Source: an uncultured Clostridium sp.
GTDB lineage: Bacteria; Bacillota; Clostridia; TANB77; CAG-508
DNA length: 64,000 nucleotides
NCBI GenBank assembly: GCA_946496575.1
Contig: CAMMHE010000001.1
Location: 42,511-106,510 of the forward strand
Direction: 5' to 3'
Shown: positions 1 to 64,000 of the stretch, piece by piece
Layout: each line of letters starts with the position of its first letter
Position numbering within the stretch: the first letter of the stretch is position 1
Made by a program: the position numbers and the translations under genes
Notes under the pieces: generated by a model
The model's database searches: none
Told to the model about the DNA's origin: nothing
What the model saw: the letters and a program-made list of their open reading frames with translations, nothing else

Positions 1-8
1 TCACAGAC

Positions 9-1253
9 ATGGGAGCAAGAATTCCAAAAGGTGTTTTACTTGTAGGACATCCAGGAACAGGAAAAACATTATTAGCAAAGGCAGTAGCAGGAGAAGCTGG
101 AGTACCATTTTTTATAATAAGTGGATCAGACTTTGTAGAAATGTTTGTTGGTGTTGGAGCATCAAGAGTAAGAGATTTATTTGATCAAGCAAAAAAGAAT
201 GCACCATGTATAGTATTTATAGATGAAATAGATGCAGTAGGTCGCCAAAGAGGAGCAGGTTTAGGAGGAGGACATGATGAAAGAGAGCAAACATTAAACC
301 AATTATTAGTAGAAATGGACGGATTTGCTGAAAATGAAGGTGTAATAGTTTTAGCAGCAACTAACAGACCAGATGTATTAGATAAAGCATTGTTAAGACC
401 AGGAAGATTTGATAGACAGATAGTAGTATCATCACCAGATGTAAAAGCTAGAGAACAAATATTAGAAGTACATTCTAGAAAGAAAAGATTGGCAGATGAT
501 GTAGATTTAAAAATAATAGCAAAAAATACATCAGGATTTTCAGGAGCAGATTTAGAGAATGTATTAAACGAGGCAGCATTATTATCTGCAAGAAGAAACT
601 TAAATGAAATAGGAATGAAAGAAATTGAAGATGCAATGGTTAAAGTAACAATGGGACCAGAAAAAAGAACAAGAGTTAGAAGCGAGAAAGAAAATCGATT
701 AGTCGCTTACCATGAAGCAGGTCACGCAGTAGTAAGTAGATTCCTAGAAACACAAGATCCTGTACATCAAATATCAATTGTACCACGTGGTATGGCAGGA
801 GGATATACGATGTATAGACCTACAGAAGATAAATCATTTATGTCAAAAACAGAGATGGAAGAAACAATTATTTCTTTACTTGGAGGAAGAGTAGCAGAAG
901 CATTAATATTAAATGATATTTCAACAGGGGCAAGTAATGATATAGAGAGAGCATCTAAAATAGCAAGAGATATGGTAACTAAATATGGAATGAGTGATAG
1001 AATAGGCTCAATAATGTTTGGATCAGGTCAAGAAGAAGTGTTTTTAGGAAGAGATTTTGCACAAGCAAAGAATTATTCTGAAGAAACAGCAGGTGTAATT
1101 GACGAAGAAGTTAAAAAAATAATAGATAAAGCATATATGACTGCAAAACAAATACTAACAGCAAATGTTGATAAACTTCATACAGTAGCACAAATACTTC
1201 TTGAAAAAGAAAAAATAGATGGAGAAGAATTTGATAAAATATTTGCAAGTTAA
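9..1253 (+). CDS. ftsH: ATP-dependent zinc metalloprotease FtsH, C-terminal 414 aa (5' end outside window)
   Basis: AAA+ Walker motifs ([16 protein letters not shown]), zinc-binding HEAGHA motif, FtsH-typical C-terminus. Confidence 0.9.
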
Positions 1254-1301
1254 TTTGAACAAATAAATGAATACATGTAAAAATTAAATGTCACTTATCT
1301 C

Positions 1302-1330
1302 TTGACAAGAACCAGTAAATTATGTATAAT
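1302..1330 (+). promoter_or_regulatory. sigma-A promoter for rpsU
   Basis: TTGACA(1302-1307) - 17 bp - TGnTATAAT(1325-1330), ~95 bp upstream of the rpsU start. Confidence 0.5.
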
Positions 1331-1425
1331 ATACTTCGTAGTAAGGGTTAAGAGAAGATAAAAAAGTTTATCAGAATGAAAACCCCCACATAAAGTGCTT
1401 AAACGCCGGAAGGAGGGGAATAATA

Positions 1426-1596
1426 ATGTCAGAGATAAAAGTTAATAATGGAAATATAGAAGACGCATTAAAAAGGTTCAAAAGACAATGTGCAAGAAAT
1501 GGGGTACTTCAAGAAGTACGTAAAAGAGAGCATTATGAAAAGCCTAGCGTAAAGAGAAAGAAAAAGTCAGAGGCTGCTAGAAAAAGAAAATTTTAA
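1426..1596 (+). CDS. rpsU: 30S ribosomal protein S21 (56 aa; below the ORF-track cutoff)
   Basis: Translation [56 protein letters not shown] matches the S21 family throughout; RBS AGGAGGGG 8 nt upstream. Confidence 0.85.
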
Positions 1597-1623
1597 TTAA
1601 ATAAAAAGGGTTTCGAATTTAAA

Positions 1624-1676
1624 GTGCACCTCAAATGTTATACAAAAAAGTTTAGCATTTGGAGGTGTATTTTTAG
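1624..1676 (+). terminator. rho-independent terminator after rpsU
   Basis: Hairpin GTGCACCTCAAATG...CATTTGGAGGTG followed by a T-run. Confidence 0.5.
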
Positions 1677-1765
1677 TATATAAATGATTTCATGATATTT
1701 TATTATTTGCAAAAATAATCTTATATGATATACTTATAAAAAATAAATTTAGTGAGGAACAAAAA

Positions 1766-2320
1766 ATGAAAGAAAGATTTTTGGAATTATTAAGATCAGT
1801 AAAAAGAGAAGGAATAGAAGAACTAATAAAATTTTTAGAAGTTTCAGACTTTTTTACAGCTCCTGCAAGCACAAAATTTCATGGAGATTATGAAGGAGGA
1901 TTATTAGAACATAGTTTAAAAGTTTATGAAATATTATGTGATAAAGTAAAACAATCACAAATAGAAATAAAAGTATCAGAAGATACGTTAAAAATAGTTG
2001 CATTATTACATGACATATGCAAAGTAAACTTTTATAAAATAGACTATAGGAATGCAAAAAATGCATTAGGAGTATGGGAAAAAGTACCATATTATACTGT
2101 AGAAGATACAATACCATATGGACATGGTGAAAAATCCGTAATGATGCTAACAGAATACATAAAGTTAACAGGAGAAGAAAAATATGCAATTAGATGGCAT
2201 ATGGGTTTTACAGAACCTAAAGAACTATATAATACATTAGGACAAGCAATGAAAAAATATCCATTAGTATTATTAATGAATGAAGCAGATTTAGAAGCAA
2301 CATATTTTTTTAACATATAG
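1766..2320 (+). CDS. HD-domain phosphohydrolase (YhaM C-terminal-like, COG3481-type)
   Basis: FHGDYEGGLLEHSL ... VALLHDICK metal-binding HD motifs; good RBS AGTGAGGAAC. Confidence 0.6.
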   Translation: MKERFLELLRSVKREGIEELIKFLEVSDFFTAPASTKFHGDYEGGLLEHSLKVYEILCDKVKQSQIEIKVSEDTLKIVALLHDICKVNFYKIDYRNAKNALGVWEKVPYYTVEDTIPYGHGEKSVMMLTEYIKLTGEEKYAIRWHMGFTEPKELYNTLGQAMKKYPLVLLMNEADLEATYFFNI

Positions 2321-2360
2321 GAATTTATAAAATAAGATAAAAAATAAAGGGAAAATTTAA

Positions 2361-4371
2361 ATGAGAAAACTACTAATAACAGAAAAACCATCAGTAGCAA
2401 TGGAATTTGCTAAAGCATTAAAAATAAACGGAATTAGAAAAAACGGATATTTAGAATCTGAAAAATGGATAATAACATGGTGTGTAGGGCATTTAGTAAC
2501 AATGAGTTATCCTGAAAAATATGACGAGAAATTAAAAGTTTGGAGATTAGATACATTACCATTTATTCCAAAAGAGTGGAAATATGAAATAATACCTGAA
2601 GTAAAAAAACAATTTGAGGTTGTAAAAAAATTGTTACAAAGAGAAGACATAGAAGAAATATATAATGCTGGAGACTCTGGAAGAGAAGGGGAATACATTC
2701 AAAGACTAGTTTTTATGATGGCAAAACCAAATCCAAAAGCAAAAATGAAAAGAGTATGGATAGATTCGCAAACAGAAGAAGAAATATTAAGAGGAATAAA
2801 AGAGGCAAAAGATTCATCTGAATATAATAGTTTGTCAGATGCAGCATATTTAAGGGCAAAAGAAGATTATTTAATCCGGAATAAATTTCTCAAGGTTATT
2901 ATCAATAATATATGGAAAAAGATTAGCAAATCAAATAAAAGAAGAAAAAGTTTCAATATCAATAGGAAGAGTTATGACATGTGTTCTTGGAATGATAGTA
3001 TCTAGAGAAAGAGAAATAAGAAATTTTATTAAAACCAAATATTATAGAATACAAGGAATTTTTGGTAATAAAGATAGTAATTTTGTAGCAGAGTGGAAAG
3101 TAAATGAAAAATCGAAAATGTTTGAAAATCCAAAATTGTATAATGAAAGTGGTTTTAAAAGAGAGCAAGATGCGAAAGAATTTATAGAATCACTTCATGG
3201 TAGAGATGCAATAATATCAGAATTAAAAAAAACAAAGCAAAAAGAAAATGCACCTCTTTTATTTAATTTAGCAGAAATACAAAATGAATGCACAAAAAGG
3301 TTTAAAATAAAACCAGATAAAACATTAGAAATAATACAAAATTTATATGAGAAAAAGCTAGTAACATATCCTAGAACAGATGCAAGAGTATTATCAACAA
3401 CAGTAGCAAAAGAAATAAATAAAAACTTAAATGGGATAGCTCAAAAATTTAACGACGAAGAAATACAAATAATTATAAAAAAAATGATTGATGAAAAGTA
3501 CTCCACCAATTTATTAAATACTAAATATGTAAATGATAAAAAAATAACAGATCACTATGCTATTATTCCAACAGGACAAGGATATGAAAATTATGAAAAA
3601 TTAGCTGATTTAGAGAAACAAATTTATAAATTAATAGTAAAAAGATTTCTAGCAATATTTTACCCTGCAGCAGAATTTGAAAAAATTAATGTAACAGTAA
3701 AAATTAAAGAAAATAATGAATCATCAGAAGAAAACTTTATTACTAGTACAAAAATATGCATAAAAAACGGTTTTTTAGACGTATTACGACAAAAACCGAA
3801 CAAACAATCCACAGAAAAAACACAAAATGTGGAAAACACAGTGGATAAAGACGAAAAAAATGTCGAAGAACATGATAATAAACAAGGTGCTGTGGAAAAT
3901 TCAAATTTGGATGTATTAAAAAGTCTAAAAAAAGGAATGGAAATATATATACAAAATTTTGAAATAAAAGAAGCAGAAACAGCACCTCCTACTAGATATA
4001 ATTCTGGTTCAATAATTTTAGCAATGGAAAATGCGGGAAAGCTAATAGAAGATGAAGAATTAAGAGAGCAAATAAAAGGTGCTGGAATAGGGACTAGTGC
4101 TACAAGGTCAGAAATTATAAAAAAGCTAGAAAAAATAAAGTATATAGAAATAAATGGTAAAACACAAATTATAGTTCCGACAGAAAAGGGAGAGGCAATT
4201 TATGATATTGTGAACAATTGTATGCCAGATATATTAAATCCAAAACTCACAGCAAGTTGGGAAAAGGGATTAGATATGGTTTCTAAAAAAGAAATAGAAG
4301 CAAATATATTTATGAACAAATTAGAAAACTATATTAAATCCAAGTTTGATAAATTAGTAGTAAAATGGTAA
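2361..4371 (+). pseudogene. topB: DNA topoisomerase III (TopB), interrupted by one +1 frameshift near 2877 (ORFs 2361..3005 + 2974..4371)
   Basis: Toprim N-terminus (LITEKPSVA...WCVGHL), then DYLI|GINFSRLLS motif read across the frames; one extra C in ATC[C]GGAATAAAT restores ...DYLIGINFSRLL...; catalytic-Tyr region continues in the second ORF. Confidence 0.8.
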
Positions 4372-4440
4372 ATAAATAATATAATTAGTATATCAAAGAA
4401 TTTAAGTTTTAAATCTTCCATTTAACTTAAGTTCTATTGC

Positions 4441-4465
4441 TTGACAATCAAAAACATGTTATAAT
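4441..4465 (+). promoter_or_regulatory. putative promoter for mfd (extended -10)
   Basis: TTGACA(4441) then TGtTATAAT(4457-4465); -35/-10 spacing is short (13 bp), so it relies on the extended -10. Confidence 0.3.
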
Positions 4466-4495
4466 AATTAATATTTTGATAAAAAGAGGAAAGAA

Positions 4496-7400
4496 ATGAA
4501 TACAATAATAGGAGAATTAGGGAAAAGCCCTAAATTCTGTGAATATATAAAAAATGTAGATGAAAAAATAAGCCCTATATCAATATGGGGCTTAAATGAC
4601 GTAGGCGAGGCACAATTTATCAGTGCTACAGCGGAATTTAGTAAAAGACCTATATGCATAGTAACTTATAATGAAATACGAGCAAAACAAATAATTCAAG
4701 ACTTAAAGTATTTTTCAGATAAAGTAGTATTTTTCCCAAAGAAAGAAATTGTAACATATGATTATATAGCAGAAAGTAAAAACTTACCATACGAGAGGAT
4801 AGAAACATTAAATAAAATATATAACAAGAAAAATCTAATTATAGTAACAACTATAGAAGGATTAATGCAAAAGTTACCAATAAAAGAAGTATTATATAAA
4901 AATATACTAAACTTTAAAATAGGAGAAACATATAATATAGAAAATATAAAAGAAAAGTTAATAGAATTAGGATATACAAGATATGATTTAATTGATGGAA
5001 AAGGAGAATTTAGTATAAGAGGTGGAATCATTGATATTTCATTAAGTGATATCCAAGGGGTAAGAATCGAATTCTGGGGAGATGAGATAGACTCAATTAG
5101 ATATTTTAACATAATAAGTCAAAGATCAACTGAAAATATAGATAAAATTAAAATATATCCTGCACATGAATACATTTTAGAAGATGATATAGAAAATATT
5201 TGTGAAAATATAAAAACAAATAAACAAAATGTACAAGAAGATATTGAACAAATTGAAAATGGAAATTATATAAGTAAAATAGACAAATATTTTAATTGTT
5301 TCTATAGTAAACAAACAAATTTATTAGGTTATTTAAATAATGATTATCTTATATGTATCGATGAAATATCAAAAGTAGAACAAAGAGCAATAAATATAAT
5401 AAATGATAATCAAAACATAATAAAACTCTTAATAGAAAAAGAAAAGGCCGTACCAGAAGCATTACAAAACATGTATACCATAAATGAAATCGAAGAACTA
5501 TTAGAAAAAAGACAGCTAGTATATTTAGAAAAACAAGATAAAAGCACAATAAAGCAATCGATACAATATAACTTTGCATATAAAGATAAAACATATTTTA
5601 AAAGTGAAATAGATGTACTATTGGATGATATAAAAAAAGCACAAAATGATAAAAAGAATATATATATTTTAGCTGAAAATAAACAAAAAGCCCAAAAGAT
5701 TTGTTTATTATTAGATCAAAATAAAATAGTAAATAGATTTGAAGAAAAATTGGACAAAAAAATAATTGTAAAAAACAATTCGCAAATAGTAGAAATAACT
5801 TTAGGAAAATTATCGTCCGGATTTGAATGTTTTGATATAAATTTACTTGTAATATCAGCAAACGAAATAATAGAAGGTGAAAAAAGAAAACGTGCATTAA
5901 ATTCAGCATTTAGACAAGGGGAAAAAGTGGTATATGCTGACCTAAAGATAGGAGATTATGTTGTACATACTAATTATGGAATAGGAATATTTGTTGGAGT
6001 AAACACAATAACAGCAGACGGAACTACTAAAGATTATATAAAAATAAAATATCAGGGAGATGATATTCTATATGTTCCAACAAATCAATTAGATAGTGTT
6101 AGAAAATACATAGGAGGAGAAGAGCAAGGGTTAAAAATAAACAAACTTGGAAGTAAAGAATGGGCAAATACAAAATCCAAAGTAAAGAAAAATTTGCAAC
6201 AAGTTGCAAAAGACTTGATAGAATTATATGCTAAAAGACAACATGCTACTGGTTTTGCATATGCAAAAGATACACCATGGCAACATCAATTTGAGTCAAG
6301 CTTTCCATATCAAGAAACAGATGATCAATTAAGATGCATAGAAGAAATAAAAAAGGACATGGAATTGCAAAAACCAATGGATAGACTTTTATGTGGAGAT
6401 GTTGGGTATGGAAAAACAGAAGTTGCAATGCGTGCAGCTTTTAAAGCTGTAATGGGAGGAAAACAAGTTGCATATTTAGTACCAACAACAGTATTGTCAC
6501 AACAACAATATCAAACATTTAAAGAAAGAATGTCTGAATTTCCTATAAAAATAGAAATATTAAATAGATTTAAAAGTACAAAGGAACAAACAGAAATAAT
6601 TAAAAAACTTAAATTAGGAGAAATAGATATAATAATTGGAACACATAGAATGCTTAGCAAAGACATCAATTTTAAGAATCTGGGTTTACTAATTATAGAT
6701 GAGGAACATAGATTTGGAGTAAAAGCAAAAGAAAAAATAAAACAATACAAAACGAATATAGATGTATTAACAATGACAGCAACACCAATACCAAGAACAC
6801 TCCATATGTCAATAGTAGGAGTAAGAGACATGTCTGTTATATATGAACCACCACAAAATAGGAAACCTGTGCAGACATATGTTTTAGAATATGATGAAGA
6901 AGTGATAAAAGAAGCGATAATAAAAGAAATAGAAAGAGAAGGTCAAGTATTTTATATATTTAATAATATTGAAAACATACAAAGAAAGGTAGATAGATTG
7001 CAAGAATTAGTACCAGAAGCAAATGTTGCTTATGCACATGGAAGAATGACAGGAGAAAAAATAGAAGAGATAATGCAAGACTTCGTTGATAAAAAAACAA
7101 ATGTATTGGTATGCACAACAATACTAGAATCAGGCATAGATATACCAAATGCAAATACAATAATAGTTGAAAATGCAGATAGAATGGGATTAGCACAATT
7201 ATATCAAATTAGAGGAAGAGTTGGAAGAAGTGATAAACAAGCATATGCATATATAACATATAAAAGGGATAAACTATTATCAGAAGTAGCCAATAAAAGA
7301 TTAAAAGCAATAAAAGAATTTACAGAATTTGGTTCAGGATTCAAAATAGCAATGAGAGATTTAGAAATACGAGGAGCAGGAAGTTTACTTGGAGAAATAC

Positions 7401-7927
7401 AACATGGTCATATAGAACAAGTAGGATATGATACATATTGCAAATTATTAGATGAGGTAGTAGGAGAAATCCAAGGAAAAGAAGTAAAACAGGAAATTGA
7501 TGTACAAATAGATTTAGACGTAACATGTTATATACCAGAAAGTTATATACCAGATTCTAGTCAAAAAATTGAAATATATCAAGATATTGCATTATGCAGA
7601 ACAGAAGAAGATATACAGAATGTGATTGACGAAATAATTGACAGATTTGGAAATATGCCAAGTGAATTAGAAAACTTGATTGAAATAGCAAGAATAAAGA
7701 GTTTATGTAAAGATAAGTATATATCTAAAGTATCTAGTAAAAGAGGGTTTGCAATATTTACATTTGAAAACGAAAATTTTAATGTAAATGTAAGTGACAT
7801 ATTAAAGCAATATAAAAATAGAATAAGATTTTCACCTGGATTAAAACCAACAATTACACTAGTACTTAAATATAATGAAGATATAAAGATTCTAAAAGAA
7901 ATAAAAGAATTTTTAAAAGATTTGTAA
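4496..7927 (+). CDS. mfd: transcription-repair coupling factor Mfd
   Basis: 1143 aa; UvrB-like N-terminus, RNAP-interacting domain, DEEH superfamily-2 helicase motifs (GDVGYGKTEVA, LIIDEEHRFG), TRCF C-terminal domain. Confidence 0.9.
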   Translation: MNTIIGELGKSPKFCEYIKNVDEKISPISIWGLNDVGEAQFISATAEFSKRPICIVTYNEIRAKQIIQDLKYFSDKVVFFPKKEIVTYDYIAESKNLPYERIETLNKIYNKKNLIIVTTIEGLMQKLPIKEVLYKNILNFKIGETYNIENIKEKLIELGYTRYDLIDGKGEFSIRGGIIDISLSDIQGVRIEFWGDEIDSIRYFNIISQRSTENIDKIKIYPAHEYILEDDIENICENIKTNKQNVQEDIEQIENGNYISKIDKYFNCFYSKQTNLLGYLNNDYLICIDEISKVEQRAINIINDNQNIIKLLIEKEKAVPEALQNMYTINEIEELLEKRQLVYLEKQDKSTIKQSIQYNFAYKDKTYFKSEIDVLLDDIKKAQNDKKNIYILAENKQKAQKICLLLDQNKIVNRFEEKLDKKIIVKNNSQIVEITLGKLSSGFECFDINLLVISANEIIEGEKRKRALNSAFRQGEKVVYADLKIGDYVVHTNYGIGIFVGVNTITADGTTKDYIKIKYQGDDILYVPTNQLDSVRKYIGGEEQGLKINKLGSKEWANTKSKVKKNLQQVAKDLIELYAKRQHATGFAYAKDTPWQHQFESSFPYQETDDQLRCIEEIKKDMELQKPMDRLLCGDVGYGKTEVAMRAAFKAVMGGKQVAYLVPTTVLSQQQYQTFKERMSEFPIKIEILNRFKSTKEQTEIIKKLKLGEIDIIIGTHRMLSKDINFKNLGLLIIDEEHRFGVKAKEKIKQYKTNIDVLTMTATPIPRTLHMSIVGVRDMSVIYEPPQNRKPVQTYVLEYDEEVIKEAIIKEIEREGQVFYIFNNIENIQRKVDRLQELVPEANVAYAHGRMTGEKIEEIMQDFVDKKTNVLVCTTILESGIDIPNANTIIVENADRMGLAQLYQIRGRVGRSDKQAYAYITYKRDKLLSEVANKRLKAIKEFTEFGSGFKIAMRDLEIRGAGSLLGEIQHGHIEQVGYDTYCKLLDEVVGEIQGKEVKQEIDVQIDLDVTCYIPESYIPDSSQKIEIYQDIALCRTEEDIQNVIDEIIDRFGNMPSELENLIEIARIKSLCKDKYISKVSSKRGFAIFTFENENFNVNVSDILKQYKNRIRFSPGLKPTITLVLKYNEDIKILKEIKEFLKDL

Positions 7928-7973
7928 TTTAAGTTAATTAATTGGATAGAATTAAAAAGGAGGCAAAAATATA

Positions 7974-8765
7974 ATGCAGTTAATAACTAGCAAAGATAAT
8001 GAAATAGTGAAGCAAATAAAAAAATTGGGTGAAAAAAAATATAGAGATGAAACAAATAGTTATATAATCGAAGGCCTAAAGCTTGTAGAAGAAGCAATTA
8101 AAGAAGGAGCTCAAATAGAAAAAATTATCATATGTGAAGAATCCACAAGAGCATCTGAAATTTCAAAAAATTTAATGTATGAAATAGCTAAATATGATTG
8201 TGTATATGTCACAGAAAAAATTTTTAAAACACTAACTCAAGTTATGAATCCGCAAGGTATAATGGCAGTAATAAAAAAGAATATAGAAAGACCTCATATA
8301 AAATATGATGAAGACATTATAGTTGCTTTAGATGATATACAAGATCCAGGGAATCTAGGAACGATTTTAAGAACTGTAGATAGTATAGGATTAAAACAAA
8401 TAATCGTATCTAAAGGAACAGCAGACATATATAATCCAAAAGTAGTTCGATCTAGTATGGGAGCTATATTCAGAGTTGAAGTAATTGAAAGTCAAAATTT
8501 ACAAGAAATGCTTGAAACAATTAAGAAAAATGGATATGAGATTTTAGTTACATCACTTGAAGCTAAAAAAAGTATATATGATATAAAATATAATAAAAAT
8601 ATTTTAGTAATTGGAAACGAAGCAAATGGTGTTTCAAAAGAAATACAAGATATAGCAAATAAAAAAATAAAAATTCCTATGTTAGGTAAAACAGAAAGTT
8701 TAAACGCATCAGTTGCAACAGGGATAATACTTTATGAATATGTAAGGCAAAAAATGCAAAAATAA
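7974..8765 (+). CDS. TrmH/SpoU-family RNA 2'-O-methyltransferase (RlmB-like)
   Basis: SPOUT signature: GNLGTILRT, GNEANGVS, ESLNASVATGI. Confidence 0.75.
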   Translation: MQLITSKDNEIVKQIKKLGEKKYRDETNSYIIEGLKLVEEAIKEGAQIEKIIICEESTRASEISKNLMYEIAKYDCVYVTEKIFKTLTQVMNPQGIMAVIKKNIERPHIKYDEDIIVALDDIQDPGNLGTILRTVDSIGLKQIIVSKGTADIYNPKVVRSSMGAIFRVEVIESQNLQEMLETIKKNGYEILVTSLEAKKSIYDIKYNKNILVIGNEANGVSKEIQDIANKKIKIPMLGKTESLNASVATGIILYEYVRQKMQK

Positions 8766-8793
8766 AATGAAATATAATTAAGAAGGGATAAAA

Positions 8794-9300
8794 ATGAAAT
8801 TAAATATAGTATTAGTAGAACCAGAAATACCACAAAATACTGGAAATATAGCAAGAACGTGTGCAGCATTAGGAGCTAAATTACATTTAGTTCATCCACT
8901 TGGTTTTAACATTTCAGATAAACAAGTAAAAAGAGCAGGATTAGATTATTGGGATAAATTAGAAATAGAAGAACATATAACATTAAATAAGTTTTTGGAA
9001 AAATATAAACCAGAAAAAGAAAATATGTTTTTTGTAACAACAAAAGGGAAGAAAGTATACGATGAAGTCAAATATTCTAACTTTAGTGAAGTATTTTTAT
9101 TATTTGGTAAAGAAACAAAGGGATTACCAGAAGATATATTGAAAAGATATATTAGTAAAACAATCCGAATACCAATGAGAGAAGCTATAAGATCATTAAA
9201 CTTATCAAATTCAGTGGCAATAATTGCATATGAAGTTTTTTCACAAAAGAATTTTGAAGGTTTGCAAGAAATAAGTAACTATTTTGCCGAAAATGTTTAA
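8794..9300 (+). CDS. trmL: tRNA (cytidine/uridine-2'-O)-methyltransferase TrmL-like (short SpoU family)
   Basis: 168 aa; VLVEPEIPQNTGNIARTCAALG N-terminus and SLNLSNSVAIIAYE C-terminal SPOUT knot motifs. Confidence 0.7.
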   Translation: MKLNIVLVEPEIPQNTGNIARTCAALGAKLHLVHPLGFNISDKQVKRAGLDYWDKLEIEEHITLNKFLEKYKPEKENMFFVTTKGKKVYDEVKYSNFSEVFLLFGKETKGLPEDILKRYISKTIRIPMREAIRSLNLSNSVAIIAYEVFSQKNFEGLQEISNYFAENV

Positions 9301-9306
9301 ATAACA

Positions 9307-9335
9307 TTGACAGTGGAAAGAATGTATAGTATAAA
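9307..9335 (+). promoter_or_regulatory. putative sigma-A promoter
   Basis: TTGACA(9307)-17-TATAAA(9330), upstream of the small ORF at 9390. Confidence 0.35.
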
Positions 9336-9389
9336 TAATATGTAGTATACGTACAAGTACTATACTAGGATGTGGAAAAGGGGAATATC

Positions 9390-9665
9390 ATGAACAAATC
9401 AGAATTAATACCATTTTTAGAATCAATCAAAGGAAAGAAAATATTAGCTAAAAGTAGCGGATATTTGGCATGCCAAACAACAATAGAAGAATTCGATTTT
9501 TATATCAAGTATAATATACTGATGATGAAAGATAATAAAACAGATAATTATATGGTATTAAATCTAGACACTATAAAACAAATTCAAGAAGACAATGGAA
9601 GGACATTAGTTACAGTTTATGTAAATGACGAAATAGAAACAGAAGTGTCTGTAGAAATAATATAG
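9390..9665 (+). CDS. hypothetical small protein (91 aa); ATG at 9390 preferred over the GTG at 9372
   Basis: RBS GAAAAGGGGAA 7 nt upstream of 9390; no recognisable domain. Confidence 0.4.
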   Translation: MNKSELIPFLESIKGKKILAKSSGYLACQTTIEEFDFYIKYNILMMKDNKTDNYMVLNLDTIKQIQEDNGRTLVTVYVNDEIETEVSVEII

Positions 9666-9700
9666 CAATTAATATTAATTAAAAACTTAATAATAACTAA

Positions 9701-9755
9701 ATTGAACCATAATTATTAGACAGAAAAGTTTAATAATTATGGTTCAATTTTTATT
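9701..9755 (+). terminator. rho-independent terminator (17-bp perfect stem)
   Basis: ATTGAACCATAATTATT ... AATAATTATGGTTCAAT followed by TTTTT. Confidence 0.55.
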
Positions 9756-9842
9756 AGAATATGCACTGTAATGAAAAAACTATTGAAATTTTGAACAAAA
9801 TCATATAGAATAATAAAGAAATAAAAATAAAGGTGATAACAT

Positions 9843-12800
9843 ATGTATTTAAAACAATTAGAATTACAGGGATTTAAATCATTCGCAGATAAAACAACAT
9901 TAGAACTTATGCCAGGAATAACAAGTGTAATAGGACCTAATGGTTCAGGTAAAAGTAATATAGCAGATAGTATAAGATGGGTACTAGGAGAGCAAAGTAT
10001 AAAATCTTTAAGAGGGTCTAAATCATTAGATATAATTTTCGCTGGAACTGAAAACAGGAAATCTCTAGGTTTTGCAGAAGCATCTCTTATATTTGATAAC
10101 ACAGATGGAACTTTACCTATAGAATATAGTGAAGTTGCTGTAACAAGAAAAATATATAGAAGTGGAGAAACAGGATATTATATAAATAAAACCCCATGCA
10201 GATTAAAAGACGTATTGGAATTATTTATGGATACAGGAATAGGCAAGGATGGATATTCAATAATAGGACAAGGTAAAATTGATGAAATATTAAGTAATAA
10301 ATCAGAAGATAGAAGACACATATTTGAAGAAGCCGCAGGGATAGTAAAATATAAGACAAGAAAAGAAGAAACCGAAAAAAAATTGGAACAAACAAAATTA
10401 AATCTTCTTAGAATAAATGATATATTAACTGAAATAGAACAAAATCTAGAACCATTAAAAACTCAATCAGATAAAGCAAAGAGATTTTTAAACTTAAAGC
10501 AAGAATTAAAAGAAATAGAAATAGGTTTATTTTTATATAATATTGATAAATGTAAACAGGGATTGCAACAAATTGTAGATGATGAAGATATAATGAAATC
10601 AACACTAAACAAAGAAGAAGGAAAATTAGAAAAAATAAATTTATCAAAAGAAGAGTTAAAAGAGCAAATAGATACAATAACATTAAATATTGAAAAAACA
10701 CAAAATATAGGATTTGAAGGAAAACAGGAAATTGAAAAACTAAATTCAGAAATAAATATAGCAAAAACCAAAATACAAAATAATATTGAAAATATATTAA
10801 GATTTAAAAAAGACATCGAAGAAAATGAAATTAGAATAAGAGATTTAGAAGAAGAAAAAGAGCAAAAGAAACAAAAGAAAAATAGTTTAAAAGAAAATAA
10901 ACAAAAGTTTGAAAAAGAGTTAAATGAAAAAGAAGAACAATTAAAACAAATAACAGAAAAATTATCAAAAAAAGAATTAGAAATAGAAGAAAAGAAAAGG
11001 ATAGTAGAGCAAAATACAGAATACAAATATGAAATTCAAAGCGAAATAAACACTTTAAATGCAAGCAAAGAAAATTTAGAGAAACGTAAAAACCAGTTAA
11101 ATCAAGAAATATTATCAAATATATCTGAATTAGATAATAGTAGATTTAAAAAAGAAGAAATATCAAAACAATTTCAAAATATACAATCTCAAAGAAACAA
11201 AATATTATCAGATTTAGAAAATATATCAACAAAAAAAGAAGAAAATGAAAAAAAATTAAAAGAATTTGAAACAAACATAAATAATATTTCAAGCGAAATG
11301 AGAATAAAAGAATCAAGACAAAAATTTCTAATAGAAACAGAAAAAGAAAAAGAAGGATATATAAAAAGTGTAAAAGATTTATTAAAGGCTTGTGAAAAAA
11401 TAAAAGAGCTTGGAAAAGGTATGCATGGTGTACTTGCAAACATAATAACAGTACCTGATAAATATGAAAAATCCATTGAAATGGGTTTAGGAGCAAGTTT
11501 GCAAAACATAGTTACTGATACAGAGCAAGAAGCGAAAAAACTGATAGAATATTTAAGAGAAAATAATTTAGGAAGAGCATCTTTTTTACCATTAACATCA
11601 ATAAAAGGTAAAAAATTAGAAAAAATAAAAAGCAATGAGAAAGGTATACTTGGAATAGCATCTGATTTGATAGAATACGATAAAAAATATGAACAAATAG
11701 TTTTAAATTTACTAGGAAGAACAGTTATAGTTGATACAATGCAAACAGCTATATCAGTTGCAAAAACAGAAGGGTATTCATATAGAATTATAACTCTTGA
11801 TGGAGATATAATAAACCCATCAGGATTAATGACAGGAGGATCTGTTACAAAAAAAACTGTAAGTATTTTAGGTCGTAACAGAGAAATAGAAAAATTAGAA
11901 AAAGAAATAAAACAAATTAGTCAAAAACTAAATCATATTGAACAAGAGAGGAAAGACTATATATTAGCAAATCAAAGCATAATAGAACAAGTTCAATTAT
12001 TTGAAAAAAATCTGCAAGAAATACAAATTACATATGCTGCGGAAAAACAGAAATTAATTTCTATAGATGAGAATATAGAAAAATTCTCGTTAACTTTAAA
12101 AAAGCATAGAGAAGAAATTAAAGATATAGAAGAGCAAATTTTAAAAATATTAAAAGATAAAGAACAAAAAGAAAAAGAAATTAAAAAAGTATCAGAACAA
12201 AATACAAATTTGACTCAAGAAATAAATGAATATACAAATTCAAATAAAGATAATCAAAAATATATAGATGATTTAAATTTAGATATAACCAATTTAAAAA
12301 TTTCAGTAAATTCATTTGATGAAAGTGAAATTTCAATAAACGAATTAGAAGAAAGAATAAATCAGGATATACTAAAAACAGAAAAAATTATAGCAAACAA
12401 AGGACTTCAAATTGAAGAACTACAAGCAGATGAAAACATGTTAAAACAATTAATTGAAGAATCATACATTAGAGTACAAAAAATAAAAGAACAAGTTCAA
12501 AATAGTGCAGAAGTCATTGAAAATTTGAAAAATGAAAGGATAGAAAAAAATAACAGATTTTCACAAAAAGAACAAGAACAGATAGAACAACACAAATTAA
12601 TTGAAGACTTAAAATCTCAAACTGTAAAAATCGAAATAAAAAAGACAAAAATAGAAGAAGATCTAAACAGTATAATAAACAAAATGTGGGATGAATATGA
12701 ATTAACTCCAAATTCAGTACAAGAATATGTAAAGCCCGAAAATATAGCAAATACACAAAAAAAAGTAAATAACTTGAGAGCGGATATACGCGATTTAGGA

Positions 12801-13391
12801 AGCGTCAATATAGATGCAATAGATGAATATATAAATTTGAAAAATAGATATGATTTTATGTGTGAACAACGTTTAGATTTAGATGATACAATATCAAAAT
12901 TAAGAAATGTAATTTCAGAAATGACAAAAATAATGAAAGAACAATTTAAAACAAAATTTGAGTTGATAAACAAAAACTTTAAAGAAGTATTTAGTGAATT
13001 ATTTGGTGGAGGAAAAGCAGAAATAACACTTACAGATGAAAATGATTTGCTTAATTGCGGAATAGATATAACAGTTCAGCCACCAGGAAAAAAATTACAA
13101 AATATGATGTTATTATCTGGTGGAGAAAAAGCATTTACAGCAATAGCATTGCTATTTGCAATACTAAAAATAAACCCAGCACCATTTTGTGTTTTGGATG
13201 AAATTGAAGCAGCACTTGATGATGTAAATGTTTATAGATATGCCGAATATCTAAAGAAATTCTCAAATGATACACAATTTTTAATAATTACACATAGGAA
13301 AGGAACTATGGAAGTAGCCGATACAGTTTATGGAGTTACAATGGAAGAAAAAGGAATATCTAAATTATTATCGATAAAATTAAAAAGATGA
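9843..13391 (+). CDS. smc: chromosome segregation protein SMC
   Basis: 1182 aa; N-terminal Walker A (GPNGSGKSN), long coiled coils, hinge, C-terminal signature LSGGEKAFTAIALLFA and Walker B VLDEIEAALD. Confidence 0.9.
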   Translation: MYLKQLELQGFKSFADKTTLELMPGITSVIGPNGSGKSNIADSIRWVLGEQSIKSLRGSKSLDIIFAGTENRKSLGFAEASLIFDNTDGTLPIEYSEVAVTRKIYRSGETGYYINKTPCRLKDVLELFMDTGIGKDGYSIIGQGKIDEILSNKSEDRRHIFEEAAGIVKYKTRKEETEKKLEQTKLNLLRINDILTEIEQNLEPLKTQSDKAKRFLNLKQELKEIEIGLFLYNIDKCKQGLQQIVDDEDIMKSTLNKEEGKLEKINLSKEELKEQIDTITLNIEKTQNIGFEGKQEIEKLNSEINIAKTKIQNNIENILRFKKDIEENEIRIRDLEEEKEQKKQKKNSLKENKQKFEKELNEKEEQLKQITEKLSKKELEIEEKKRIVEQNTEYKYEIQSEINTLNASKENLEKRKNQLNQEILSNISELDNSRFKKEEISKQFQNIQSQRNKILSDLENISTKKEENEKKLKEFETNINNISSEMRIKESRQKFLIETEKEKEGYIKSVKDLLKACEKIKELGKGMHGVLANIITVPDKYEKSIEMGLGASLQNIVTDTEQEAKKLIEYLRENNLGRASFLPLTSIKGKKLEKIKSNEKGILGIASDLIEYDKKYEQIVLNLLGRTVIVDTMQTAISVAKTEGYSYRIITLDGDIINPSGLMTGGSVTKKTVSILGRNREIEKLEKEIKQISQKLNHIEQERKDYILANQSIIEQVQLFEKNLQEIQITYAAEKQKLISIDENIEKFSLTLKKHREEIKDIEEQILKILKDKEQKEKEIKKVSEQNTNLTQEINEYTNSNKDNQKYIDDLNLDITNLKISVNSFDESEISINELEERINQDILKTEKIIANKGLQIEELQADENMLKQLIEESYIRVQKIKEQVQNSAEVIENLKNERIEKNNRFSQKEQEQIEQHKLIEDLKSQTVKIEIKKTKIEEDLNSIINKMWDEYELTPNSVQEYVKPENIANTQKKVNNLRADIRDLGSVNIDAIDEYINLKNRYDFMCEQRLDLDDTISKLRNVISEMTKIMKEQFKTKFELINKNFKEVFSELFGGGKAEITLTDENDLLNCGIDITVQPPGKKLQNMMLLSGGEKAFTAIALLFAILKINPAPFCVLDEIEAALDDVNVYRYAEYLKKFSNDTQFLIITHRKGTMEVADTVYGVTMEEKGISKLLSIKLKR

Positions 13392-13452
13392 GAAAGTTAT
13401 AGAATTTTATTATAAATTTGCTAACTAGTCAGTCGTAGTCAAAGTTTTTATC

Positions 13453-13488
13453 AAAAAAGTCCACTTTTTTAATAAAGTGGACTTTTAA
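13453..13488. terminator. bidirectional terminator between smc (+) and htpX (-)
   Basis: AAAAGTCCAC TTTTTTAATAA GTGGACTTTT; A/T runs on both sides. Confidence 0.55.
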
Positions 13489-13496
13489 TGTTTGAA

Positions 13497-14402
13497 TTAT
13501 TCTAGATTTCTCAAAGCAGCAATTCTATCAGCAGTACTAGGATGAGTAGACCATATAGAAGAACTTTTTCTTTTAGAATTAGTAGCATTTTTTCTAAAAG
13601 GATTTACAATATACATATGAGCAGTACTGTTATTAGCAGTTTCAAGCTCATTAGGATCAGAATCTAATTTTTGAAGTGCAGAAATTAAACCATCAGGATT
13701 TCTAGTAAATTCAACAGCTGTAGCATCTGCTAAAAATTCTCTTTTTCTTGAGACAGCAAGTTGCATAAGTTTACCAAAAATAGGAGATAAAATTAAAAAT
13801 ATCAATCCAATAAGCATTAAAATTGCATTTCCATTTTTAGAATCATCATTTCTACTTCGCATACCACCCCAAAATAGAGCTCTAGAGAAAATATCTGAAA
13901 GCATAACAACAAAACCTACCATAACAGTAACTATAGCAGAAAGACGAATATCATAATTTTTTATATGACTCATTTCATGAGCAATTACACCCTCAAGTTC
14001 ATAATAATCTAATCTATTAAGTAATGCAGTAGTAACACAAATTATAGAATGTTCAGGATCTCTTCCAGTAGCAAATGCATTTGGTTGAGAGTCTTCTACT
14101 ACATAAAGTTTAGGTCGATGTTCTAATCCAGATGAAACCATTAAAGAATCTAAAATATTAACCAATTTTAAATTTTCATCTTTAGTAGCAGGTCTAGCCT
14201 TATTAAGACTCAAGATAATTTTATCACTATAATAATATGAAGCCCAAGCAGAAATAATAGAAAATGTTAAAGCAAAAATTATAGCAAAATATCCAAAATC
14301 TAAAGCCATAAAAATATAATATAAAATTAATGAAATTGCTAAAATAAAACCTAATACAATTGCAATAGATTCTATTTTATTTTTTCTAATAACTTCGAAC
14401 AT
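13497..14402 (-). CDS. htpX: M48-family zinc metalloprotease HtpX
   Basis: HEMSHIKNYD (HExxH) motif; N-terminal TM helices; ~300 aa. Confidence 0.8.
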   Translation of the reverse strand: MFEVIRKNKIESIAIVLGFILAISLILYYIFMALDFGYFAIIFALTFSIISAWASYYYSDKIILSLNKARPATKDENLKLVNILDSLMVSSGLEHRPKLYVVEDSQPNAFATGRDPEHSIICVTTALLNRLDYYELEGVIAHEMSHIKNYDIRLSAIVTVMVGFVVMLSDIFSRALFWGGMRSRNDDSKNGNAILMLIGLIFLILSPIFGKLMQLAVSRKREFLADATAVEFTRNPDGLISALQKLDSDPNELETANNSTAHMYIVNPFRKNATNSKRKSSSIWSTHPSTADRIAALRNLE

Positions 14403-14508
14403 AAAATCACCTCTATTTTAACGATTGATTTGTTTTAAGAAAAAGGGAGCAAGAAAGCCTGCCCCCAATCTTATTTTAAATTGTTAAACATATAACAACA
14501 AGTAAGAT

Positions 14509-15066
14509 TTATTTACTAAAATCTACTTTTACATTCTTTCTAGCTTCTTCATTTTCAGCATTAAATAGCTCATGAGGTTTAAAATTAAACATATTAGCAA
14601 TAATATTGCTAGGGAATAATTCTAATTTTGTGTTATATTTTGTAACTGTATCATTATAAAATTGTCTAGAAAAAGAAATTTTATTTTCAGTATTACGTAA
14701 TTCTTCTGATAAATCTGCAAAATTCTGATTTGCTTTAAGATCAGGATAATTTTCAGAAACTGCCATAATAGTTTTTAGAGCTCCAGATAATTGATTATCA
14801 ATATTAGCTTTGTCTGTAATTGATTGAGTATTTGCCCATGAAGTTCTAAGTTTAGCTATTTTTTCAAAAGTTTCAGATTCATGAGTCATATATCCTTTGA
14901 CAGTCTCAACAAAATTAGGAATTAAATCAAACCTTCTTTGAAGTTGAACATCTATCTGACTCCATGCATTTTCTACTCTATTTTCAATGGTTTTAAAACT
15001 ATTATAAATTGAAATAGCATATATAATAACTAATATAACAATAGCAAGAATAATCCAACCTATCAT
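14509..15066 (-). CDS. lemA: LemA-family membrane protein
   Basis: N-terminal TM then the LemA-conserved NSFKTIENRVENAWSQIDVQLQRRFDLIPN... region. Confidence 0.8.
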   Translation of the reverse strand: MIGWIILAIVILVIIYAISIYNSFKTIENRVENAWSQIDVQLQRRFDLIPNFVETVKGYMTHESETFEKIAKLRTSWANTQSITDKANIDNQLSGALKTIMAVSENYPDLKANQNFADLSEELRNTENKISFSRQFYNDTVTKYNTKLELFPSNIIANMFNFKPHELFNAENEEARKNVKVDFSK

Positions 15067-15234
15067 AAAAATACCTCCTTTATATATATAAATTACTTAT
15101 AGATGTATAATATCACAAAAATATATAATATGCAAATAAAATACAAAAAAATTCTTTAACATAAAAAAGTACAAGCCGCATATAATATATTATATACCAA
15201 CATTTATAAAATAAAAAGTAAAAAAATTACAAAT

Positions 15235-15263
15235 TTGACAAAGAAATAAAAAGATAGTATAAT
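15235..15263 (+). promoter_or_regulatory. consensus sigma-A promoter
   Basis: TTGACA(15235-15240)-17-TATAAT(15258-15263), immediately upstream of 15287. Confidence 0.5.
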
Positions 15264-15286
15264 AACTTTGTTGTTAAAGGAGGAAA

Positions 15287-16219
15287 ATGATTTTTATGAA
15301 GAAAAAATGCAAACCATCTATTTCTATAATGAAAATCATCAGTGTAAGTATAATACTTTTAATACTTTCAGGAGTAGGAGTCATAGCAATGGCAACTCAA
15401 ATGAATACTATAACAATAACTTTAGCAAGTGGATATGAATTAACAGTATTAACAAATAAGGCAAATGTATCAGAAATATTAGAAGAAAATAATATAGTTT
15501 TAGATGCGAACGAGAAAACAACTCCAAATTTAGATGAAAAAATCACTTCAGAAAAAACAATCATAATATCTGATAAATCAATACAAGAGATACAAGTAGC
15601 AAAAGTATCTGAAAATGGTATAGAAACTACTTTAGAAGAGATTTTAGATAATTATTCACCAATAACAGAAAAGATTGTTACAGAAGAAGTTCCAATACCA
15701 TTTGAAACTATAACAAAAGATGTTTCAAATAGTAGTGAAAATACTAAAAATAAGGTAATTAGACAAGGTGAAGAAGGAATCAAACAAATAACTTATAAAA
15801 TAAAATATAAAAATAATGAAGAATTAGAAAGAACAATATTATCAGAAAATATAATCAAAGAACCTATAGATAAAATAGTTCAGGTTCAGTCAAATATAAC
15901 ATCTAGATCTTCAGCATCATCAAGGAATTCATCAGGAACTACAATATTTAAAGTAACTGCATATTGTCCATGTGCAAAATGTTGCGGAAAGTTTGCATCA
16001 GGATATACTGCATCCGGAACAAAAGCAACGCCAGGAAGAACAGTAGCAGCATCATCACAATTTGCATTTGGAACAAAATTATTAATAAATGGAACTACAT
16101 ATACAGTAGAAGATAGAGGAGGAGCAATTACAGGAAATAAAATAGATATATATTGTAGTACACATGCAGAGGCTTTAGCTTGGGGAATAAAATACCTACC
16201 AGTTCAAGTGGTAAAATAA
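15287..16219 (+). CDS. secreted/cell-wall G5 + 3D-domain protein (YabE/YocH-like)
   Basis: N-terminal signal/TM; C-terminal 3D domain KVTAYCPCAKCCGKFASGYTASGTKA...VEDRGGAITGNKIDIY. Confidence 0.65.
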   Translation: MIFMKKKCKPSISIMKIISVSIILLILSGVGVIAMATQMNTITITLASGYELTVLTNKANVSEILEENNIVLDANEKTTPNLDEKITSEKTIIISDKSIQEIQVAKVSENGIETTLEEILDNYSPITEKIVTEEVPIPFETITKDVSNSSENTKNKVIRQGEEGIKQITYKIKYKNNEELERTILSENIIKEPIDKIVQVQSNITSRSSASSRNSSGTTIFKVTAYCPCAKCCGKFASGYTASGTKATPGRTVAASSQFAFGTKLLINGTTYTVEDRGGAITGNKIDIYCSTHAEALAWGIKYLPVQVVK

Positions 16220-16221
16220 TA

Positions 16222-16268
16222 ATTAAAATAGACAATTTAAAATTATAATTTTAAATTGTCTATTTTAA
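16222..16268 (+). terminator. rho-independent terminator (19-bp palindromic stem)
   Basis: AAAATAGACAATTTAAAAT TATAA TTTTAAATTGTCTATTTT. Confidence 0.55.
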
Positions 16269-16300
16269 TATATAAAAGGTAAATATAATAATCTGTGTAC

Positions 16301-16329
16301 TTGTTTCCACAATATAAATATGTTATAAT
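16301..16329 (+). promoter_or_regulatory. sigma-A promoter for exoA
   Basis: TTGTTT-17-TGtTATAAT (extended -10). Confidence 0.45.
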
Positions 16330-16357
16330 GCTCTGGAAAGAAGGATGGAGAGAAAAA

Positions 16358-17113
16358 ATGAAATTAATATCATGGAATGTTAATGGAATAAGAGCATGTG
16401 TAAATAAAGGATTTATAGACTTTTTTAAAAAAATTAATGCAGATATATTTTGTATTCAAGAAACAAAATGCCAAAAAGAACAAATAGATTTAAATTTTCA
16501 AGAATACTTTAGTTATTGGAATAGTGCTGAAAAAAAAGGCTATTCAGGAACAGCAATTTTTACAAAGAAAAAACCAATAGAAGTAACTTATGGAATAGGA
16601 ATAGAAGAACATGATAAAGAAGGGAGAATTATAACATTAGAGTATGACAACTTTTTCTTAGTAAATAATTATACACCAAATGCAAAAAGAGAGCTTGAAA
16701 GATTGTCATATAGAATGATATGGGAAGATGAAATACGACAATATCTATTAAAACTTAATAAAGAAAAACCAGTAATAATGTGTGGAGATTTAAATGTAGC
16801 ACATCAAGAGATAGATCTGAAAAACCCAAAGCAAAATAGAGGAAATGCAGGATTTACTGATGAAGAAAGAGAGAAAATGACAGAACTTTTGCAATCAGGC
16901 TTTACAGACACATTTAGATACTTATATCCAACTAAACAAAATGAATATAGCTGGTGGTCATATATGAGACAATCACGTGAAAAAAATATTGGATGGAGAA
17001 TAGACTACTTTATAGTATCAAAAAAGATTGAAACAAAAATAGACGAAGCTAAAATACATCAGGAAGTATTAGGAAGTGATCATTGTCCAGTTGAACTAGA
17101 TATTGAAATATAA
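16358..17113 (+). CDS. exoA: exodeoxyribonuclease III (Xth/ExoA family AP endonuclease); start at the internal ATG 16358
   Basis: MKLISWNVNGIRA...FCIQETK...GDLNVAH...SDHCPV motifs; RBS AGGATGGAGAG; ORF-track start 16295 is an upstream extension. Confidence 0.85.
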   Translation: MKLISWNVNGIRACVNKGFIDFFKKINADIFCIQETKCQKEQIDLNFQEYFSYWNSAEKKGYSGTAIFTKKKPIEVTYGIGIEEHDKEGRIITLEYDNFFLVNNYTPNAKRELERLSYRMIWEDEIRQYLLKLNKEKPVIMCGDLNVAHQEIDLKNPKQNRGNAGFTDEEREKMTELLQSGFTDTFRYLYPTKQNEYSWWSYMRQSREKNIGWRIDYFIVSKKIETKIDEAKIHQEVLGSDHCPVELDIEI

Positions 17114-17141
17114 TGAATTTAAGAAAGGAAAATATAAAAAA

Positions 17142-18317
17142 ATGAAAGAAGTAAAAAATAATATAACAAAATGGATGTATTGGTTTTTATTTGCCATAAG
17201 TGTAATTGCTATTTATAAATTATTAGATAATTTCGCAATAATAACATCAGCAATAGGTGAGTTTATTAACATAATAGCACCATTTTTAGGAGGTCTTCTA
17301 ATAGCATATATTTTATACATACCAGCATCACGAATTGAAAAAGTTTTAAGAAAATCTAAAAATAGATTGATAAAAAATAATGCAAGAAAACTAGGAGCAT
17401 TTATTGCATATATAATAGCAATAATAATAATAATTGTAATATTAAATTTAATATTACCAACAGTAATTACAAGTATAGTAGAATTAGTAAATAATTTTCA
17501 AGGATATTATCAAACATTATTAGATGAAATAGCAAAACTTCCTGAAGATTCAATTTGGAAAAGCGAGCAAATTAAAAGTATATTATCATCAATTCAAAAT
17601 ATAGATTTATCTAAAATAATAAATATAGATACAATAATGCAATATGCAAAAGGAGCAATAAGTTTAGCAACTGGAGTATTTGATATATTTGTAATGGTTA
17701 TAGTTTCTATATATGCTTTATTAGAAAGAGGCAAAATATTAAGTTTCGCAAGAAAGCTAATTTCAGCAATTTTTGATGAAGAAATTTGCCAAAAAGTCGG
17801 AAAATATTTTAATGATTCAAATAAAATATTCTATAAGTTCTTATCTAGTCAAATTATAGATGCAATAATTGTAGGAATTATAACTACAATAATGATGTCG
17901 ATTTTAAAAGTAAGATATGCTGTACTATTAGGATTTATCATAGGATTATTCAACATAATACCATATTTTGGAGCAATTGTTGCAGTGGCAATATCAATAT
18001 TAATAACATTAATAACGGGTGGATTTACACAAGCCATCTGGATGGCTATTTCAGTAATAATATTACAACAAATTGATGCTAATATAATAAATCCTAAAAT
18101 AGTGGGAAATTCGTTAGAAATTAGTCCATTATTAATAATATTTTCAGTAACTGTAGGTGGAGCATATTTTGGAGTGATAGGAATGTTTTTAGCAGTTCCT
18201 GTTGCAACAGTATTAAAAATAGTTATTGATGACTATATTCAATTTAAAAATAAAAGAAAAATGTTAGGTTTAAACAATAAAACTAAATTTGATGTTGACA
18301 ACCAATTTAAAATATGA
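17142..18317 (+). CDS. AI-2E family transporter (PerM/YdiK-like permease)
   Basis: ~390 aa polytopic membrane protein with the AI-2E pattern (…GGLLIAYILYIP…, C-terminal GNSLEISPLLIIFSV…FLAVPVA). Confidence 0.7.
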   Translation: MKEVKNNITKWMYWFLFAISVIAIYKLLDNFAIITSAIGEFINIIAPFLGGLLIAYILYIPASRIEKVLRKSKNRLIKNNARKLGAFIAYIIAIIIIIVILNLILPTVITSIVELVNNFQGYYQTLLDEIAKLPEDSIWKSEQIKSILSSIQNIDLSKIINIDTIMQYAKGAISLATGVFDIFVMVIVSIYALLERGKILSFARKLISAIFDEEICQKVGKYFNDSNKIFYKFLSSQIIDAIIVGIITTIMMSILKVRYAVLLGFIIGLFNIIPYFGAIVAVAISILITLITGGFTQAIWMAISVIILQQIDANIINPKIVGNSLEISPLLIIFSVTVGGAYFGVIGMFLAVPVATVLKIVIDDYIQFKNKRKMLGLNNKTKFDVDNQFKI

Positions 18318-18435
18318 TAATATATTGTATATTTTATGCAAACGATAACCTAATCATAAATTTAAATAATGATAAAAGGTGATTAAAATAAAAAATAAAA
18401 AAATGAAGAATTCAAAAAAATAAATATAAAAAATC

Positions 18436-18478
18436 TAGTTGGCAAAAACAATTAATATTGCCAACAGGTTTTTTATTG
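18436..18478 (+). terminator. hairpin terminator between the AI-2E gene and the rpoB leader
   Basis: GTTGGCAAAAACAATTAATATTGCCAAC followed by TTTTTT. Confidence 0.4.
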
Positions 18479-18645
18479 TCATTTTTAAATTATGTTTTCA
18501 AACTAAAAAATTGAGGAATTATGCATATCCGTAAATTTTAAAAGACAAATTGTAAGAGCAGACAATTTGAAACCTAAAATTAAAAATATGTATAAGAAGA
18601 ACTTTTTTTAGTATATAGATTTTTTCTGCTTAATATTTTTTAGGG

Positions 18646-21600
18646 GTGATTATTTTGGTAAAAGAAATAAAATACGAGAAAGCTTCACGTATGGATTTTT
18701 CAAAAGTTGGCGATTATATCGAAATGCCAAATCTTATCAAAGTTCAAAGAGATTCTTATAATTGGTTTGTAGAAGAGGGGCTAGGAGAAGTATTAAAAGA
18801 TATTTCACCAATAGTTGATTATTCAGGAAATTTAGTTTTAGAATTTTTTGATTACTATATGGAAGATAAAACAAAATACACATTAGAAGAAGCAAAAGAG
18901 AGAGATGCAACATATTCAACAAGATTACATGTAAAAGTAAGATTAATCAACCGTGAAACAGGAGAAATTAAAGAACAAGAAATTTATCTAGGTGACTTTC
19001 CACTGATGACAGAAACAGGAACATTTATAATAAATGGAGCTGAAAGAGTTGTAGTAAGTCAGCTAGTACGTTCACCTGGATGTTATTATGCAGAAGAATT
19101 TGATACAAAAACAGGTAGAAAAACTTATACATCAACAATTATGCCTTTAAGAGGAGCATGGCTAGAATATGAAACAGATGGTAATGACATTTTTTATGTG
19201 CGTGTAGATAGGACAAGGAAAATACCTGTAACAACACTATTAAGAGCAATTGGACTAGTAACAGATGATCAAATCAGATCATTATTTGGCGAAGAAGCAA
19301 TGATTGAAGCTACTATACAAAAAGATCCAATAAAAACAGGGGAAGAAGCATTGATAGAAATCTATAAAAAATTAAGACCAGGAGAACTTCCAACAGTTGA
19401 TGCTGCTAGAAGCCTATTTAATGGATTGTTTTTTGATAATAGAAGATATGATTTAGCAAAAGTAGGAAGATTTAAGTTTAACCAAAAATTAAGTTTATCA
19501 GAAAGAATAAAAAATCAAATATCTGCAAACACAATAATAGACAAAGAAACTGGAGAAGTGTTTGTAAATGAAGGAGAAGTCATTTCAGAAGAAATAGCAG
19601 AGGCTATACAAAATTCTGGAATAAATATTGTAGATATTAAACATACAGAAAAAACAATAAGAATAATAGGAAATGGAACAGTTAATATTCATAAAGTATT
19701 ACCAAATGTTGATTTAAGTACTTTACATTTCAAAGAAAATGTAAATTATGAAGTATTAAAGAATATCATTGACAATACAGAAGAATCACAAATAATTGCA
19801 ACATTAAAACAAAGATATGATGAATTAATACCAAAAACAATAACAACAGAAGATATAATTGCATCTATCAACTATCTACTAAATTTATCACATGGGTTAA
19901 ATAAACCTGATGATATAGATCATTTAGCAAACCGTAGAATAAGATGTGTTGGCGAATTATTACAAAATCAATTTAGAATTGGATTAACAAGGTTAGAAAG
20001 AGTAGTACGTGAGAGAATGACAATTCAAGACCTAGATGTAGTAACACCACAAACATTGATTAACACAAAACCAATAACATCAGCAATAAAAGAATTTTTC
20101 GGAAGCTCACAACTTTCACAATTTATGGATCAAACTAATCCATTATCTGAATTAACAAATAAAAGAAGAATATCTGCTTTAGGACCGGGAGGTCTTTCAA
20201 GAGAAAGAGCAGGATTTGAAGTACGTGATGTACATTATACTCATTATGGAAGATTATGTCCTGTAGAATCACCAGAAGGGCCAAATATTGGACTAATTTC
20301 TGCATTATCTTCATTTGCTAGTATAAATGAATATGGATTTATAGAAACACCATATAGAAAAGTAGATACAAAAACTCATAAAATTACAGATATAGTAGAA
20401 TATATGAGTGCTGATAAAGAAGATAAATATTTAATAGCTCAAGCCACAGAACCAATGAATCCAGATGGAACATTTGTACATGATAGAGTTAGAGTAAGAT
20501 ATCAAAATGAAATACTAGAAGTAGAAAAAGACATGGTTCAATATATTGATGTGTCACCAAAACAATTAGTATCAATAGCAGCAGCAATGATACCATTTCT
20601 AGAACATGATGACTCAAAACGTGCACTTATGGGTGCAAACATGCAACGTCAAGCAGTTCCATTAATGATTACAGAATCTCCAATTGTAGGAACAGGAATA
20701 GAATATAGAGCAGCAAAAGATTCAGGAATATTAATATTAGCAGAAGATGATGGAGTAGTACAAAAAGTTACAGGAGACTCAATTACAGTAAAATATAAAA
20801 ATGGAAAAACAGTAGTACATAAATTACGCAAATTTAAAAGAACAAACGGTGGAACATGTATTAATCAAAAACCAATTGTAGTAAAAGGTGAAAAAGTACA
20901 TAAGGGAGATGCTATAGCAGATGGACCATCTACACAAAATGGTGAAATGGCATTAGGAAAAAATGTGCTTATTGCATTTACTACATGGGAAGGGTATAAC
21001 TACGAAGATGCTGTATTAATAAGTGAAAGACTAGTAAAAGAAGATGTATATACATCAATACATATTGAAGAATATGATTGTGAATGTCGTGACACAAAAT
21101 TAGGTGCAGAAGAGATAACACGTGATATACCAAATGTTGGTGATGATGTATTAAAAGATTTAGACGAAAATGGAATAATAAGAATTGGTGCAGAAGTTAG
21201 ACCAGGAGATATATTGGTAGGAAAGGTAACTCCAAAAGGTGAAACAGAATTAACAGCTGAAGAAAGATTATTACGTGCTATATTTGGAGAAAAAGCAAGA
21301 GAAGTTAGAGACACATCTTTAAGAGTACCACATGGAGAAGCAGGAACAGTAGTAGATATTAAGATATTTACAAGAGATAATTCAGAAGAATTAGCACCAG
21401 GGGTAAATCAAGTTATTAGATGTTATATTGCAACAAAAAGAAAAATATCAGTTGGAGATAAAATGGCAGGACGTCATGGAAATAAAGGTGTAATATCAAG
21501 AATTTTACCTGTAGAGGATATGCCATTTTTACCTGACGGAACTCCTGTAGATATATTACTTAATCCATTAGGTGTACCATCACGTATGAATTTAGGTCAG

Positions 21601-22392
21601 GTATTAGAAGTACATTTAGGATGGGCAGCAAGAGCACTTGGATGGAAAGTATCAACACCAGTATTTGATGGAGCAAAGGAAAGCGAAATAATAGAATTAT
21701 TAAAAAAGGCTGGATTATCTGAAGATGGAAAAACTATTCTTTATGATGGTAGAACAGGTGAACCTTTTGATAAACCAATTACAGTAGGTGTTATGTATAT
21801 GCTAAAATTGCATCATTTAGTAGATGATAAAATTCATGCACGTTCAACAGGTCCATATTCACTAGTAACACAACAACCACTTGGAGGAAAAGCACAATTT
21901 GGTGGACAACGTTTCGGAGAGATGGAAGTTTGGGCATTAGAAGCATACGGAGCAGCATATACATTACAAGAAATATTAACAGTAAAATCTGATGATGTAG
22001 TAGGAAGAGTAAAAACATATGAGGCTATAGTAAAAGGAGAAAATATACCAGAGCCAGGAGTTCCAGAAAGTTTCAAAGTTTTAGTAAAAGAATTACAATC
22101 ATTAGGATTAGATGTAAGATTATTTTCAGAAGATAATAGAGAGTTAGAATTAAAAGAAAATATAGATGATGGAATTGATTTTAACAATTTAGATGAGGAC
22201 AAAAAAGCTTTAGAACAACAAGATTTACTAGATGAAGAAGATTTAGAAGACGGATATATGGAAGAAGGAAATGAAGAAATAGAAGACAGTGATGATTTAT
22301 TTGAAGAATTGGATGAAGAAGATGGAGAAGATTCTATATTCGACAACGATTTAGCTGAAGATAATATTGATGATAGCGAAGACAATTATTAA
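18646..22392 (+). CDS. rpoB: DNA-directed RNA polymerase subunit beta; start probably TTG at 18655 (RBS AGGGGTGA) rather than GTG 18646
   Basis: Full-length RpoB motifs throughout (rifampicin cluster region, [14 protein letters not shown]); 75-aa acidic C-terminal tail. Confidence 0.95.
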
Positions 22393-22567
22393 TGTATAAA
22401 AAAATAAATATGAGGCTGAAAAGTTTTAAAAATAAAAAGTATCAGCCTCGATAATTTAATAAATCTGAAGGAATTTTTTATCGACAGGAAGGAATTGTTC
22501 GAGCAGTGGGTAGAATTAAAATATTCTTAAGATTATCTAGAATCCAATTTTTAATAGGGGGACAAAA

Positions 22568-25500
22568 ATGGAGGAATTAGAGTTATTTGATAAAATAAAA
22601 ATAGGACTTGCATCAGATGAAAAAATAAGAGAATTATCAAAAGGCGAGGTAAAAAAGCCAGAAACAATAAACTATAGAACTCTTAAACCAGAAAGAGACG
22701 GCTTATTTTGTGAAAGAATTTTTGGACCAACAAAAGACTGGGAGTGCCATTGTGGAAAATATAAAAGAGTTAGATATAAAGGAATAGTTTGCGATAGATG
22801 TGGAGTAGAAGTTACAAAATCTAAAGTAAGAAGAGAAAGAATGGGACATATTGAACTTGCAGCGCCAGTAGCACATATATGGTATTTTAAAGGAATACCA
22901 AGTAGAATTGCTTTAATGTTAGATGTATCTCCTAGAAATTTAGAAAAAATTATTTATTTTGCATCATATATAGTTATAGATAAAGGAACATCAGGATTGG
23001 AAAAATGTCAAGTATTGACAGAAAAAGAATATCATGATGCAGAAGAAAAATATGGTAAAAAGTCATTTAAAGCAGGCATTGGAGCAGAAGCAATAAGAAA
23101 GCTATTAGAAGAAATTGATTTAGACAAATTAGTAGACAAGATAAAAAAAGAACTAGAAAAAGCAAGCGAACAAAAGAAAGCAAAATTGATAAAAAGATTA
23201 GATACAGTAGAATCATTCAAATTATCAGGAAATAGACCAGAATGGATGATAATGAATGTAATTCCAGTCATTCCACCAGACTTAAGACCTATGGTACAAT
23301 TGGATGGAGGAAGATTTGCTACATCTGATTTAAATGATTTATATAGAAGAGTAATAAATAGAAATAATAGATTAAAACGATTATTAGAATTAGGAGCACC
23401 TGAAATAATTGTAAGAAATGAAAAAAGAATGCTACAAGAATCAGTAGATGCTTTAATAGATAATTCTAGAAGAGGTAGACCTGTAACAGGTGCAGGTAAT
23501 AGACCTTTAAAATCATTATCAGATATGCTTAAAGGAAAACAAGGTAGATTCCGTCAAAACCTATTAGGAAAAAGAGTTGATTATTCAGGACGTTCAGTAA
23601 TAGTAGTAGGACCAGAACTAAAAATATATCAATGTGGATTGCCAAAAGAAATGGCAATAGAATTATTTAAACCTTTCGTAATGAGAGAATTGGTAGGAAG
23701 GCATATAGCTCATAATATAAAAAATGCTAAAAGAATGGTAGAAAGATTAAGCCCAGAAGTATGGGGAATATTAGAAGAAGTTATACAAGATCATCCAGTA
23801 ATGCTAAACCGTGCACCAACATTACATAGGTTAGGAATTCAAGCATTTGAACCAGTATTAGTAGAAGGTAGGGCAATAAAATTACATCCACTTGTATGTA
23901 CAGCATTTAATGCTGACTTTGATGGTGACCAAATGGCAGTTCATTTACCATTATCGCCAGAAGCACAAGCAGAAGCTAGATTTTTGATGTTATCTACAAA
24001 CAATCTATTAAAGCCACAAGATGGTAAACCAGTTACAGTACCAACACAAGACATGATACTTGGAAGTTATTATTTAACTATGGAAGTACCTGGAGAATTA
24101 GGTGAAGGAAATTATTTCAGATCTCCAGAGGAAGCAGTTGTAGCCCATGAAAATGGAGCAGTTGGAATACATGCAAGAATTCATGTAAGAGTAACAAAAG
24201 AAATAGATGGCAAATTACAACATAAATTTGTAGAAACTACAGTAGGTAGAATCATTTATAATGAAGGAATACCACAAGATTTAGGATTTATTGATAGAAC
24301 TGATCCAGAGAAAATGTTTGACTTTGAAATAAATTTTACAGTTGATAAAAAAGCACTAGGACCAATTATTGCAAAATCAATTAACACACATGGATTATCA
24401 GAAACAGCAGAATTACTTGATTATATAAAAGAGACAGGATTTAAATATTCTACCAAGGGAGCAATTACAGTATCAGTAGCTGATGTTAAAGTACCAGAGG
24501 CCAAAAAAGAAATATTAGCAGATGCAGATAAACAAATTGATGCAATAAGAAAGCAATATAGAAGAGGGTTAATTACAGAACAAGAAAGATATGGAGCAAC
24601 AATTAATGTATGGGAAAAAGCAACAAAACAAGTTGGAGAAGAAATGAAAAAGAATTTTGATGACTTAAATCCTATATATATGATGGCTCAATCTGGAGCA
24701 CGTGGTAATATGAATCAATTAAGGCAAATTGCAGGAATGAGAGGTCTTATGGCTGGTACAACAGGTAAAGCAATAGAAATACCAATTAAATCTTCATTCC
24801 TTGAAGGTCAAGATGCACTAGAATATTTCGTATCATCACATCAAGCACGTAAAGGTTTAGCAGATACAGCTTTAAGAACAGCAGACTCTGGTTATTTAAC
24901 AAGAAGATTAGTTGATGTTTCTCAAGATATAATAGTTAGAGAAGAAGATTGTGGAAGTCAAGATGGAACATATGTATATACAATAAAAGATGGAAATCAA
25001 GTAATAGAAAAAATGCAAGAAAGATTACTTGGAAGATACCCAGTACAAGATATAATAGACCCAAATACTAAAGAAGTGATTGTTGATAAGGAAACTCTAA
25101 TAACAGATGATTTAGCAGAAAAAATAGTAGCAGCAGGAATAGAAAAAGTTTATGTGCGTTCAGTATTAGGATGTAGAGCTAAACATGGAGTATGTCAAAA
25201 ATGTTATGGTATGAGTTTAGCAAGAAGAAATAAAGTATCAATTGGAGAAGCCATAGGAATTGTTGCAGCTCAATCAATTGGTGAACCAGGTACTCAGCTT
25301 ACAATGAATACAAAGCATCTTGGTGGAGCAGGTTCAGCGGATATAACACAAGGTCTTCCAAGAGTTGAAGAATTATTCGAAGCTAGAAAACCAAAAGGAT
25401 TAGCAGTAATTACAGAAATTGCAGGAAAAGTAAAAATACAAGAAACTAAAAAGAAAAAAGAAATTGTAGTAACATCTAATGAGGATTCAAAAACATATAC

Positions 25501-26104
25501 AATACCATTTGGATCTAAATTAAAGGTAAAAGATGGAGATATGGTAGAATCAGGTGATGCTCTAATTGAAGGTTCAATTAATCCAAGCGAGATATTACAG
25601 ATTAAAGGACCAGAGGGAGTTTATGAGTATTTAATTTCTGAAGTACAAAAAGTCTATAGAAATCAAGGTGTTGATATAAACGATAAGCATATAGAAGTTA
25701 TTGCAAGGCAAATGCTTAAAAAGGTAAAAATTGAAGAGCAAGGTGATACAACAATGTTCCCTGGTTCGCTAGTAGATATGTACGAGTTTGAAGAAGAAAA
25801 TAAAAAAGTAGTAGATCAAGGATTAAGACCTGCTACTGCAAGAAGAATATTACTTGGAATAACTAAAGCAGCACTTGCAACAGATAGCTTTTTATCTGCA
25901 GCATCATTCCAAGAAACAACTAGGGTCTTAACAGAAGCAGCAATAAAGGGAAAAGCAGACCAATTAATAGGGTTAAAAGAAAATGTTATTATTGGTAAAC
26001 TAATTCCAGCTGGAACAGGTATGGCAAAATATCAGAACACACATATTAATACAGAAAAAAATGATGAAGAACAAAATGTAGCAGAACAAACTTCAACAAT
26101 ATAG
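22568..26104 (+). CDS. rpoC: DNA-directed RNA polymerase subunit beta'
   Basis: Zinc-binding CHCGKYK...[15 protein letters not shown] catalytic loop, trigger-loop and bridge-helix motifs. Confidence 0.95.
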
Positions 26105-26135
26105 TATATTAGAATGTCATAAAATAAACTAAAAC

Positions 26136-26168
26136 AAAAATCCAACTTTTATGAAGTTGGATTTTTTA
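26136..26168. terminator. bidirectional terminator between rpoC (+) and the VanW-like gene (-)
   Basis: AAAAATCCAACTT TTATG AAGTTGGATTTTTT. Confidence 0.55.
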
Positions 26169-26223
26169 CTTGTTGTATTTGCATTTCAGTATATAATAAT
26201 TTTATAAATTGAATTTGAAAACA

Positions 26224-27888
26224 TTATTGTTTAGTTCCGACTCTTATAATTTTAGTTAAAGGAGTATATATATCAGTTGAAATTAATGTTTTTGAAACAA
26301 CTGCTCCATTAAGACTTAAAATTTTATAAGTTTCATATTTATATCCATAATATCCATATTGTTTAACTACTTGAGTTCCTACTGGTAAACTATTATCATT
26401 TATATATTTTGTTTCAAAAGGTGTAGTTTGCAATTTTTGAGCAGAGATAGTAACATCATATTCTATCTCTTCTTTAATTCCTTTAATAGAAATATTAACA
26501 ACACCATTTTTAGCGGAAGCAATCAATTTTATAGGGTATTTTCTAGTATTTTTAAATTTAAAATCTATACTTCCATAAGCAACAGTAGCATCTTTTCCTA
26601 GAGGAACATATGTAACTGAATATCTATGATTTTTTCTTTCCACAATGTCTAAATTAGCTTCTAAAACAGTATTATATAATGTAGAAGATACTTGACAAAT
26701 TCCTCCACCTAAACCATATTCGATACCTGAACTAGTATAAATAGAAGCTTCTTTGAAACCATTTTTGATTGTTCTTTCACCAACAGTTTGATTATATGAA
26801 AATGTTTGACCAGGAAGTATGACTACATTGTTTAATTTTGCAGTTGCTAGTTCAACATTTGTACTTCTATTTTTATTACTAACATCATATTTAGTAGAAT
26901 ATGTAGATAATGTATCAATAAATATTTCATCACCTAAATCGTCAATTCCTATTTCAGGTTCGATAATTTTTAAAGGAATCACGTATTCATCTTTTTGTTC
27001 TTGTAATAAAGAATCAATTTCTTCAAATGTAATTGCAAAATCTACACCAGAAGAACCTAAATTTAGTTCAAAAGGATCTTTTACAATATAAGCATTTTTA
27101 GGTTCAGTATGTACCTCATTATAAATTTTTTGGATGTCTATTCCAGCAGGCATTGCACTTTCAACAGGTAATGAAATTGAATATGATGATGATATATCTT
27201 CAAGTGTAGAAATAATTAAATTTTGGGTTTCATCATACAGTAAAGATACACCTTCTTTTCCTTTTAAAATTATTAACTCATTATTTTCAATATAATAACT
27301 TGGTTGTTTAATAAGACCAGGTATTTCTAGACTAATATTATTTATAATATTTGATAATTTTTCATTATTATATTGTAAATCCACATCAAGTTCTCTGGAA
27401 AATAAAAAAGAGGATATAATTTGAAAATTACTTTTAAAAATATTTCCAGAACGCCCAATTAAATAAGCTTCTTCAATGATTGAAGAAAAATCATAATGAG
27501 CATCAAAATCTTCAGAAGGTACAATTGTAGTTTGATAATCCTGATATGACAAAGTTAAAGGATTTTCTAGTTTAGCACTTAATTGCTCTGAAAGCTTTAA
27601 TGAAGCTTCTTGAGTAGAAAGATCAGATATATCAATACCATTAATTTTGATCCCACTAATTATTTTATTATTTCCCATATTAAAAAGAGCAAATACTGTG
27701 TTAAAAATAATTAGTAAAATTAGTATAAAAAAGATAATACAAACTAGTAATATGTAAAAATGTTTTTTACTATGTACAGAATGATTTATATCAGATTTAT
27801 TTTCGTTAGTACTGCAAGAATGGTCTATATTTGTATTATTTTCTGTTGGTATTTCTTTTTCAAGTGTGTTTTCTAATTTTTTGGTCAT
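26224..27888 (-). CDS. VanW-domain protein (membrane-anchored, 554 aa)
   Basis: N-terminal TM; C-terminal VanW domain (…SSGIEYGLGGGICQVSSTLYNTVLEANLDIVERKNH…); no vanHAX/vanRS context. Confidence 0.75.
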   Translation of the reverse strand: MTKKLENTLEKEIPTENNTNIDHSCSTNENKSDINHSVHSKKHFYILLVCIIFFILILLIIFNTVFALFNMGNNKIISGIKINGIDISDLSTQEASLKLSEQLSAKLENPLTLSYQDYQTTIVPSEDFDAHYDFSSIIEEAYLIGRSGNIFKSNFQIISSFLFSRELDVDLQYNNEKLSNIINNISLEIPGLIKQPSYYIENNELIILKGKEGVSLLYDETQNLIISTLEDISSSYSISLPVESAMPAGIDIQKIYNEVHTEPKNAYIVKDPFELNLGSSGVDFAITFEEIDSLLQEQKDEYVIPLKIIEPEIGIDDLGDEIFIDTLSTYSTKYDVSNKNRSTNVELATAKLNNVVILPGQTFSYNQTVGERTIKNGFKEASIYTSSGIEYGLGGGICQVSSTLYNTVLEANLDIVERKNHRYSVTYVPLGKDATVAYGSIDFKFKNTRKYPIKLIASAKNGVVNISIKGIKEEIEYDVTISAQKLQTTPFETKYINDNSLPVGTQVVKQYGYYGYKYETYKILSLNGAVVSKTLISTDIYTPLTKIIRVGTKQ

Positions 27889-27995
27889 AATATTTCCTCC
27901 ATTCCTCTACTATATAATATAACATATAAACAACAATTATACAATAAATATTTTGTCGTTTTATAAAGAATAATGTAAAAATTTTTAATATAAAA

Positions 27996-28040
27996 ATAAA
28001 ACTGCTGTTAAAGTAAAAATACTTTTAATAGCAGTTTTTA
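27996..28040. terminator. terminator downstream of the peroxiredoxin 3' end (minus-strand gene)
   Basis: AACTGCTGTTAAAG...CTTTTAATAGCAGTT hairpin with flanking A/T runs. Confidence 0.45.
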
Positions 28041-28060
28041 TTAGCAATATTTTATAAGGA

Positions 28061-28504
28061 TTATTCTATTTTTTCACATTCTAATTTTACTTGATCTTTG
28101 CAATCTTGATCAGGATTTTTAAAACTTAAATACCAACTTAATCCATTTCTATTTTCATTTATATATTTAACTCTTTCTTGTAATTCAGGATATGTTTGTG
28201 GTGCTGGAACTATTACAGGTTGCCCAGGTATCCAATTTGCAGGAGTAGAACCACTACTACAATCTGCCATTTGAAGGCTCTGAACGATTCTAAGTATTTC
28301 AGGTATAAATCTACCAACATTTAAAGGATATACTAAAATTACTCTTATAATTCCTTTATCATCTATAATAAAAACATTCCTTACTGTTTTTGTAGTACTT
28401 ATATCGCTTGCTATCATTCCATATTTTCGTGCTATTTGCCCATTTCTATCAGCTATTATTGGAAATGGAATTTGTATGCCTGTTCTACAATAAATATCAT
28501 ACAT
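28061..28504 (-). pseudogene. peroxiredoxin (1-Cys Prx/AhpC-TSA family) C-terminal fragment, separated from its N-terminal part by the inserted element
   Basis: Fragment begins ...AWMYDI and carries the Prx C-terminal region (IPFPIIADRNGQIARKYGMI...); the in-frame upstream codons read SNASHLAW, identical to the end of the N-terminal fragment at 36599. Confidence 0.8.
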
Positions 28505-28506
28505 CC

Positions 28507-28528
28507 ATGCAAGATGTGAAGCGTTACT
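28507..28528. repeat. 22-bp direct repeat copy 1 (ATGCAAGATGTGAAGCGTTACT); att core / target duplication of the prx-inserted element
   Basis: Exact 22/22 match with 36601..36622; both lie inside the prx reading frame (encode SNASHLA on the minus strand). Confidence 0.75.
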
Positions 28529-28556
28529 TATTTTACCAATGTTACATTTTACTTTT

Positions 28557-30149
28557 TCAAGTATTAATTGATGTATTTACAAGATTCAACTCTGAAAAAT
28601 TAAAGTAAAGATAAATATTTTTATTTTCATCTAATTCCACTCTATCTATTAGTTCATATAGTATTTTTCTGCTTGGTTTCTCGAATTTCAAAAACTCATT
28701 TATTATATTTTCAATATCTTCATTACGTTTTGCACCTTTTTGCTTTTCATTAATTAATTTAATTTTGCTTTCAATACTTTTTTGTTCTTTTTTTAGCCTG
28801 TCTCTTTCTTCTATGAAGCCCCTTGAGTATCTAAAATAATCATCGTTGGATATAATTCCATCTAGATTGTCGAAATACATTTTATCTATTTTCTTTGATA
28901 TTTCTTCTACTTGTTTTTCAACATTTTTAAGATTGTATTCTTCTTTTTCAATTAAATTTTCATAATTATTCTGATATTTTTCATATATTATTTTTAAAGC
29001 ATTTTTGTCGCAATAAATTTGACAAATGTTTCTAATAGCATTTAATGTTTTTTCCTCAAATTTATTGTAATTATAATTACATGTTTTGCATTTGCGGTCT
29101 TTTCCTCTTGCTAGACTACAATCTATATAGCCTATTTTCTCTTTTTTTCCTCTATAACATACTCTTGATTGTCTGCCACAATTGTGACAAAACATAAGTC
29201 CTTTGAATAAAAAATCATGCTTTGTTGCTGACATGCTTTTTTTGCCTTTTATAATTTCTTGAACTTTTGAAAACAGTTCTTTTGAGATTATTGCTTCATG
29301 GGTGTTTTCTACTCTTATGTGCTCTTCTTCTTCCTTCTTTATCTTCTTTTTTACCTTATATGATACTGAAACACATTTATTTTGCACTGTGTTTCCTATA
29401 TATGCTTCATTTACTAATATTGATCTTATGCTTTTAGGATTCCATGTTTCTCTTTGATGCTTCATGTTTAAATATTGACTTGGTGGTTTAATTTTTTCTT
29501 TATCGAAGATAGTTGCTATTCTTTGAAATCCATTTCCTTCTGAATATAACTCAAAAATTCTTTTTACATTATATGCAACATTTGTGTCTATTTCTAATTT
29601 GTTTTTTTGCGTGCTACTTTTCTTATATCCATATGGTGCAATTGTTCCTAAATATTCTCCATTTAATTCTTTTTCTTTAAAAACTCCTTTGATTTTTTTA
29701 GATATATCTTTTGCGTACATATCATTTATTATAGCTTTAAATGGTGTTACATCATTGTTTGTACTATCTATAAATGTATCTATACCATCTAATATTGATA
29801 CATATCTAACTCTTTTTTCAAGGAAATAATTTTCTATGTAATATCCTGTTTTTATATAGTCTCTTCCTAGTCTTGATAAGTCTTTTGTTATTACCATATT
29901 GATTCTTTGCGTTTCTATGTCATTTATCATTCTTTGAAAATTTTTTCTTTCAAACGTTGTTCCTGATACTCCATCATCTATGTACTCATCTATAAAAATA
30001 AGGTTGTTTTCTTTTATGTATCTTTGTAATATGTTTCTTTGATTTGATACGCTTTCGCTTTCTAACTTGTCACCATCATCTCTGGATAAACGAATATAGA
30101 TTCCGACCTTAAAGGTGATATTAGATATATTTTGATTGCTAAAAAACAT
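28557..30149 (-). CDS. large serine recombinase (530 aa)
   Basis: Resolvase catalytic domain (VGIYIRLSRDDGD...SVSNQR...MVITKDLSRLGRDY), recombinase domain, zinc-ribbon CHNCG...C...CKTC and C-terminal coiled coil; stop is 28 bp from the element boundary. Confidence 0.9.
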   Translation of the reverse strand: MFFSNQNISNITFKVGIYIRLSRDDGDKLESESVSNQRNILQRYIKENNLIFIDEYIDDGVSGTTFERKNFQRMINDIETQRINMVITKDLSRLGRDYIKTGYYIENYFLEKRVRYVSILDGIDTFIDSTNNDVTPFKAIINDMYAKDISKKIKGVFKEKELNGEYLGTIAPYGYKKSSTQKNKLEIDTNVAYNVKRIFELYSEGNGFQRIATIFDKEKIKPPSQYLNMKHQRETWNPKSIRSILVNEAYIGNTVQNKCVSVSYKVKKKIKKEEEEHIRVENTHEAIISKELFSKVQEIIKGKKSMSATKHDFLFKGLMFCHNCGRQSRVCYRGKKEKIGYIDCSLARGKDRKCKTCNYNYNKFEEKTLNAIRNICQIYCDKNALKIIYEKYQNNYENLIEKEEYNLKNVEKQVEEISKKIDKMYFDNLDGIISNDDYFRYSRGFIEERDRLKKEQKSIESKIKLINEKQKGAKRNEDIENIINEFLKFEKPSRKILYELIDRVELDENKNIYLYFNFSELNLVNTSINT

Positions 30150-30204
30150 GTACTTTTACCTCCTATTTTCTAGCAATCACCTGCTAGTTCTATTTTTCTA
30201 TATT

Positions 30205-30333
30205 TATTCAAGTTTTTCTTTTGTTTCTAGTCTTTCTTTTAAATATTCTTTAAATGCATTTCCAAGTTTTTTGTTTATATCTTCCTTTTGGTTGCTAAAT
30301 ATGCAATATACTTTTTCTGTCTCATTTTCCATT
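30205..30333 (-). CDS. small hypothetical protein (42 aa) immediately upstream of the recombinase; candidate regulator or directionality factor
   Basis: ATG with strong RBS (AAAGGAGAAAGTC); MENETEKVYCIFSNQKEDINKKLGNAFKEYLKERLETKEKLE; no known domain. Confidence 0.3.
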
Positions 30334-30991
30334 TTGACTTTCTCCTTTATTGAATATTATTAAAGGTGTTTCAAAAAATAACTGTTTTTTAGAATATAAT
30401 AAAAAAGCCTTTAGGCTATGTACGTTTTATTGTTTGCATAGTTTTGGCTTTTTGTTTAGTTTAAAATTTGTTCACCACTTTTTTAGCATGGTGATTGATA
30501 TGGAAATTGAACATGATTTCCATATATTTCAAGATATAATTATTTTTTTATTTTAATTGCATTATATAGTCTACTTTTTAAAAGTCAATATTTAAAATGT
30601 ATTTTTGCAAAAGGCAGTTTTTTCGATTTTTGCAATTTTCTGTCTTTGTAATTTTTTCAAATCATAATACTTACACTATTCTAAATATAGCCATTCTCGG
30701 TTATGGATAGTAATAAAATATTCAATAAATTTTTATTCATTTTTTTACGTTTTTGGCATTATTTTATAGAAAAAATATATAGAATGAATCATTTTCGATT
30801 AATAAAATATATTTTAGAAAATTTATTTTCATATTTTTATCAAACTGATATATTAAATAAACTTCTTCAATTTTTGTATTTTTTATATATTCGTCTTTAT
30901 TTTTTCTTTTTAAAAATAAATCTTTATATCCATTAATTAAATATTCCTAATTCGCTTAATTTTGTGTCTAGTTTTTATTGACTATTCCACC

Positions 30992-31048
30992 CGCTTTAAC
31001 GAGTCAAAAAAATGTACAAACCGGATGCTTTTGATTATCTATTTATAT
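30992..31048 (+). repeat. ~57-bp imperfect direct repeat, copy 1 (partner at 36411..36467)
   Basis: CGCTTTAA(C/T)GAGTCAAAAAAATGT(A/G)C(A/C)AACCGGAT(G/A)CTT(T/A)TGATTATC(T/C)ATTT..., about 85% identity, same orientation. Confidence 0.5.
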
Positions 31049-31143
31049 ACTTTAATCTAAAATTTTGATATATGTATTTTATTTTTCTTTATTATATGAT
31101 ATATTCATATTACCTTATTTTGAGTACGAAAGGATGGTTTTAA

Positions 31144-31704
31144 TTGTTTGAATTATTTATTAAAGAATGTTATGATGAAGCAATCGAATTAAAAAAGCAA
31201 TTTGAAATTACAGAAGATAAAAAATGGTCAGCACTTACAATTACAAATGAACTTTTTGTTCAATTAGGTCATTACAGTTTTATTATATGTAACAATAAAT
31301 TTGTTGAAGAAAATGGAAGAATTATAAATAATCCTAAAGATGAATTATCTGATATTTTGCTTCAACTATGTGCATTGTGCGGAAAGCTTAATATCGATAA
31401 AAATCATCTTAAATCCTACAACTTTAGGGTAACTACTTTAAATGAAGCAGTTCTGCAATTAGTAACTTTAGTAGGTCAACTGACAGAATGCATAATGGAA
31501 CTTGAAGCATACAGGCATTCAAAAGAAAGACTTGGATATTCTACAAAAATAGAATTTATAATTGAAAGAATTAATAAATGTTTTTCAATTATTTTTAAAA
31601 TCGCAGAAAATCAAAATTATGATATGATTTTTGAATTTAATTTAATGAAAAAAAATTCATTAGAATTTTTAAAAAATTATAGTAAGGAAAAATATTATGT
31701 ATAA
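31144..31704 (+). CDS. hypothetical protein, possible MazG-like all-alpha NTP pyrophosphohydrolase (TTG start)
   Basis: ELSDILLQLCALCGKLNID resembles the MazG EExxE/D-L-GDxL helix motif; overlaps the next gene by 8 nt (operon). Confidence 0.3.
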   Translation: MFELFIKECYDEAIELKKQFEITEDKKWSALTITNELFVQLGHYSFIICNNKFVEENGRIINNPKDELSDILLQLCALCGKLNIDKNHLKSYNFRVTTLNEAVLQLVTLVGQLTECIMELEAYRHSKERLGYSTKIEFIIERINKCFSIIFKIAENQNYDMIFEFNLMKKNSLEFLKNYSKEKYYV

Positions 31705-32824
31705 TTACCCCATTATTGATCTTCATGCCACTTGGTTGGTTGTAAACCCTATACAGGGTTGCCCTAACAGATGTAAATATTGTTTTTTAAATGGAGTAGG
31801 ACTAACTGGTATAAAACCAATCGAATTATTGCAACCATATGAAACTATAAAGATGTTAAAAGAATCCAACCTATATAATCAACAAATACCTATATGCATT
31901 GAATCTCAATCTGATGCTTTTTCAACTCCGAAAAACATAGAATACGTAAAAGAGTTAATAGATATCATGCATAAGCAGCATATAATGAATACCAAAATAT
32001 TCATTACTAAATGTAAAATACCTAATAATTTTATTGACTACTTAAAAAAATATAGAGAAGCTGGACATAATTTTATATTTTTTTTAAGTTATTCTGGTTT
32101 GGATAATGATATAGAAATAGGTATTAACAAAAACAATATTAAAGATAATTTCATAAAATTAAAAGAAAATGGTTTTGATATCATACATTATTGGAGACCT
32201 TTTATACCTCAAAATTCATCTAAAGAAAGAATCATAGAAGTTATGAATTTTGTAAAGCAATATGCTAGATGCTCAATAGCAATTGGTTTAAAGGCTCAAA
32301 ATACTTTTATTGACAAGCTTGATTTTTGGGAAGATATAAAGAAATATCCTGAAGCACCTTATGCTGAAAGTATTTGGACAAAAGAAGCATACGAATATAT
32401 ATATGGTGCAAATCCAATATTAAATGACGATTATCCAATATTTCAATCTACTTCTTGTGCAATTGCTTATGTAAAAAAAGAATGCGATAGAAATGCTTTT
32501 TATGGCTCTAATATTTGTATGAATTACAATAAGTGCCCTGAATCTCAACGAAAAATTTGCAATAATTATTATATCTACACCAATAAAAACATTTCAGAAG
32601 AAACAATAAAAAAACTGCTAGATAATCTTCATTTAGATATCAGAACTGTAAAAATAACTATAAATTATGAGTTAAGGCAAATATGCTTAGAAGGCATAGA
32701 ACTTGGAATGAAGCATTTTACCTATTTAACACAGTTAACTAGATTTAAAATACTTGCCAAGAAAATCAATGGAGATTATTATTGGAATACTTCTGTGAAT
32801 AATGCTAAACAATTGCATATTTGA
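31697..32824 (+). CDS. radical SAM protein, SplB/'DNA repair photolyase'-like family (COG1533-type)
   Basis: [14 protein letters not shown] = CxxxCxxC [4Fe-4S] motif in the N-P-x-x-G-C context of the SPL family; additional C-terminal Cys cluster. Confidence 0.55.
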
Positions 32825-32834
32825 GGAGGTAGTA

Positions 32835-33677
32835 ATGATAAAAAAAGCAGTCATCCCAATTGCTGGCTATGGGACAAGAATGTTGCCAGCTACAATATCT
32901 ATTCCTAAGACAATGCTTAACGTTGTTGATAAACCTATTATAGAATACATTATAGATGAAGTAATCAATGCTCGGAATAACAGAAATTTTATTAATAACA
33001 AATTTAGGATCTTCAATTATTGAAAATCATTTTGCACGAAGTTTTGAACTTGAAAATTTTCTTAAAGAAAAAAATGATATAGAAACATTTGAAAAGATAA
33101 AAAATCGTTATAGTAATGTTAATATTTATATAAAAAAGCTTCTTCAAACTTAAGTTTAGCTGAAAGCGTTTATGATGCAAAGGGTTTTGTTGATGGTGAG
33201 CCATTTTTATTAGTTCTAGGTGATGAAATATTAGGAAATAATGCTTCATGTTCTAAGACACTAGTAGAAAAATACAATGAATTAAAATGTCCAATATTAG
33301 CTGTTAAAAAAATTGGCAGAAGTGATATAAAAAATTATGGCATTGTAGAAAGTAAGCAATACAAGGATAATTTAATGATAATTGAAAAGTTAATAGAAAA
33401 ACCTTCGAAAAATGAGACAAATTCTAATTTGGCAATTATTGGTAGATATGTACTTAATGCTTCTATATTTAGTGAAATTGAGATGTTACAAACTCCTGAT
33501 TTTACTAAAGCAATGCATAATTTAAAAGAACTAAAATTTGCACTATCTATTGATGGAGAAAGATTCGATTGTGGTTCAAAGCTCGGATTAGTAAAGGCCA
33601 ATATATCAATGGCTTTAAAAAATCCAGAAATATCACAAGAATTAAAGAATTATTTAAAAGAATTATTAGAACAGTGA
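32835..33677 (+). pseudogene. UTP--glucose-1-phosphate uridylyltransferase (GalU)-like nucleotidyltransferase with two compensating frameshifts (~32973 and ~33135)
   Basis: [20 protein letters not shown]...VDKP(frame 0) / [33 protein letters not shown](frame +1) / GFVDGEPFLLVLGDEI...LAIIGRYVL...GERFDCGSKLG(frame 0) all align to GalU. Confidence 0.7.
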
Positions 33678-33688
33678 GGAGAAAAATT

Positions 33689-34168
33689 ATGGATGTTTCA
33701 GTGATAATTAATAATACAAAATTTAATTATAGAGTAGCTACTCTGATAAAGAATGATGACAAACTTTTATTGCATAAAAGTAAAGAAGATGATTTTTATG
33801 CAATCCCTGGTGGGAGAATTATGATAGGTGAAAACTCCGAAAATGCATTGAAAAGAGAGCTTCAAGAAGAAATAGGAGCAAAAATAAATATAAAAGACTA
33901 TTTAGGAACAGTAGAAAATTTCTTTGAGTACAATGAAAAAAAATACCATGAAGTCATGATTGTTTATGAGTCTACTTTTGATAGCAATTCAGATTTTTAT
34001 GAAAAAGAAAAAATAATAGGATTAGAAGAAAATGGAAAAATAGAATTTGTTTGGAAAACAATTGACGAAATCAAAAAATTGGATTTACGTCCCCTATTTT
34101 TAAAAGAAAGTATTATCTCAAATACAAAAATAAATCATTTAATAAATAATGCCATTAAACAGCTATAA
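33689..34168 (+). CDS. Nudix hydrolase (159 aa; start at internal ATG with RBS GTGAGGAG)
   Basis: Nudix box GGRIMIGENSENALKRELQEEIG. Confidence 0.75.
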   Translation: MDVSVIINNTKFNYRVATLIKNDDKLLLHKSKEDDFYAIPGGRIMIGENSENALKRELQEEIGAKINIKDYLGTVENFFEYNEKKYHEVMIVYESTFDSNSDFYEKEKIIGLEENGKIEFVWKTIDEIKKLDLRPLFLKESIISNTKINHLINNAIKQL

Positions 34169-34201
34169 AAAAGTTCTCTACGATAATCGTAGAGAACTTT
34201 T

Positions 34202-35035
34202 TTATTCGCTGTAAGTACGCAGAATTTCACTAATCACGTTAATTTTCAGAATTTTAAAAATATTTAGTACATTCGGTTGTGTATTAACATCTGATATTAA
34301 CGGAAGCTCTGCTTTTTGATATAGCATGTCTATTCCTGCAAATGTAATTCCTAATGTTCTACAGCATTTAATTGCTTTTTGTTCATCATCATAAGATAAG
34401 GAACACCTTTCATACCTATACGAACCATCTTTCATAGTAATCCGTTTGAAGCTTGACAAAACTTTGTGTTGAGTAGCAAAAACTTTAATTTCTATACTAG
34501 GCGAAAGAGTTAAGTACTCTTGCAATGCTATTCGCTCATTCATTGGTCTAGTCAGAAGAAATTCATTAAGCATATTCATATCTTTTAATACAAAAACATT
34601 GTTTTCTAAAGCACTATCTTCTAATTTTGCTACTATTGGAAATCCAATTTTTTTTGCAATTATATCTTGAAAACGTAAAGCCATTTTTACATTTGTCACT
34701 ATTGTATTTGGAATTAATCTTTCCTTTTTCAAACACTTATACGTTTCAAGCTTATTTTCACAAATAATTGCAGAAATTGGATTATTATATACCTTGATTC
34801 CAAGACTTTGGATTTGCTTAGCTAATTCCCAAGACTTATCCCAAAATAAAACGCAATCTGGCACGAATTGTATCCCGGAAAAGTAATAATCAAAATCACT
34901 TTTTAGTTTGGAAGCAGGTACTTTTACGCATAAAATATTCTCATCGCAGAATGTTTTAAAAATGAATTCTACAATTCGAAAGTATTCTTCAGAAGTAGAA
35001 GCATCATTATAAACAATCCACCATTTCTTTTTCAT
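34202..35035 (-). CDS. ATP-grasp enzyme (RimK/glutathione-synthetase-like ligase); start at MKKKWW (35035)
   Basis: ATP-grasp core (…KIGFPIVAKLEDSALENNVFVL…ALQEYL…IKVFATQHKV…AGIDML); start is coupled to the stop of the upstream gene (TAAAATG). Confidence 0.6.
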   Translation of the reverse strand: MKKKWWIVYNDASTSEEYFRIVEFIFKTFCDENILCVKVPASKLKSDFDYYFSGIQFVPDCVLFWDKSWELAKQIQSLGIKVYNNPISAIICENKLETYKCLKKERLIPNTIVTNVKMALRFQDIIAKKIGFPIVAKLEDSALENNVFVLKDMNMLNEFLLTRPMNERIALQEYLTLSPSIEIKVFATQHKVLSSFKRITMKDGSYRYERCSLSYDDEQKAIKCCRTLGITFAGIDMLYQKAELPLISDVNTQPNVLNIFKILKINVISEILRTYSE

Positions 35036-35036
35036 T

Positions 35037-36131
35037 TTATCCCTCCAATAGCTGTTTAGTTTTGGTGTAAAGTTCTTCATCATGAATATCTTTACCAAAT
35101 CTGACAAGATATACAAGTACAGAAGAAACTATTTTTTCAATAGACCTACTCGCCTCTCTTTCAAGTTCGTAATCGCTTGTATGTCTAGGGTATATCCAAG
35201 GCTTTCTAAGCGATTCATAATCAATTGGTGTAAAGCATGTTTCATGCATTAATTTTATAGCGTCTTTATTAGATAGTAACCGACTTTCAAAACAAAGAGA
35301 TCTTTCAAAATCGATTTTTGAAAATATTACCATATCCAGTGTTGAAGTTTGTTGAAATGTTGTATCCGGAAAGAAAGTTGGAACATCTGCCAACGGAATT
35401 GGAAAGCTTGTTCTACCTTCTTTAAAAGATTTAGGTAAATGATATTTCCCACTAGCAAGTACATGTTTTTTTAAAAATGCATTATTTTCAATGCTCCCCA
35501 ACTTATAAACTACTGGGATTGGAAAATAGTCCATTTTAGCAGCTCCATTCAAGTACAGGAAAGTGCGATCATTACTAATAATAGATGACTTACCTGCCGA
35601 AAGAAGTTTTGAAAAATATGTAGTTTTTCCGGAACCCTCATTTCCTAAAATGCATATTCCATGTCCATCGGTAACTAAAGATGTGCCATGCATAAATAAC
35701 TTTCCGCTATTTTCTTCTAATCGTACAATAATTTCACGAATCAAACGAAAAACATATTTAGTTGTATTACGGATACCATCCCCAATCACAATGTAATGCT
35801 GGTTTGAAAGTTTCCGAACAATGTACTTGTCTGGAAGTTGCATATAACATTCTTCTGAATCAACAAGTGCTTCCATGTGATATTCATTCTCAAAAGTGCA
35901 AATAATTCTTGTGTTCGAGGATTCAATCAACTTTTTATATTTCAAAAACATTCTTTGTTCTTCAATATATTCAATAAGAATTTGATTGTCATTATCACAA
36001 TCCTCAAAACTAGGTTCAGAATAGCAAAACTTTGCAATATGGTTAATTTGATTTTGAAGAAGATCCAAATAGTCAGTAGAAATTACAAATACATTTCCTA
36101 GGATTAAATAGGAAACTCTATACTTACTCAT
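35037..36131 (-). CDS. HPr-kinase-related P-loop kinase-like protein (364 aa)
   Basis: LFMHGTSLVTDGHGICILGNEGSGKTTYFSKLL matches the HprK/P C-terminal domain P-loop; RBS AAGGAGG. Confidence 0.5.
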   Translation of the reverse strand: MSKYRVSYLILGNVFVISTDYLDLLQNQINHIAKFCYSEPSFEDCDNDNQILIEYIEEQRMFLKYKKLIESSNTRIICTFENEYHMEALVDSEECYMQLPDKYIVRKLSNQHYIVIGDGIRNTTKYVFRLIREIIVRLEENSGKLFMHGTSLVTDGHGICILGNEGSGKTTYFSKLLSAGKSSIISNDRTFLYLNGAAKMDYFPIPVVYKLGSIENNAFLKKHVLASGKYHLPKSFKEGRTSFPIPLADVPTFFPDTTFQQTSTLDMVIFSKIDFERSLCFESRLLSNKDAIKLMHETCFTPIDYESLRKPWIYPRHTSDYELEREASRSIEKIVSSVLVYLVRFGKDIHDEELYTKTKQLLEG

Positions 36132-36205
36132 AAATATTCCTCCTTAAATTAAGTATGGTTTTTATAGGTAAACTGCTCTTGGCAGTAAATAAAATTTACA
36201 TATAT

Positions 36206-36233
36206 ATTATATACGAATTATGTAAATTGTCAA
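36206..36233 (-). promoter_or_regulatory. sigma-A promoter for the HprK-like/ATP-grasp operon
   Basis: On the minus strand: TTGACA-16-TATAAT, ~70 nt upstream of the 36131 start. Confidence 0.4.
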
Positions 36234-36410
36234 TTTTTTACAACTCTTTTCTTCCTTTCATTTTTACCTTTTCTTACCGCTTTTTATCATTTGACCATAC
36301 ACCCTTTTTTTCACTCTCCACTCCTTACCTATATCGTATCTTTTAAACTAGATACACTCTTATTCCTTCAAACTCTTTATTCCCAATAATTTAAGTCTTA
36401 CATAAATATA

Positions 36411-36467
36411 CGCTTTAATGAGTCAAAAAAATGTGCCAACCGGATACTTATGATTATCCATTTCTAT
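36411..36467 (+). repeat. ~57-bp imperfect direct repeat, copy 2
   Basis: See copy 1 at 30992..31048. Confidence 0.5.
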
Positions 36468-36595
36468 GGTATTTTGTTTTCACTTCTGATAAGAAAAAAA
36501 TCGCTCCAGATTTATTTCTAAATCTAAAGCAATTTTATTTTTTTATTTATATATTTTATTTTCACAGGTGATTGCTTATTTTATGTTGGTAAAAT

Positions 36596-36859
36596 TTACA
36601 ATGCAAGATGTGAAGCGTTACTATCTATACTAAGACCTAATAATTCTGTATTAAGTTTTTGAAAATATGTATTAGCTTTGGAAAATGCTATAAATTCTGT
36701 CGTACATACGGGGGTAAAATCTCCAGGATGCGAAAAAAATACTAACCATTTTCCTCTATAATCTTGTAATTTAATATTTCCATATGTAGTTTCAGCTTCA
36801 AAATCAGGTGCAATTTGACCTATTTTTACATTTCCATTCATCATTAATTCATAGTCCAT
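36596..36859 (-). pseudogene. peroxiredoxin N-terminal fragment (87 aa, peroxidatic Cys region)
   Basis: [24 protein letters not shown]...[15 protein letters not shown]...[13 protein letters not shown] then premature stop; RBS GAAGGGAGAG; the 229-aa ORF-track entry is an artefactual upstream extension. Confidence 0.8.
36601..36622. repeat. 22-bp direct repeat copy 2 (ATGCAAGATGTGAAGCGTTACT)
   Basis: Exact match to 28507..28528. Confidence 0.75.
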
Positions 36860-37038
36860 AAATACTCTCCCTTCATATTTTTTATATATTATGAATAATA
36901 ATTTTATAATGTTACCATATAAACTAAAGTAAAAAATAAAAAACATTTTTAAAAATAAATTAAAAAAATATAGCAATACAAATACAAATATGATATAATG
37001 CAAACGAATGGAAAAGTAAGATATGTGGAGGTGAAAGT

Positions 37039-37179
37039 ATGAATAAATATAAATGTAGTATATGTGGATACATATATGATGAGGAGGCAGAAGGAGTAAA
37101 ATTTGAAGATTTACCAGATACTTGGGTATGCCCACTTTGTGGAGTAGGGAAGGAAATGTTTGAAAAGGTAGAAGAGTAA
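37039..37179 (+). CDS. rubredoxin (46 aa)
   Basis: Two CxxCG knuckles: CSICGYIYD...[10 protein letters not shown]. Confidence 0.8.
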
Positions 37180-37203
37180 AATTAGAAATAGGAGGAAATA
37201 AAA

Positions 37204-37743
37204 ATGGAATTAAAAGGATCAAAAACAGAAAAAAATTTAATGGAAGCATTTGCAGGAGAATCACAAGCAAGAAATAAATATACATATTTTGCTAGCAAAG
37301 CAAAAAAAGAAGGATATGAGCAAATAGCAGCTTTATTTCAAGAAACAGCTGATAATGAAAAAGAACACGCAAAATTATGGTTTAAATTACTACATGGAGG
37401 AGATGTTCCATCAACAGTAGAAAACTTAAAAGAAGCAGCTGAAGGAGAAAACTATGAATGGACAGATATGTATGAAAGAATGGCTAAAGAAGCTAGAGAA
37501 GAAGGATTTGATAAGATTGCATATCTATTTGAAGGAGTTGCAAAAATAGAAAAAGAACATGAAGCAAGATATCTAAAACTATTAGATAATGTAGAAAACG
37601 GATTAGTATTTTCAAAAGATGGAGACACAATTTGGAAATGCAGAAACTGTGGACATATTGTAATAGGAAAATCAGCACCAGAGGTATGTCCTGTTTGCAA
37701 TCATTCACAAGCATATTTTGAAGTAAAAGCTGAAAATTATTAA
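37204..37743 (+). CDS. rbr: rubrerythrin
   Basis: Ferritin-like diiron domain ([16 protein letters not shown]...EKEH...) plus C-terminal rubredoxin-like CRNCGH...CPVC. Confidence 0.85.
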
Positions 37744-37949
37744 TTTCAAAAAAATCAGGGAACTGTAATATTTAGCAGTTCCTTTATAAATGAGGAAAAC
37801 TAAATAATTATGCTCCATATTAAATTAAGTAAGACTTATTTTTATAGAAATTAGTTAAAAATTAAATAAATTTTTTCAACTAATAAGAATAAAAAAACTT
37901 AAATAAGGAATAATACAAAAAGAAAGCTTTTGAAAAGAGGAAAAAATTT

Positions 37950-38114
37950 ATGGAAAAAAAGCAAAAAATAAATTGCACAGTTAAAAGTTGCAAATATAAT
38001 GATAACGAGCATAAAGAATGTGATTTAGAGGCAATAATAGTAACCCCTGTAAAAAATTGTAATACCAGTAAGCCAGATGAATCACAATGTTCAAGTTATA
38101 AAAATCGCACTTAG
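37950..38114 (+). CDS. small Cys-rich protein (DUF1540-like, 54 aa)
   Basis: CTVKSCKYN...CDL...VKNC...SQC pattern. Confidence 0.45.
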   Translation: MEKKQKINCTVKSCKYNDNEHKECDLEAIIVTPVKNCNTSKPDESQCSSYKNRT

Positions 38115-38211
38115 GAAAACCTAAATGCGATTTTTATTAAACATTCATATTGACATATTAAAAAAATAGAAATAAAATATCTATATAAAATTAGTAAAAA
38201 GGAGTGATTTT

Positions 38212-39144
38212 ATGCCATTAGTAACAACAACAGAAATGTTCAAAAAATCAATGAAAGAAGGTTTTGCAATAGGAGCATTTAATGTAAATAATATGGAAAT
38301 AATACAGGCAATTGTAGACGCAGCAGCAGAAGCAAATTCACCAGTAATCTTACAAGCATCATCAAGTGCTATAAAATATGCGAGAATAAATTATCTAATG
38401 AAAATGGTAGAGGCAGCACTAGAAGAACATCCCAATATTCCAGTTGCAATACATTTAGACCATGGTCCAGATTTTCAAACTTGTAAAATGTGTATAGATG
38501 CAAATTTCACATCAGTTATGATAGATGGATCAAAATATAATTTCGAAGAAAATGTAGCACTTACAAAACAAGTAGTAGATTATGCACATTCAAAAGGGGT
38601 AGTTGTAGAGGCAGAATTAGGAAAACTTGCTGGAATTGAAGATGATGTAAATGTTTCAGAAAGTGATGCAATTTATACAGACCCAGCACAGGCAGAAGAA
38701 TTTGTGAAAAGAACAGGATGTGATTCTTTAGCAATAGCAATAGGAACAAGTCATGGAGCATATAAATTTAAAGGAGAAGCAAAATTAAGATTTGATATAT
38801 TAAAAGAAATAAAAGCACGTATTCCAGAAACACCTATAGTTTTACATGGAGCATCAACAGTAATTCCAGAATTAGTAGAAATGTGTAACCAATATGGTGG
38901 AGATATACCAGGAGCTAAAGGTGTACCAGATGAAATGTTAAATGAAGCAAGTAAGTCTGGAGTTTCAAAAATAAATGTAGATACAGATTTAAGATTAGCA
39001 ATGACAGCAGGAATAAGAAAAGTATTTCATGATGATCCAAGTGCATTTGATCCAAGAAAATATTTAACACCTGCACGTGATTTAATAAAACAAACAGTAA
39101 AACATAAAATGATAGATGTATTTGGTTCAAGCAACAAAGCATAA
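38212..39144 (+). CDS. fba: fructose-bisphosphate aldolase, class II
   Basis: …NSPVILQASSSAIKYA…AIHLDHG…GTSHGAYKF… class II FBA motifs. Confidence 0.85.
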   Translation: MPLVTTTEMFKKSMKEGFAIGAFNVNNMEIIQAIVDAAAEANSPVILQASSSAIKYARINYLMKMVEAALEEHPNIPVAIHLDHGPDFQTCKMCIDANFTSVMIDGSKYNFEENVALTKQVVDYAHSKGVVVEAELGKLAGIEDDVNVSESDAIYTDPAQAEEFVKRTGCDSLAIAIGTSHGAYKFKGEAKLRFDILKEIKARIPETPIVLHGASTVIPELVEMCNQYGGDIPGAKGVPDEMLNEASKSGVSKINVDTDLRLAMTAGIRKVFHDDPSAFDPRKYLTPARDLIKQTVKHKMIDVFGSSNKA

Positions 39145-39210
39145 AAAATCCATCTAGAATACAGATGGATTTTATAATTTAACCAAAATTAAAATGGAGG
39201 TAAATTTTAA

Positions 39211-40608
39211 ATGGAAGAAAATTTAAAAGATAAACTTTTTAACAAAAAAGAAACAGGATGGAAACAGCTAGATATAAGGCAGAAAGAAGATATATTTACT
39301 TTTAGTAATGGATATATTAATTTCTTGAATAAAGCAAAAACAGAAAGAGAAGCTATTGCAGAAGCAAAACAAATTGCAGAAGCTAATGGATTTAAAGATA
39401 TATCAAATTTTACAAATTTAGTTCCTGGAGATAAAGTATATTTCATTAATAGAGATAAAAGTATGTATTTAGCTGTAATTGGAACAGAGAAAATAGAAAA
39501 AGGAATGCACATAATTGGTTCACACGTTGATTCACCAAGGTTAGATTTAAAACCAAATCCATTATATGAAGATGGTGGATTTGCATATTTTAAAACTCAC
39601 TATTATGGAGGAATAAAAAAATATCAATGGACTACAATTCCAATTAGTATACATGGTGTACTGGTAAAAACCACAGGTGAAAAGATATATTTAAACATTG
39701 GTGAAGATGAAAATGATCCAGTATTTACAATTACAGACTTATTACCACATTTAGCACAGGAACAAATGGAGAAAAAGTTAAAAAGTGCAATTGATGGGGA
39801 AGATTTAAATCTTCTAATAGGAAGTATCCCTTATGAAGGTGAAAAAGAACCAGATGCAGTAAAATTAAACATAATGAATATATTGAATCAAAAATATGGA
39901 ATTACAGAAAAAGATTTTGTAAGTAGTGAAATAGAGCTAGTACCTAGTTTTAAAGCAAGAAGTCTAGGATTTGACTCAAGTATGGTTGCAGGTTATGGTC
40001 AAGATGATAGAGTATGTGCATACACTTCATTAATGGCAATGATGCAAATATCAAATATAAAAAATACAGCTATATGTATTTTATCTGATAAAGAAGAAAT
40101 TGGAAGCATGGGAAACACAGGAATGGAATCTCATATGTTTGATTATTTTGTATCTGAATTATTAAATAAATCTGGAGAAAATAGACCAAACTTATTAGAT
40201 AAAGTATTTTGCTATTCAAAAATGCTTTCATCAGATGTTGATGCTGGTTTTGATCCAATTTATGCAGCTGTATCAGAAAAAAATAATGCAGGTTTTTTAG
40301 GAAAAGGTATATCACTTAATAAATATACAGGTGCACGTGGAAAATCAGGAGCATCAGATGCAAATGCAGAATATGTTGCATGGATTAGAAATATGTTAGA
40401 AGAAAATGAAATCAAATATCAAGTATGTGAACTTGGAAAAGTTGATATAGGTGGTGGCGGAACAATCGCATATATTCTAGCCAATAAAGGTGTTGACGTT
40501 ATCGATTGTGGCGTACCTGTTCTTTCTATGCATGCTCCTTATGAAGTTACAAGTAAATATGATATTTATTCTGCATTCAAGACATATAAAGCATTTTGGG
40601 AAAAATAA
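39211..40608 (+). CDS. M18-family aminopeptidase
   Basis: 465 aa; M18 pattern (…HIIGSHVDSPRLDLKPNP…; C-terminal …GGGGTIAYILANKGVDVIDCGVPVLSMHAPYE…). Confidence 0.8.
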   Translation: MEENLKDKLFNKKETGWKQLDIRQKEDIFTFSNGYINFLNKAKTEREAIAEAKQIAEANGFKDISNFTNLVPGDKVYFINRDKSMYLAVIGTEKIEKGMHIIGSHVDSPRLDLKPNPLYEDGGFAYFKTHYYGGIKKYQWTTIPISIHGVLVKTTGEKIYLNIGEDENDPVFTITDLLPHLAQEQMEKKLKSAIDGEDLNLLIGSIPYEGEKEPDAVKLNIMNILNQKYGITEKDFVSSEIELVPSFKARSLGFDSSMVAGYGQDDRVCAYTSLMAMMQISNIKNTAICILSDKEEIGSMGNTGMESHMFDYFVSELLNKSGENRPNLLDKVFCYSKMLSSDVDAGFDPIYAAVSEKNNAGFLGKGISLNKYTGARGKSGASDANAEYVAWIRNMLEENEIKYQVCELGKVDIGGGGTIAYILANKGVDVIDCGVPVLSMHAPYEVTSKYDIYSAFKTYKAFWEK

Positions 40609-40789
40609 AATTTATATAAAACTATGGTTCGTCTAAAATTAGTGACGTACCATAGTTTTTAGGTAAAAAGTAGTATATAGATGATAATTTATTTATAGAA
40701 GGGTGTATGAATTTTAAAGTTATGCATAACAAAGAGGAGCTAAAAAAAGAATTGGAGAATAGTTAAATATATGAAAATTTGATAATAAT

Positions 40790-41560
40790 ATAATTATTGC
40801 AATACCAGTGTTGAGACAACAGAATCATATAGAAGCCACTATTAAATATTTTAATGAAATTGCTCCAGATATTCCAATTATTATTATAACTACTCAAAAG
40901 GAAATCAAAGAAAATAAGAAAAATAATATATTAACACAAGACATTGTAAAAAATGAAATTTTACCTAAATACGAGAATATATATTGGGTTAACTAACCGT
41001 ATACAGAAGGTTATATGGCAGATCAATTAAATTATATGAAGACATATTCTTAAGAAAGATATAAACATAGAAAATACATATTTAGCATTATATAACGCTG
41101 ATAGTAGACCACATAAAGCAACATTTAAAGAAGCAAATATTAAAATAAAAGAAGGACATAAAATAATACAGCAATATTCATTTGCTTTAAAAATTATGAT
41201 CAGTTAAATAATATATTAAAGGGATTTGCTATATATCAATCGAATTTTGAAATAAAAACAGGTTTGATTAATATTTTTTTAAAAAGTAAATTTTTATATA
41301 CACATATAGTAGGGCACGGACTATTTATTAATATGAAGACATTAAAAGAACTTGGAAATTTTAATACAGACTTTTGGTGTGAAGATATCTATATGGGGTT
41401 ACAACTAAAATTTAATAATATGCAAATAACACCTCTATTAGTATTACAAAATATGGAAACTCCATATACAGTTAATAATTTAATGAAGCAAAATTCTGTA
41501 TGGTTTAAAACAACTAGCAATTTTCTTTTAATATATTTAGTATAAACACAATATTAACAA
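40790..41560 (+). pseudogene. degenerate glycosyltransferase family 2 remnant (several short frames)
   Basis: Fragments such as GHGLFINMKTLKELGNFNTDFWCEDIYMGLQLKFNNMQITP resemble the GT2 C-terminal region; no intact ORF. Confidence 0.3.
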
Positions 41561-41724
41561 TAAAACTAATTAATATCTTAGATAAAAAAGAGTATAAAGT
41601 AAATATAAAAACGATTTTTAATGTCGCTGTAGCAACTTTGATTTCAAATATAGGACCATTATATTCTATCATAATAAATAAAAAAGAAAAACACAAAACT
41701 GAAAGGTAATTTATAGTATGAATA

Positions 41725-42391
41725 GTGGAAGAATATTATCAAGACCAATTATTTAGAGTAGAAATGCAAAAAATAAGAAAAGCAAATAAATTAAGGTTAC
41801 AAGGGCAAAATATTGTAATTGACAAAAGTGCAATTGCAACAGTTGCTACTGCAAGAGCCTTTGAATTGCAAAAAGGATTTAATGGAACATTTAGAAGAGC
41901 ATATATGAAATACAAAGATATGCTAGAAGAATTAAAAGATAGTGGGTTAATAGAATGTTATATATTTATGCTTTTAACAGCAGATTATGATACTATATGT
42001 AAGAGAAACAAAACTAGAAATCATATTTTAGAAGGCATATGGCTTGATGAAGAAACTATAGCAAATCAAAGAGAAGTACTTGAGAAAATGTCAAGAGATA
42101 TAGTTGGTAGTATTAGCAGAAATAAAGAAATATCCTGAAAATAAAAAGTTTTTTACAGATGATGAATGGAATAATATAGATACATTTTTTAATTCATGCA
42201 TAACAAATAAAAATTTTCCTGTGTTTGTTGATTTTGGAATACACTATCCTAGTGCAAATGTAGTTGCAGATGCAGTAAGGAGAGCAGGAGGAACAGATTG
42301 CCATGGAGAGAAAAAAAGTAATAGAAAAATTGGTAAAGGATACGGAAATATGAATGTTAATAAAAATATATTCAAAAAATGGTGTACATAA
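41725..42391 (+). pseudogene. deoxynucleoside-kinase-like remnant (lacks P-loop N-terminus; frame change near 42105)
   Basis: NIVIDKSAIATVATARAFEL...IFMLLTADYDTICKRNKTRNHILEG resembles the dNK/dCK substrate and LID regions. Confidence 0.25.
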
Positions 42392-42472
42392 TAATTAATA
42401 ATAGAATAAAATTAGAAAAATTTATTGACATTTTTGCATGAATATGATATTATAATATTCGTTTAAAGAAAT

Positions 42473-42549
<77 letters not shown>

Positions 42550-42556
42550 AAATATA

Positions 42557-42606
42557 AACCTCTGAAGTACTGAAAAATCAGTATTCACAGAGGTTTTTCT
42601 TTTTTA
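42557..42606 (+). terminator. terminator after tRNA-Arg
   Basis: AACCTCTG...CAGAGGTT hairpin followed by TTTTCTTTTTT. Confidence 0.45.
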
Positions 42607-42635
42607 ATTAATGCAATAACCATGCAATAGATTTT

Positions 42636-42866
42636 TTAAATTCCATTTTGTTTCATATAAATATTATATTTTTCATTTTCGTCTTTATTAAATTTTTCAA
42701 AAACACTTGTATATGTATCTAATGTTGTTTGTATTTTTCTATGTCCTAATATTTGTTGTAAAACTTTAGTAGACATTCCTGCTTCTATACATCTAGTAGC
42801 ATAAGTATGCTTTAGCATGTGAGAAGGAATAACGCTAATAGCACTAGTAATAACAATTTTATTCTC
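42636..42866 (-). pseudogene. tyrosine recombinase/phage integrase C-terminal remnant (~75 aa) next to tRNA-Arg
   Basis: …[40 protein letters not shown]: HxxR and catalytic Tyr region of the integrase family; upstream in-frame stop truncates everything N-terminal. Confidence 0.6.
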
Positions 42867-42904
42867 TTATGACGAAAAATTAAAATGTAGTAATAGCAAA
42901 GGTT

Positions 42905-43621
42905 TCCTCCTTACAACAATTTAGTAAAAATAAAATTCCTGCATATTTAAAGGTAAAAGACGAAAATGAAAGAATTTGGTATATAAATGAAACTATTAAG
43001 AATGGCTGGGCAAGAAGTGTTTTGATTCATCAAATTGAATATGGTCTATATGATAGAGCATCAAAGGAAGAAAAAACACATAATTTTCCAAAAACATTGC
43101 CACAAGTTCAATCAGAGCTAGCAGTACAAACTCTAAAAGATCCATATATATTTGACTTTTTAACTTTATCAAAACAATATAAAGAAAAAGATTTAGAGGA
43201 TCAATTACTCAATTTTTATTGGAATTAGGTGCTGAATTTGCATTTGTGGGTAGGCAATATCATTTAGAGATTGGCGGAGATGATTATTATATAGATTTAT
43301 TGTTTTATCATTTGAAATTAAAATGTTATGTTGTTATTGAGTTAAAAACAGTAGAATTTCAACCAGAATTTGCTCGGGAAACTAAATTTTTATTTGTCAG
43401 CTGTAGATGATATATTAAAGACAAAGGAAGATAATCCATCTATTGGTATTTTATTATGCAAGGAAAAAAATAAAGTAAAAGCAGAATATGCATTAAAAGA
43501 TATAAATAAACCAATAGGAATTTCAAAATATGAATTGATTAAAGCAATACCAGAAGATTTAAAGTCTAATTTGCCAACTGTTGAAGAAATTGAGAGCGAA
43601 ATGGAAGAAAAATTGAAATAA
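42905..43621 (+). pseudogene. DUF1016/YhcG-family PD-(D/E)XK nuclease, N-terminally truncated with two frameshifts (~43215, ~43375)
   Basis: …NGWARSVLIHQIEYGLY…KDPYIFDFL… / LGAEFAFVGRQYHLEIGGDDYYIDLLFYHLKLKCYVVIELK / NFYLSAVDDIL…NPSIGILLCK in three frames. Confidence 0.6.
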
Positions 43622-44026
43622 ATTTAAATTTTGCAACCGCAGTTGCAAAATTATAAAAAAATCGTTTTAGATTTCTAAAGCGATTTTTTTATAACTTCAG
43701 AGTAATACATAAGCTATGTATGATGTTAGCAACTTAAGAAAAAAGTAATAATGTTTGATTATTTTAAACAAAATTGCAGGTATAAAATATTACAAATTTA
43801 TTACAAATGTAGAAAAGTAAGAATATATAAGATATAATAAGTAAAACTAGAGATAAAGGTTAAAAAAAGAGTAATAAAATTATCAGCACGACAAAAGCAA
43901 AAATTGAACTTAAATAAGAAGTATTTTAATAAATAAAAAAATATTATCAAAATAAAATATAAACAAATTTTTACACATAATGAACTGATAATTTTAGGAA
44001 GAATTTTAGGAAGGAACAGATTATCT

Positions 44027-45115
44027 ATGGAAATGAAAGATTTAACAATAGAAGAAAAAATAGGACAAATGATTATGATAGGCATGGACACAAATTATAT
44101 AACAGATAGAATAAAAACAATGATATTAAAATACAAAATTGGAGGAATAATTTTATACAGAAAAAATTTCAGCACATATAAAGAAATGATAGAACTAATA
44201 GAGAAGTTAAAAAAATTAAACCAACAAAATAAAATTCCACTTTTCATATCAATTGACCAAGAAGGTGGAAGAGTTAATAGAATGCCACCAGAGATAAAAA
44301 ACTTACCATCAGCAAATCAAGTAGCAATAAATGGAGGAAAAGAGGAAGTAAAAAAATCTGCTAAAATCACAGCTGAAATACTAAAAAAATCCGGATTTAA
44401 TGTGAATTTTGCACCAGTATTAGACATAAAAAGATTCAAAGATATACATCCATTAGGAGATAGATGTTATGGAGAAAATAAAAATGAAGTAGCTGAACTT
44501 GGAATAGCGGCAATGCATGAAATGCAAGAACAAGGAATAATATCAGTTATAAAACATTTTCCTGGGCATGGAGCTACCAATCAAGATTCGCATACATTTA
44601 TACCAATAATAAAAACAAAAATGGAAACATTAGAAAAAGAAGATATGTATCCATTTGAGGAAGCTATAAAAAATGGTGCAGATGCAATATTAGTAGGACA
44701 TTTATTAATAAGGGATTTTACAGGAATATATCCAGCATCATTATCTAAAAAATTTATATCAAAATATTTAAGAAAAAAATATAAATATAATGGGGTAATA
44801 TTTACAGATGATTTAAAAATGAGAGCAATAAAACTTATATATGGAGCAGACTTATCAGTAAAAAAAGCATTTGAAGCTGGGAATGATATAATAATATTTA
44901 GATTCAACAAAGAGCAAGAAAAAAGAGTAATAGAAAACATTATAAATCTAGTAAAAAAAGGAAAAATAAACCAAGGTAGAATAAATAGAAGTGTAAAAAG
45001 AATAATAAAATTAAAACAAAAATATAAAATTTCAGATAATGAAGACATACAGCAAATAGATATAAAAGAAATAAACAATCAAATACAACAAATTAGAATT
45101 AAATGCAATTTATAA
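44027..45115 (+). CDS. nagZ: beta-N-acetylhexosaminidase (GH3, NagZ-like)
   Basis: KIGQMIMIG...ISIDQEGGRVNR...KHFPGHG GH3 motifs. Confidence 0.75.
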   Translation: MEMKDLTIEEKIGQMIMIGMDTNYITDRIKTMILKYKIGGIILYRKNFSTYKEMIELIEKLKKLNQQNKIPLFISIDQEGGRVNRMPPEIKNLPSANQVAINGGKEEVKKSAKITAEILKKSGFNVNFAPVLDIKRFKDIHPLGDRCYGENKNEVAELGIAAMHEMQEQGIISVIKHFPGHGATNQDSHTFIPIIKTKMETLEKEDMYPFEEAIKNGADAILVGHLLIRDFTGIYPASLSKKFISKYLRKKYKYNGVIFTDDLKMRAIKLIYGADLSVKKAFEAGNDIIIFRFNKEQEKRVIENIINLVKKGKINQGRINRSVKRIIKLKQKYKISDNEDIQQIDIKEINNQIQQIRIKCNL

Positions 45116-45195
45116 AAAGCATCACTCCTCAACAAACTATACTGCATAAAAATATAAAAATATAAGCATAATAGTATAAAATGGGAGGAACAATG

Positions 45196-46725
45196 ATGTT
45201 AGAATCAATATGGATACAAAATACAAAAAACACTCAAGAGTATAATAAACTAGAAAAAAATATAGAAACAGAGGTATGTATAATAGGTGCGGGAATATTT
45301 GGCTTATCAACAGCATATTACCTTACACAAAAAGGAATAAATGTAACAGTAGTGGAAGCAGAAAAAGACATAGGATTAAAAACAAGTGGAAATACAACAG
45401 GAAAAATTACAAGTCAACATGGATTATTTTATGATCATTTGATAAAAGACTTTGGAGAAGAATATGCACAAAAATATTTGAATGCAAATGAACAAGCAAT
45501 TAAAAATATAAAAAAAATAATAGATCAAAATAATATAGAATGTGATTTTGAATGGCAAGATAGTTATGTATATACAACAAATGAGGAAGAATTAAGTCAA
45601 ATCCAAGATGAAGTAAACGCTGTAAAAAAATTAGGACTAAATGCAGAATTTGTAACTCAAACGCAATTGCCCTTCAAAATAAAAGCAGCAATAAAATTTC
45701 CAAAACAAGCACAATTTGATAGTAGAAAATATATGTTAGGTCTAGCAAAACAAGTATTAGAAAAAAAAGGAAACATATTTACGAATACACGAGTAACCCA
45801 AATAGCTAAAAGTGTCAATAATTATTTATTAATAACAGAAAATGGAAACATAAATGCAAAAAACATCGTAATTGCATGCCATTATCCATTTGTAAATATT
45901 CCAGGATTTTATTTTACAAAAATGTATCAATCCACATCTTATGCATTAGTTGTGGATACTAAAACTGATTTATTTGAAGGAATGTATATAAATGTTAAAG
46001 AACCAATATATTCATATAGAACTGTAAAATATAATGGAAGAAAAGTCCTAATAATAGTAGGTGCAGACCATAAAACAGGAGAAGCAATTGAAAATAGTAG
46101 TAATTATGAAAAATTGGAAAAAGAAATAAAAAAATGGTATCCAAATTCAGAAATACTATTTAAATGGAATACAGAAGATTGTATAGGACTTGATAAAATA
46201 GCATATATTGGAGACTACTCTAATATAATGCCACATGTATATATAGGAACAGGATTTAAAAAATGGGGAATTACAACGGCAGATATAGCAGCAAATATAA
46301 TAACAGATAAAATAATTGGAAAAGAGAATGATTATGAAAAAATATTTAATAGTAAAAGACTTCATCCAATAAAAAATAGATGGGAAATGAAAAATATGAT
46401 AAAGCAAACGGTTAATTCATTTGCTTTCGAAAAATTTAAAATTCCAGTAGGAGATATAGAAGAAATACAAAATGATAATGCAGCAATTTTAGATATAAAT
46501 GGAACTAATGTGGGAATATATAAAGATACATCTGGAAATATATATGCATTAAAACCTGTATGCAGTCATTTAGGATGTCAACTAAAATGGAATAATTTAG
46601 ACAAAACATGGGATTGCCCATGTCATGGATCAAGATTTGACTATATGGGAAAAAATTTATATAATCCAGCAAATAAAGGGCTTGAACTTATAGACATTAA
46701 TGAATTAACGAAAGGAAAAATATAA
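45196..46725 (+). CDS. FAD-dependent oxidoreductase with C-terminal Rieske [2Fe-2S] domain
   Basis: CIIGAGIFGLSTAYYL (Rossmann FAD) and CSHLGC...CPCHGS (Rieske). Confidence 0.7.
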   Translation: MLESIWIQNTKNTQEYNKLEKNIETEVCIIGAGIFGLSTAYYLTQKGINVTVVEAEKDIGLKTSGNTTGKITSQHGLFYDHLIKDFGEEYAQKYLNANEQAIKNIKKIIDQNNIECDFEWQDSYVYTTNEEELSQIQDEVNAVKKLGLNAEFVTQTQLPFKIKAAIKFPKQAQFDSRKYMLGLAKQVLEKKGNIFTNTRVTQIAKSVNNYLLITENGNINAKNIVIACHYPFVNIPGFYFTKMYQSTSYALVVDTKTDLFEGMYINVKEPIYSYRTVKYNGRKVLIIVGADHKTGEAIENSSNYEKLEKEIKKWYPNSEILFKWNTEDCIGLDKIAYIGDYSNIMPHVYIGTGFKKWGITTADIAANIITDKIIGKENDYEKIFNSKRLHPIKNRWEMKNMIKQTVNSFAFEKFKIPVGDIEEIQNDNAAILDINGTNVGIYKDTSGNIYALKPVCSHLGCQLKWNNLDKTWDCPCHGSRFDYMGKNLYNPANKGLELIDINELTKGKI

Positions 46726-46938
46726 TTGTATAAAAAATATTAAAAAATTTGTCAAAAAGATTGACAATTAACCCTCTTTTTTGTATTATAGCAATATAAA
46801 TCATATATTTATATAATTAATTATTTGTTTATTGAACTAGATTTCTTCTTAACCAGTAATCTAGTTCTTTTTAAAGAAAAACTAATAATTATAAAGAAAG
46901 GAGAATTTCTAGAAAATAATCTAGAATAAAATATTAAA

Positions 46939-47610
46939 ATGGGAAAATTATTTGTAATTGATGGAACAGATGGTAGTGGTAAGCAAACACAATTTGAGAT
47001 GTTAATTAAAAGACTAAAGTTAGAAGAAATAAATATAAAAGTAGTCAGTTTCCCTAATTATGAAAGCGAATCATCATCACTTGTAAAAATGTATTTAAGA
47101 GGTGACTTTGGTGAAGATGCCAAACAGATAAGTCCATATATAGCATCTACATTTTATGCAGCAGATAGATATGCAACATTTAAAACACAATATGAAAGTT
47201 TTTACAATAATGGAGGTATAATATTGGCAGATAGATATACAACAGCAAATATTATACATCAAGCAGGAAAAATAAAAGATAAAGAAGAAAGAGAAAAATT
47301 CTTAAACTGGCTATGGGATTATGAATTTAATTTATATGGGCTACCAGTGCCAACAAAAGTATTCTTCTTAAATATGCCAACAGAATATGCTATTAAATTA
47401 ATGGAACAAAGAAAAAATAAAATAACACATGAAGACAAAAAAGATATACATGAAAGAGATTTTCAATATATGCAAGATTCATATAATGCAGCATGTGATT
47501 TAGTTAAAAAATATAATTGGTATGAAGTAAAATGTGTAAAAGATAATAAAATAAGAAGCTTAAATGATATTCATGAGGAAATTTATCGTGAAATTCAAAA
47601 ATACATATAA
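46939..47610 (+). CDS. tmk: thymidylate kinase-like (d)NMP kinase
   Basis: P-loop VIDGTDGSGKQTQ, …FYAADRYA…, …ILADRYTTANIIHQAG… pattern of the dTMP kinase family. Confidence 0.55.
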   Translation: MGKLFVIDGTDGSGKQTQFEMLIKRLKLEEINIKVVSFPNYESESSSLVKMYLRGDFGEDAKQISPYIASTFYAADRYATFKTQYESFYNNGGIILADRYTTANIIHQAGKIKDKEEREKFLNWLWDYEFNLYGLPVPTKVFFLNMPTEYAIKLMEQRKNKITHEDKKDIHERDFQYMQDSYNAACDLVKKYNWYEVKCVKDNKIRSLNDIHEEIYREIQKYI

Positions 47611-47639
47611 AAATTAAGTTTTACAAGCTTAAATAAATT

Positions 47640-48240
47640 TGTTATACTAAATATCGATGGTACATTATTCTAGTCATACTTACTATTATGAGGGTGGGGC
47701 TAAAAATCCACTAAAGGGCATATCGATGAAGTTTCTTGCTTACGCGCGAAATGCCAGTTTTGTGTGTATTCAGGAAGTAAGAACTACGGATAATATATAA
47801 TGGCATATATGTGATTCCGTATTTCGTGGAGGCTTAAGTAAAATTTAACTTAAGAAGAACCTATGGTGAGTGCCAAGACACGATATACATAGTGTAGCCT
47901 GCCTTGAGTGAAAATACTGGGATTAATTAATAGGTTTAAAATAAATATGGGCCCATATTTATTTTAAATAGAATTATGAAATTATTTTTGCAAAAGAGGA
48001 TAGTAATAGTTAAAAGTATGTTTGGGAAAACCTCTAGAATGTTTGCTCAATTTAGAGCATAGAAATTTAAGGATTAAGGTACGGATTTAAGTGGTGATCT
48101 AGTGGCTATCAAAAGATAGATATTTTCTTTAAATGGAAACGGCTTTGCAGTGATGTAAAGTAGAAAATAGAGAAATTCTACTAGACCTAAACCGTAAAAT
48201 TTACTTAAATTTTGACCATCTATTTTTAGTTTTTATTTAG
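47640..48240 (+). ncRNA. ole: candidate OLE (ornate large extremophilic) RNA, ~600 nt
   Basis: A 600-bp non-coding tract, conspicuously more GC-rich and non-repetitive than flanking intergenic DNA, directly upstream of a 4-TM DxxxD protein that resembles OapA; identity inferred from this arrangement, not verified by alignment. Confidence 0.4.
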
Positions 48241-48258
48241 AGGAGAGAAAAAATATTA

Positions 48259-48816
48259 ATGAAGATAAAAAAGGAAAGAAGTAAAAAATCAAATTCCAAT
48301 CTGAAATGGTATATAGAAGTTATAATTAGTACTTTTATATTATCCATTTTATTTTCATATATATCATCAAATGGGGTTTCAAATTTACCCATAATACCAG
48401 CAATATTAATTTTAGCTATAGTAATATTAATAGGAATAATAGCTGATATGATAGGTGTATCAGTAACAGTTGCAAAAGAGCAAGAATTTCATGCAAAAGC
48501 AACAAAAAAAGTAGAAGGCTCAAAAACATCTATAAGCTTAATTAAAAATGCATCAAGGGTTGCAAATATTTGTTCAGATGTAATAGGAGATATATGTGGA
48601 GTATTAAGTGGAGCAGTAGGAACTTTAATATCATTAAAAATTACTGAAAATATGGGAATATCAGAAAATATACAATATGTAGTAAGTGCCTTAATAGCAT
48701 CAGTAATGGTCGGAGGAAAAGCTGTTGGAAAAGAGATTGGAATAGCAAAAGATACAGAGATCGTACATGCAGTTGGAATAATAATAAATAAATTTAAGAA
48801 AAAGAAATATAAGTGA
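48259..48816 (+). CDS. oapA: small 4-TM membrane protein, OapA-like (OLE-associated protein A)
   Basis: 185 aa, four predicted TM helices, internally duplicated halves with DMIG and DVIGD (DxxxD) motifs; adjacent to the candidate OLE RNA. Confidence 0.45.
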   Translation: MKIKKERSKKSNSNLKWYIEVIISTFILSILFSYISSNGVSNLPIIPAILILAIVILIGIIADMIGVSVTVAKEQEFHAKATKKVEGSKTSISLIKNASRVANICSDVIGDICGVLSGAVGTLISLKITENMGISENIQYVVSALIASVMVGGKAVGKEIGIAKDTEIVHAVGIIINKFKKKKYK

Positions 48817-48986
48817 AAATTAATCACTTATATTTTTTATGCATATTAGTTTTATAAATATTCTAGCTTGTAAAAAATGTCGAAAAATTAGAAGTTGTAA
48901 AAAAATTAGAAAAACCCTTGCAATTTTAGAATAAATATAATATAGTGAATTCAATTTTTTAAAATGAGGGGGTGAAATAAAGGGGA

Positions 48987-49313
48987 TTGAAAACTTTTTT
49001 TGGAGGCATTTTTATTGAAACGAGTAAGCTTAAAGAAGAAGGAATAGAGTATCCAATAAAAGTAGAATATTATAAATTAAAAGATGAAAACAAAACAGAT
49101 AAAAAATATGGAATTAAAATAATAAAGAAAGAATTTAAAAATAAAATTATAGAAATTGAAACAAAAGAAATGAAATCGTTATCAAATGATGAATGCAAAA
49201 TTAATAGGATGTTAGAATTATTTAAGAAAAATGAAGTTACACCTATTTCGGCAGAAGAAATAATTGAAGACTTTTTTGGCAAAACACTTGCCAAATCTGC
49301 AAATTTCGTCTAG
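48987..49313 (+). CDS. hypothetical protein (TTG start uncertain)
   Basis: ORF only; no recognisable motifs. Confidence 0.3.
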   Translation: MKTFFGGIFIETSKLKEEGIEYPIKVEYYKLKDENKTDKKYGIKIIKKEFKNKIIEIETKEMKSLSNDECKINRMLELFKKNEVTPISAEEIIEDFFGKTLAKSANFV

Positions 49314-49333
49314 AATACAATAAGTATAAGAAT

Positions 49334-51358
49334 GTGGAGGAGAATATGGCAGATAAATTAATAATAGTAGAATCACCAGCAAAAGCAAACACAATAAAAA
49401 AGTTTTTAGGAGGTAATACAAAGGTAGTAGCCTCAATGGGACATATAAGAGATCTACCAAAATCAAAACTGGGGATAAACATAGAAAATAACTTTGAACC
49501 AGAATATATAAATATTAGGGGAAAAGGGGATTTAATTAAATCCTTAAAAAAAGAAGCAAAAGCAGCTAAAAAAGTATATCTAGCAACTGACCCAGACCGC
49601 GAAGGGGAAGCTATAGCATGGCATTTAGCACATATATTAGATATAAAAAACACAGAGGGAACAAGAGTTACATTTAATGAAATAACAAAAACTGCTGTTC
49701 AGAAAGCAATAAAAGAGCCAAGGGATATAGACAAAAATCTAGTAGATGCACAACAAGCCAGAAGGGTTTTAGATAGGATAGTAGGTTATAAAATAAGCCC
49801 AGTTTTATGGAAAAAGGTACAAAAAGGACTTTCAGCAGGAAGAGTTCAATCTGTTGCAGTAAAATTAATAGTTGATAGAGAAAAAGAAATTGAGAATTTT
49901 ATACCACAGGAATATTGGAATATATTTGCAACATTACAAGATGAGAAAAGTAAAAAAACATTTGAGGCAAAATTTTTTGGAAAAAATGGAAAAAAGCAAG
50001 AGCTTCATTCAAAAGAAGAAGTAGATTTAATACTAAAAGAAGTGGAAAAATCTAAATTTATTATAAATGAGATAAAAAGAGGTGAAAAAAAGAGAACACC
50101 AGCACCTCCTTTCACAACGAGTACAATGCAGCAAGAAGCATCAAGAAAGTTAGGATTTACATTAAAAAAGACAATGTCAATAGCTCAAAGTTTATATGAA
50201 GGAATACATATTCCTGAAAAAGGAACAATTGGTTTAATTACATATATGAGAACAGATTCTACAAGAATTTCGGAAGAAGCTAGAGTAACAGCTAAAAAAC
50301 ATATAGTAGAAACATATGGTGAAAAATATTATGAAAATAGATATTATAAAACAAATAAAGAATCACAAGATGCACATGAAGGAATTAGGCCAACATATTC
50401 TGATTTAGAACCAGAATCAATAAAAGATAGTTTAACAAAAGATCAATACAAATTGTATAAATTAATATACAATAGATTTATGGCAAGTCAAATGGCATCA
50501 GCAATATATGATACTATGTCAATAAATATAAAAGCAAATAATTATGATTTTAAAGCTAATGGTCAATCTTTAAAATTTAAAGGGTTCATGGCATTGTATG
50601 TAGAAGGAACTGATGGAAAAGAAGAAACCGAACAGGCTATATTACCTAATTTGGAAGAGAAACAAGAAGTAAATAAGCAAAAATTAGAACCAAAGCAAAG
50701 TTTTACAGAGCCACCACCAAGGTATACAGAAGCAAGTTTAGTAAAAGCTTTAGAAGAAAAAGGAATTGGAAGACCAAGTACATACTCACCTACAATAACA
50801 ACAATATTAGAAAGAAGATATATTGAAAAAGAGCAAAAACAATTAAAACCTACAGAATTAGGTAAAATTGTAAACAAATTATTAGTAGAAAATTTTGGAG
50901 ATATTGTAAATGTAGAATTTACAGCAAATATAGAAAATAAATTTGATGGAATTGCAGAAGGAAAACAACAATGGAAAAAAATAATAGAAGACTTTTATGG
51001 CCCATTTGAACAAGAGGTAGAGAAAGTTGAAAAAGAACTTGAACATGTTGTAATTGAACCAGAAGTATCAGATGTACAATGTGAATTATGTGGAAGAATG
51101 ATGGTTTATAAATATGGAAGATATGGAAAATTTTTAGCATGTCCAGGATATCCAGAGTGCAAAAATACAAAACCTATTATACAAACAATAGATATTTTAT
51201 GTCCAAAATGTGGAGGAAAAATACAAGTTCGAAAAACTAAAAGAAAAAGAAATTATTATATTTGCGAGAATAATCCAAAATCTTGCGATTATATTTCTTG
51301 GAACAAACCAGGAGAAGAAAAAAAGCCCAAAAAGCAAGAAAAAAAGGAAAAAAAATAA
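49334..51358 (+). CDS. topA: DNA topoisomerase I
   Basis: Toprim N-terminus (LIIVESPAKANTIKKFLG...), catalytic Tyr region, two C-terminal Zn ribbons (CELCGRMM...CPGYPEC; CPKCGG...C). Confidence 0.9.
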   Translation: MEENMADKLIIVESPAKANTIKKFLGGNTKVVASMGHIRDLPKSKLGINIENNFEPEYINIRGKGDLIKSLKKEAKAAKKVYLATDPDREGEAIAWHLAHILDIKNTEGTRVTFNEITKTAVQKAIKEPRDIDKNLVDAQQARRVLDRIVGYKISPVLWKKVQKGLSAGRVQSVAVKLIVDREKEIENFIPQEYWNIFATLQDEKSKKTFEAKFFGKNGKKQELHSKEEVDLILKEVEKSKFIINEIKRGEKKRTPAPPFTTSTMQQEASRKLGFTLKKTMSIAQSLYEGIHIPEKGTIGLITYMRTDSTRISEEARVTAKKHIVETYGEKYYENRYYKTNKESQDAHEGIRPTYSDLEPESIKDSLTKDQYKLYKLIYNRFMASQMASAIYDTMSINIKANNYDFKANGQSLKFKGFMALYVEGTDGKEETEQAILPNLEEKQEVNKQKLEPKQSFTEPPPRYTEASLVKALEEKGIGRPSTYSPTITTILERRYIEKEQKQLKPTELGKIVNKLLVENFGDIVNVEFTANIENKFDGIAEGKQQWKKIIEDFYGPFEQEVEKVEKELEHVVIEPEVSDVQCELCGRMMVYKYGRYGKFLACPGYPECKNTKPIIQTIDILCPKCGGKIQVRKTKRKRNYYICENNPKSCDYISWNKPGEEKKPKKQEKKEKK

Positions 51359-51365
51359 TTTCTAA

Positions 51366-51410
51366 TAAGAATCATTAGTAATATTGCTAGTGATTCTTAT
51401 TTTTGTTTTT
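51366..51410 (+). terminator. terminator after topA
   Basis: AAGAATCATTAGTAATATTGCTAGTGATTCTT followed by ATTTTTGTTTTT. Confidence 0.4.
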
Positions 51411-51497
51411 AAAAGAAGAAAAATTTTAAACTAGATAGGTAACTTCTTTTATTTTATTTACATAAAATGTAATAAGATAAATAAAAGGAGGAAAAAC

Positions 51498-52124
51498 ATG
51501 ATACTAGAAGTAAAAAACATTACAAAAAAATATCAGAATAAAGATGATGAAACAATAGCTTTAAAAAATATTACATTTGGAGTAAATCAAGGTGAATTTT
51601 TAAGCATTATAGGACCAAGTGGCTGTGGGAAGTCAACTTTGCTTTCAATAATAGCAGGATTGGAAACAAAAAATTCAGGAGAAATTTACATAGAAGGTAA
51701 AAAAGTAGAAGGAGATTCACAATTAATTGGATATATGCTTCAAAAAGATTGTTTATTAGAATGGAGAACTATATGGAGTAATACATTATTTGGATTGGAA
51801 GTAAAAGGTAAAAAAACTAAAGAAAATATGGAGTATGTAAAACAATTATTAAAAAAATATAATTTATATGAATTTAAAGATAAATATCCATCTGAATTAT
51901 CAGGAGGAATGAGACAAAGAGTAGCATTAATAAGAACACTTGCTATAAAACCTAAAATATTATTGTTGGACGAAGCATTTTCTGCATTAGATTATCAAAC
52001 TAGAATAATGGTCACAAATGATATATATACCATATTAAAAAAAGAAAAAATTACAGCAATAATTGTAACACATGATATATCAGAAGGGATATTCCAAAGT
52101 AGACACCAATTGAAAAATGCTTGA
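51498..52124 (+). pseudogene. ABC transporter ATP-binding protein (SsuB/TauB-like) truncated at its 3' end by island insertion; C-terminal 38 codons resume at 57669..57783
   Basis: Walker A GPSGCGKST, signature LSGGMRQRVAL, Walker B LLLDEAF, H-loop THDISE, then divergence; ...SEAISMSDKILVLSKRPAVV... found at 57669. Confidence 0.75.
52078..52086. repeat. 9-bp direct repeat TATCAGAAG (target-site duplication, left copy; right copy 57669..57677)
   Basis: Identical 9-mers at both junctions; both lie in the ABC ATPase reading frame (I-S-E). Confidence 0.6.
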
Positions 52125-52471
52125 GAGACGATTTGAATTCAAATTAATTTATGATTCTATAGTACGAAAAAGTAGAGAATTTTGAAGGTTTTTAGCTTAA
52201 AAAAATTCCCTACTTTTAAAAATAAAGAAACATTGATTTTTGGCTACTTACATAGATTTGATTCCCTACTTTGATGTGTCAAGGTAGGGATTCGATATCG
52301 AAAGATAGAGAATATTCTACCTTAAATGGACAGTTCATGGTGAATTTTTAGCAGTTATACATGGTTAAGAGTGGGATACAAGAAACTAGTTGAAAATTAT
52401 GTAAAATTATGCTAAAATATAATATGTAAGCAGTATGCTACAAATTTTGAAAATACAGGAGGATATAAGAC

Positions 52472-53095
52472 ATGAAATTGGAAGTTGTTTTCAAAGATGG
52501 AAGAAAGGAGACTTTCGACGGTGTCGCAAGTTTCAATGTAACAGAGGAAAAAACAGCAAACGAAGAATGCCATGCATATGATGTGGAACATACCCCAACA
52601 GAAGGAAAGCTTTTTGAAGTCAATCCTTTGAGAATCGACCGGAGCAAGTTTAAAATGTCTATGAGAGGCCGGAAGAAGGAATGGACACGGCAGATTATTC
52701 AGGAAGCATTTGCCGAAGTTGACAAGTATCCTGAAAAATATGCTTCCGCGTTCTATACCCTGATTCCGGCGAAAAAATGGAACGGTTTCAAAACTGTTGC
52801 GGAGCTCAATCAGATGGCTTGCAGATTGGGTGACCATAATGCAGATTGGGTCGAGCAAGCTTTAGAGTGGGCTCAGAGAATTTGCAATGGCGAAACCTGG
52901 GAAGATATCTGCAATAATGCAGATACAGCAAAGTGGTATCGAATGATTCTCTGGAAGAATGGATATTACCATCTTGTTGGCGGTTCGCGTGATTACTACA
53001 ATGTCGATCCGGCGTCTCACGTTGACGGCTACGGTTACTCTTCTAATCGCAGTATAGCCTACACTGTGCCGTTGGTTGTGCTTAAGAAAAAGTAA
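52472..53095 (+). CDS. hypothetical protein, compositionally foreign (GC ~50% vs ~28% background)
   Basis: 207-aa ORF with strong RBS AGGAGGATATAAGAC and AT-rich promoter TTGAAA-17-TAAAAT (52390..52418); codon usage and GC are very different from all neighbours. Confidence 0.5.
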   Translation: MKLEVVFKDGRKETFDGVASFNVTEEKTANEECHAYDVEHTPTEGKLFEVNPLRIDRSKFKMSMRGRKKEWTRQIIQEAFAEVDKYPEKYASAFYTLIPAKKWNGFKTVAELNQMACRLGDHNADWVEQALEWAQRICNGETWEDICNNADTAKWYRMILWKNGYYHLVGGSRDYYNVDPASHVDGYGYSSNRSIAYTVPLVVLKKK

Positions 53096-53195
53096 CACTG
53101 CCCACTGTTCCCCGTTTTCGAGAAAGCAAAATCCAAAACTAGGGAATATACTCGAATGAGTACATTCCCTTACATATAAAAAGGGGAAAAGTTAA

Positions 53196-53666
53196 ATGCC
53201 AAATAATGAGTTAATTATTATACCAAAAATAGAAAAATATATAGAATATATATTAACAATATTACTCAAATTACCAAGAACTGAAAAGTTTAGTATAGGT
53301 ACAGAAGTGAAAACAAGTATGTATAATATGTTAAAAAATATATTACTAGCAACAAAAATAGATAAAAGTAAAAGATTGGAAATTTACAATTTAGTAGATG
53401 TAGAAATATACTTTCAAAGAATTTGTATAAGAATAATGTACAACAATGGGTGGATAGATGATAAAAAATATAAATATAGTAATGAGTTATTAAGTGAAAT
53501 AGGAAAAATAATGCAAAGATTAATAGATGAAACAATTCAAGGTGGGTATAATTTTATTTTTGAAGGTACTATGGGAAAATCAGTCAGCATATTAGATAAA
53601 TTACAAGCATCAGAAAATAATTATGATATTATAGCGAGATTAATGGCTGTATCGAGAGAAGAATAA
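53196..53666 (+). CDS. hypothetical protein (possible four-helix-bundle-like N-terminus)
   Basis: ORF; ends at an in-frame TAA followed 12 nt later by the next ORF in the same frame. Confidence 0.35.
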   Translation: MPNNELIIIPKIEKYIEYILTILLKLPRTEKFSIGTEVKTSMYNMLKNILLATKIDKSKRLEIYNLVDVEIYFQRICIRIMYNNGWIDDKKYKYSNELLSEIGKIMQRLIDETIQGGYNFIFEGTMGKSVSILDKLQASENNYDIIARLMAVSREE

Positions 53667-53678
53667 AGATATTTAGAG

Positions 53679-54053
53679 ATGAGAAAAAGCATGGGAATGG
53701 GGAGACTAACTTCTATTAAAGCACATGATGATAGATATACAGGATTTACGAAAATTGCAAGAACTTTAGAAGGAAAGGGAGTAGAAACTGAAGTATATGA
53801 AAGAGGAACTATCCAAATAATACCACAATTAACATATAAAACATCTGGAGATAGAAATATCTATAGATCAGTTCATGAAGCATTAGTAAATGGAAGAGAC
53901 AAAAGTAGAAGAATATGTATGATAAGTGCACAAGCGAGATTAGATGATATAAATAAAGATGTTAAGTCATATTTGTCTGAAGATGATAAACTTGCAGAAG
54001 AACTACAAACATTAAATGATATAATATCAAGAGAGTTGGAAGAAGAACGATAA
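53679..54053 (+). CDS. hypothetical protein (R-x6-H HEPN-like motif RNIYRSVH)
   Basis: ORF in frame with 53196..53666. Confidence 0.3.
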   Translation: MRKSMGMGRLTSIKAHDDRYTGFTKIARTLEGKGVETEVYERGTIQIIPQLTYKTSGDRNIYRSVHEALVNGRDKSRRICMISAQARLDDINKDVKSYLSEDDKLAEELQTLNDIISRELEEER

Positions 54054-54597
54054 AAATTAAATTTTTAACTAATATAGAATTATAAAAAAGCTGTATTTTA
54101 TGATTATAATGAGTGTTTAAATTTTTTTGAAAAGAATAATAACTATAAAAATAGAAATAGATAAGGTTGTTTTAAGAGTAAAGAATTAAAACTTTGCTCT
54201 TTTTATTATGTAGTATAAAAAGTCAGATATTTTCTGATGTATGATAATTTGGATAAATAAAACTCTTCATATTAACGATTTAAATTATTAAAAACGGAAT
54301 AATAATATTTATAAAACATATAAATTGAATAAAAAAGTAGGAGAAAACTATGAATAAAACATTTAAAATAAACGTGTATTTTGATGAAAAAGGTGAAGAC
54401 TTACAAAAAATAATATCATATTTTTTAATTAATAAATTAGAAACCAAAGTAGAAAAATGATTGCTCAATATTTGAATTTATATAAAAATTATTTATAATT
54501 TAATTTAAATTCAAATTGTTTTTTATCAAGCATGAGTTTGTAAATTTTAAATTTGAAAAATTTTAAATTTATGATGAACGTAGTGAAAGGAGGAAGA

Positions 54598-64000: not shown

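Follow-up and report, generated by a model that had tools for sequence, protein, structure and literature searches.

In an uncultured gut Clostridia bacterium, a peroxiredoxin gene (prx) lies in two minus-strand fragments on either side of an 8,094-bp insert (28529..36622 of the window, the whole 64-kb stretch of DNA analysed), raising the question of what kind of element has split the gene and whether the split serves its host. Joining the fragments in silico with the insert deleted yields a complete, in-frame open reading frame (ORF) for a Prx6-type peroxiredoxin of 234 aa, which matches the Pfam domains AhpC-TSA (5e-36) and 1-cysPrx_C (4e-08) and aligns over residues 12-215 with peroxiredoxin 5ovq (2e-65), its junction decapeptide pairing with DSNFSHIAWV of that protein. 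This bears out the initial annotation, which had proposed that a single ORF would result and whose coordinates all agree with the sequence; the oxidative-stress cluster it described is likewise present, with rubredoxin and rubrerythrin genes, both intact, next to the N-terminal fragment (Table 1). Because the insertion falls within codon His84, the peroxidatic Cys52 (PVCTTE) in the N-terminal part is cut off from the remaining Prx fold, and since the element brings no substitute for the part cut off, prx is interrupted. The reading frame of the N-terminal part continues into the element (...SHLAL followed by a stop), and a 147-aa ORF with an internal ATG at 28504 can be annotated for the C-terminal part.

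Table 1. Features of the split prx locus, in window coordinates
Feature	Position	Strand	Remarks
Inverted block with whole prx::element unit	27991..36944	.	blastn vs L001, L081
prx C-terminal part, codons 84-234 to stop	28061..28528	-	L087 gene call: AhpC-TSA + 1-cysPrx_C
Recombinase-proximal junction, P arm - CA - B' arm	28483..28553	-	family alignment of such junctions
Large serine recombinase (LSR), 530 aa	28557..30149	-	Resolvase + Recombinase + Zn_ribbon_recom
Conserved 42-aa ORF, directly upstream of LSR	30204..30332	-	MENETEKVYCIFSNQ...
Sigma-70-like promoter, TTGACT-16-TATAAT, 11/12	30561..30588	-	consensus match only; upstream of small ORF and LSR
Abi_2 gene remnant	30789..30952	-	78% nucleotide match inside Abi_2 of L081
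Cargo-bracketing direct repeat (53-57 nt), copy 1	30992..31048	+	
Cargo protein, 186 aa, function unassigned	31144..31704	+	
Radical SAM protein, 375 aa	31697..32824	+	Pfam Radical_SAM 1.5e-07
GalU-like nucleotidyltransferase pseudogene	32802..33677	+	at least 3 ORF pieces
NUDIX hydrolase	33689..34168	+	Pfam NUDIX 5.6e-13; start from L087 gene call
20-bp perfect palindrome	34165..34205	.	between convergent cargo operons
RimK-family ATP-grasp ligase	34202..35035	-	Pfam RimK 6.4e-17; TIGR00768 4.8e-21
P-loop protein, 364 aa, weakly related to HprK-related kinase B	35037..36131	-	TIGR04355 1.5e-07, below cut-off
Sigma-70 promoter, perfect consensus TTGACA-16-TATAAT	36206..36233	-	before kinase-like/ATP-grasp operon
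Cargo-bracketing direct repeat (53-57 nt), copy 2	36411..36467	+	
Terminator-like hairpin just inside element	36497..36536	-	3' of truncated prx 5' part
Recombinase-distal junction, B arm - CA - P' arm	36576..36646	-	outer arms pair in reconstructed attP
prx N-terminal part, codons 1-84	36596..36859	-	L087 gene call: 87 aa, AhpC-TSA
Rubredoxin, 46 aa	37039-37179		mapped from L087 gene call; flanks prx N-terminal fragment
Rubrerythrin	37204-37743		flanks prx N-terminal fragment

As also annotated, the insert is bounded by an exact 22-bp direct repeat, ATGCAAGATGTGAAGCGTTACT (28507-28528 and 36601-36622), the longest within the window, and an LSR gene with three LSR Pfam domains (Resolvase, 1.6e-20; Recombinase, 1.7e-23; Zn_ribbon_recom, 2.4e-05) has its stop codon within the insert, 28 bp from the left boundary. 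The recombinase matches integrase family PHROG 95 (3e-97) and the catalytic domain of TnpX (2.8e-23), and is ~36% identical to TndX over 93% of its length; its best NCBIfam matches, CcrB and CcrC, fall far below cut-off. The intact small ORF upstream comes with a ribosome-binding site (aaaggag), and homologues of 42-51 aa lie upstream of the recombinase in 10 of the 11 other elements checked (none was found in L203), one of the ten having a 53%-identical recombinase located away from prx. It has no family match beyond a weak one to PHROGs (E 0.006), and may act as an accessory or directionality factor. Over the whole region, promoter-like sites show no excess over chance.

The cargo includes a 186-aa protein with no match in Pfam, NCBIfam, PADLOC, PHROG or PDB and an unusable AlphaFold model (pLDDT 50), a NUDIX hydrolase that also matches the PADLOC candidate PDC-S07 (2.6e-12), and a 364-aa P-loop protein, again with an unusable model, whose precomputed ScmC match is marked weak. 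The breaks in the GalU-like gene are identical in L087 and L088, two other assemblies of the locus. The palindrome between the convergent operons may be a bidirectional terminator, and the Abi_2 remnant, judged by its nucleotide match, marks the descent of the element from an L081-like backbone.

The position of crossover was derived from symmetry and from comparison across elements. At the recombinase-proximal junction, which contains the first copy of the 22-bp repeat and the outer arm TTGGTAAAAT, the crossover dinucleotide would be 28515-28516 (TG on the plus strand, CA on the prx strand), and at the recombinase-distal junction, with the second copy and the outer arm ATTTTACCAA, it would be 36609-36610. 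The 10-bp outer arms pair in the reconstructed attP of the window element, whose P' inner hexamer (TCTTGC) differs from its relatives' palindromic TGAAGC; the attP of a minimal element, L195, is a near-perfect palindrome centred on CA. Aligned across elements, the recombinase-proximal half-site reads TTGGTAAAA(T/A)-N7-GC(T/A)TCA, followed by CA if joined to prxC and by TG if joined to inverted prxN. The initial annotation had considered 22 bp of attL/attR identity long for a serine recombinase, a concern that falls away: the putative crossover is CA, the L195 junctions share only ~3 bp, and SPbeta has a shared core of 16 bp (PMC5499854). On this comparison the 22-bp identity is peculiar to the window element and not clade-wide.

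The insert belongs to a clade of LSR cassettes whose recombinases are 65-90% identical. All ten distinct clade LSRs examined (window, P0001/L083, P0002/L081, P0014/L082, P0017/L084-86, P0023/L195-197, P0024/L198-200, P0032/L203, L099 and L100/L101), which are 69-100% identical to that of the window, itself counted, lie directly against a prx fragment at one and the same position, CA of codon His84, and the clade is bounded by a 53%-identical LSR, L201, located away from prx. Cargo varies among members, from toxin-antitoxin and Abi genes, or a set of 7-deazapurine genes, to a lone membrane protein, the one cargo gene that accompanies the small ORF and LSR in the 3.1-kb L195. Members occur in both orientations at the same prx dinucleotide, and orientation tracks whether CA or TG follows the recombinase-proximal half-site. 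The initial annotation had recognised neither this prx-specific clade, with its varied cargo and two orientations, nor the inversion of the prx::element block. Uninterrupted prx, with no LSR within 10 kb, is present in 80 of the 80 best related genomes, and the literature searched nowhere described prx as the target of an LSR, in agreement with the annotation, whose author knew of no such target.

We favour, at a probability of roughly 55%, a non-phage, LSR-moved cassette from a clade specific to one prx site, the interruption of prx being collateral to the choice of site. By analogy with LSR biology, a recombinase dimer would bind a quasi-palindromic attP of ~48 bp (TTGGTAAAAT-N7-GCTTCA-CA-N6-N7-ATTTTACCAA) and a second dimer would bind attB in prx (...GATAGTAAYGCTTCA-CA-TYTWGCATGG...); both sites would be cut at CA with a 2-nt stagger before the half-sites rotate and religate, with CA versus TG as the presumed sole determinant of polarity. 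The reverse reaction, between attL and attR, would free the element as a circle and leave prx exactly restored, probably with the aid of an accessory factor such as the conserved ORF upstream of the recombinases may encode. The element would then persist as a carrier of accessory cargo, and the interruption of prx would be tolerated because the adjacent rubredoxin and rubrerythrin remain intact.

An assembly chimera or a chance repeat has in its favour only the general risk of metagenome-derived sequence and can be dismissed as negligible: L087 is 99.98% identical over 15 kb of the split locus and L088 100% over 11.6 kb, three further samples have the same recombinase-prxC junction, the window recombinase occurs in five independent samples, the longest repeats in 50 Markov-1 simulated sequences measured 16-21 bp (median 18), and the reading frame is restored exactly. 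For practical purposes we also consider refuted the suggestion, made in the initial annotation, of a phiC31-type prophage, or a prophage remnant, integrated in prx. Phage integrases are commonly LSRs, and the LSR does match an 'integrase' PHROG, but an element of 8.1 kb is too small for a phage, capsid, tail, terminase, lysis and repressor genes are absent, and none of the cargo ORFs has a phage structural, conjugation or relaxase domain in Pfam, PADLOC, NCBIfam or PHROGs. Other PHROG matches are to the NUDIX hydrolase and, weakly, to the ATP-grasp ligase (E 0.004) and the small ORF; the nearest LSRs are at most 40% identical on viral contigs and at most ~33% in phage records.

Less probable than the favoured cassette, yet to be taken seriously, is a domesticated switch like skin in sigK, SPbeta in spsM and gin in gerE, in which conditional excision by the LSR, with the small ORF as directionality factor, would rebuild a working peroxiredoxin, for example under oxidative stress, at a developmental stage or in a subpopulation. 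The prx elements show the pattern published as the bioinformatic criterion for such candidates, namely several independent elements from one tight integrase clade at the same position of the same Pfam domain, together with uninterrupted versions of the gene (PMC7192596). The split looks fixed in two species, with no intact Prx >84% identical to that of the window species among 5.8 billion protein clusters and none >88% identical found for the L195 species, while the window recombinase is on 9 contigs and that of L195 on 11. Neither split gene has stops or frameshifts, the window copy has 1 of 113 near-invariant residues changed (intact genes, mean 0.85, maximum 5), and identity to outgroups, a measure biased by their selection for similarity to the window protein, indicates no rate acceleration (window 0.753, intact sister L001 0.743; L195 0.774, inside the intact range of 0.719-0.797). 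The minimal element, moreover, resembles reduced intervening elements. Against such a switch, recent insertions explain the lack of decay equally well, and no assembly searched contained an excision product: neither a circular form nor an attP junction nor a restored attB of the window species turned up, and attP was absent from viral contigs too, so that under the favoured reading as well this copy is only putatively mobile at present. The great variability of the accessory cargo points to selfish or cargo-driven elements, and conservation between elements does not extend upstream of the small ORF and recombinase, where no shared operator was found. Nor is prx a sporulation gene or differentiation-specific, and the window ORFs scanned included none specific to sporulation. 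Unlikely, in our view, is an immobilised relic, a one-time insertion with tolerated loss of prx and no further excision, leaving a fixed, vertically inherited cassette. The occupied state alone is seen for the window species, the GalU-like pseudogene and Abi_2 remnant imply that the element is decaying in places, the P' inner half-site is unlike that of its relatives, and a later inversion of the prx::element block, with flanks collinear but prx parts reversed relative to the closest relatives L001 and L081, suggests some age. The recombinase nevertheless has its full length (100% coverage when aligned with relatives), the small ORF is unbroken and has a ribosome-binding site, both att junctions keep the family outer arms and GCTTCA-CA core, and the prx halves are undecayed.

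Among known systems, the closest named recombinases to the window LSR are those of Tn4451 and Tn5397 of clostridia (TnpX/TndX), small non-phage elements that an LSR moves through a circular intermediate. The sites of TnpX and TndX are GA-centred and loosely specified, neither enzyme is known to require a separate directionality factor, and the elements they move encode mobilisation or conjugation functions; the prx clade, in contrast, is confined strictly to prx, its sites centred on CA, and the element yielded no mob or oriT-related gene. SCCmec-type cassettes (CcrAB/CcrC) are likewise LSR-driven, with interchangeable cargo, no transfer genes and one fixed chromosomal site. They integrate at the 3' end of rlmH, which is not known to be inactivated by this, whereas prx is cut through its catalytic domain. 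The likeness to skin and SPbeta is, by comparison, architectural only. There too an LSR (SpoIVCA, or SprA with SprB) splits a host gene and precise excision rebuilds the ORF (PMC5499854, PMC4191935, PMC5025042), and the attP of SPbeta is, like ours, highly symmetric around a central dinucleotide, but these are prophages or prophage-like elements in mother-cell target genes, with known directionality factors under sporulation control where the prx element has a candidate small ORF. The gin element in gerE of Bacillus cereus ATCC 10987 is a non-prophage with a 9-bp shared sequence, whose mid-sporulation excision, shown experimentally, requires the element-encoded recombinase GirC as well as a further factor, GirX (PMC5595907). 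Both elements lie inside a coding region between short shared sequences, but gin targets a sporulation regulator and prx encodes an antioxidant enzyme, and the cargo of the prx element is large and variable; a GirX-like role for the small ORF would be a guess. The A118-like prophage in Listeria comK ('active lysogeny'), whose reversible excision reactivates the inactive gene, as shown experimentally in macrophages (PMC7397523), is a model for a condition-dependent switch outside sporulation, although it is a full prophage and the prx element lacks phage genes.

Both uses put forward in the initial annotation, conditional reconstitution and tolerated loss of prx, are possible readings, the former as host-regulated reconstitution, and the absence of decay and the apparently fixed split agree at least as well with selection for a gene that can be rebuilt as with collateral damage. 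Judged by published criteria (PMC7192596), the prx cassette joins the candidates for regulated gene integrity as a new one, the kind of element being known, and prx adds a new gene to the targets of a well-known class of mobile element.

Deletion of one copy of an exact 22-bp sequence that ends both fragments of the peroxiredoxin gene prx (+ strand ATGCAAGATGTGAAGCGTTACT), together with the intervening DNA, 8,094 bp in all, yields a 705-nt open reading frame (ORF) of 234 codons, so that the fragments rejoin into one peroxiredoxin gene as the initial annotation had proposed. Assignment to the Prx6 type calls for an AhpC/TSA thioredoxin fold, a PxxxTxxC peroxidatic motif, a 1-cysPrx_C domain and end-to-end alignment with solved peroxiredoxins. 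The rejoined protein has the motif with Cys52, and matches Pfam AhpC-TSA (5e-36) and 1-cysPrx_C. Its residues 12-215 can be aligned with solved peroxiredoxins, most closely with 5ovq (2e-65), where DSNFSHIAWV lies opposite the junction region. Among the exact direct repeats of the window, the bounding one, also recognized at the outset, is the longest, and it exceeds the maximum in each of 50 simulated sequences. An assembly artefact is excluded as the origin of the split locus: two further contigs reproduce it, L087 with 99.98% identity over 15 kb and L088 with 100% identity over 11.6 kb, and the junction between the recombinase and the C-terminal prx fragment (prxC) is the same in three more samples.

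Features of the prx locus and of the rest of the window. Features of the insert are ordered along the prx strand, from the N-terminal fragment toward the recombinase.
Feature	Coordinates	Strand	Remarks
Inverted block	27991-36944		whole prx and element
prx 5' fragment	starts 36859	-	
22-bp direct repeat, copy 2	36601-36622		TG of + strand at 36609-36610
Terminator-like hairpin	36536-36497	prx strand	
Cargo-bracketing repeat, copy 2	36411-36467		
Sigma-70-type promoter	36233-36206	prx strand	perfect
Operon		prx strand	364-aa P-loop protein (weakly similar to HprK-related kinase B), RimK-type ATP-grasp ligase
Convergent operon		other strand	186-aa protein without matches, radical SAM protein, broken GalU-like gene, NUDIX hydrolase
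GalU-like nucleotidyltransferase gene	32802-33677		
Cargo-bracketing repeat, copy 1	30992-31048		
Abi_2 gene remnant	30789-30952		
Near-consensus promoter	30588-30561	prx strand	
Small ORF			42 aa; upstream of recombinase; good ribosome-binding site
Large serine recombinase	28557-30149	-	530 aa; three domains of the class; ends 28 bp from boundary
22-bp direct repeat, copy 1	28507-28528		TG of + strand at 28515-28516
prx 3' fragment	ends 28061	-	
Split topoisomerase	2361-4371		Toprim 2361-3005, Topoisom_bac 2974-4371
tRNA-Arg(TCT) region	42473-43621		
Tyrosine integrase stump	42636-42818	-	C-terminal
OLE RNA	47641-48235	+	344.8 bits
ORF after OLE RNA	48259-48816		185 aa
topA	49334-51358		intact

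The insertion cuts the AhpC-TSA domain at residue 84 of 234. Because the N-terminal fragment, which retains the peroxidatic Cys52 (PVCTTE), terminates inside the element (...SHLAL, then stop), the rest of the fold lies 8 kb away, and no prx-like sequence is present in the element, the split gene should, judging from its sequence, be inactive as it stands. Disruption of a conserved domain with no replacement segment is one of the marks of an intervening element, and it is what we find here. The split gene nonetheless carries no stops or frameshifts, and in a leave-one-out comparison only 1 of 113 near-invariant positions is changed, versus a mean of 0.85 and a maximum of 5 among intact genes. 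Against a set of intact proteins chosen for their likeness to the window protein itself, mean identity is 0.753 for the window; the intact sister L001 scores 0.743, and the minimal relative element L195 scores 0.774, inside the intact range. The fragments of L081, L084 and L198 and the rejoined gene of L195 are in the same undecayed state.

The ORF at the left boundary bears out the earlier identification of a large serine recombinase (LSR). Members of this class carry a resolvase domain with a nucleophilic serine, recombinase and zinc-ribbon domains, and a total of 450-700 aa. The window protein, whose length falls in this range, has the N-terminal catalytic domain (Pfam Resolvase 1.6e-20, residues 17-165; 2.8e-23 against the catalytic domain of TnpX), a YIRLSRDD motif near its N-terminus, and a C-terminal region matching Recombinase (1.7e-23) and Zn_ribbon_recom (2.4e-05), the last marginally at 25.1 bits versus a cut-off of 25.3 bits. 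Its closest named recombinases are TndX (~36% identity) and TnpX, and its NCBIfam matches, to CcrB/CcrC and XisF, are weak. Recombination products of either integration or excision were not found in the assemblies.

This recombinase has four close relatives (88-90% identity) and about 60 protein clusters at 65-81% identity, and every distinct relative with readable context abuts a prx fragment. The next cluster, represented by L201 (53% identical), does not lie at prx. Since every readable member above ~65% identity is found at prx and L201 is elsewhere, the clade above this level is prx-specific, with its cargo freely exchanged.

Relatives of the window element at occupied prx loci, with recombinase identity to the window protein (prxN, N-terminal prx fragment).
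Loci	Identity	Arrangement
L081 / L083	89-90%	recombinase, MNT/HepT pair, then prxC; upstream Abi_2
L084-86	74%	recombinase immediately before prxC; upstream PemK toxin
L195-197	76%	complete 3.1-kb element: prxN, one 345-aa membrane protein, small ORF, recombinase, prxC
L198-200	74%	>10 kb: QueC, QueD, QueE, FolE-like, transferases, MFS transporter, Erm-like methyltransferase
L203	69%	>17 kb: flavodoxin-like, CMD, Abi_2, RecD2-like, KAP NTPase genes
L082, L099, L100/L101	73-76%	recombinase facing inverted prxN fragment

A conserved small ORF of 42-51 aa lies upstream of the LSR in 10 of the 11 other elements checked (it was not found in L203) and has no family match. No regulatory motif common to the elements was found ahead of the small ORF and recombinase; only two pairs of these upstream regions can be aligned, the window with L081 and L083 with L195. 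The LSR of L201 (5816-7623) sits beside an asparagine synthase gene and is likewise preceded by a homologous small ORF, of 36 aa; because this recombinase lies away from prx and still has its small ORF, the two-gene module predates prx specificity.

Two of the occupied loci have further features of their own. The transferases of L198 (1-9200) include a glycosyltransferase, a carbamoyltransferase and methyltransferases, and its Erm-like enzyme is an rRNA adenine methyltransferase; the gene set as a whole suggests a 7-deazapurine product or modification with self-resistance. At 1853-3595 of L082, prx is met by another LSR, an unrelated one (35% identical). It adjoins the gene around codon 46-48, immediately ahead of the codons for the FTPVC active site, so that a prx piece comprising residues 48-95 is flanked by two recombinases; prx may thus hold a second attachment site.

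LSRs are expected to pair an attP of ~40-50 bp, whose inverted arms are imperfect, with a shorter attB, and to take their polarity from a central dinucleotide that is not palindromic; comparison of the junctions points to sites of this kind. The recombinase-proximal junctions align on a consensus TTGGTAAAA(T/A)-N7-GC(T/A)TCA, followed in co-oriented elements (five alignable on the motif) by CA and T(T/C)T(A/T)GC..., that is, prx codons 84 onward, and in the four inverted elements by TG and TGA(A/C)GGATTACT..., the reverse complement of codons 83 and below; CA versus TG tracks element orientation perfectly in all nine aligned junctions. For L195, where both junctions are available, attP is TTGGTAAAATGAGAATGGCTTCA-CA-TGAAGCGTATCTAATTTTACCAA, a near-perfect palindrome centred on CA. 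The reconstructed attP of the window element (~48 bp, junction ...TTGGTAAAATAAGTAACGCTTCACATCTTGCATTGTAAATTTTACCAA...; predicted attB junction ...TAGTATAGATAGTAACGCTTCACATCTTGCATGGATGTATGAT...) has the same 10-bp outer arms and spacing, and its geometric centre is again CA, the first two bases of the His84 codon. On symmetry and comparison, the crossover would fall at this CA. Serine integrases such as Bxb1 and phiC31 have their polarity set by the central dinucleotide alone. SprA also depends on it (PMC5499854). A CA-to-TG change in the quasi-palindromic attP would give the two orientations seen.

The initial annotation regarded a 22-bp identity as unusual for a serine recombinase. It is indeed long, but by analogy with SPbeta, whose shared core is already 16 bp (PMC5499854), it is not different in kind; and since the L195 junctions have only ~3 bp in common, long identity is not a property of the clade. 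On the left side of CA, 12 nt of the P arm of the window element coincide with the host B sequence, as do 8 nt of its P' arm on the right side with B'. The left-hand similarity, AG(T/C)AA(T/C)GCTTCA, is partly present in L081 and L083 too, and the right-hand TCTTGCAT stands in place of the relatives' palindromic TGAAGC. Chance, conversion between the two junctions or selection may have produced the identity. The attB is not an unusually conserved stretch of prx (rank 305 of 621 for 40 nt; 0.843 vs the gene mean of 0.837), so nucleotide conservation does not explain the choice of site. The attP junction has no exact match in viral contigs.

A scan of one genome per species returned 489 prx relatives, and the best 80 of these (73-83% identical) are all uninterrupted, with no recombinase within 10 kb; none carries both fragments with no element in between, the arrangement that would have spoken against an insertion. 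Their hosts are uncultured gut Clostridia, with 'Clostridium sp. CAG:389' and 'CAG:575' among them, and one of the sequences is a 1.55-Mb chromosome. For an empty site in the window species itself, an exact-protein look-up of the rubrerythrin gave nothing, and one of the DUF1540 protein gave only short contigs (~1-5.7 kb) ending before prx. Among 5.8 billion clusters there is no intact peroxiredoxin more than 84% identical to the rejoined window protein, or more than 88% identical to that of L195. Only the occupied state is sampled in these two species, and no polymorphism could be shown. Two intact loci, L008 (629-781) and L011 (2-130), also contain orphan N-terminal prx fragments (residues 1-51 and 3-45) 7-10 kb upstream of the intact gene, with the housekeeping genes pheS and pheT in between in L008; these may be scars of past prx rearrangements.

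In L001, the closest relative with an intact site, genes run in the order rpoC, VanW-like (-), prx (+), rubrerythrin, DUF1540, FBP aldolase. Judged against L001 and the sister occupied locus L081, in both of which prx is co-directional with rubredoxin and rubrerythrin, the whole block of prx and element in the window is inverted relative to its flanks, with prx divergent from those two genes. The block takes in ~70 bp past the prx stop and ~50-85 bp ahead of the prx start, and its breakpoints show no convincing inverted repeats.

The cargo of the element is bracketed exactly by a 53-57-nt direct repeat (88-89% identical), the block lying between the Abi_2 remnant and the distal att arm. The repeat is in none of the other loci retrieved and may represent a nested cassette or a site of cargo exchange. 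The GalU-like gene is in at least three ORF pieces, with identical breaks in the independent samples L087 and L088. The GC content of the insert (26.8%) matches that of the host (27.1%). Single-sequence AlphaFold models reach a pLDDT of only 50 (186-aa protein) and 33 (364-aa protein), PDB sequence searches with both proteins were empty, a literature search for 'ScmC' gave nothing relevant, and Rfam gave nothing credible in the insert. The sole PADLOC match in the cargo is the NUDIX protein (candidate PDC-S07).

Elsewhere in the window, a strong match to OLE (ornate large extremophilic) RNA, which fits reports of these RNAs in reduced-genome gut Clostridia (PMC11332333), is followed by an ORF with no Pfam match. 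Between 40.6 and 44.0 kb there are almost no long ORFs, and the tRNA-Arg(TCT) gene with its integrase stump and fragmented ORFs looks like a decayed tRNA-linked island. A topoisomerase in two overlapping ORFs is probably frameshifted.

Gene-splitting serine-recombinase elements are well known, and the architecture found here resembles that of gin/gerE, skin/sigK and SPbeta/spsM. Structurally, the insert is a non-phage LSR cassette of the prx-specific clade. The initial comparison with phiC31-type prophages does not hold, and a temperate phage is excluded: Pfam, NCBIfam, PADLOC and PHROGs revealed no phage, conjugation, relaxase or mobilization genes among the element ORFs, PHROGs matching only the integrase, the NUDIX protein and two marginal cases, and the att-bounded unit, at 8.1 kb, has no structural, packaging or lysis genes. 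A mobilizable or conjugative transposon of the Tn4451/Tn5397 type was rejected on the same absence of transfer domains. The insert also resembles SCC cassettes, which are similarly transfer-gene-free, cargo-swapping LSR elements at one fixed site.

As to what the interruption means, we favour a tolerated, collateral insertion by a cargo-carrying mobile cassette (probability about 0.55), since the cargo is accessory and variable, the neighbouring rubredoxin and rubrerythrin genes are intact, and excision products are not seen. We rank regulated gene integrity second, as a less probable reading. The published comparative criterion calls for multiple independent elements that share one position and whose integrases form a tight clade, and for uninterrupted alleles (PMC7192596); we find 10 distinct elements, with differing cargo and in both orientations, alongside 80 intact loci. 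In two species the split state looks fixed and yet shows no decay, and the small ORF accompanies the recombinases. This reading has to contend with the lack of a shared regulatory motif, of a link to a differentiation programme and of an excision product in the assemblies. Nothing diagnostic of sporulation was seen among the window ORFs scanned, and we found no statement on sporulation in the literature on TANB77, the putative lineage of the host, at which the OLE RNA match also hints. A fixed, inactive relic, which we consider unlikely, draws support from the decay of one cargo gene, from the Abi_2 remnant and from the inversion as a later event.

The element is thus of a known kind, and prx is the new target gene. 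Domain-disrupting serine integrases are common (117 of 465 in one survey, PMC7192596), and the only related mention in that survey is an intergenic 'AhpC-TSA|MarR_2' site, a tree label; we found no paper naming a peroxiredoxin as a serine-integrase target. Across a large group of uncultured gut Clostridia, LSRs appear to target prx recurrently and with high specificity, apparently without earlier report, and prx becomes a new regulated-gene-integrity candidate by published criteria. The clade would also illustrate the central-dinucleotide polarity rule in nature, with one site entered in both orientations by CA vs TG, and the LSR, its ~48-bp attP and the attB conserved in the chromosome could be used to integrate DNA in organisms that have no genetics at present. 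Given its variable cargo (Abi, MNT/HepT, PemK, KAP NTPase, a 7-deazapurine gene set, and the radical-SAM/NUDIX/ATP-grasp/kinase-like set of the window), the prx site is a place to look for accessory and defence genes. A more speculative, and fairly improbable, proposal is a DNA switch that controls an antioxidant enzyme of a gut anaerobe with a reduced genome, in which the LSR and the small protein, a new kind of directionality factor, would excise the element on oxygen or peroxide stress, or stochastically in a subpopulation, and so rebuild the peroxiredoxin. If true, it would account for a split state that is fixed but free of decay in two species or more, and regulated gene integrity, so far a matter of sporulation, heterocyst and virulence genes, would reach into oxidative-stress defence as well.

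Follow-up and report, generated by a model that had tools for sequence, protein, structure and literature searches.

Six genes at positions 31144-36131 of the window (the whole 64,000-nucleotide stretch of DNA analysed here) form one conserved, horizontally mobile module, which in this genome is the captured cargo of a serine-recombinase element that splits a peroxiredoxin (prx) gene. Co-occurrence and gene fusion show that the module core consists of a radical SAM enzyme, a MazG/dUTPase-fold partner, an HPr-kinase-like kinase and a Nudix hydrolase, with a GalU-like nucleotidyltransferase as a frequent accessory and a RimK-type ATP-grasp ligase as an accessory limited to this clade. In agreement with a previous sequence-only reading, the cargo is not of phage type, and we estimate an about even chance (probability of roughly 0.5) that it encodes an uncharacterised nucleotide or nucleotide-sugar tailoring pathway.

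Genomic setting and conservation of the module

All six genes lie inside the 8,094-bp element, which is bordered by a 22-bp direct repeat of family D6 (left copy 28507..28528, ATGCAAGATGTGAAGCGTTACT; right copy 36601..36622) and separates the C-terminal part of prx (28061-28504, - strand) from its N-terminal part, which ends at ~36600 on the same strand. The large serine recombinase (28557..30149, - strand) carries the Pfam domains Resolvase, Recombinase and Zn_ribbon_recom, has remote matches to CcrB, CcrC and XisF, and is part of the context of the element, not of the cargo. The cargo itself is flanked by a 57-nt direct repeat of family D3 (30992..31048 and 36411..36467, both + strand, 88% identical), a pair for which the number expected by chance is 0. 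The stretch homologous to a chromosomal copy of the module (L033) spans 31070-36236, with the left 57-nt repeat just beyond it.

Earlier ORF coordinates were confirmed, including the overlapping genes of the + operon, where those for the 186-aa and radical SAM proteins share 8 nt, and the TAAAATG that joins the 364-aa and ATP-grasp genes of the - operon. The TTGACA-16-TATAAT promoter assigned to the latter operon is a perfect sigma-70-type consensus (12/12 matches) at 36206..36233 (- strand), upstream of the kinase and ligase genes. Between the convergent operons is a perfect hairpin (34169..34201, AAAAAAGTTCTCTACGATAATCGTAGAGAACTTTTTT, read directly) with A and T runs on either side, a probable bidirectional terminator.

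Conserved co-occurrence of the six-gene set, proposed as a check on the sequence-only reading, was found in many other contigs and exceeds chance, with protein identities of 37-85% (kinase 44-79%). What had been described as two separate operons is one co-inherited module with at least four gene orders: divergent (L010, L012, L017 and L072), convergent (the window, L032, L033 and L070), co-directional (L074), and fused or co-directional (L018 and L041). Its chromosomal sites, unrelated to one another, number at least five; transposases, group II introns and a serine recombinase are among its neighbours, and no further conserved gene was found in it. Across 38 non-redundant radical SAM loci, the HprK-like kinase was present at 14, Nudix at 11, the nucleotidyltransferase at nine and ATP-grasp at six. 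The dN/dS ratios of intact genes relative to L033, L010 and L012 were 0.11-0.39, with the exception of the L010 Nudix gene (0.65 at 39% identity); four of the five intact genes gave 0.11-0.30 against L033 and 0.13-0.25 against L010. Some copies are decaying, the radical SAM gene being split in L033 and only kinase and Nudix remnants being retained in L076. In wider relatives, neighbours read by eye from raw translations, with no domain scan, include GT2 glycosyltransferases, HAM1-like and CYTH-like NTPases, a second Nudix, P-loop kinases and a deacetylase-like protein. Homologues from Streptomyces share only 30-33% identity and have no MazG-like and kinase partners beside them; plasmid annotations place GalU, a glycosyltransferase, a HAD hydrolase, MazG and two dCTP deaminases around the pFRL6 relative, and a block of GT4, aldolase, MurA and radical SAM genes on three other plasmids.

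The six cargo proteins

The 375-aa radical SAM enzyme (31697..32824, + strand; Pfam Radical_SAM, E 1.5e-7) has a CxxxCxxC motif at residues 22-29 and four more invariant cysteines (254, 274, 280 and 288). In structure and profile comparisons it comes nearest to spore photoproduct lyase (SPL) and to the 'DNA repair photolyase' families of COG1533, including PA0069, Rv2578c and 'radical SAM mobile pair protein B'. The original SPL/COG1533-type assignment holds as a remote relationship, with 13% identity to SPL and an almost equal score for PFL-AE; assignment to the SPASM-type class was rejected. Viperin family models had no match in a profile search of the window products. Nucleotide-modifying radical SAM pathways such as viperin (ddhCTP), and radical SAM enzymes that act on sugar-nucleotides or nucleosides, such as DesII and BlsE, resemble the module in pathway logic only, in that a radical SAM enzyme is paired with sugar-nucleotide enzymes and with kinases or phosphohydrolases of nucleotides.

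The all-alpha 186-aa protein (31144..31704, + strand, TTG start) is modelled by AlphaFold2 as six helices with a pLDDT of 92.7. Foldseek matched the model best to dimeric dUTPases, with probabilities of 0.97-1.0 for the top eight at TM scores of only 0.4-0.5, and its DELxDILLQL helix aligns with the EELGDVLF helix of the MazG-type structure 5ie9. The window protein has no above-threshold Pfam or NCBIfam match, whereas at E <= 0.01 MazG is matched by seven and MazG-like by four of 62 family members. These results suggest a remote relationship, and of the earlier MazG-like call the fold and the relatives' Pfam matches stand, while a direct family match for the window protein does not. The helical-bundle fold is common to this protein and the MazG/dimeric dUTPase group (11/62 relatives with MazG or MazG-like matches); unlike that group, it is a six-helix unit found mostly as a domain of radical SAM proteins. 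Fusions of the two, giving 557-aa proteins, are its commonest form (L018 and many homologues), and it is also fused to Nudix in some relatives and to a GT2 glycosyltransferase; a further fusion, to a domain that looks NDK-like, comes from reading the sequence by eye and not from a tool. The domain formed 143 clusters in 1.84 billion proteins. Gln39 is invariant at a position where we take an acidic residue to be expected in catalytic MazG, so the protein may bind rather than hydrolyse its ligand, as its occurrence mainly as a radical SAM domain also suggests. It is a partner of the radical SAM enzyme and may serve in nucleotide binding.

The 277-aa ATP-grasp ligase (34202..35035, - strand) had been recognised as such and proves to be RimK-type, above the Pfam cut-off (PF08443, 62.2 bits versus 21, E 6e-17), with remote matches to rimK_fam, MptN, LysX and CofF. 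Protein C-termini are a frequent target of ligases of this type. The 364-aa protein (35037..36131, - strand) has an HPr-kinase-like P-loop core (H148, GSGKT, SNDR) behind an unassigned N-terminal domain of ~130 aa. Its core motif, His...GxSGxGK(S/T)...(D/N)DR, aligns with the HprK/P structures 2qmh and 1jb1, its family profile has HPr kinase/phosphorylase as the best PDB match over the P-loop core (E 3e-4), and relatives carry PF07475 or PF27840. This points to a putative, remote HprK-like identity; the P-loop core and profile match bear out that part of the earlier HprK-related call, while the window protein has no above-threshold Pfam or NCBIfam match. Among HprK-related kinases of RiPP clusters (lasso-peptide kinases, HprK_rel_A/B and ScmC), it matches TIGR04355 (HprK_rel_B; E 1.5e-7) and PF27840 remotely, but scores lie far under the cut-offs (30.8 bits versus 200 for HprK_rel_B; 12 versus 240 for HprK proper) and its N-terminal domain is different. 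The kinase had 79 homologues in 5.8 billion proteins, those further off (~32%) sitting in sugar, APH and PHP clusters.

The UDP-sugar pyrophosphorylase-like gene of the sequence-only reading (32835..33677, + strand) is indeed GalU-like, but two frameshifts had been missed and it is not intact. It is spread over three frames (32835-33020, 32968-33150 and 33153-33674; TIGR01099 galU, E 8e-20, 4e-8 and 3e-34) owing to an extra C at ~32971 and an A6 run near 33133-33138, which is A7 in strain L002. In this strain the encoded step is thus missing unless the host provides it. In L032, L034 and L070 the gene is deleted and the radical SAM enzyme is cut to 348 aa. The 159-aa Nudix hydrolase (33689..34168, + strand) was correctly called, with a canonical Nudix box (GGRIMIGENSENALKRELQEEIG) and a score above the Pfam cut-off (PF00293, 50.4 bits versus 21.1).

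Predicted pathway and alternative explanations

A nucleotide or nucleotide-sugar substrate, already suspected in the sequence-only reading, is the best-backed interpretation of the domain fusions and conserved neighbours, the fusions of the 186-aa domain to Nudix, GT2 and radical SAM in particular arguing for a nucleotide ligand. In such a tailoring pathway, the MazG-like domain would hold an NTP, or an NDP-sugar from the GalU-like enzyme, by its nucleotide handle while the radical SAM enzyme remodels it. The kinase would then phosphorylate the intermediate, to which the ATP-grasp ligase may add an amino acid, and Nudix, possibly with the MazG-like protein, would cleave the pyrophosphate and release the product. 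Candidate products are a sugar-phosphate or nucleotide in modified form, bound for a glycoconjugate, and a small metabolite. Several observations count against tailoring: the lack of above-threshold family matches for the 186-aa and 364-aa proteins, Q39, the frequent action of RimK ligases on protein C-termini, the absence of a glycosyltransferase or exporter from the module in this clade, the broken or deleted GalU-like gene, and the distance of the Streptomyces homologues, which have no MazG-like and kinase partners alongside. In addition, where the substrate of an HPr-kinase homologue is known, it is a protein or peptide rather than a small molecule (PMC8498205).

The sequence-only reading had suggested anti-phage defence, and we regard a defence or competition system as unlikely. 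Here the radical SAM enzyme would make a toxic or chain-terminating NTP analogue in viperin-like fashion, or the module would deplete a nucleotide, with the NTP pyrophosphatases providing self-protection or processing. The nucleotide-centred chemistry, the patchy and rare family (79 kinase homologues, 143 clusters of the 186-aa domain), its mobility beside transposases, group II introns and a serine recombinase, its frequent decay, and the two dCTP deaminase genes and MazG gene adjoining the pFRL6 relative would all fit. PADLOC, however, gave only a candidate model for the Nudix protein (PDC-S07, E 1.5e-12), viperin models were unmatched, and no homologue of the family was found in the phage collections and viral contigs searched. 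Compared module loci had no recurrent defence neighbours, being set among housekeeping genes and not defence islands; neither a sensor nor an effector can be recognised, the promoter of the kinase operon is a consensus one of constitutive type, and the glycosyltransferase, MurA and GalU neighbours better fit sugar chemistry. Somewhat less probable still is peptide or protein modification of a RiPP-like, GAK-like or lasso-tailoring-like kind, in which the kinase would act on Ser, the nucleotidyltransferase glycosylate the phosphate, RimK extend the C-terminus and the radical SAM enzyme crosslink or epimerise. Protein C-terminal ligases do occur in the RimK family, and the kinase has its remote matches to HprK_rel_B and ScmC. 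In lasso precursors, HPr-kinase homologues place a phosphate on the C-terminal Ser; in pseudomycoidin, a nucleotidyltransferase attaches hexoses to that phosphate (PMC8498205). Against this, the radical SAM enzyme is not SPASM-type, the ATP-grasp ligase matches RimK, MptN, LysX and CofF and not grasp_GAK, and the fusions of the MazG-like domain favour a nucleotide ligand. Neither amphi-Trp nor PqqD, protease or transporter domains were matched in the six Pfam-scanned products, nor did the surroundings of the module show a recurrent gene for PqqD, a protease or a transporter. No conserved small ORF was present outside coding genes at 11 loci, and scans of 36132-36600 (operon strand) and 34169-34201 found none there, in agreement with the earlier failure to find a precursor-peptide ORF. 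The GAK-type identity suggested in the sequence-only reading was rejected on the absence of a conserved precursor ORF, a GAK-type grasp and a PqqD-like domain.

Repair or sanitation of nucleotide pools or nucleic acids, with the SPL-like enzyme reversing a pyrimidine lesion and the MazG-like and Nudix proteins removing damaged nucleotide, is doubtful, a shade more so than peptide modification. It would suit the closest radical SAM relatives, the house-cleaning type of all the NTP pyrophosphatase partners and the hosts, which appear to be spore-forming Clostridia (Clostridium records; an sspH gene beside one copy). The resemblance to SPL is nevertheless remote and nearly equalled by that to PFL-AE, repair genes are not typically accessory, mobile and prone to decay, and the GalU, GT2 and ATP-grasp partners are left unexplained. 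Least probable, and very unlikely, is non-functional, decaying cargo hitch-hiking on the element. The frameshifts in the window's GalU-like gene, its deletion elsewhere with the shortened radical SAM enzyme, the split in L033 and the remnants in L076 are of this character, but five of the six window genes are intact, dN/dS is no higher than 0.30 against L033 and 0.25 against L010 for four of these five (the L010 Nudix being the exception), and the consensus promoter, coupled stop/start codons and clean terminator have been kept.

The element and its cargo

The six cargo genes (31144-36131) lie in two convergent runs. On the plus strand a 186-aa ORF (31144-31704) overlaps by 8 nt a radical SAM ORF of 375 aa (31697-32824), followed by a GalU-like gene starting at 32835 and a Nudix gene (33689-34168; PF00293). 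On the minus strand a 364-aa ORF (36131-35037) is joined by TAAAATG to an ATP-grasp ORF of 277 aa (35035-34202), with a perfect TTGACA-16-TATAAT promoter (36233..36206, minus strand) ahead of the pair. This layout, already described in the sequence-only reading, was confirmed by ORF listing and reading of the sequence. Between the two runs is a perfect hairpin with flanking A and T runs (34169-34201), which by appearance is a bidirectional terminator.

The cargo is carried by an insertion of 8,094 bp, bounded by an exact 22-bp direct repeat identified by repeat comparison (28507-28528 and 36601-36622) and encoding a large serine recombinase (28557-30149, Pfam scan). The insertion interrupts a peroxiredoxin gene, parts of which are found at 28061-28504 and about 36596-36857 (minus strand). 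The catalytic PVCTTE part of the peroxiredoxin is on the far side of the element, and precise excision at the 22-bp repeat would give back a peroxiredoxin reading ...SNASHLAWMYDIY...; rubredoxin and rubrerythrin genes are present at 37039-37743, after the split gene. Just upstream of the recombinase is a 42-aa ORF preceded by a good ribosome-binding site (30204-30332, minus strand), kept in every copy of the element (L001, L028-L031), with a promoter-like site, TTGACT-16-TATAAT, nearby at 30588..30561 (minus strand). The ORF could encode a small factor acting in directionality or regulation.

Two copies of a 57-nt direct repeat (30992-31048 and 36411-36467, 88% identical to each other) flank the cargo, just beyond the segment that has its homologue in L033, a chromosomal copy of the module. 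A search for an RNA-folding signal in this repeat found none, and it could not be aligned to the intergenic regions of divergent module copies; for these reasons a role as riboswitch or shared operator was dropped in favour of a recombination scar. An Rfam scan of 26-39 kb likewise returned no credible match. The repeats look like a scar left when recombination brought the module into the recombinase element, and their position just outside the homologous region fits such a capture. The L033 copy (85% identical) is situated between a PRK-family gene and sspH and has no recombinase, indicating that the module is older than its capture by the element. The module is an example of site-specific recombinase elements in Clostridia acquiring chromosomal metabolic modules.

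Superfamilies of the six products

Clear Pfam matches bear out the radical SAM, Nudix and RimK-type labels and the NTP_transferase assignment. The Nudix protein has a Nudix box and scores 50.4 bits against PF00293 (cut-off 21.1). The ATP-grasp protein carries a PF08443 RimK domain (62.2 bits, cut-off 21) and matches rimK_fam, MptN, LysX, RimK and CofF in NCBIfam; its TIGR00768 score of 75.3 is below the cut-off of 143.4, so it is not an equivalog of a named ligase. For the 186-aa, 364-aa and 375-aa proteins, single-sequence searches against PDB sequences gave nothing significant; informative results came from family profiles and structure models only. None of these three is a member of a named family.

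The radical SAM protein scores 32.2 bits against PF04055 (cut-off 29.5), its structure model has a pLDDT of 92.6, and C22, C26 and C29 of the CxxxCxxC core are invariant. The window protein itself matches none of the SPL/COG1533-type models. Weak matches were confined to some of its relatives (best E 1.8e-8 for rSAM_PA0069 and 2.3e-4 for photo_TT_lyase): 16 of 39 weakly match PA0069, a COG1533-type family, and others match Rv2578c, mobile-pair B and SPL. Foldseek returned generic matches scattered over many subfamilies, so that no specific radical SAM subclass can be assigned from Foldseek alone. The SPL/COG1533-type label is thus right at the superfamily level, and the protein is not a member of the named family. 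The family comprises about 160 homologues, most of them 557-aa fusion proteins in which the 186-aa domain forms the N-terminal part (e.g. on contig L018). This radical SAM/MazG-like family is rare yet phylogenetically wide, and has no Pfam model of its own.

The 186-aa protein is modelled as a six-helix bundle (pLDDT 92.7), matching the all-alpha helical-bundle fold of solved MazG/NTP pyrophosphohydrolase members. The best Foldseek matches are dimeric dUTPases, with a probability of 0.97-1.0 for the top eight, E-values of 0.04-0.3 and TM-scores of only 0.40-0.51. The window protein has no Pfam or NCBIfam match; among the 62 family members gathered by exhaustive profile search, seven match Pfam MazG (best E 3e-4) and four MazG-like (best E 8e-7). 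Within the family E35, E66 and Q39 are invariant and D65 and D69 nearly so, Q39 standing, on our reading of the motif, where ExxE...ExxD has Glu. The conserved helix DELxDILLQL pairs with the EELGDVLF helix of a MazG-type structure. The proposed MazG-like label accordingly stands at the superfamily level, on fold and on 11 of 62 relatives, with no sequence-model match for the window protein itself. Elsewhere the 186-aa domain is fused to Nudix, to GT2 glycosyltransferase and to other domains, one of which looks NDK-like by eye, as opposed to by a tool result.

No Pfam match was obtained for the 364-aa protein. Its match to TIGR04355 (HprK_rel_B; E 1.5e-7) covers residues 94-193 only and, at 30.8 bits, falls short of the cut-off of 200; against TIGR00679, the full-length HPr kinase equivalog, the protein scores 12.2 bits (cut-off 240). 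Its relatives carry precomputed Hpr_kinase_C or ScmC matches, and a profile of 33 sequences finds HPr kinase/phosphorylase as the best PDB match (E 3e-4), pairing MHG...GxSGxGK...DDR of 2qmh/1jb1 with FMHG...GSGKT...SNDR. H148, G168, K169, T170, N187, D188 and R189 are invariant, and the family thus has the P-loop core with catalytic His and DDR-type motif of HPr kinase/phosphorylase. The HprK-like label holds for the superfamily through this alignment, with scores below both the HprK_rel_B and TIGR00679 cut-offs. Distant homologues of the kinase (~32% identical; L014, L015, L019-L027) belong to a different conserved cluster beside a type I restriction HsdR gene, with two APH-type kinases, PHP phosphoesterases, an AP_endonuc_2 protein, an AdoHcyase-like protein, a second HprK-like gene, and sugar epimerase and dehydrogenase genes. 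In L014 the Nudix gene of that cluster carries a fused M29 peptidase domain; in L015 it stands alone.

One mobile module and its possible substrate

Recurrence of the gene set in other genomes, a check proposed in the sequence-only reading, is evident: the same six genes are found at 37-85% protein identity (kinase 44-79%) in contigs encoding the kinase or its homologues, in unrelated chromosomal contexts and in four layouts. These are divergent (L010, L012, L017, L072), convergent (the window, L032, L033, L070), co-directional (L074) and reduced to the fusion protein followed by Nudix and kinase (L018). The two runs are hence co-inherited as one module, in place of the two separate operons first described. 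Intact genes compared with those of L033, L010 and L012 gave dN/dS values of 0.11-0.39, the exception being the L010 Nudix gene (39% identity, 0.65). Conserved co-occurrence and fusions led us to reject a chance juxtaposition of housekeeping genes.

The radical SAM enzyme and the MazG-like domain are co-inherited and physically fused, and are recurrently linked to kinase, Nudix and nucleotidyltransferase. Across 38 non-redundant radical SAM loci, an HprK-like kinase adjoins 14, a Nudix gene 11 and a sugar-1-phosphate nucleotidyltransferase nine, with an ATP-grasp gene adjoining only the six closest. Larger Firmicute clusters, read by eye from raw translations, include GT2 glycosyltransferases, a second Nudix, P-loop kinases, HAM1-like and CYTH-like NTPases and a deacetylase-like protein. 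Radical SAM homologues 30-33% identical are present on Streptomyces plasmids, on three of them within a conserved gene block (GT4, aldolase, MurA, radical SAM). On plasmid pFRL6 of Streptomyces sp. F12 (L079, record 67298-76690), the homologue (33% identical) lies beside MazG, two dCTP deaminases, a cytidine deaminase, a SAM methyltransferase, GalU, a glycosyltransferase and a HAD hydrolase, a run that resembles a cluster for modifying or glycosylating pyrimidine nucleotides. As read from sequence, the common denominator of fusions and neighbours appears to be a nucleotide or nucleotide-sugar ligand, and it is on these fusions and conserved neighbours that the originally proposed substrate class holds, with function inferred.

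The proposed RiPP-like pairing of GAK type fared less well. A GAK system consists of grasp_GAK, amphi-Trp and HprK-related kinase B; the ATP-grasp is instead RimK-type with no grasp_GAK (TIGR04356) match in the NCBIfam scan, the kinase falls below the HprK_rel_B cut-off, and no amphi-Trp or PqqD match was found among the six products, with no additional gene conserved in the module. On this basis a GAK system was ruled out. No precursor candidate emerged when 36132-36600 (minus strand) and 34169-34201, the stretches named in the sequence-only reading, were scanned for short peptide ORFs, and across 11 loci each shared small ORF is inside a coding gene in another frame. No Pfam match to an RRE/PqqD-like domain, leader protease or exporter was found in the six products, nor were such families among precomputed Pfam matches on called module genes of related contigs. 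A RiPP cluster was rejected for want of a conserved precursor ORF and grasp_GAK. A protein or peptide target is nevertheless retained as a minority rival, because pairing of an HprK homologue with a nucleotidyltransferase has a known precedent in lasso-peptide tailoring (PMC8498205). The suggested anti-phage defence role is not supported: in PADLOC-DB v2 only the Nudix protein matches a model, candidate singleton PDC-S07 (all others E > 0.01). A phage origin of the cargo was rejected because viral contigs and phage genomes hold no relatives.

Returning to a nucleotide or nucleotide-sugar substrate, the MazG-like domain would bind an NTP or NDP-sugar by its nucleotide handle, and the radical SAM enzyme would carry out a radical transformation on this ligand; kinase and ATP-grasp would decorate the intermediate and Nudix would cut the pyrophosphate. 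Candidates for the product or its role are a building block for glycoconjugates, a metabolite, an antiviral analogue and a repair activity. In its boldest form, to which we give about a one in five chance, this is an undescribed system: an SPL-like radical SAM enzyme would receive a nucleotide or nucleotide-sugar from a MazG/dUTPase-like domain and make a new modified nucleotide (antiviral or antibiotic analogue, or glycan building block), and the system would be spreading among gut Clostridia on mobile elements including the one interrupting the peroxiredoxin gene. Nucleotide-acting radical SAM enzymes such as viperin have given new antiviral chemistry, and the kinase, Nudix and sugar-nucleotide partners make this a small clonable gene set with a concrete, testable substrate class. 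Literature searches, which covered ScmC, HprK-related kinases paired with an ATP-grasp, and radical SAM proteins combined with MazG, Nudix and HPr kinase, yielded no description of the module or of its radical SAM family. It is an uncharacterised, rare and mobile radical SAM set built from known superfamilies, whose function we infer; the initial description was largely correct in observation and half right in interpretation.

Frameshifts in the GalU-like gene

As a correction to the initial description, the GalU-like gene does not have an intact reading frame, while its family assignment stands (NTP_transferase; TIGR01099): three pieces in three frames match TIGR01099 positions 1-45, 46-97 and 107-261. 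The first break comes from an extra C at about 32971 (GCN-C-GGA; site 32966-32975), present at the same position in four lineages only 56-85% identical (the window, L033, L010 and L072) and absent in L074 and L012. Downstream of it the frame has no stops, with dN/dS of 0.15-0.26. At this site the zero frame reads CGG, a codon that occurs a single time among 12,230 host codons; the +1 frame reads the abundant GGA, used at 39 per thousand. The extra C may reflect programmed +1 frameshifting, a split gene, production of only the C-terminal part, or slow decay. As part of the bold reading given above, translation of the gene may pass through a conserved +1 frameshift at a hungry CGG codon. Conserved under purifying selection, this frameshift is a possible case of bacterial programmed +1 frameshifting, of which there are, to our knowledge, few well-documented examples. 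The second break is an A6 run near 33133-33138 in the window and in L001, L003, L004 and L028; in L002, a strain of the same species, the run is A7 and the frame is restored, so that this frameshift is polymorphic within the species.

In the sister species (L032, L034 and L070, among the 79-85% relatives that include L033), a clean deletion of 789 bp has removed the GalU-like gene and the radical SAM protein is shortened to 348 aa, without the nearly invariant Y362 and W363. The radical SAM gene of L033 is split. In these relatives the plus-strand operon is decaying, and the kinase and ligase are intact.

Follow-up and report, generated by a model that had tools for sequence, protein, structure and literature searches.

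On the forward strand of the window (the whole 64-kb stretch of DNA analysed), positions 47641–48235 encode, with a high degree of confidence, an OLE RNA, and positions 48259–48816 its membrane partner OapA. The OLE–oapA system is already known, including both its reduced variant and the group of organisms that hosts it; a 2024 survey recorded 2,822 OLE genes in Bacillota, among them a reduced variant of uncultured gut Clostridia (PMC11332333), and the window copy adds little that is new. Few bacterial non-coding RNAs are as large and as well conserved as OLE, and its biochemical activity is still unknown in the field, such that each correctly placed copy aids comparative work; the present one provides an annotation for a 'hypothetical' protein of 185 aa and for a gap of 600 nt, and is a clean example of a compact ole–oapA unit with a conserved promoter. 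The modest additions made here are that conserved, dedicated promoter, a retained P14.1 GNRA loop, and a clade alignment of 69 sequences that distinguishes the helices and loops kept in the lineage from what has been dropped, namely the P13 site for OapB.

Table 1. Features of the ole–oapA locus, in window coordinates, with the basis for each assignment
Feature	Position	Strand	Basis
Putative sigma-70-type promoter	47620–47648	+	Consensus scan, 10 of 12 matches, with TG
OLE RNA gene, variant-1-like	47641–48235	+	RF01071 full model; conserved core ~47655–48224
Invariant hairpin GGUGGGGCUAAAAAUCCACU	47693–47712	+	Rfam model 54–73
Long hairpin	47732–47777	+	Rfam model 93–139
Hairpin with invariant UAAUGGCAUA apex	47781–47825	+	Rfam model 144–190; alignments
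Truncated stem	47833–47854	+	22 nt against 45 consensus positions, Rfam model 198–242
Long composite stem, full length here	47901–48000	+	Rfam model 290–385
3' multi-stem domain (P12–P15 of the literature)	48061–48214	+	Rfam model 444–595
P13-equivalent hairpin	48105–48120	+	Stem CUAUC/GAUAG, A-rich loop (CUAUCAAAAGAUAG); cmscan alignment
GUGA (GNRA) tetraloop on P14.1-equivalent stem	48150–48153	+	cmscan and clade alignments
Ribosome-binding site AGAGGAGAG for oapA	48238–48246	+	Sequence; 12 nt before ATG
oapA, 185-aa CNNM-like membrane protein	48259–48816	+	ORF, conservation, AlphaFold2 model, Foldseek, PF01595 in relatives
Terminator-like A/U-rich hairpin over the oapA stop codon	48802–48838	+	ViennaRNA fold; putative

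Identification of the OLE RNA

OLE stands for ornate, large, extremophilic RNA (Rfam accession: RF01071; Puerta-Fernandez et al. 2006). The initial annotation had drawn attention to a tract of about 600 bp without a credible ORF, of higher G+C than the flanking intergenic DNA, and lying between tmk and the gene for a 185-aa membrane protein, all of which is borne out. The gene upstream (46939–47610) encodes a thymidylate kinase (Pfam accession: PF02223, E 6e-17), the ORF downstream is 185 codons long and its product hydrophobic, and between the tmk stop codon and the ATG at 48259 the longest plus-strand ORF comprises 47 aa; G+C content is 0.28–0.375 over 47600–48200 versus 0.17–0.22 in the intergenic DNA on both flanks, with neighbouring coding DNA at ∼0.25–0.29. 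The 47-aa ORF (47657–47800) lies inside the OLE match and was dismissed as a chance reading frame because it overlies conserved RNA helices.

Scanning of the whole window with Rfam 15 (cmscan) matched the tract on the plus strand to the OLE model over its full length (model positions 1–616 of 616; 344.8 bits, E 1.2e-97; gathering score 50 bits), the sole other Rfam match in the 64 kb being a tRNA at 42473–42546. The OLE RNA/OapA pairing proposed in the initial annotation, which had named the Rfam model as one means of checking it, is supported by this match and by the presence of OapA hallmarks in the protein encoded downstream. It is exceedingly improbable that the tract is some other large structured RNA resembling OLE in composition alone, be it an intron of group I or II, RNase P, tmRNA or a non-coding RNA not yet described: no further Rfam family scores as high as its gathering threshold in the tract, the scan of the window gave no match there to models of group I/II introns, RNase P or tmRNA, by which those identities are excluded, and the long, strictly conserved OLE blocks CUAAAAAUCC, AAAGGGCAUAUCGAUGAAG, GGAUUAAGGUACGGAUUUAAGUGG and AGACCUAAACCGUAAAAUUUAC are present verbatim. 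Nothing was found in favour of such an RNA; the cmscan bias term for the OLE match is high (53.5), owing to the AT-richness of the sequence.

Conservation among related loci

Homologues of the 185-aa protein number 3,812 in a large protein collection, almost all without names, one related entry being called 'CBS domain containing-hemolysin-like protein' in cluster look-ups, and an identical copy is encoded, amid the same neighbouring genes, on metagenome contigs. Scanning one genome per species for relatives yielded 80 loci, all from gut or animal-associated metagenome-assembled genomes (MAGs) whose records bear the label uncultured Clostridia or Clostridium sp.; these labels are consistent, though indirectly, with the occurrence of OLE in anaerobic or extremophilic members of Bacillota. 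With the window OLE as query, nhmmer detected OLE in 76 of the 80; three of the four loci without a match have no upstream DNA, and at the locus L057 no OLE was found by nhmmer within 662 nt upstream of the gene. Each of the 19 loci scanned with Rfam had OLE immediately before the homologous gene, 18 copies being full length at 326–365 bits and one (L033) a partial match to the 3' domain at 100 bits. A much-reduced OLE of 375 nt and 183 bits is present at L014.

For the assessment of covariation, the Rfam structure was projected onto an alignment of 69 full-length OLE copies (68 distinct sequences) through the cmscan alignment of the window copy, giving 147 mapped pairs in 20 helices. Standard pairs occupy 88.5% of cells versus 32–49% when partners are slid by 1–3 columns; 65 pairs have changed on both sides, compared with 26–38 in the slid controls, and double changes are found in 541 cells versus 95–149, with the observed pairing and covariation values reached by 0 of 500 shuffles. 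Compensatory changes, which the initial annotation had suggested seeking in homologous regions, thus support the OLE structure, and the covariation indicates that this structure is under selection in the lineage and that the copy is no relic.

The contrary view, that this OLE is a non-functional remnant decaying in the reduced genome of a gut symbiont, with truncation and the loss of the OapB site as signs of degeneration, could draw on the truncation of one stem and the missing P13 determinants, on the still more reduced copies in related MAGs (L014, and L033 with its 3' domain only), and on L057, where OLE is missing from the examined upstream DNA. It is nonetheless very unlikely, given that ∼290 of 595 OLE positions are invariant among the 69 sequences while the partner proteins have diverged to 61–88% identity, that helices are preserved by compensatory changes, and that neither the promoter nor the oapA reading frame is disrupted, both being conserved; together, this invariance, compensation and integrity indicate purifying selection.

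Structural elements and OLE type

The invariant hairpin at model positions 54–73 shows no change, either in its loop or in any of its six pairs, across all 68 sequences; by reference to the published structure (PMC12265935), it lies at or near P2, the first of the palindromic OapA-binding sites. The nucleotides of the UAAUGGCAUA apex are likewise invariant across the clade, and the hairpin bearing them corresponds to the region of P4a, the second published OapA-binding palindrome. The long hairpin between these two has 20 pairs, is 94% paired and shows compensatory change at six of them; the flanks of its equivalent form a k-turn bound by OapC, and the same stem (model 93–139) is the proposed membrane-spanning helix of a cryo-EM-based model (PMC9723947, PMC12265935), roles which, carried over from the literature, the window hairpin may share. 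Further downstream, helices 8–12 of the composite stem (47901–48000) are rich in compensatory changes, with 12 of 12 pairs covarying in the distal helix, and helices 15–19 of the 3' domain are paired at 94–100%.

Model positions ∼209–231 are deleted from the truncated stem in the cmscan alignment, and this stem, which lies in the length-variable region of OLE, is short in most members of the clade and extended in some. The P13 equivalent reads CUAUC-AAAA-GAUAG, without the GNRA tetraloop and without the single-nucleotide bulge, and in the clade alignment the loop, rich in A/U, varies in both sequence and length. The loop of the P14.1-equivalent stem is GUAA in most relatives and GUGA in the window copy.

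Three classes of OLE RNA have been delineated by score, with full-length RNAs at ≥390 bits, variant 1 at a non-truncated Infernal score of 310–390 and variant 2 at 235–310 (Fernando & Breaker 2024, PMC11332333). Variant 1 has shorter P7–P9 stems, is often without the nucleotides at the P13 tip to which OapB binds, and is commonest in TANB77, uncultured gut Clostridia with reduced genomes (PMC11332333). Scored with the Rfam model, the window OLE reaches 344.8 bits, its full-length relatives 308–365 and a full-length-type control from Pusillibacter faecalis 399.8; assignment to a class by these scores is approximate, since the published limits derive from a model built by the authors rather than from that of Rfam. 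On the strength of this score, the truncation of the stem at model 198–242 and a P13 without GNRA loop and bulge, the window copy is best described as variant-1-like, which it resembles also in having oapA immediately downstream and relatives in uncultured, low-GC gut Clostridia. Only one of three stems is clearly shortened (22 nt), however, and the two that follow it (model 250–281 and 290–385) keep consensus length, unlike those of variant 1 if, as we infer, the three correspond to P7–P9.

Binding of OapB requires the P13 GNRA loop (GUGA in H. halodurans) together with the single-nucleotide bulge, and the P14.1 GNRA loop of H. halodurans is a weak secondary OapB site (PMC7936274). The primary determinants are absent from the P13 equivalent of the window copy, and the complex therefore probably works without OapB bound there; the GUGA loop at 48150–48153, placed with the help of the same study, corresponds to the weak secondary site.

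The proteins themselves were sought within the window, where no KOW/small beta-barrel (OapB) or L7Ae/YbxF (OapC) ORF was found among all ORFs of at least 60 aa, and no OapC-type ORF directly after rpoC, the position presumably occupied by ybxF in Bacillus. This result, the scope of which is the 64-kb window rather than the genome, fits the published pattern, TANB77 genomes being mostly without OapB and OapC (PMC11332333).

The OapA membrane protein

An OapA-type ORF directly follows OLE in the window, where 23 nt separate the two, as it does in P. faecalis and in 76 of the 80 related loci. The published hallmarks of OapA comprise a gene that comes right after ole and, in the protein, four membrane-spanning helices, a distinctive DxxxD motif, a conserved cluster of positive charges and a CNNM-like fold (PMC11332333, PMC12265935); all of these are shown by the window protein and its gene, as judged from gene position, sequence and predicted structure. 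The AlphaFold2 model (pLDDT 76.8) has long helices at residues 4–38, 45–71, 98–132 and 136–163, of which three pass a strict hydropathy cut-off and the fourth is weaker. The initial annotation had assigned a D-x-x-x-D-type motif to each half of the protein; both of the strings it named are present, DMIG at D63–G66 (48445–48456) and DVIGD at D107–D111 (48577–48591), but the latter is the single true DxxxD motif, as DMIG is followed by valine (D63-M-I-G-V) and is left with a lone aspartate, sharing with the motif a D-x-I-G pattern. Invariant in 38 homologues are D63, D107, G110, D111 and the loop E76-F-H-A-K-A-x-K83, part of a conserved basic loop, EFHAKATKK, at residues 76–84. The wider loop (residues 72–99) contains six K/R, with H78, K80, K83 and K89 invariant, and would constitute the positive-charge cluster, for which a cytoplasmic placement is the published OapA feature.

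Structural comparison of the model against the PDB (Foldseek) placed MtCorB (PDB accessions: 7M1T, 7M1U) in positions 1–4 with a probability of 1.00 and TM scores of 0.48–0.58, at marginal E-values of 4e-3, followed by the CorC transmembrane domain (7CFF, 7CFG) and nothing further that is credible. The closest solved structure to H. halodurans OapA is likewise CorB of M. thermophilus, 7M1U (PMC11332333). The window protein has no match in Pfam or NCBIfam, which is not counted against its identity as OapA because there is no public OapA model, no OapA HMM having existed before Fernando & Breaker 2024 (PMC11332333). Weak CNNM matches (PF01595) occur in 34 of 38 family members, far more than to any other family, but none of them reaches the Pfam gathering score; the window protein gave no PF01595 match at all with E values of up to 1 admitted. 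Its resemblance to the CNNM/CorB/CorC/MpfA proteins (PF01595; 7M1T, 7M1U, 7CFF) thus lies in the transmembrane fold, these being its best PDB matches, while it differs from the CNNM/MpfA transporters in having no CBS or CorC-HlyC domain, for which 185 aa leave no room, in having four helices rather than three, and in carrying the DxxxD motif that CNNM domains lack (PMC11332333).

A bridge to a cultured organism, standing in for the H. halodurans OapA (WP_010898928.1/BH2780), came from a tblastn search of plasmid records, which returned one match, on the 504-kb replicon pMM59_01 of P. faecalis. The matching gene encodes a 178-aa 'CNNM domain-containing protein' (WP_213543803.1) and is followed by genes for dxs, a TlyA-family methyltransferase (tlyA) and NAD kinase (nadK), while the unannotated gap of 870 nt before it holds a full-length OLE of 399.8 bits. 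The two proteins align end to end with 35% identity (E 1e-40), and D63 and the DxxxD motif of the window protein are aligned with their counterparts in the P. faecalis protein, whose motif is DVVGD. The arrangement of OLE followed by the membrane-protein gene is the same in both, whereas the P. faecalis RNA is, unlike that of the window, of the full-length type, with 56% GC, long variable stems and a P13 with GCAA loop and bulge, and the pair there is followed by dxs–tlyA–nadK. Pusillibacter faecalis is a cultured species of the Oscillospiraceae.

Putative promoter and transcription unit

Upstream of the RNA, a putative promoter comprises a −35 element TTTACA (47620–47625), a 17-nt spacer with TG and a −10 element TATACT (47643–47648), from which transcription is predicted to start at ∼47654–47657, just before the first conserved OLE nucleotides. 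In 72 sequences anchored at the first conserved block of OLE (GATGGTGCATTATTCTAGT/GATGGTGCAUUAUUCUAGU), both hexamers ahead of the GATGGTGCATTATTCTAGT motif are conserved in register (TTGGAA/TTGTCA/TTTACA, 17 nt, TATAAT), with the −10 element ending ∼7 nt before GATGGTGCAUUAUUCUAGU. The first ∼14 positions of the Rfam match are on this account promoter, and the OLE RNA probably begins near 47655.

A consensus terminator scan found no terminator in 46700–49400, including the interval between OLE and oapA. The hairpin over the oapA stop codon, with a 15-bp stem, a predicted free energy of −13.9 kcal/mol and a U-run in its 3' arm, was missed by that scan because its stem has fewer than three G–C pairs. 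With a conserved promoter upstream, no terminator within and a terminator-like hairpin after oapA, the organisation suggests that ole–oapA is a self-contained bicistronic unit.

One promoter upstream, no terminator between, and a distance of 23 nt from RNA to ORF make the OLE RNA physically the 5' part of the oapA message, a layout that would also fit a mere 5' leader acting in cis, like a riboswitch or an attenuator, on translation or transcription of the membrane-protein gene, in place of a stable RNA with a function of its own. There is very little probability of this in view of the 344.8-bit match to the OLE model, whose 616 positions describe a known, free-standing ribonucleoprotein RNA, and of the ∼150 pairs kept by covariation, far beyond the needs of any known leader; the 3' end, moreover, has neither an expression-platform-like terminator nor a helix sequestering the ribosome-binding site, and the OLE RNA of H. 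halodurans is abundant and binds OapA, OapB and OapC in trans (PMC12265935).

Comparison with H. halodurans and a proposed mechanism

The window locus shares with H. halodurans the gene order of OLE then oapA, a four-helix membrane protein with a DxxxD motif and a basic loop (cytoplasmic in H. halodurans), and the conservation of the OapA-binding palindrome regions in the RNA. It differs in that the H. halodurans pair lies in a long polycistronic isoprenoid/DNA-repair cluster (PMC12265935), whereas the window pair has its own putative, conserved promoter and a terminator-like hairpin, and in that the P13 GUGA loop and bulge to which OapB binds in H. halodurans are both missing from the window copy.

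Recent cryo-EM-based models propose that OLE RNA dimerises and that one stem traverses the bilayer (PMC12265935), and the P2 and P4a regions are invariant in the clade examined here. By analogy with H. halodurans, a dimer of OapA, four-helix and CNNM-like, would bind OLE near P2 and P4a through its basic cytoplasmic face and so hold the RNA at the membrane, and the resulting ribonucleoprotein may help the cell to withstand excess Mg2+, cold, short-chain alcohols and poor carbon sources.

A tentative extension, which we regard as possible without favouring it, is that the OLE particle of this clade is a minimal, independently transcribed module of promoter, OLE, oapA and terminator, with no OapB at P13 and perhaps with no OapB or OapC at all. 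That such organisms have lost the P13 site has already been published, the new elements being the self-contained unit and the kept P14.1 GNRA loop; if the extension were true, this would be the simplest natural OLE ribonucleoprotein and a convenient one in which to work out the role of the RNA.

The genes that surround the pair, which in the window sits between tmk and DUF6514–topA, are not fixed, tmk preceding it at roughly half of the related loci and DUF6514–topA lying downstream in a subset at varying distance, and they are therefore treated as synteny and not as parts of the system. Another promoter-like site is located ahead of the DUF6514–topA pair.

OLE and OapA in related loci

In several related MAGs the homologue of oapA, the gene for the membrane-protein partner of OLE RNA, is intact and the OLE preceding it is much shortened or absent. 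The copy at one of these gut loci (L014:2714-3088) spans 375 nt, scores 183 bits and lacks roughly the middle third; at another (L033:3194-3350) OLE is represented by its 3' domain only (model positions 436-595), adjoining an ABC-ATPase gene; and at a third (L057:1-662) OLE was not found in the 662 nt 5' of the oapA homologue. Such shortening or absence may be genuine, or it may be an artefact of assembly. Variation is also seen in the protein, with some OapA homologues of this clade (P0045, P0053 and P0067; 238-240 aa) carrying a Lys- and Glu-rich N-terminal extension of ~55 residues; at their loci OLE lies correspondingly further from the conserved portion of the gene.

The DUF6514 gene lies directly 5' of topA, an adjacency found in the window and in a subset of the related loci; its partner in synteny is topA, not OLE. 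This topA is intact and is the second type IA topoisomerase gene of the window, the other (2361-4371) being present as two overlapping ORFs, which could reflect a frameshift or an error in sequencing, or could mark a pseudogene.

An apparently split gene, gene fragments and an interrupted operon

An AhpC/TSA peroxiredoxin gene (28061-37285) is apparently in two parts lying ~8 kb apart. The intervening stretch begins with a large serine recombinase and also has one radical-SAM and one NUDIX gene, along with several small ORFs without a family. An integrated element thus seems to break up the peroxiredoxin gene. Just 3' of a tRNA gene, three short ORFs contain fragments of a YhcG-type PDDEXK nuclease gene, possibly what is left of a mobile element at the tRNA site.

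In an ABC transporter operon (51498-59729), ~5.6 kb part the ATPase gene from those of the permease and the binding protein. The insert includes a bAvd-like gene, bAvd being an accessory protein of DGRs; no reverse transcriptase was detected among the ORFs scanned. It also holds a serine recombinase present as two ORFs, an AAA_14/DUF4143 ATPase, a 207-aa ORF without a family and a 124-aa ORF.

Window coordinates of the topoisomerase genes and of the apparently split gene, the gene fragments and the interrupted operon, with their neighbours
Feature	Position	Strand
Topoisomerase, Toprim ORF	2361-3005	
Topoisomerase, Topoisom_bac ORF	2974-4371	
Peroxiredoxin, C-terminal part	28061-28504	-
Large serine recombinase	28557-30149	-
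Peroxiredoxin, N-terminal part	within 36596-37285	-
tRNA gene	42473-42546	
YhcG-type nuclease fragments	43022-43621	
DUF6514 gene	48987-49313	
topA	49334-51358	
ABC transporter ATPase	51498-52124	
bAvd-like gene	53196-53666	
Serine recombinase, two ORFs	54553-55224 + 55484-56167	
AAA_14/DUF4143 ATPase	56278-57591	
ABC transporter permease	57844-58620	
NMT1-type binding protein	58689-59729
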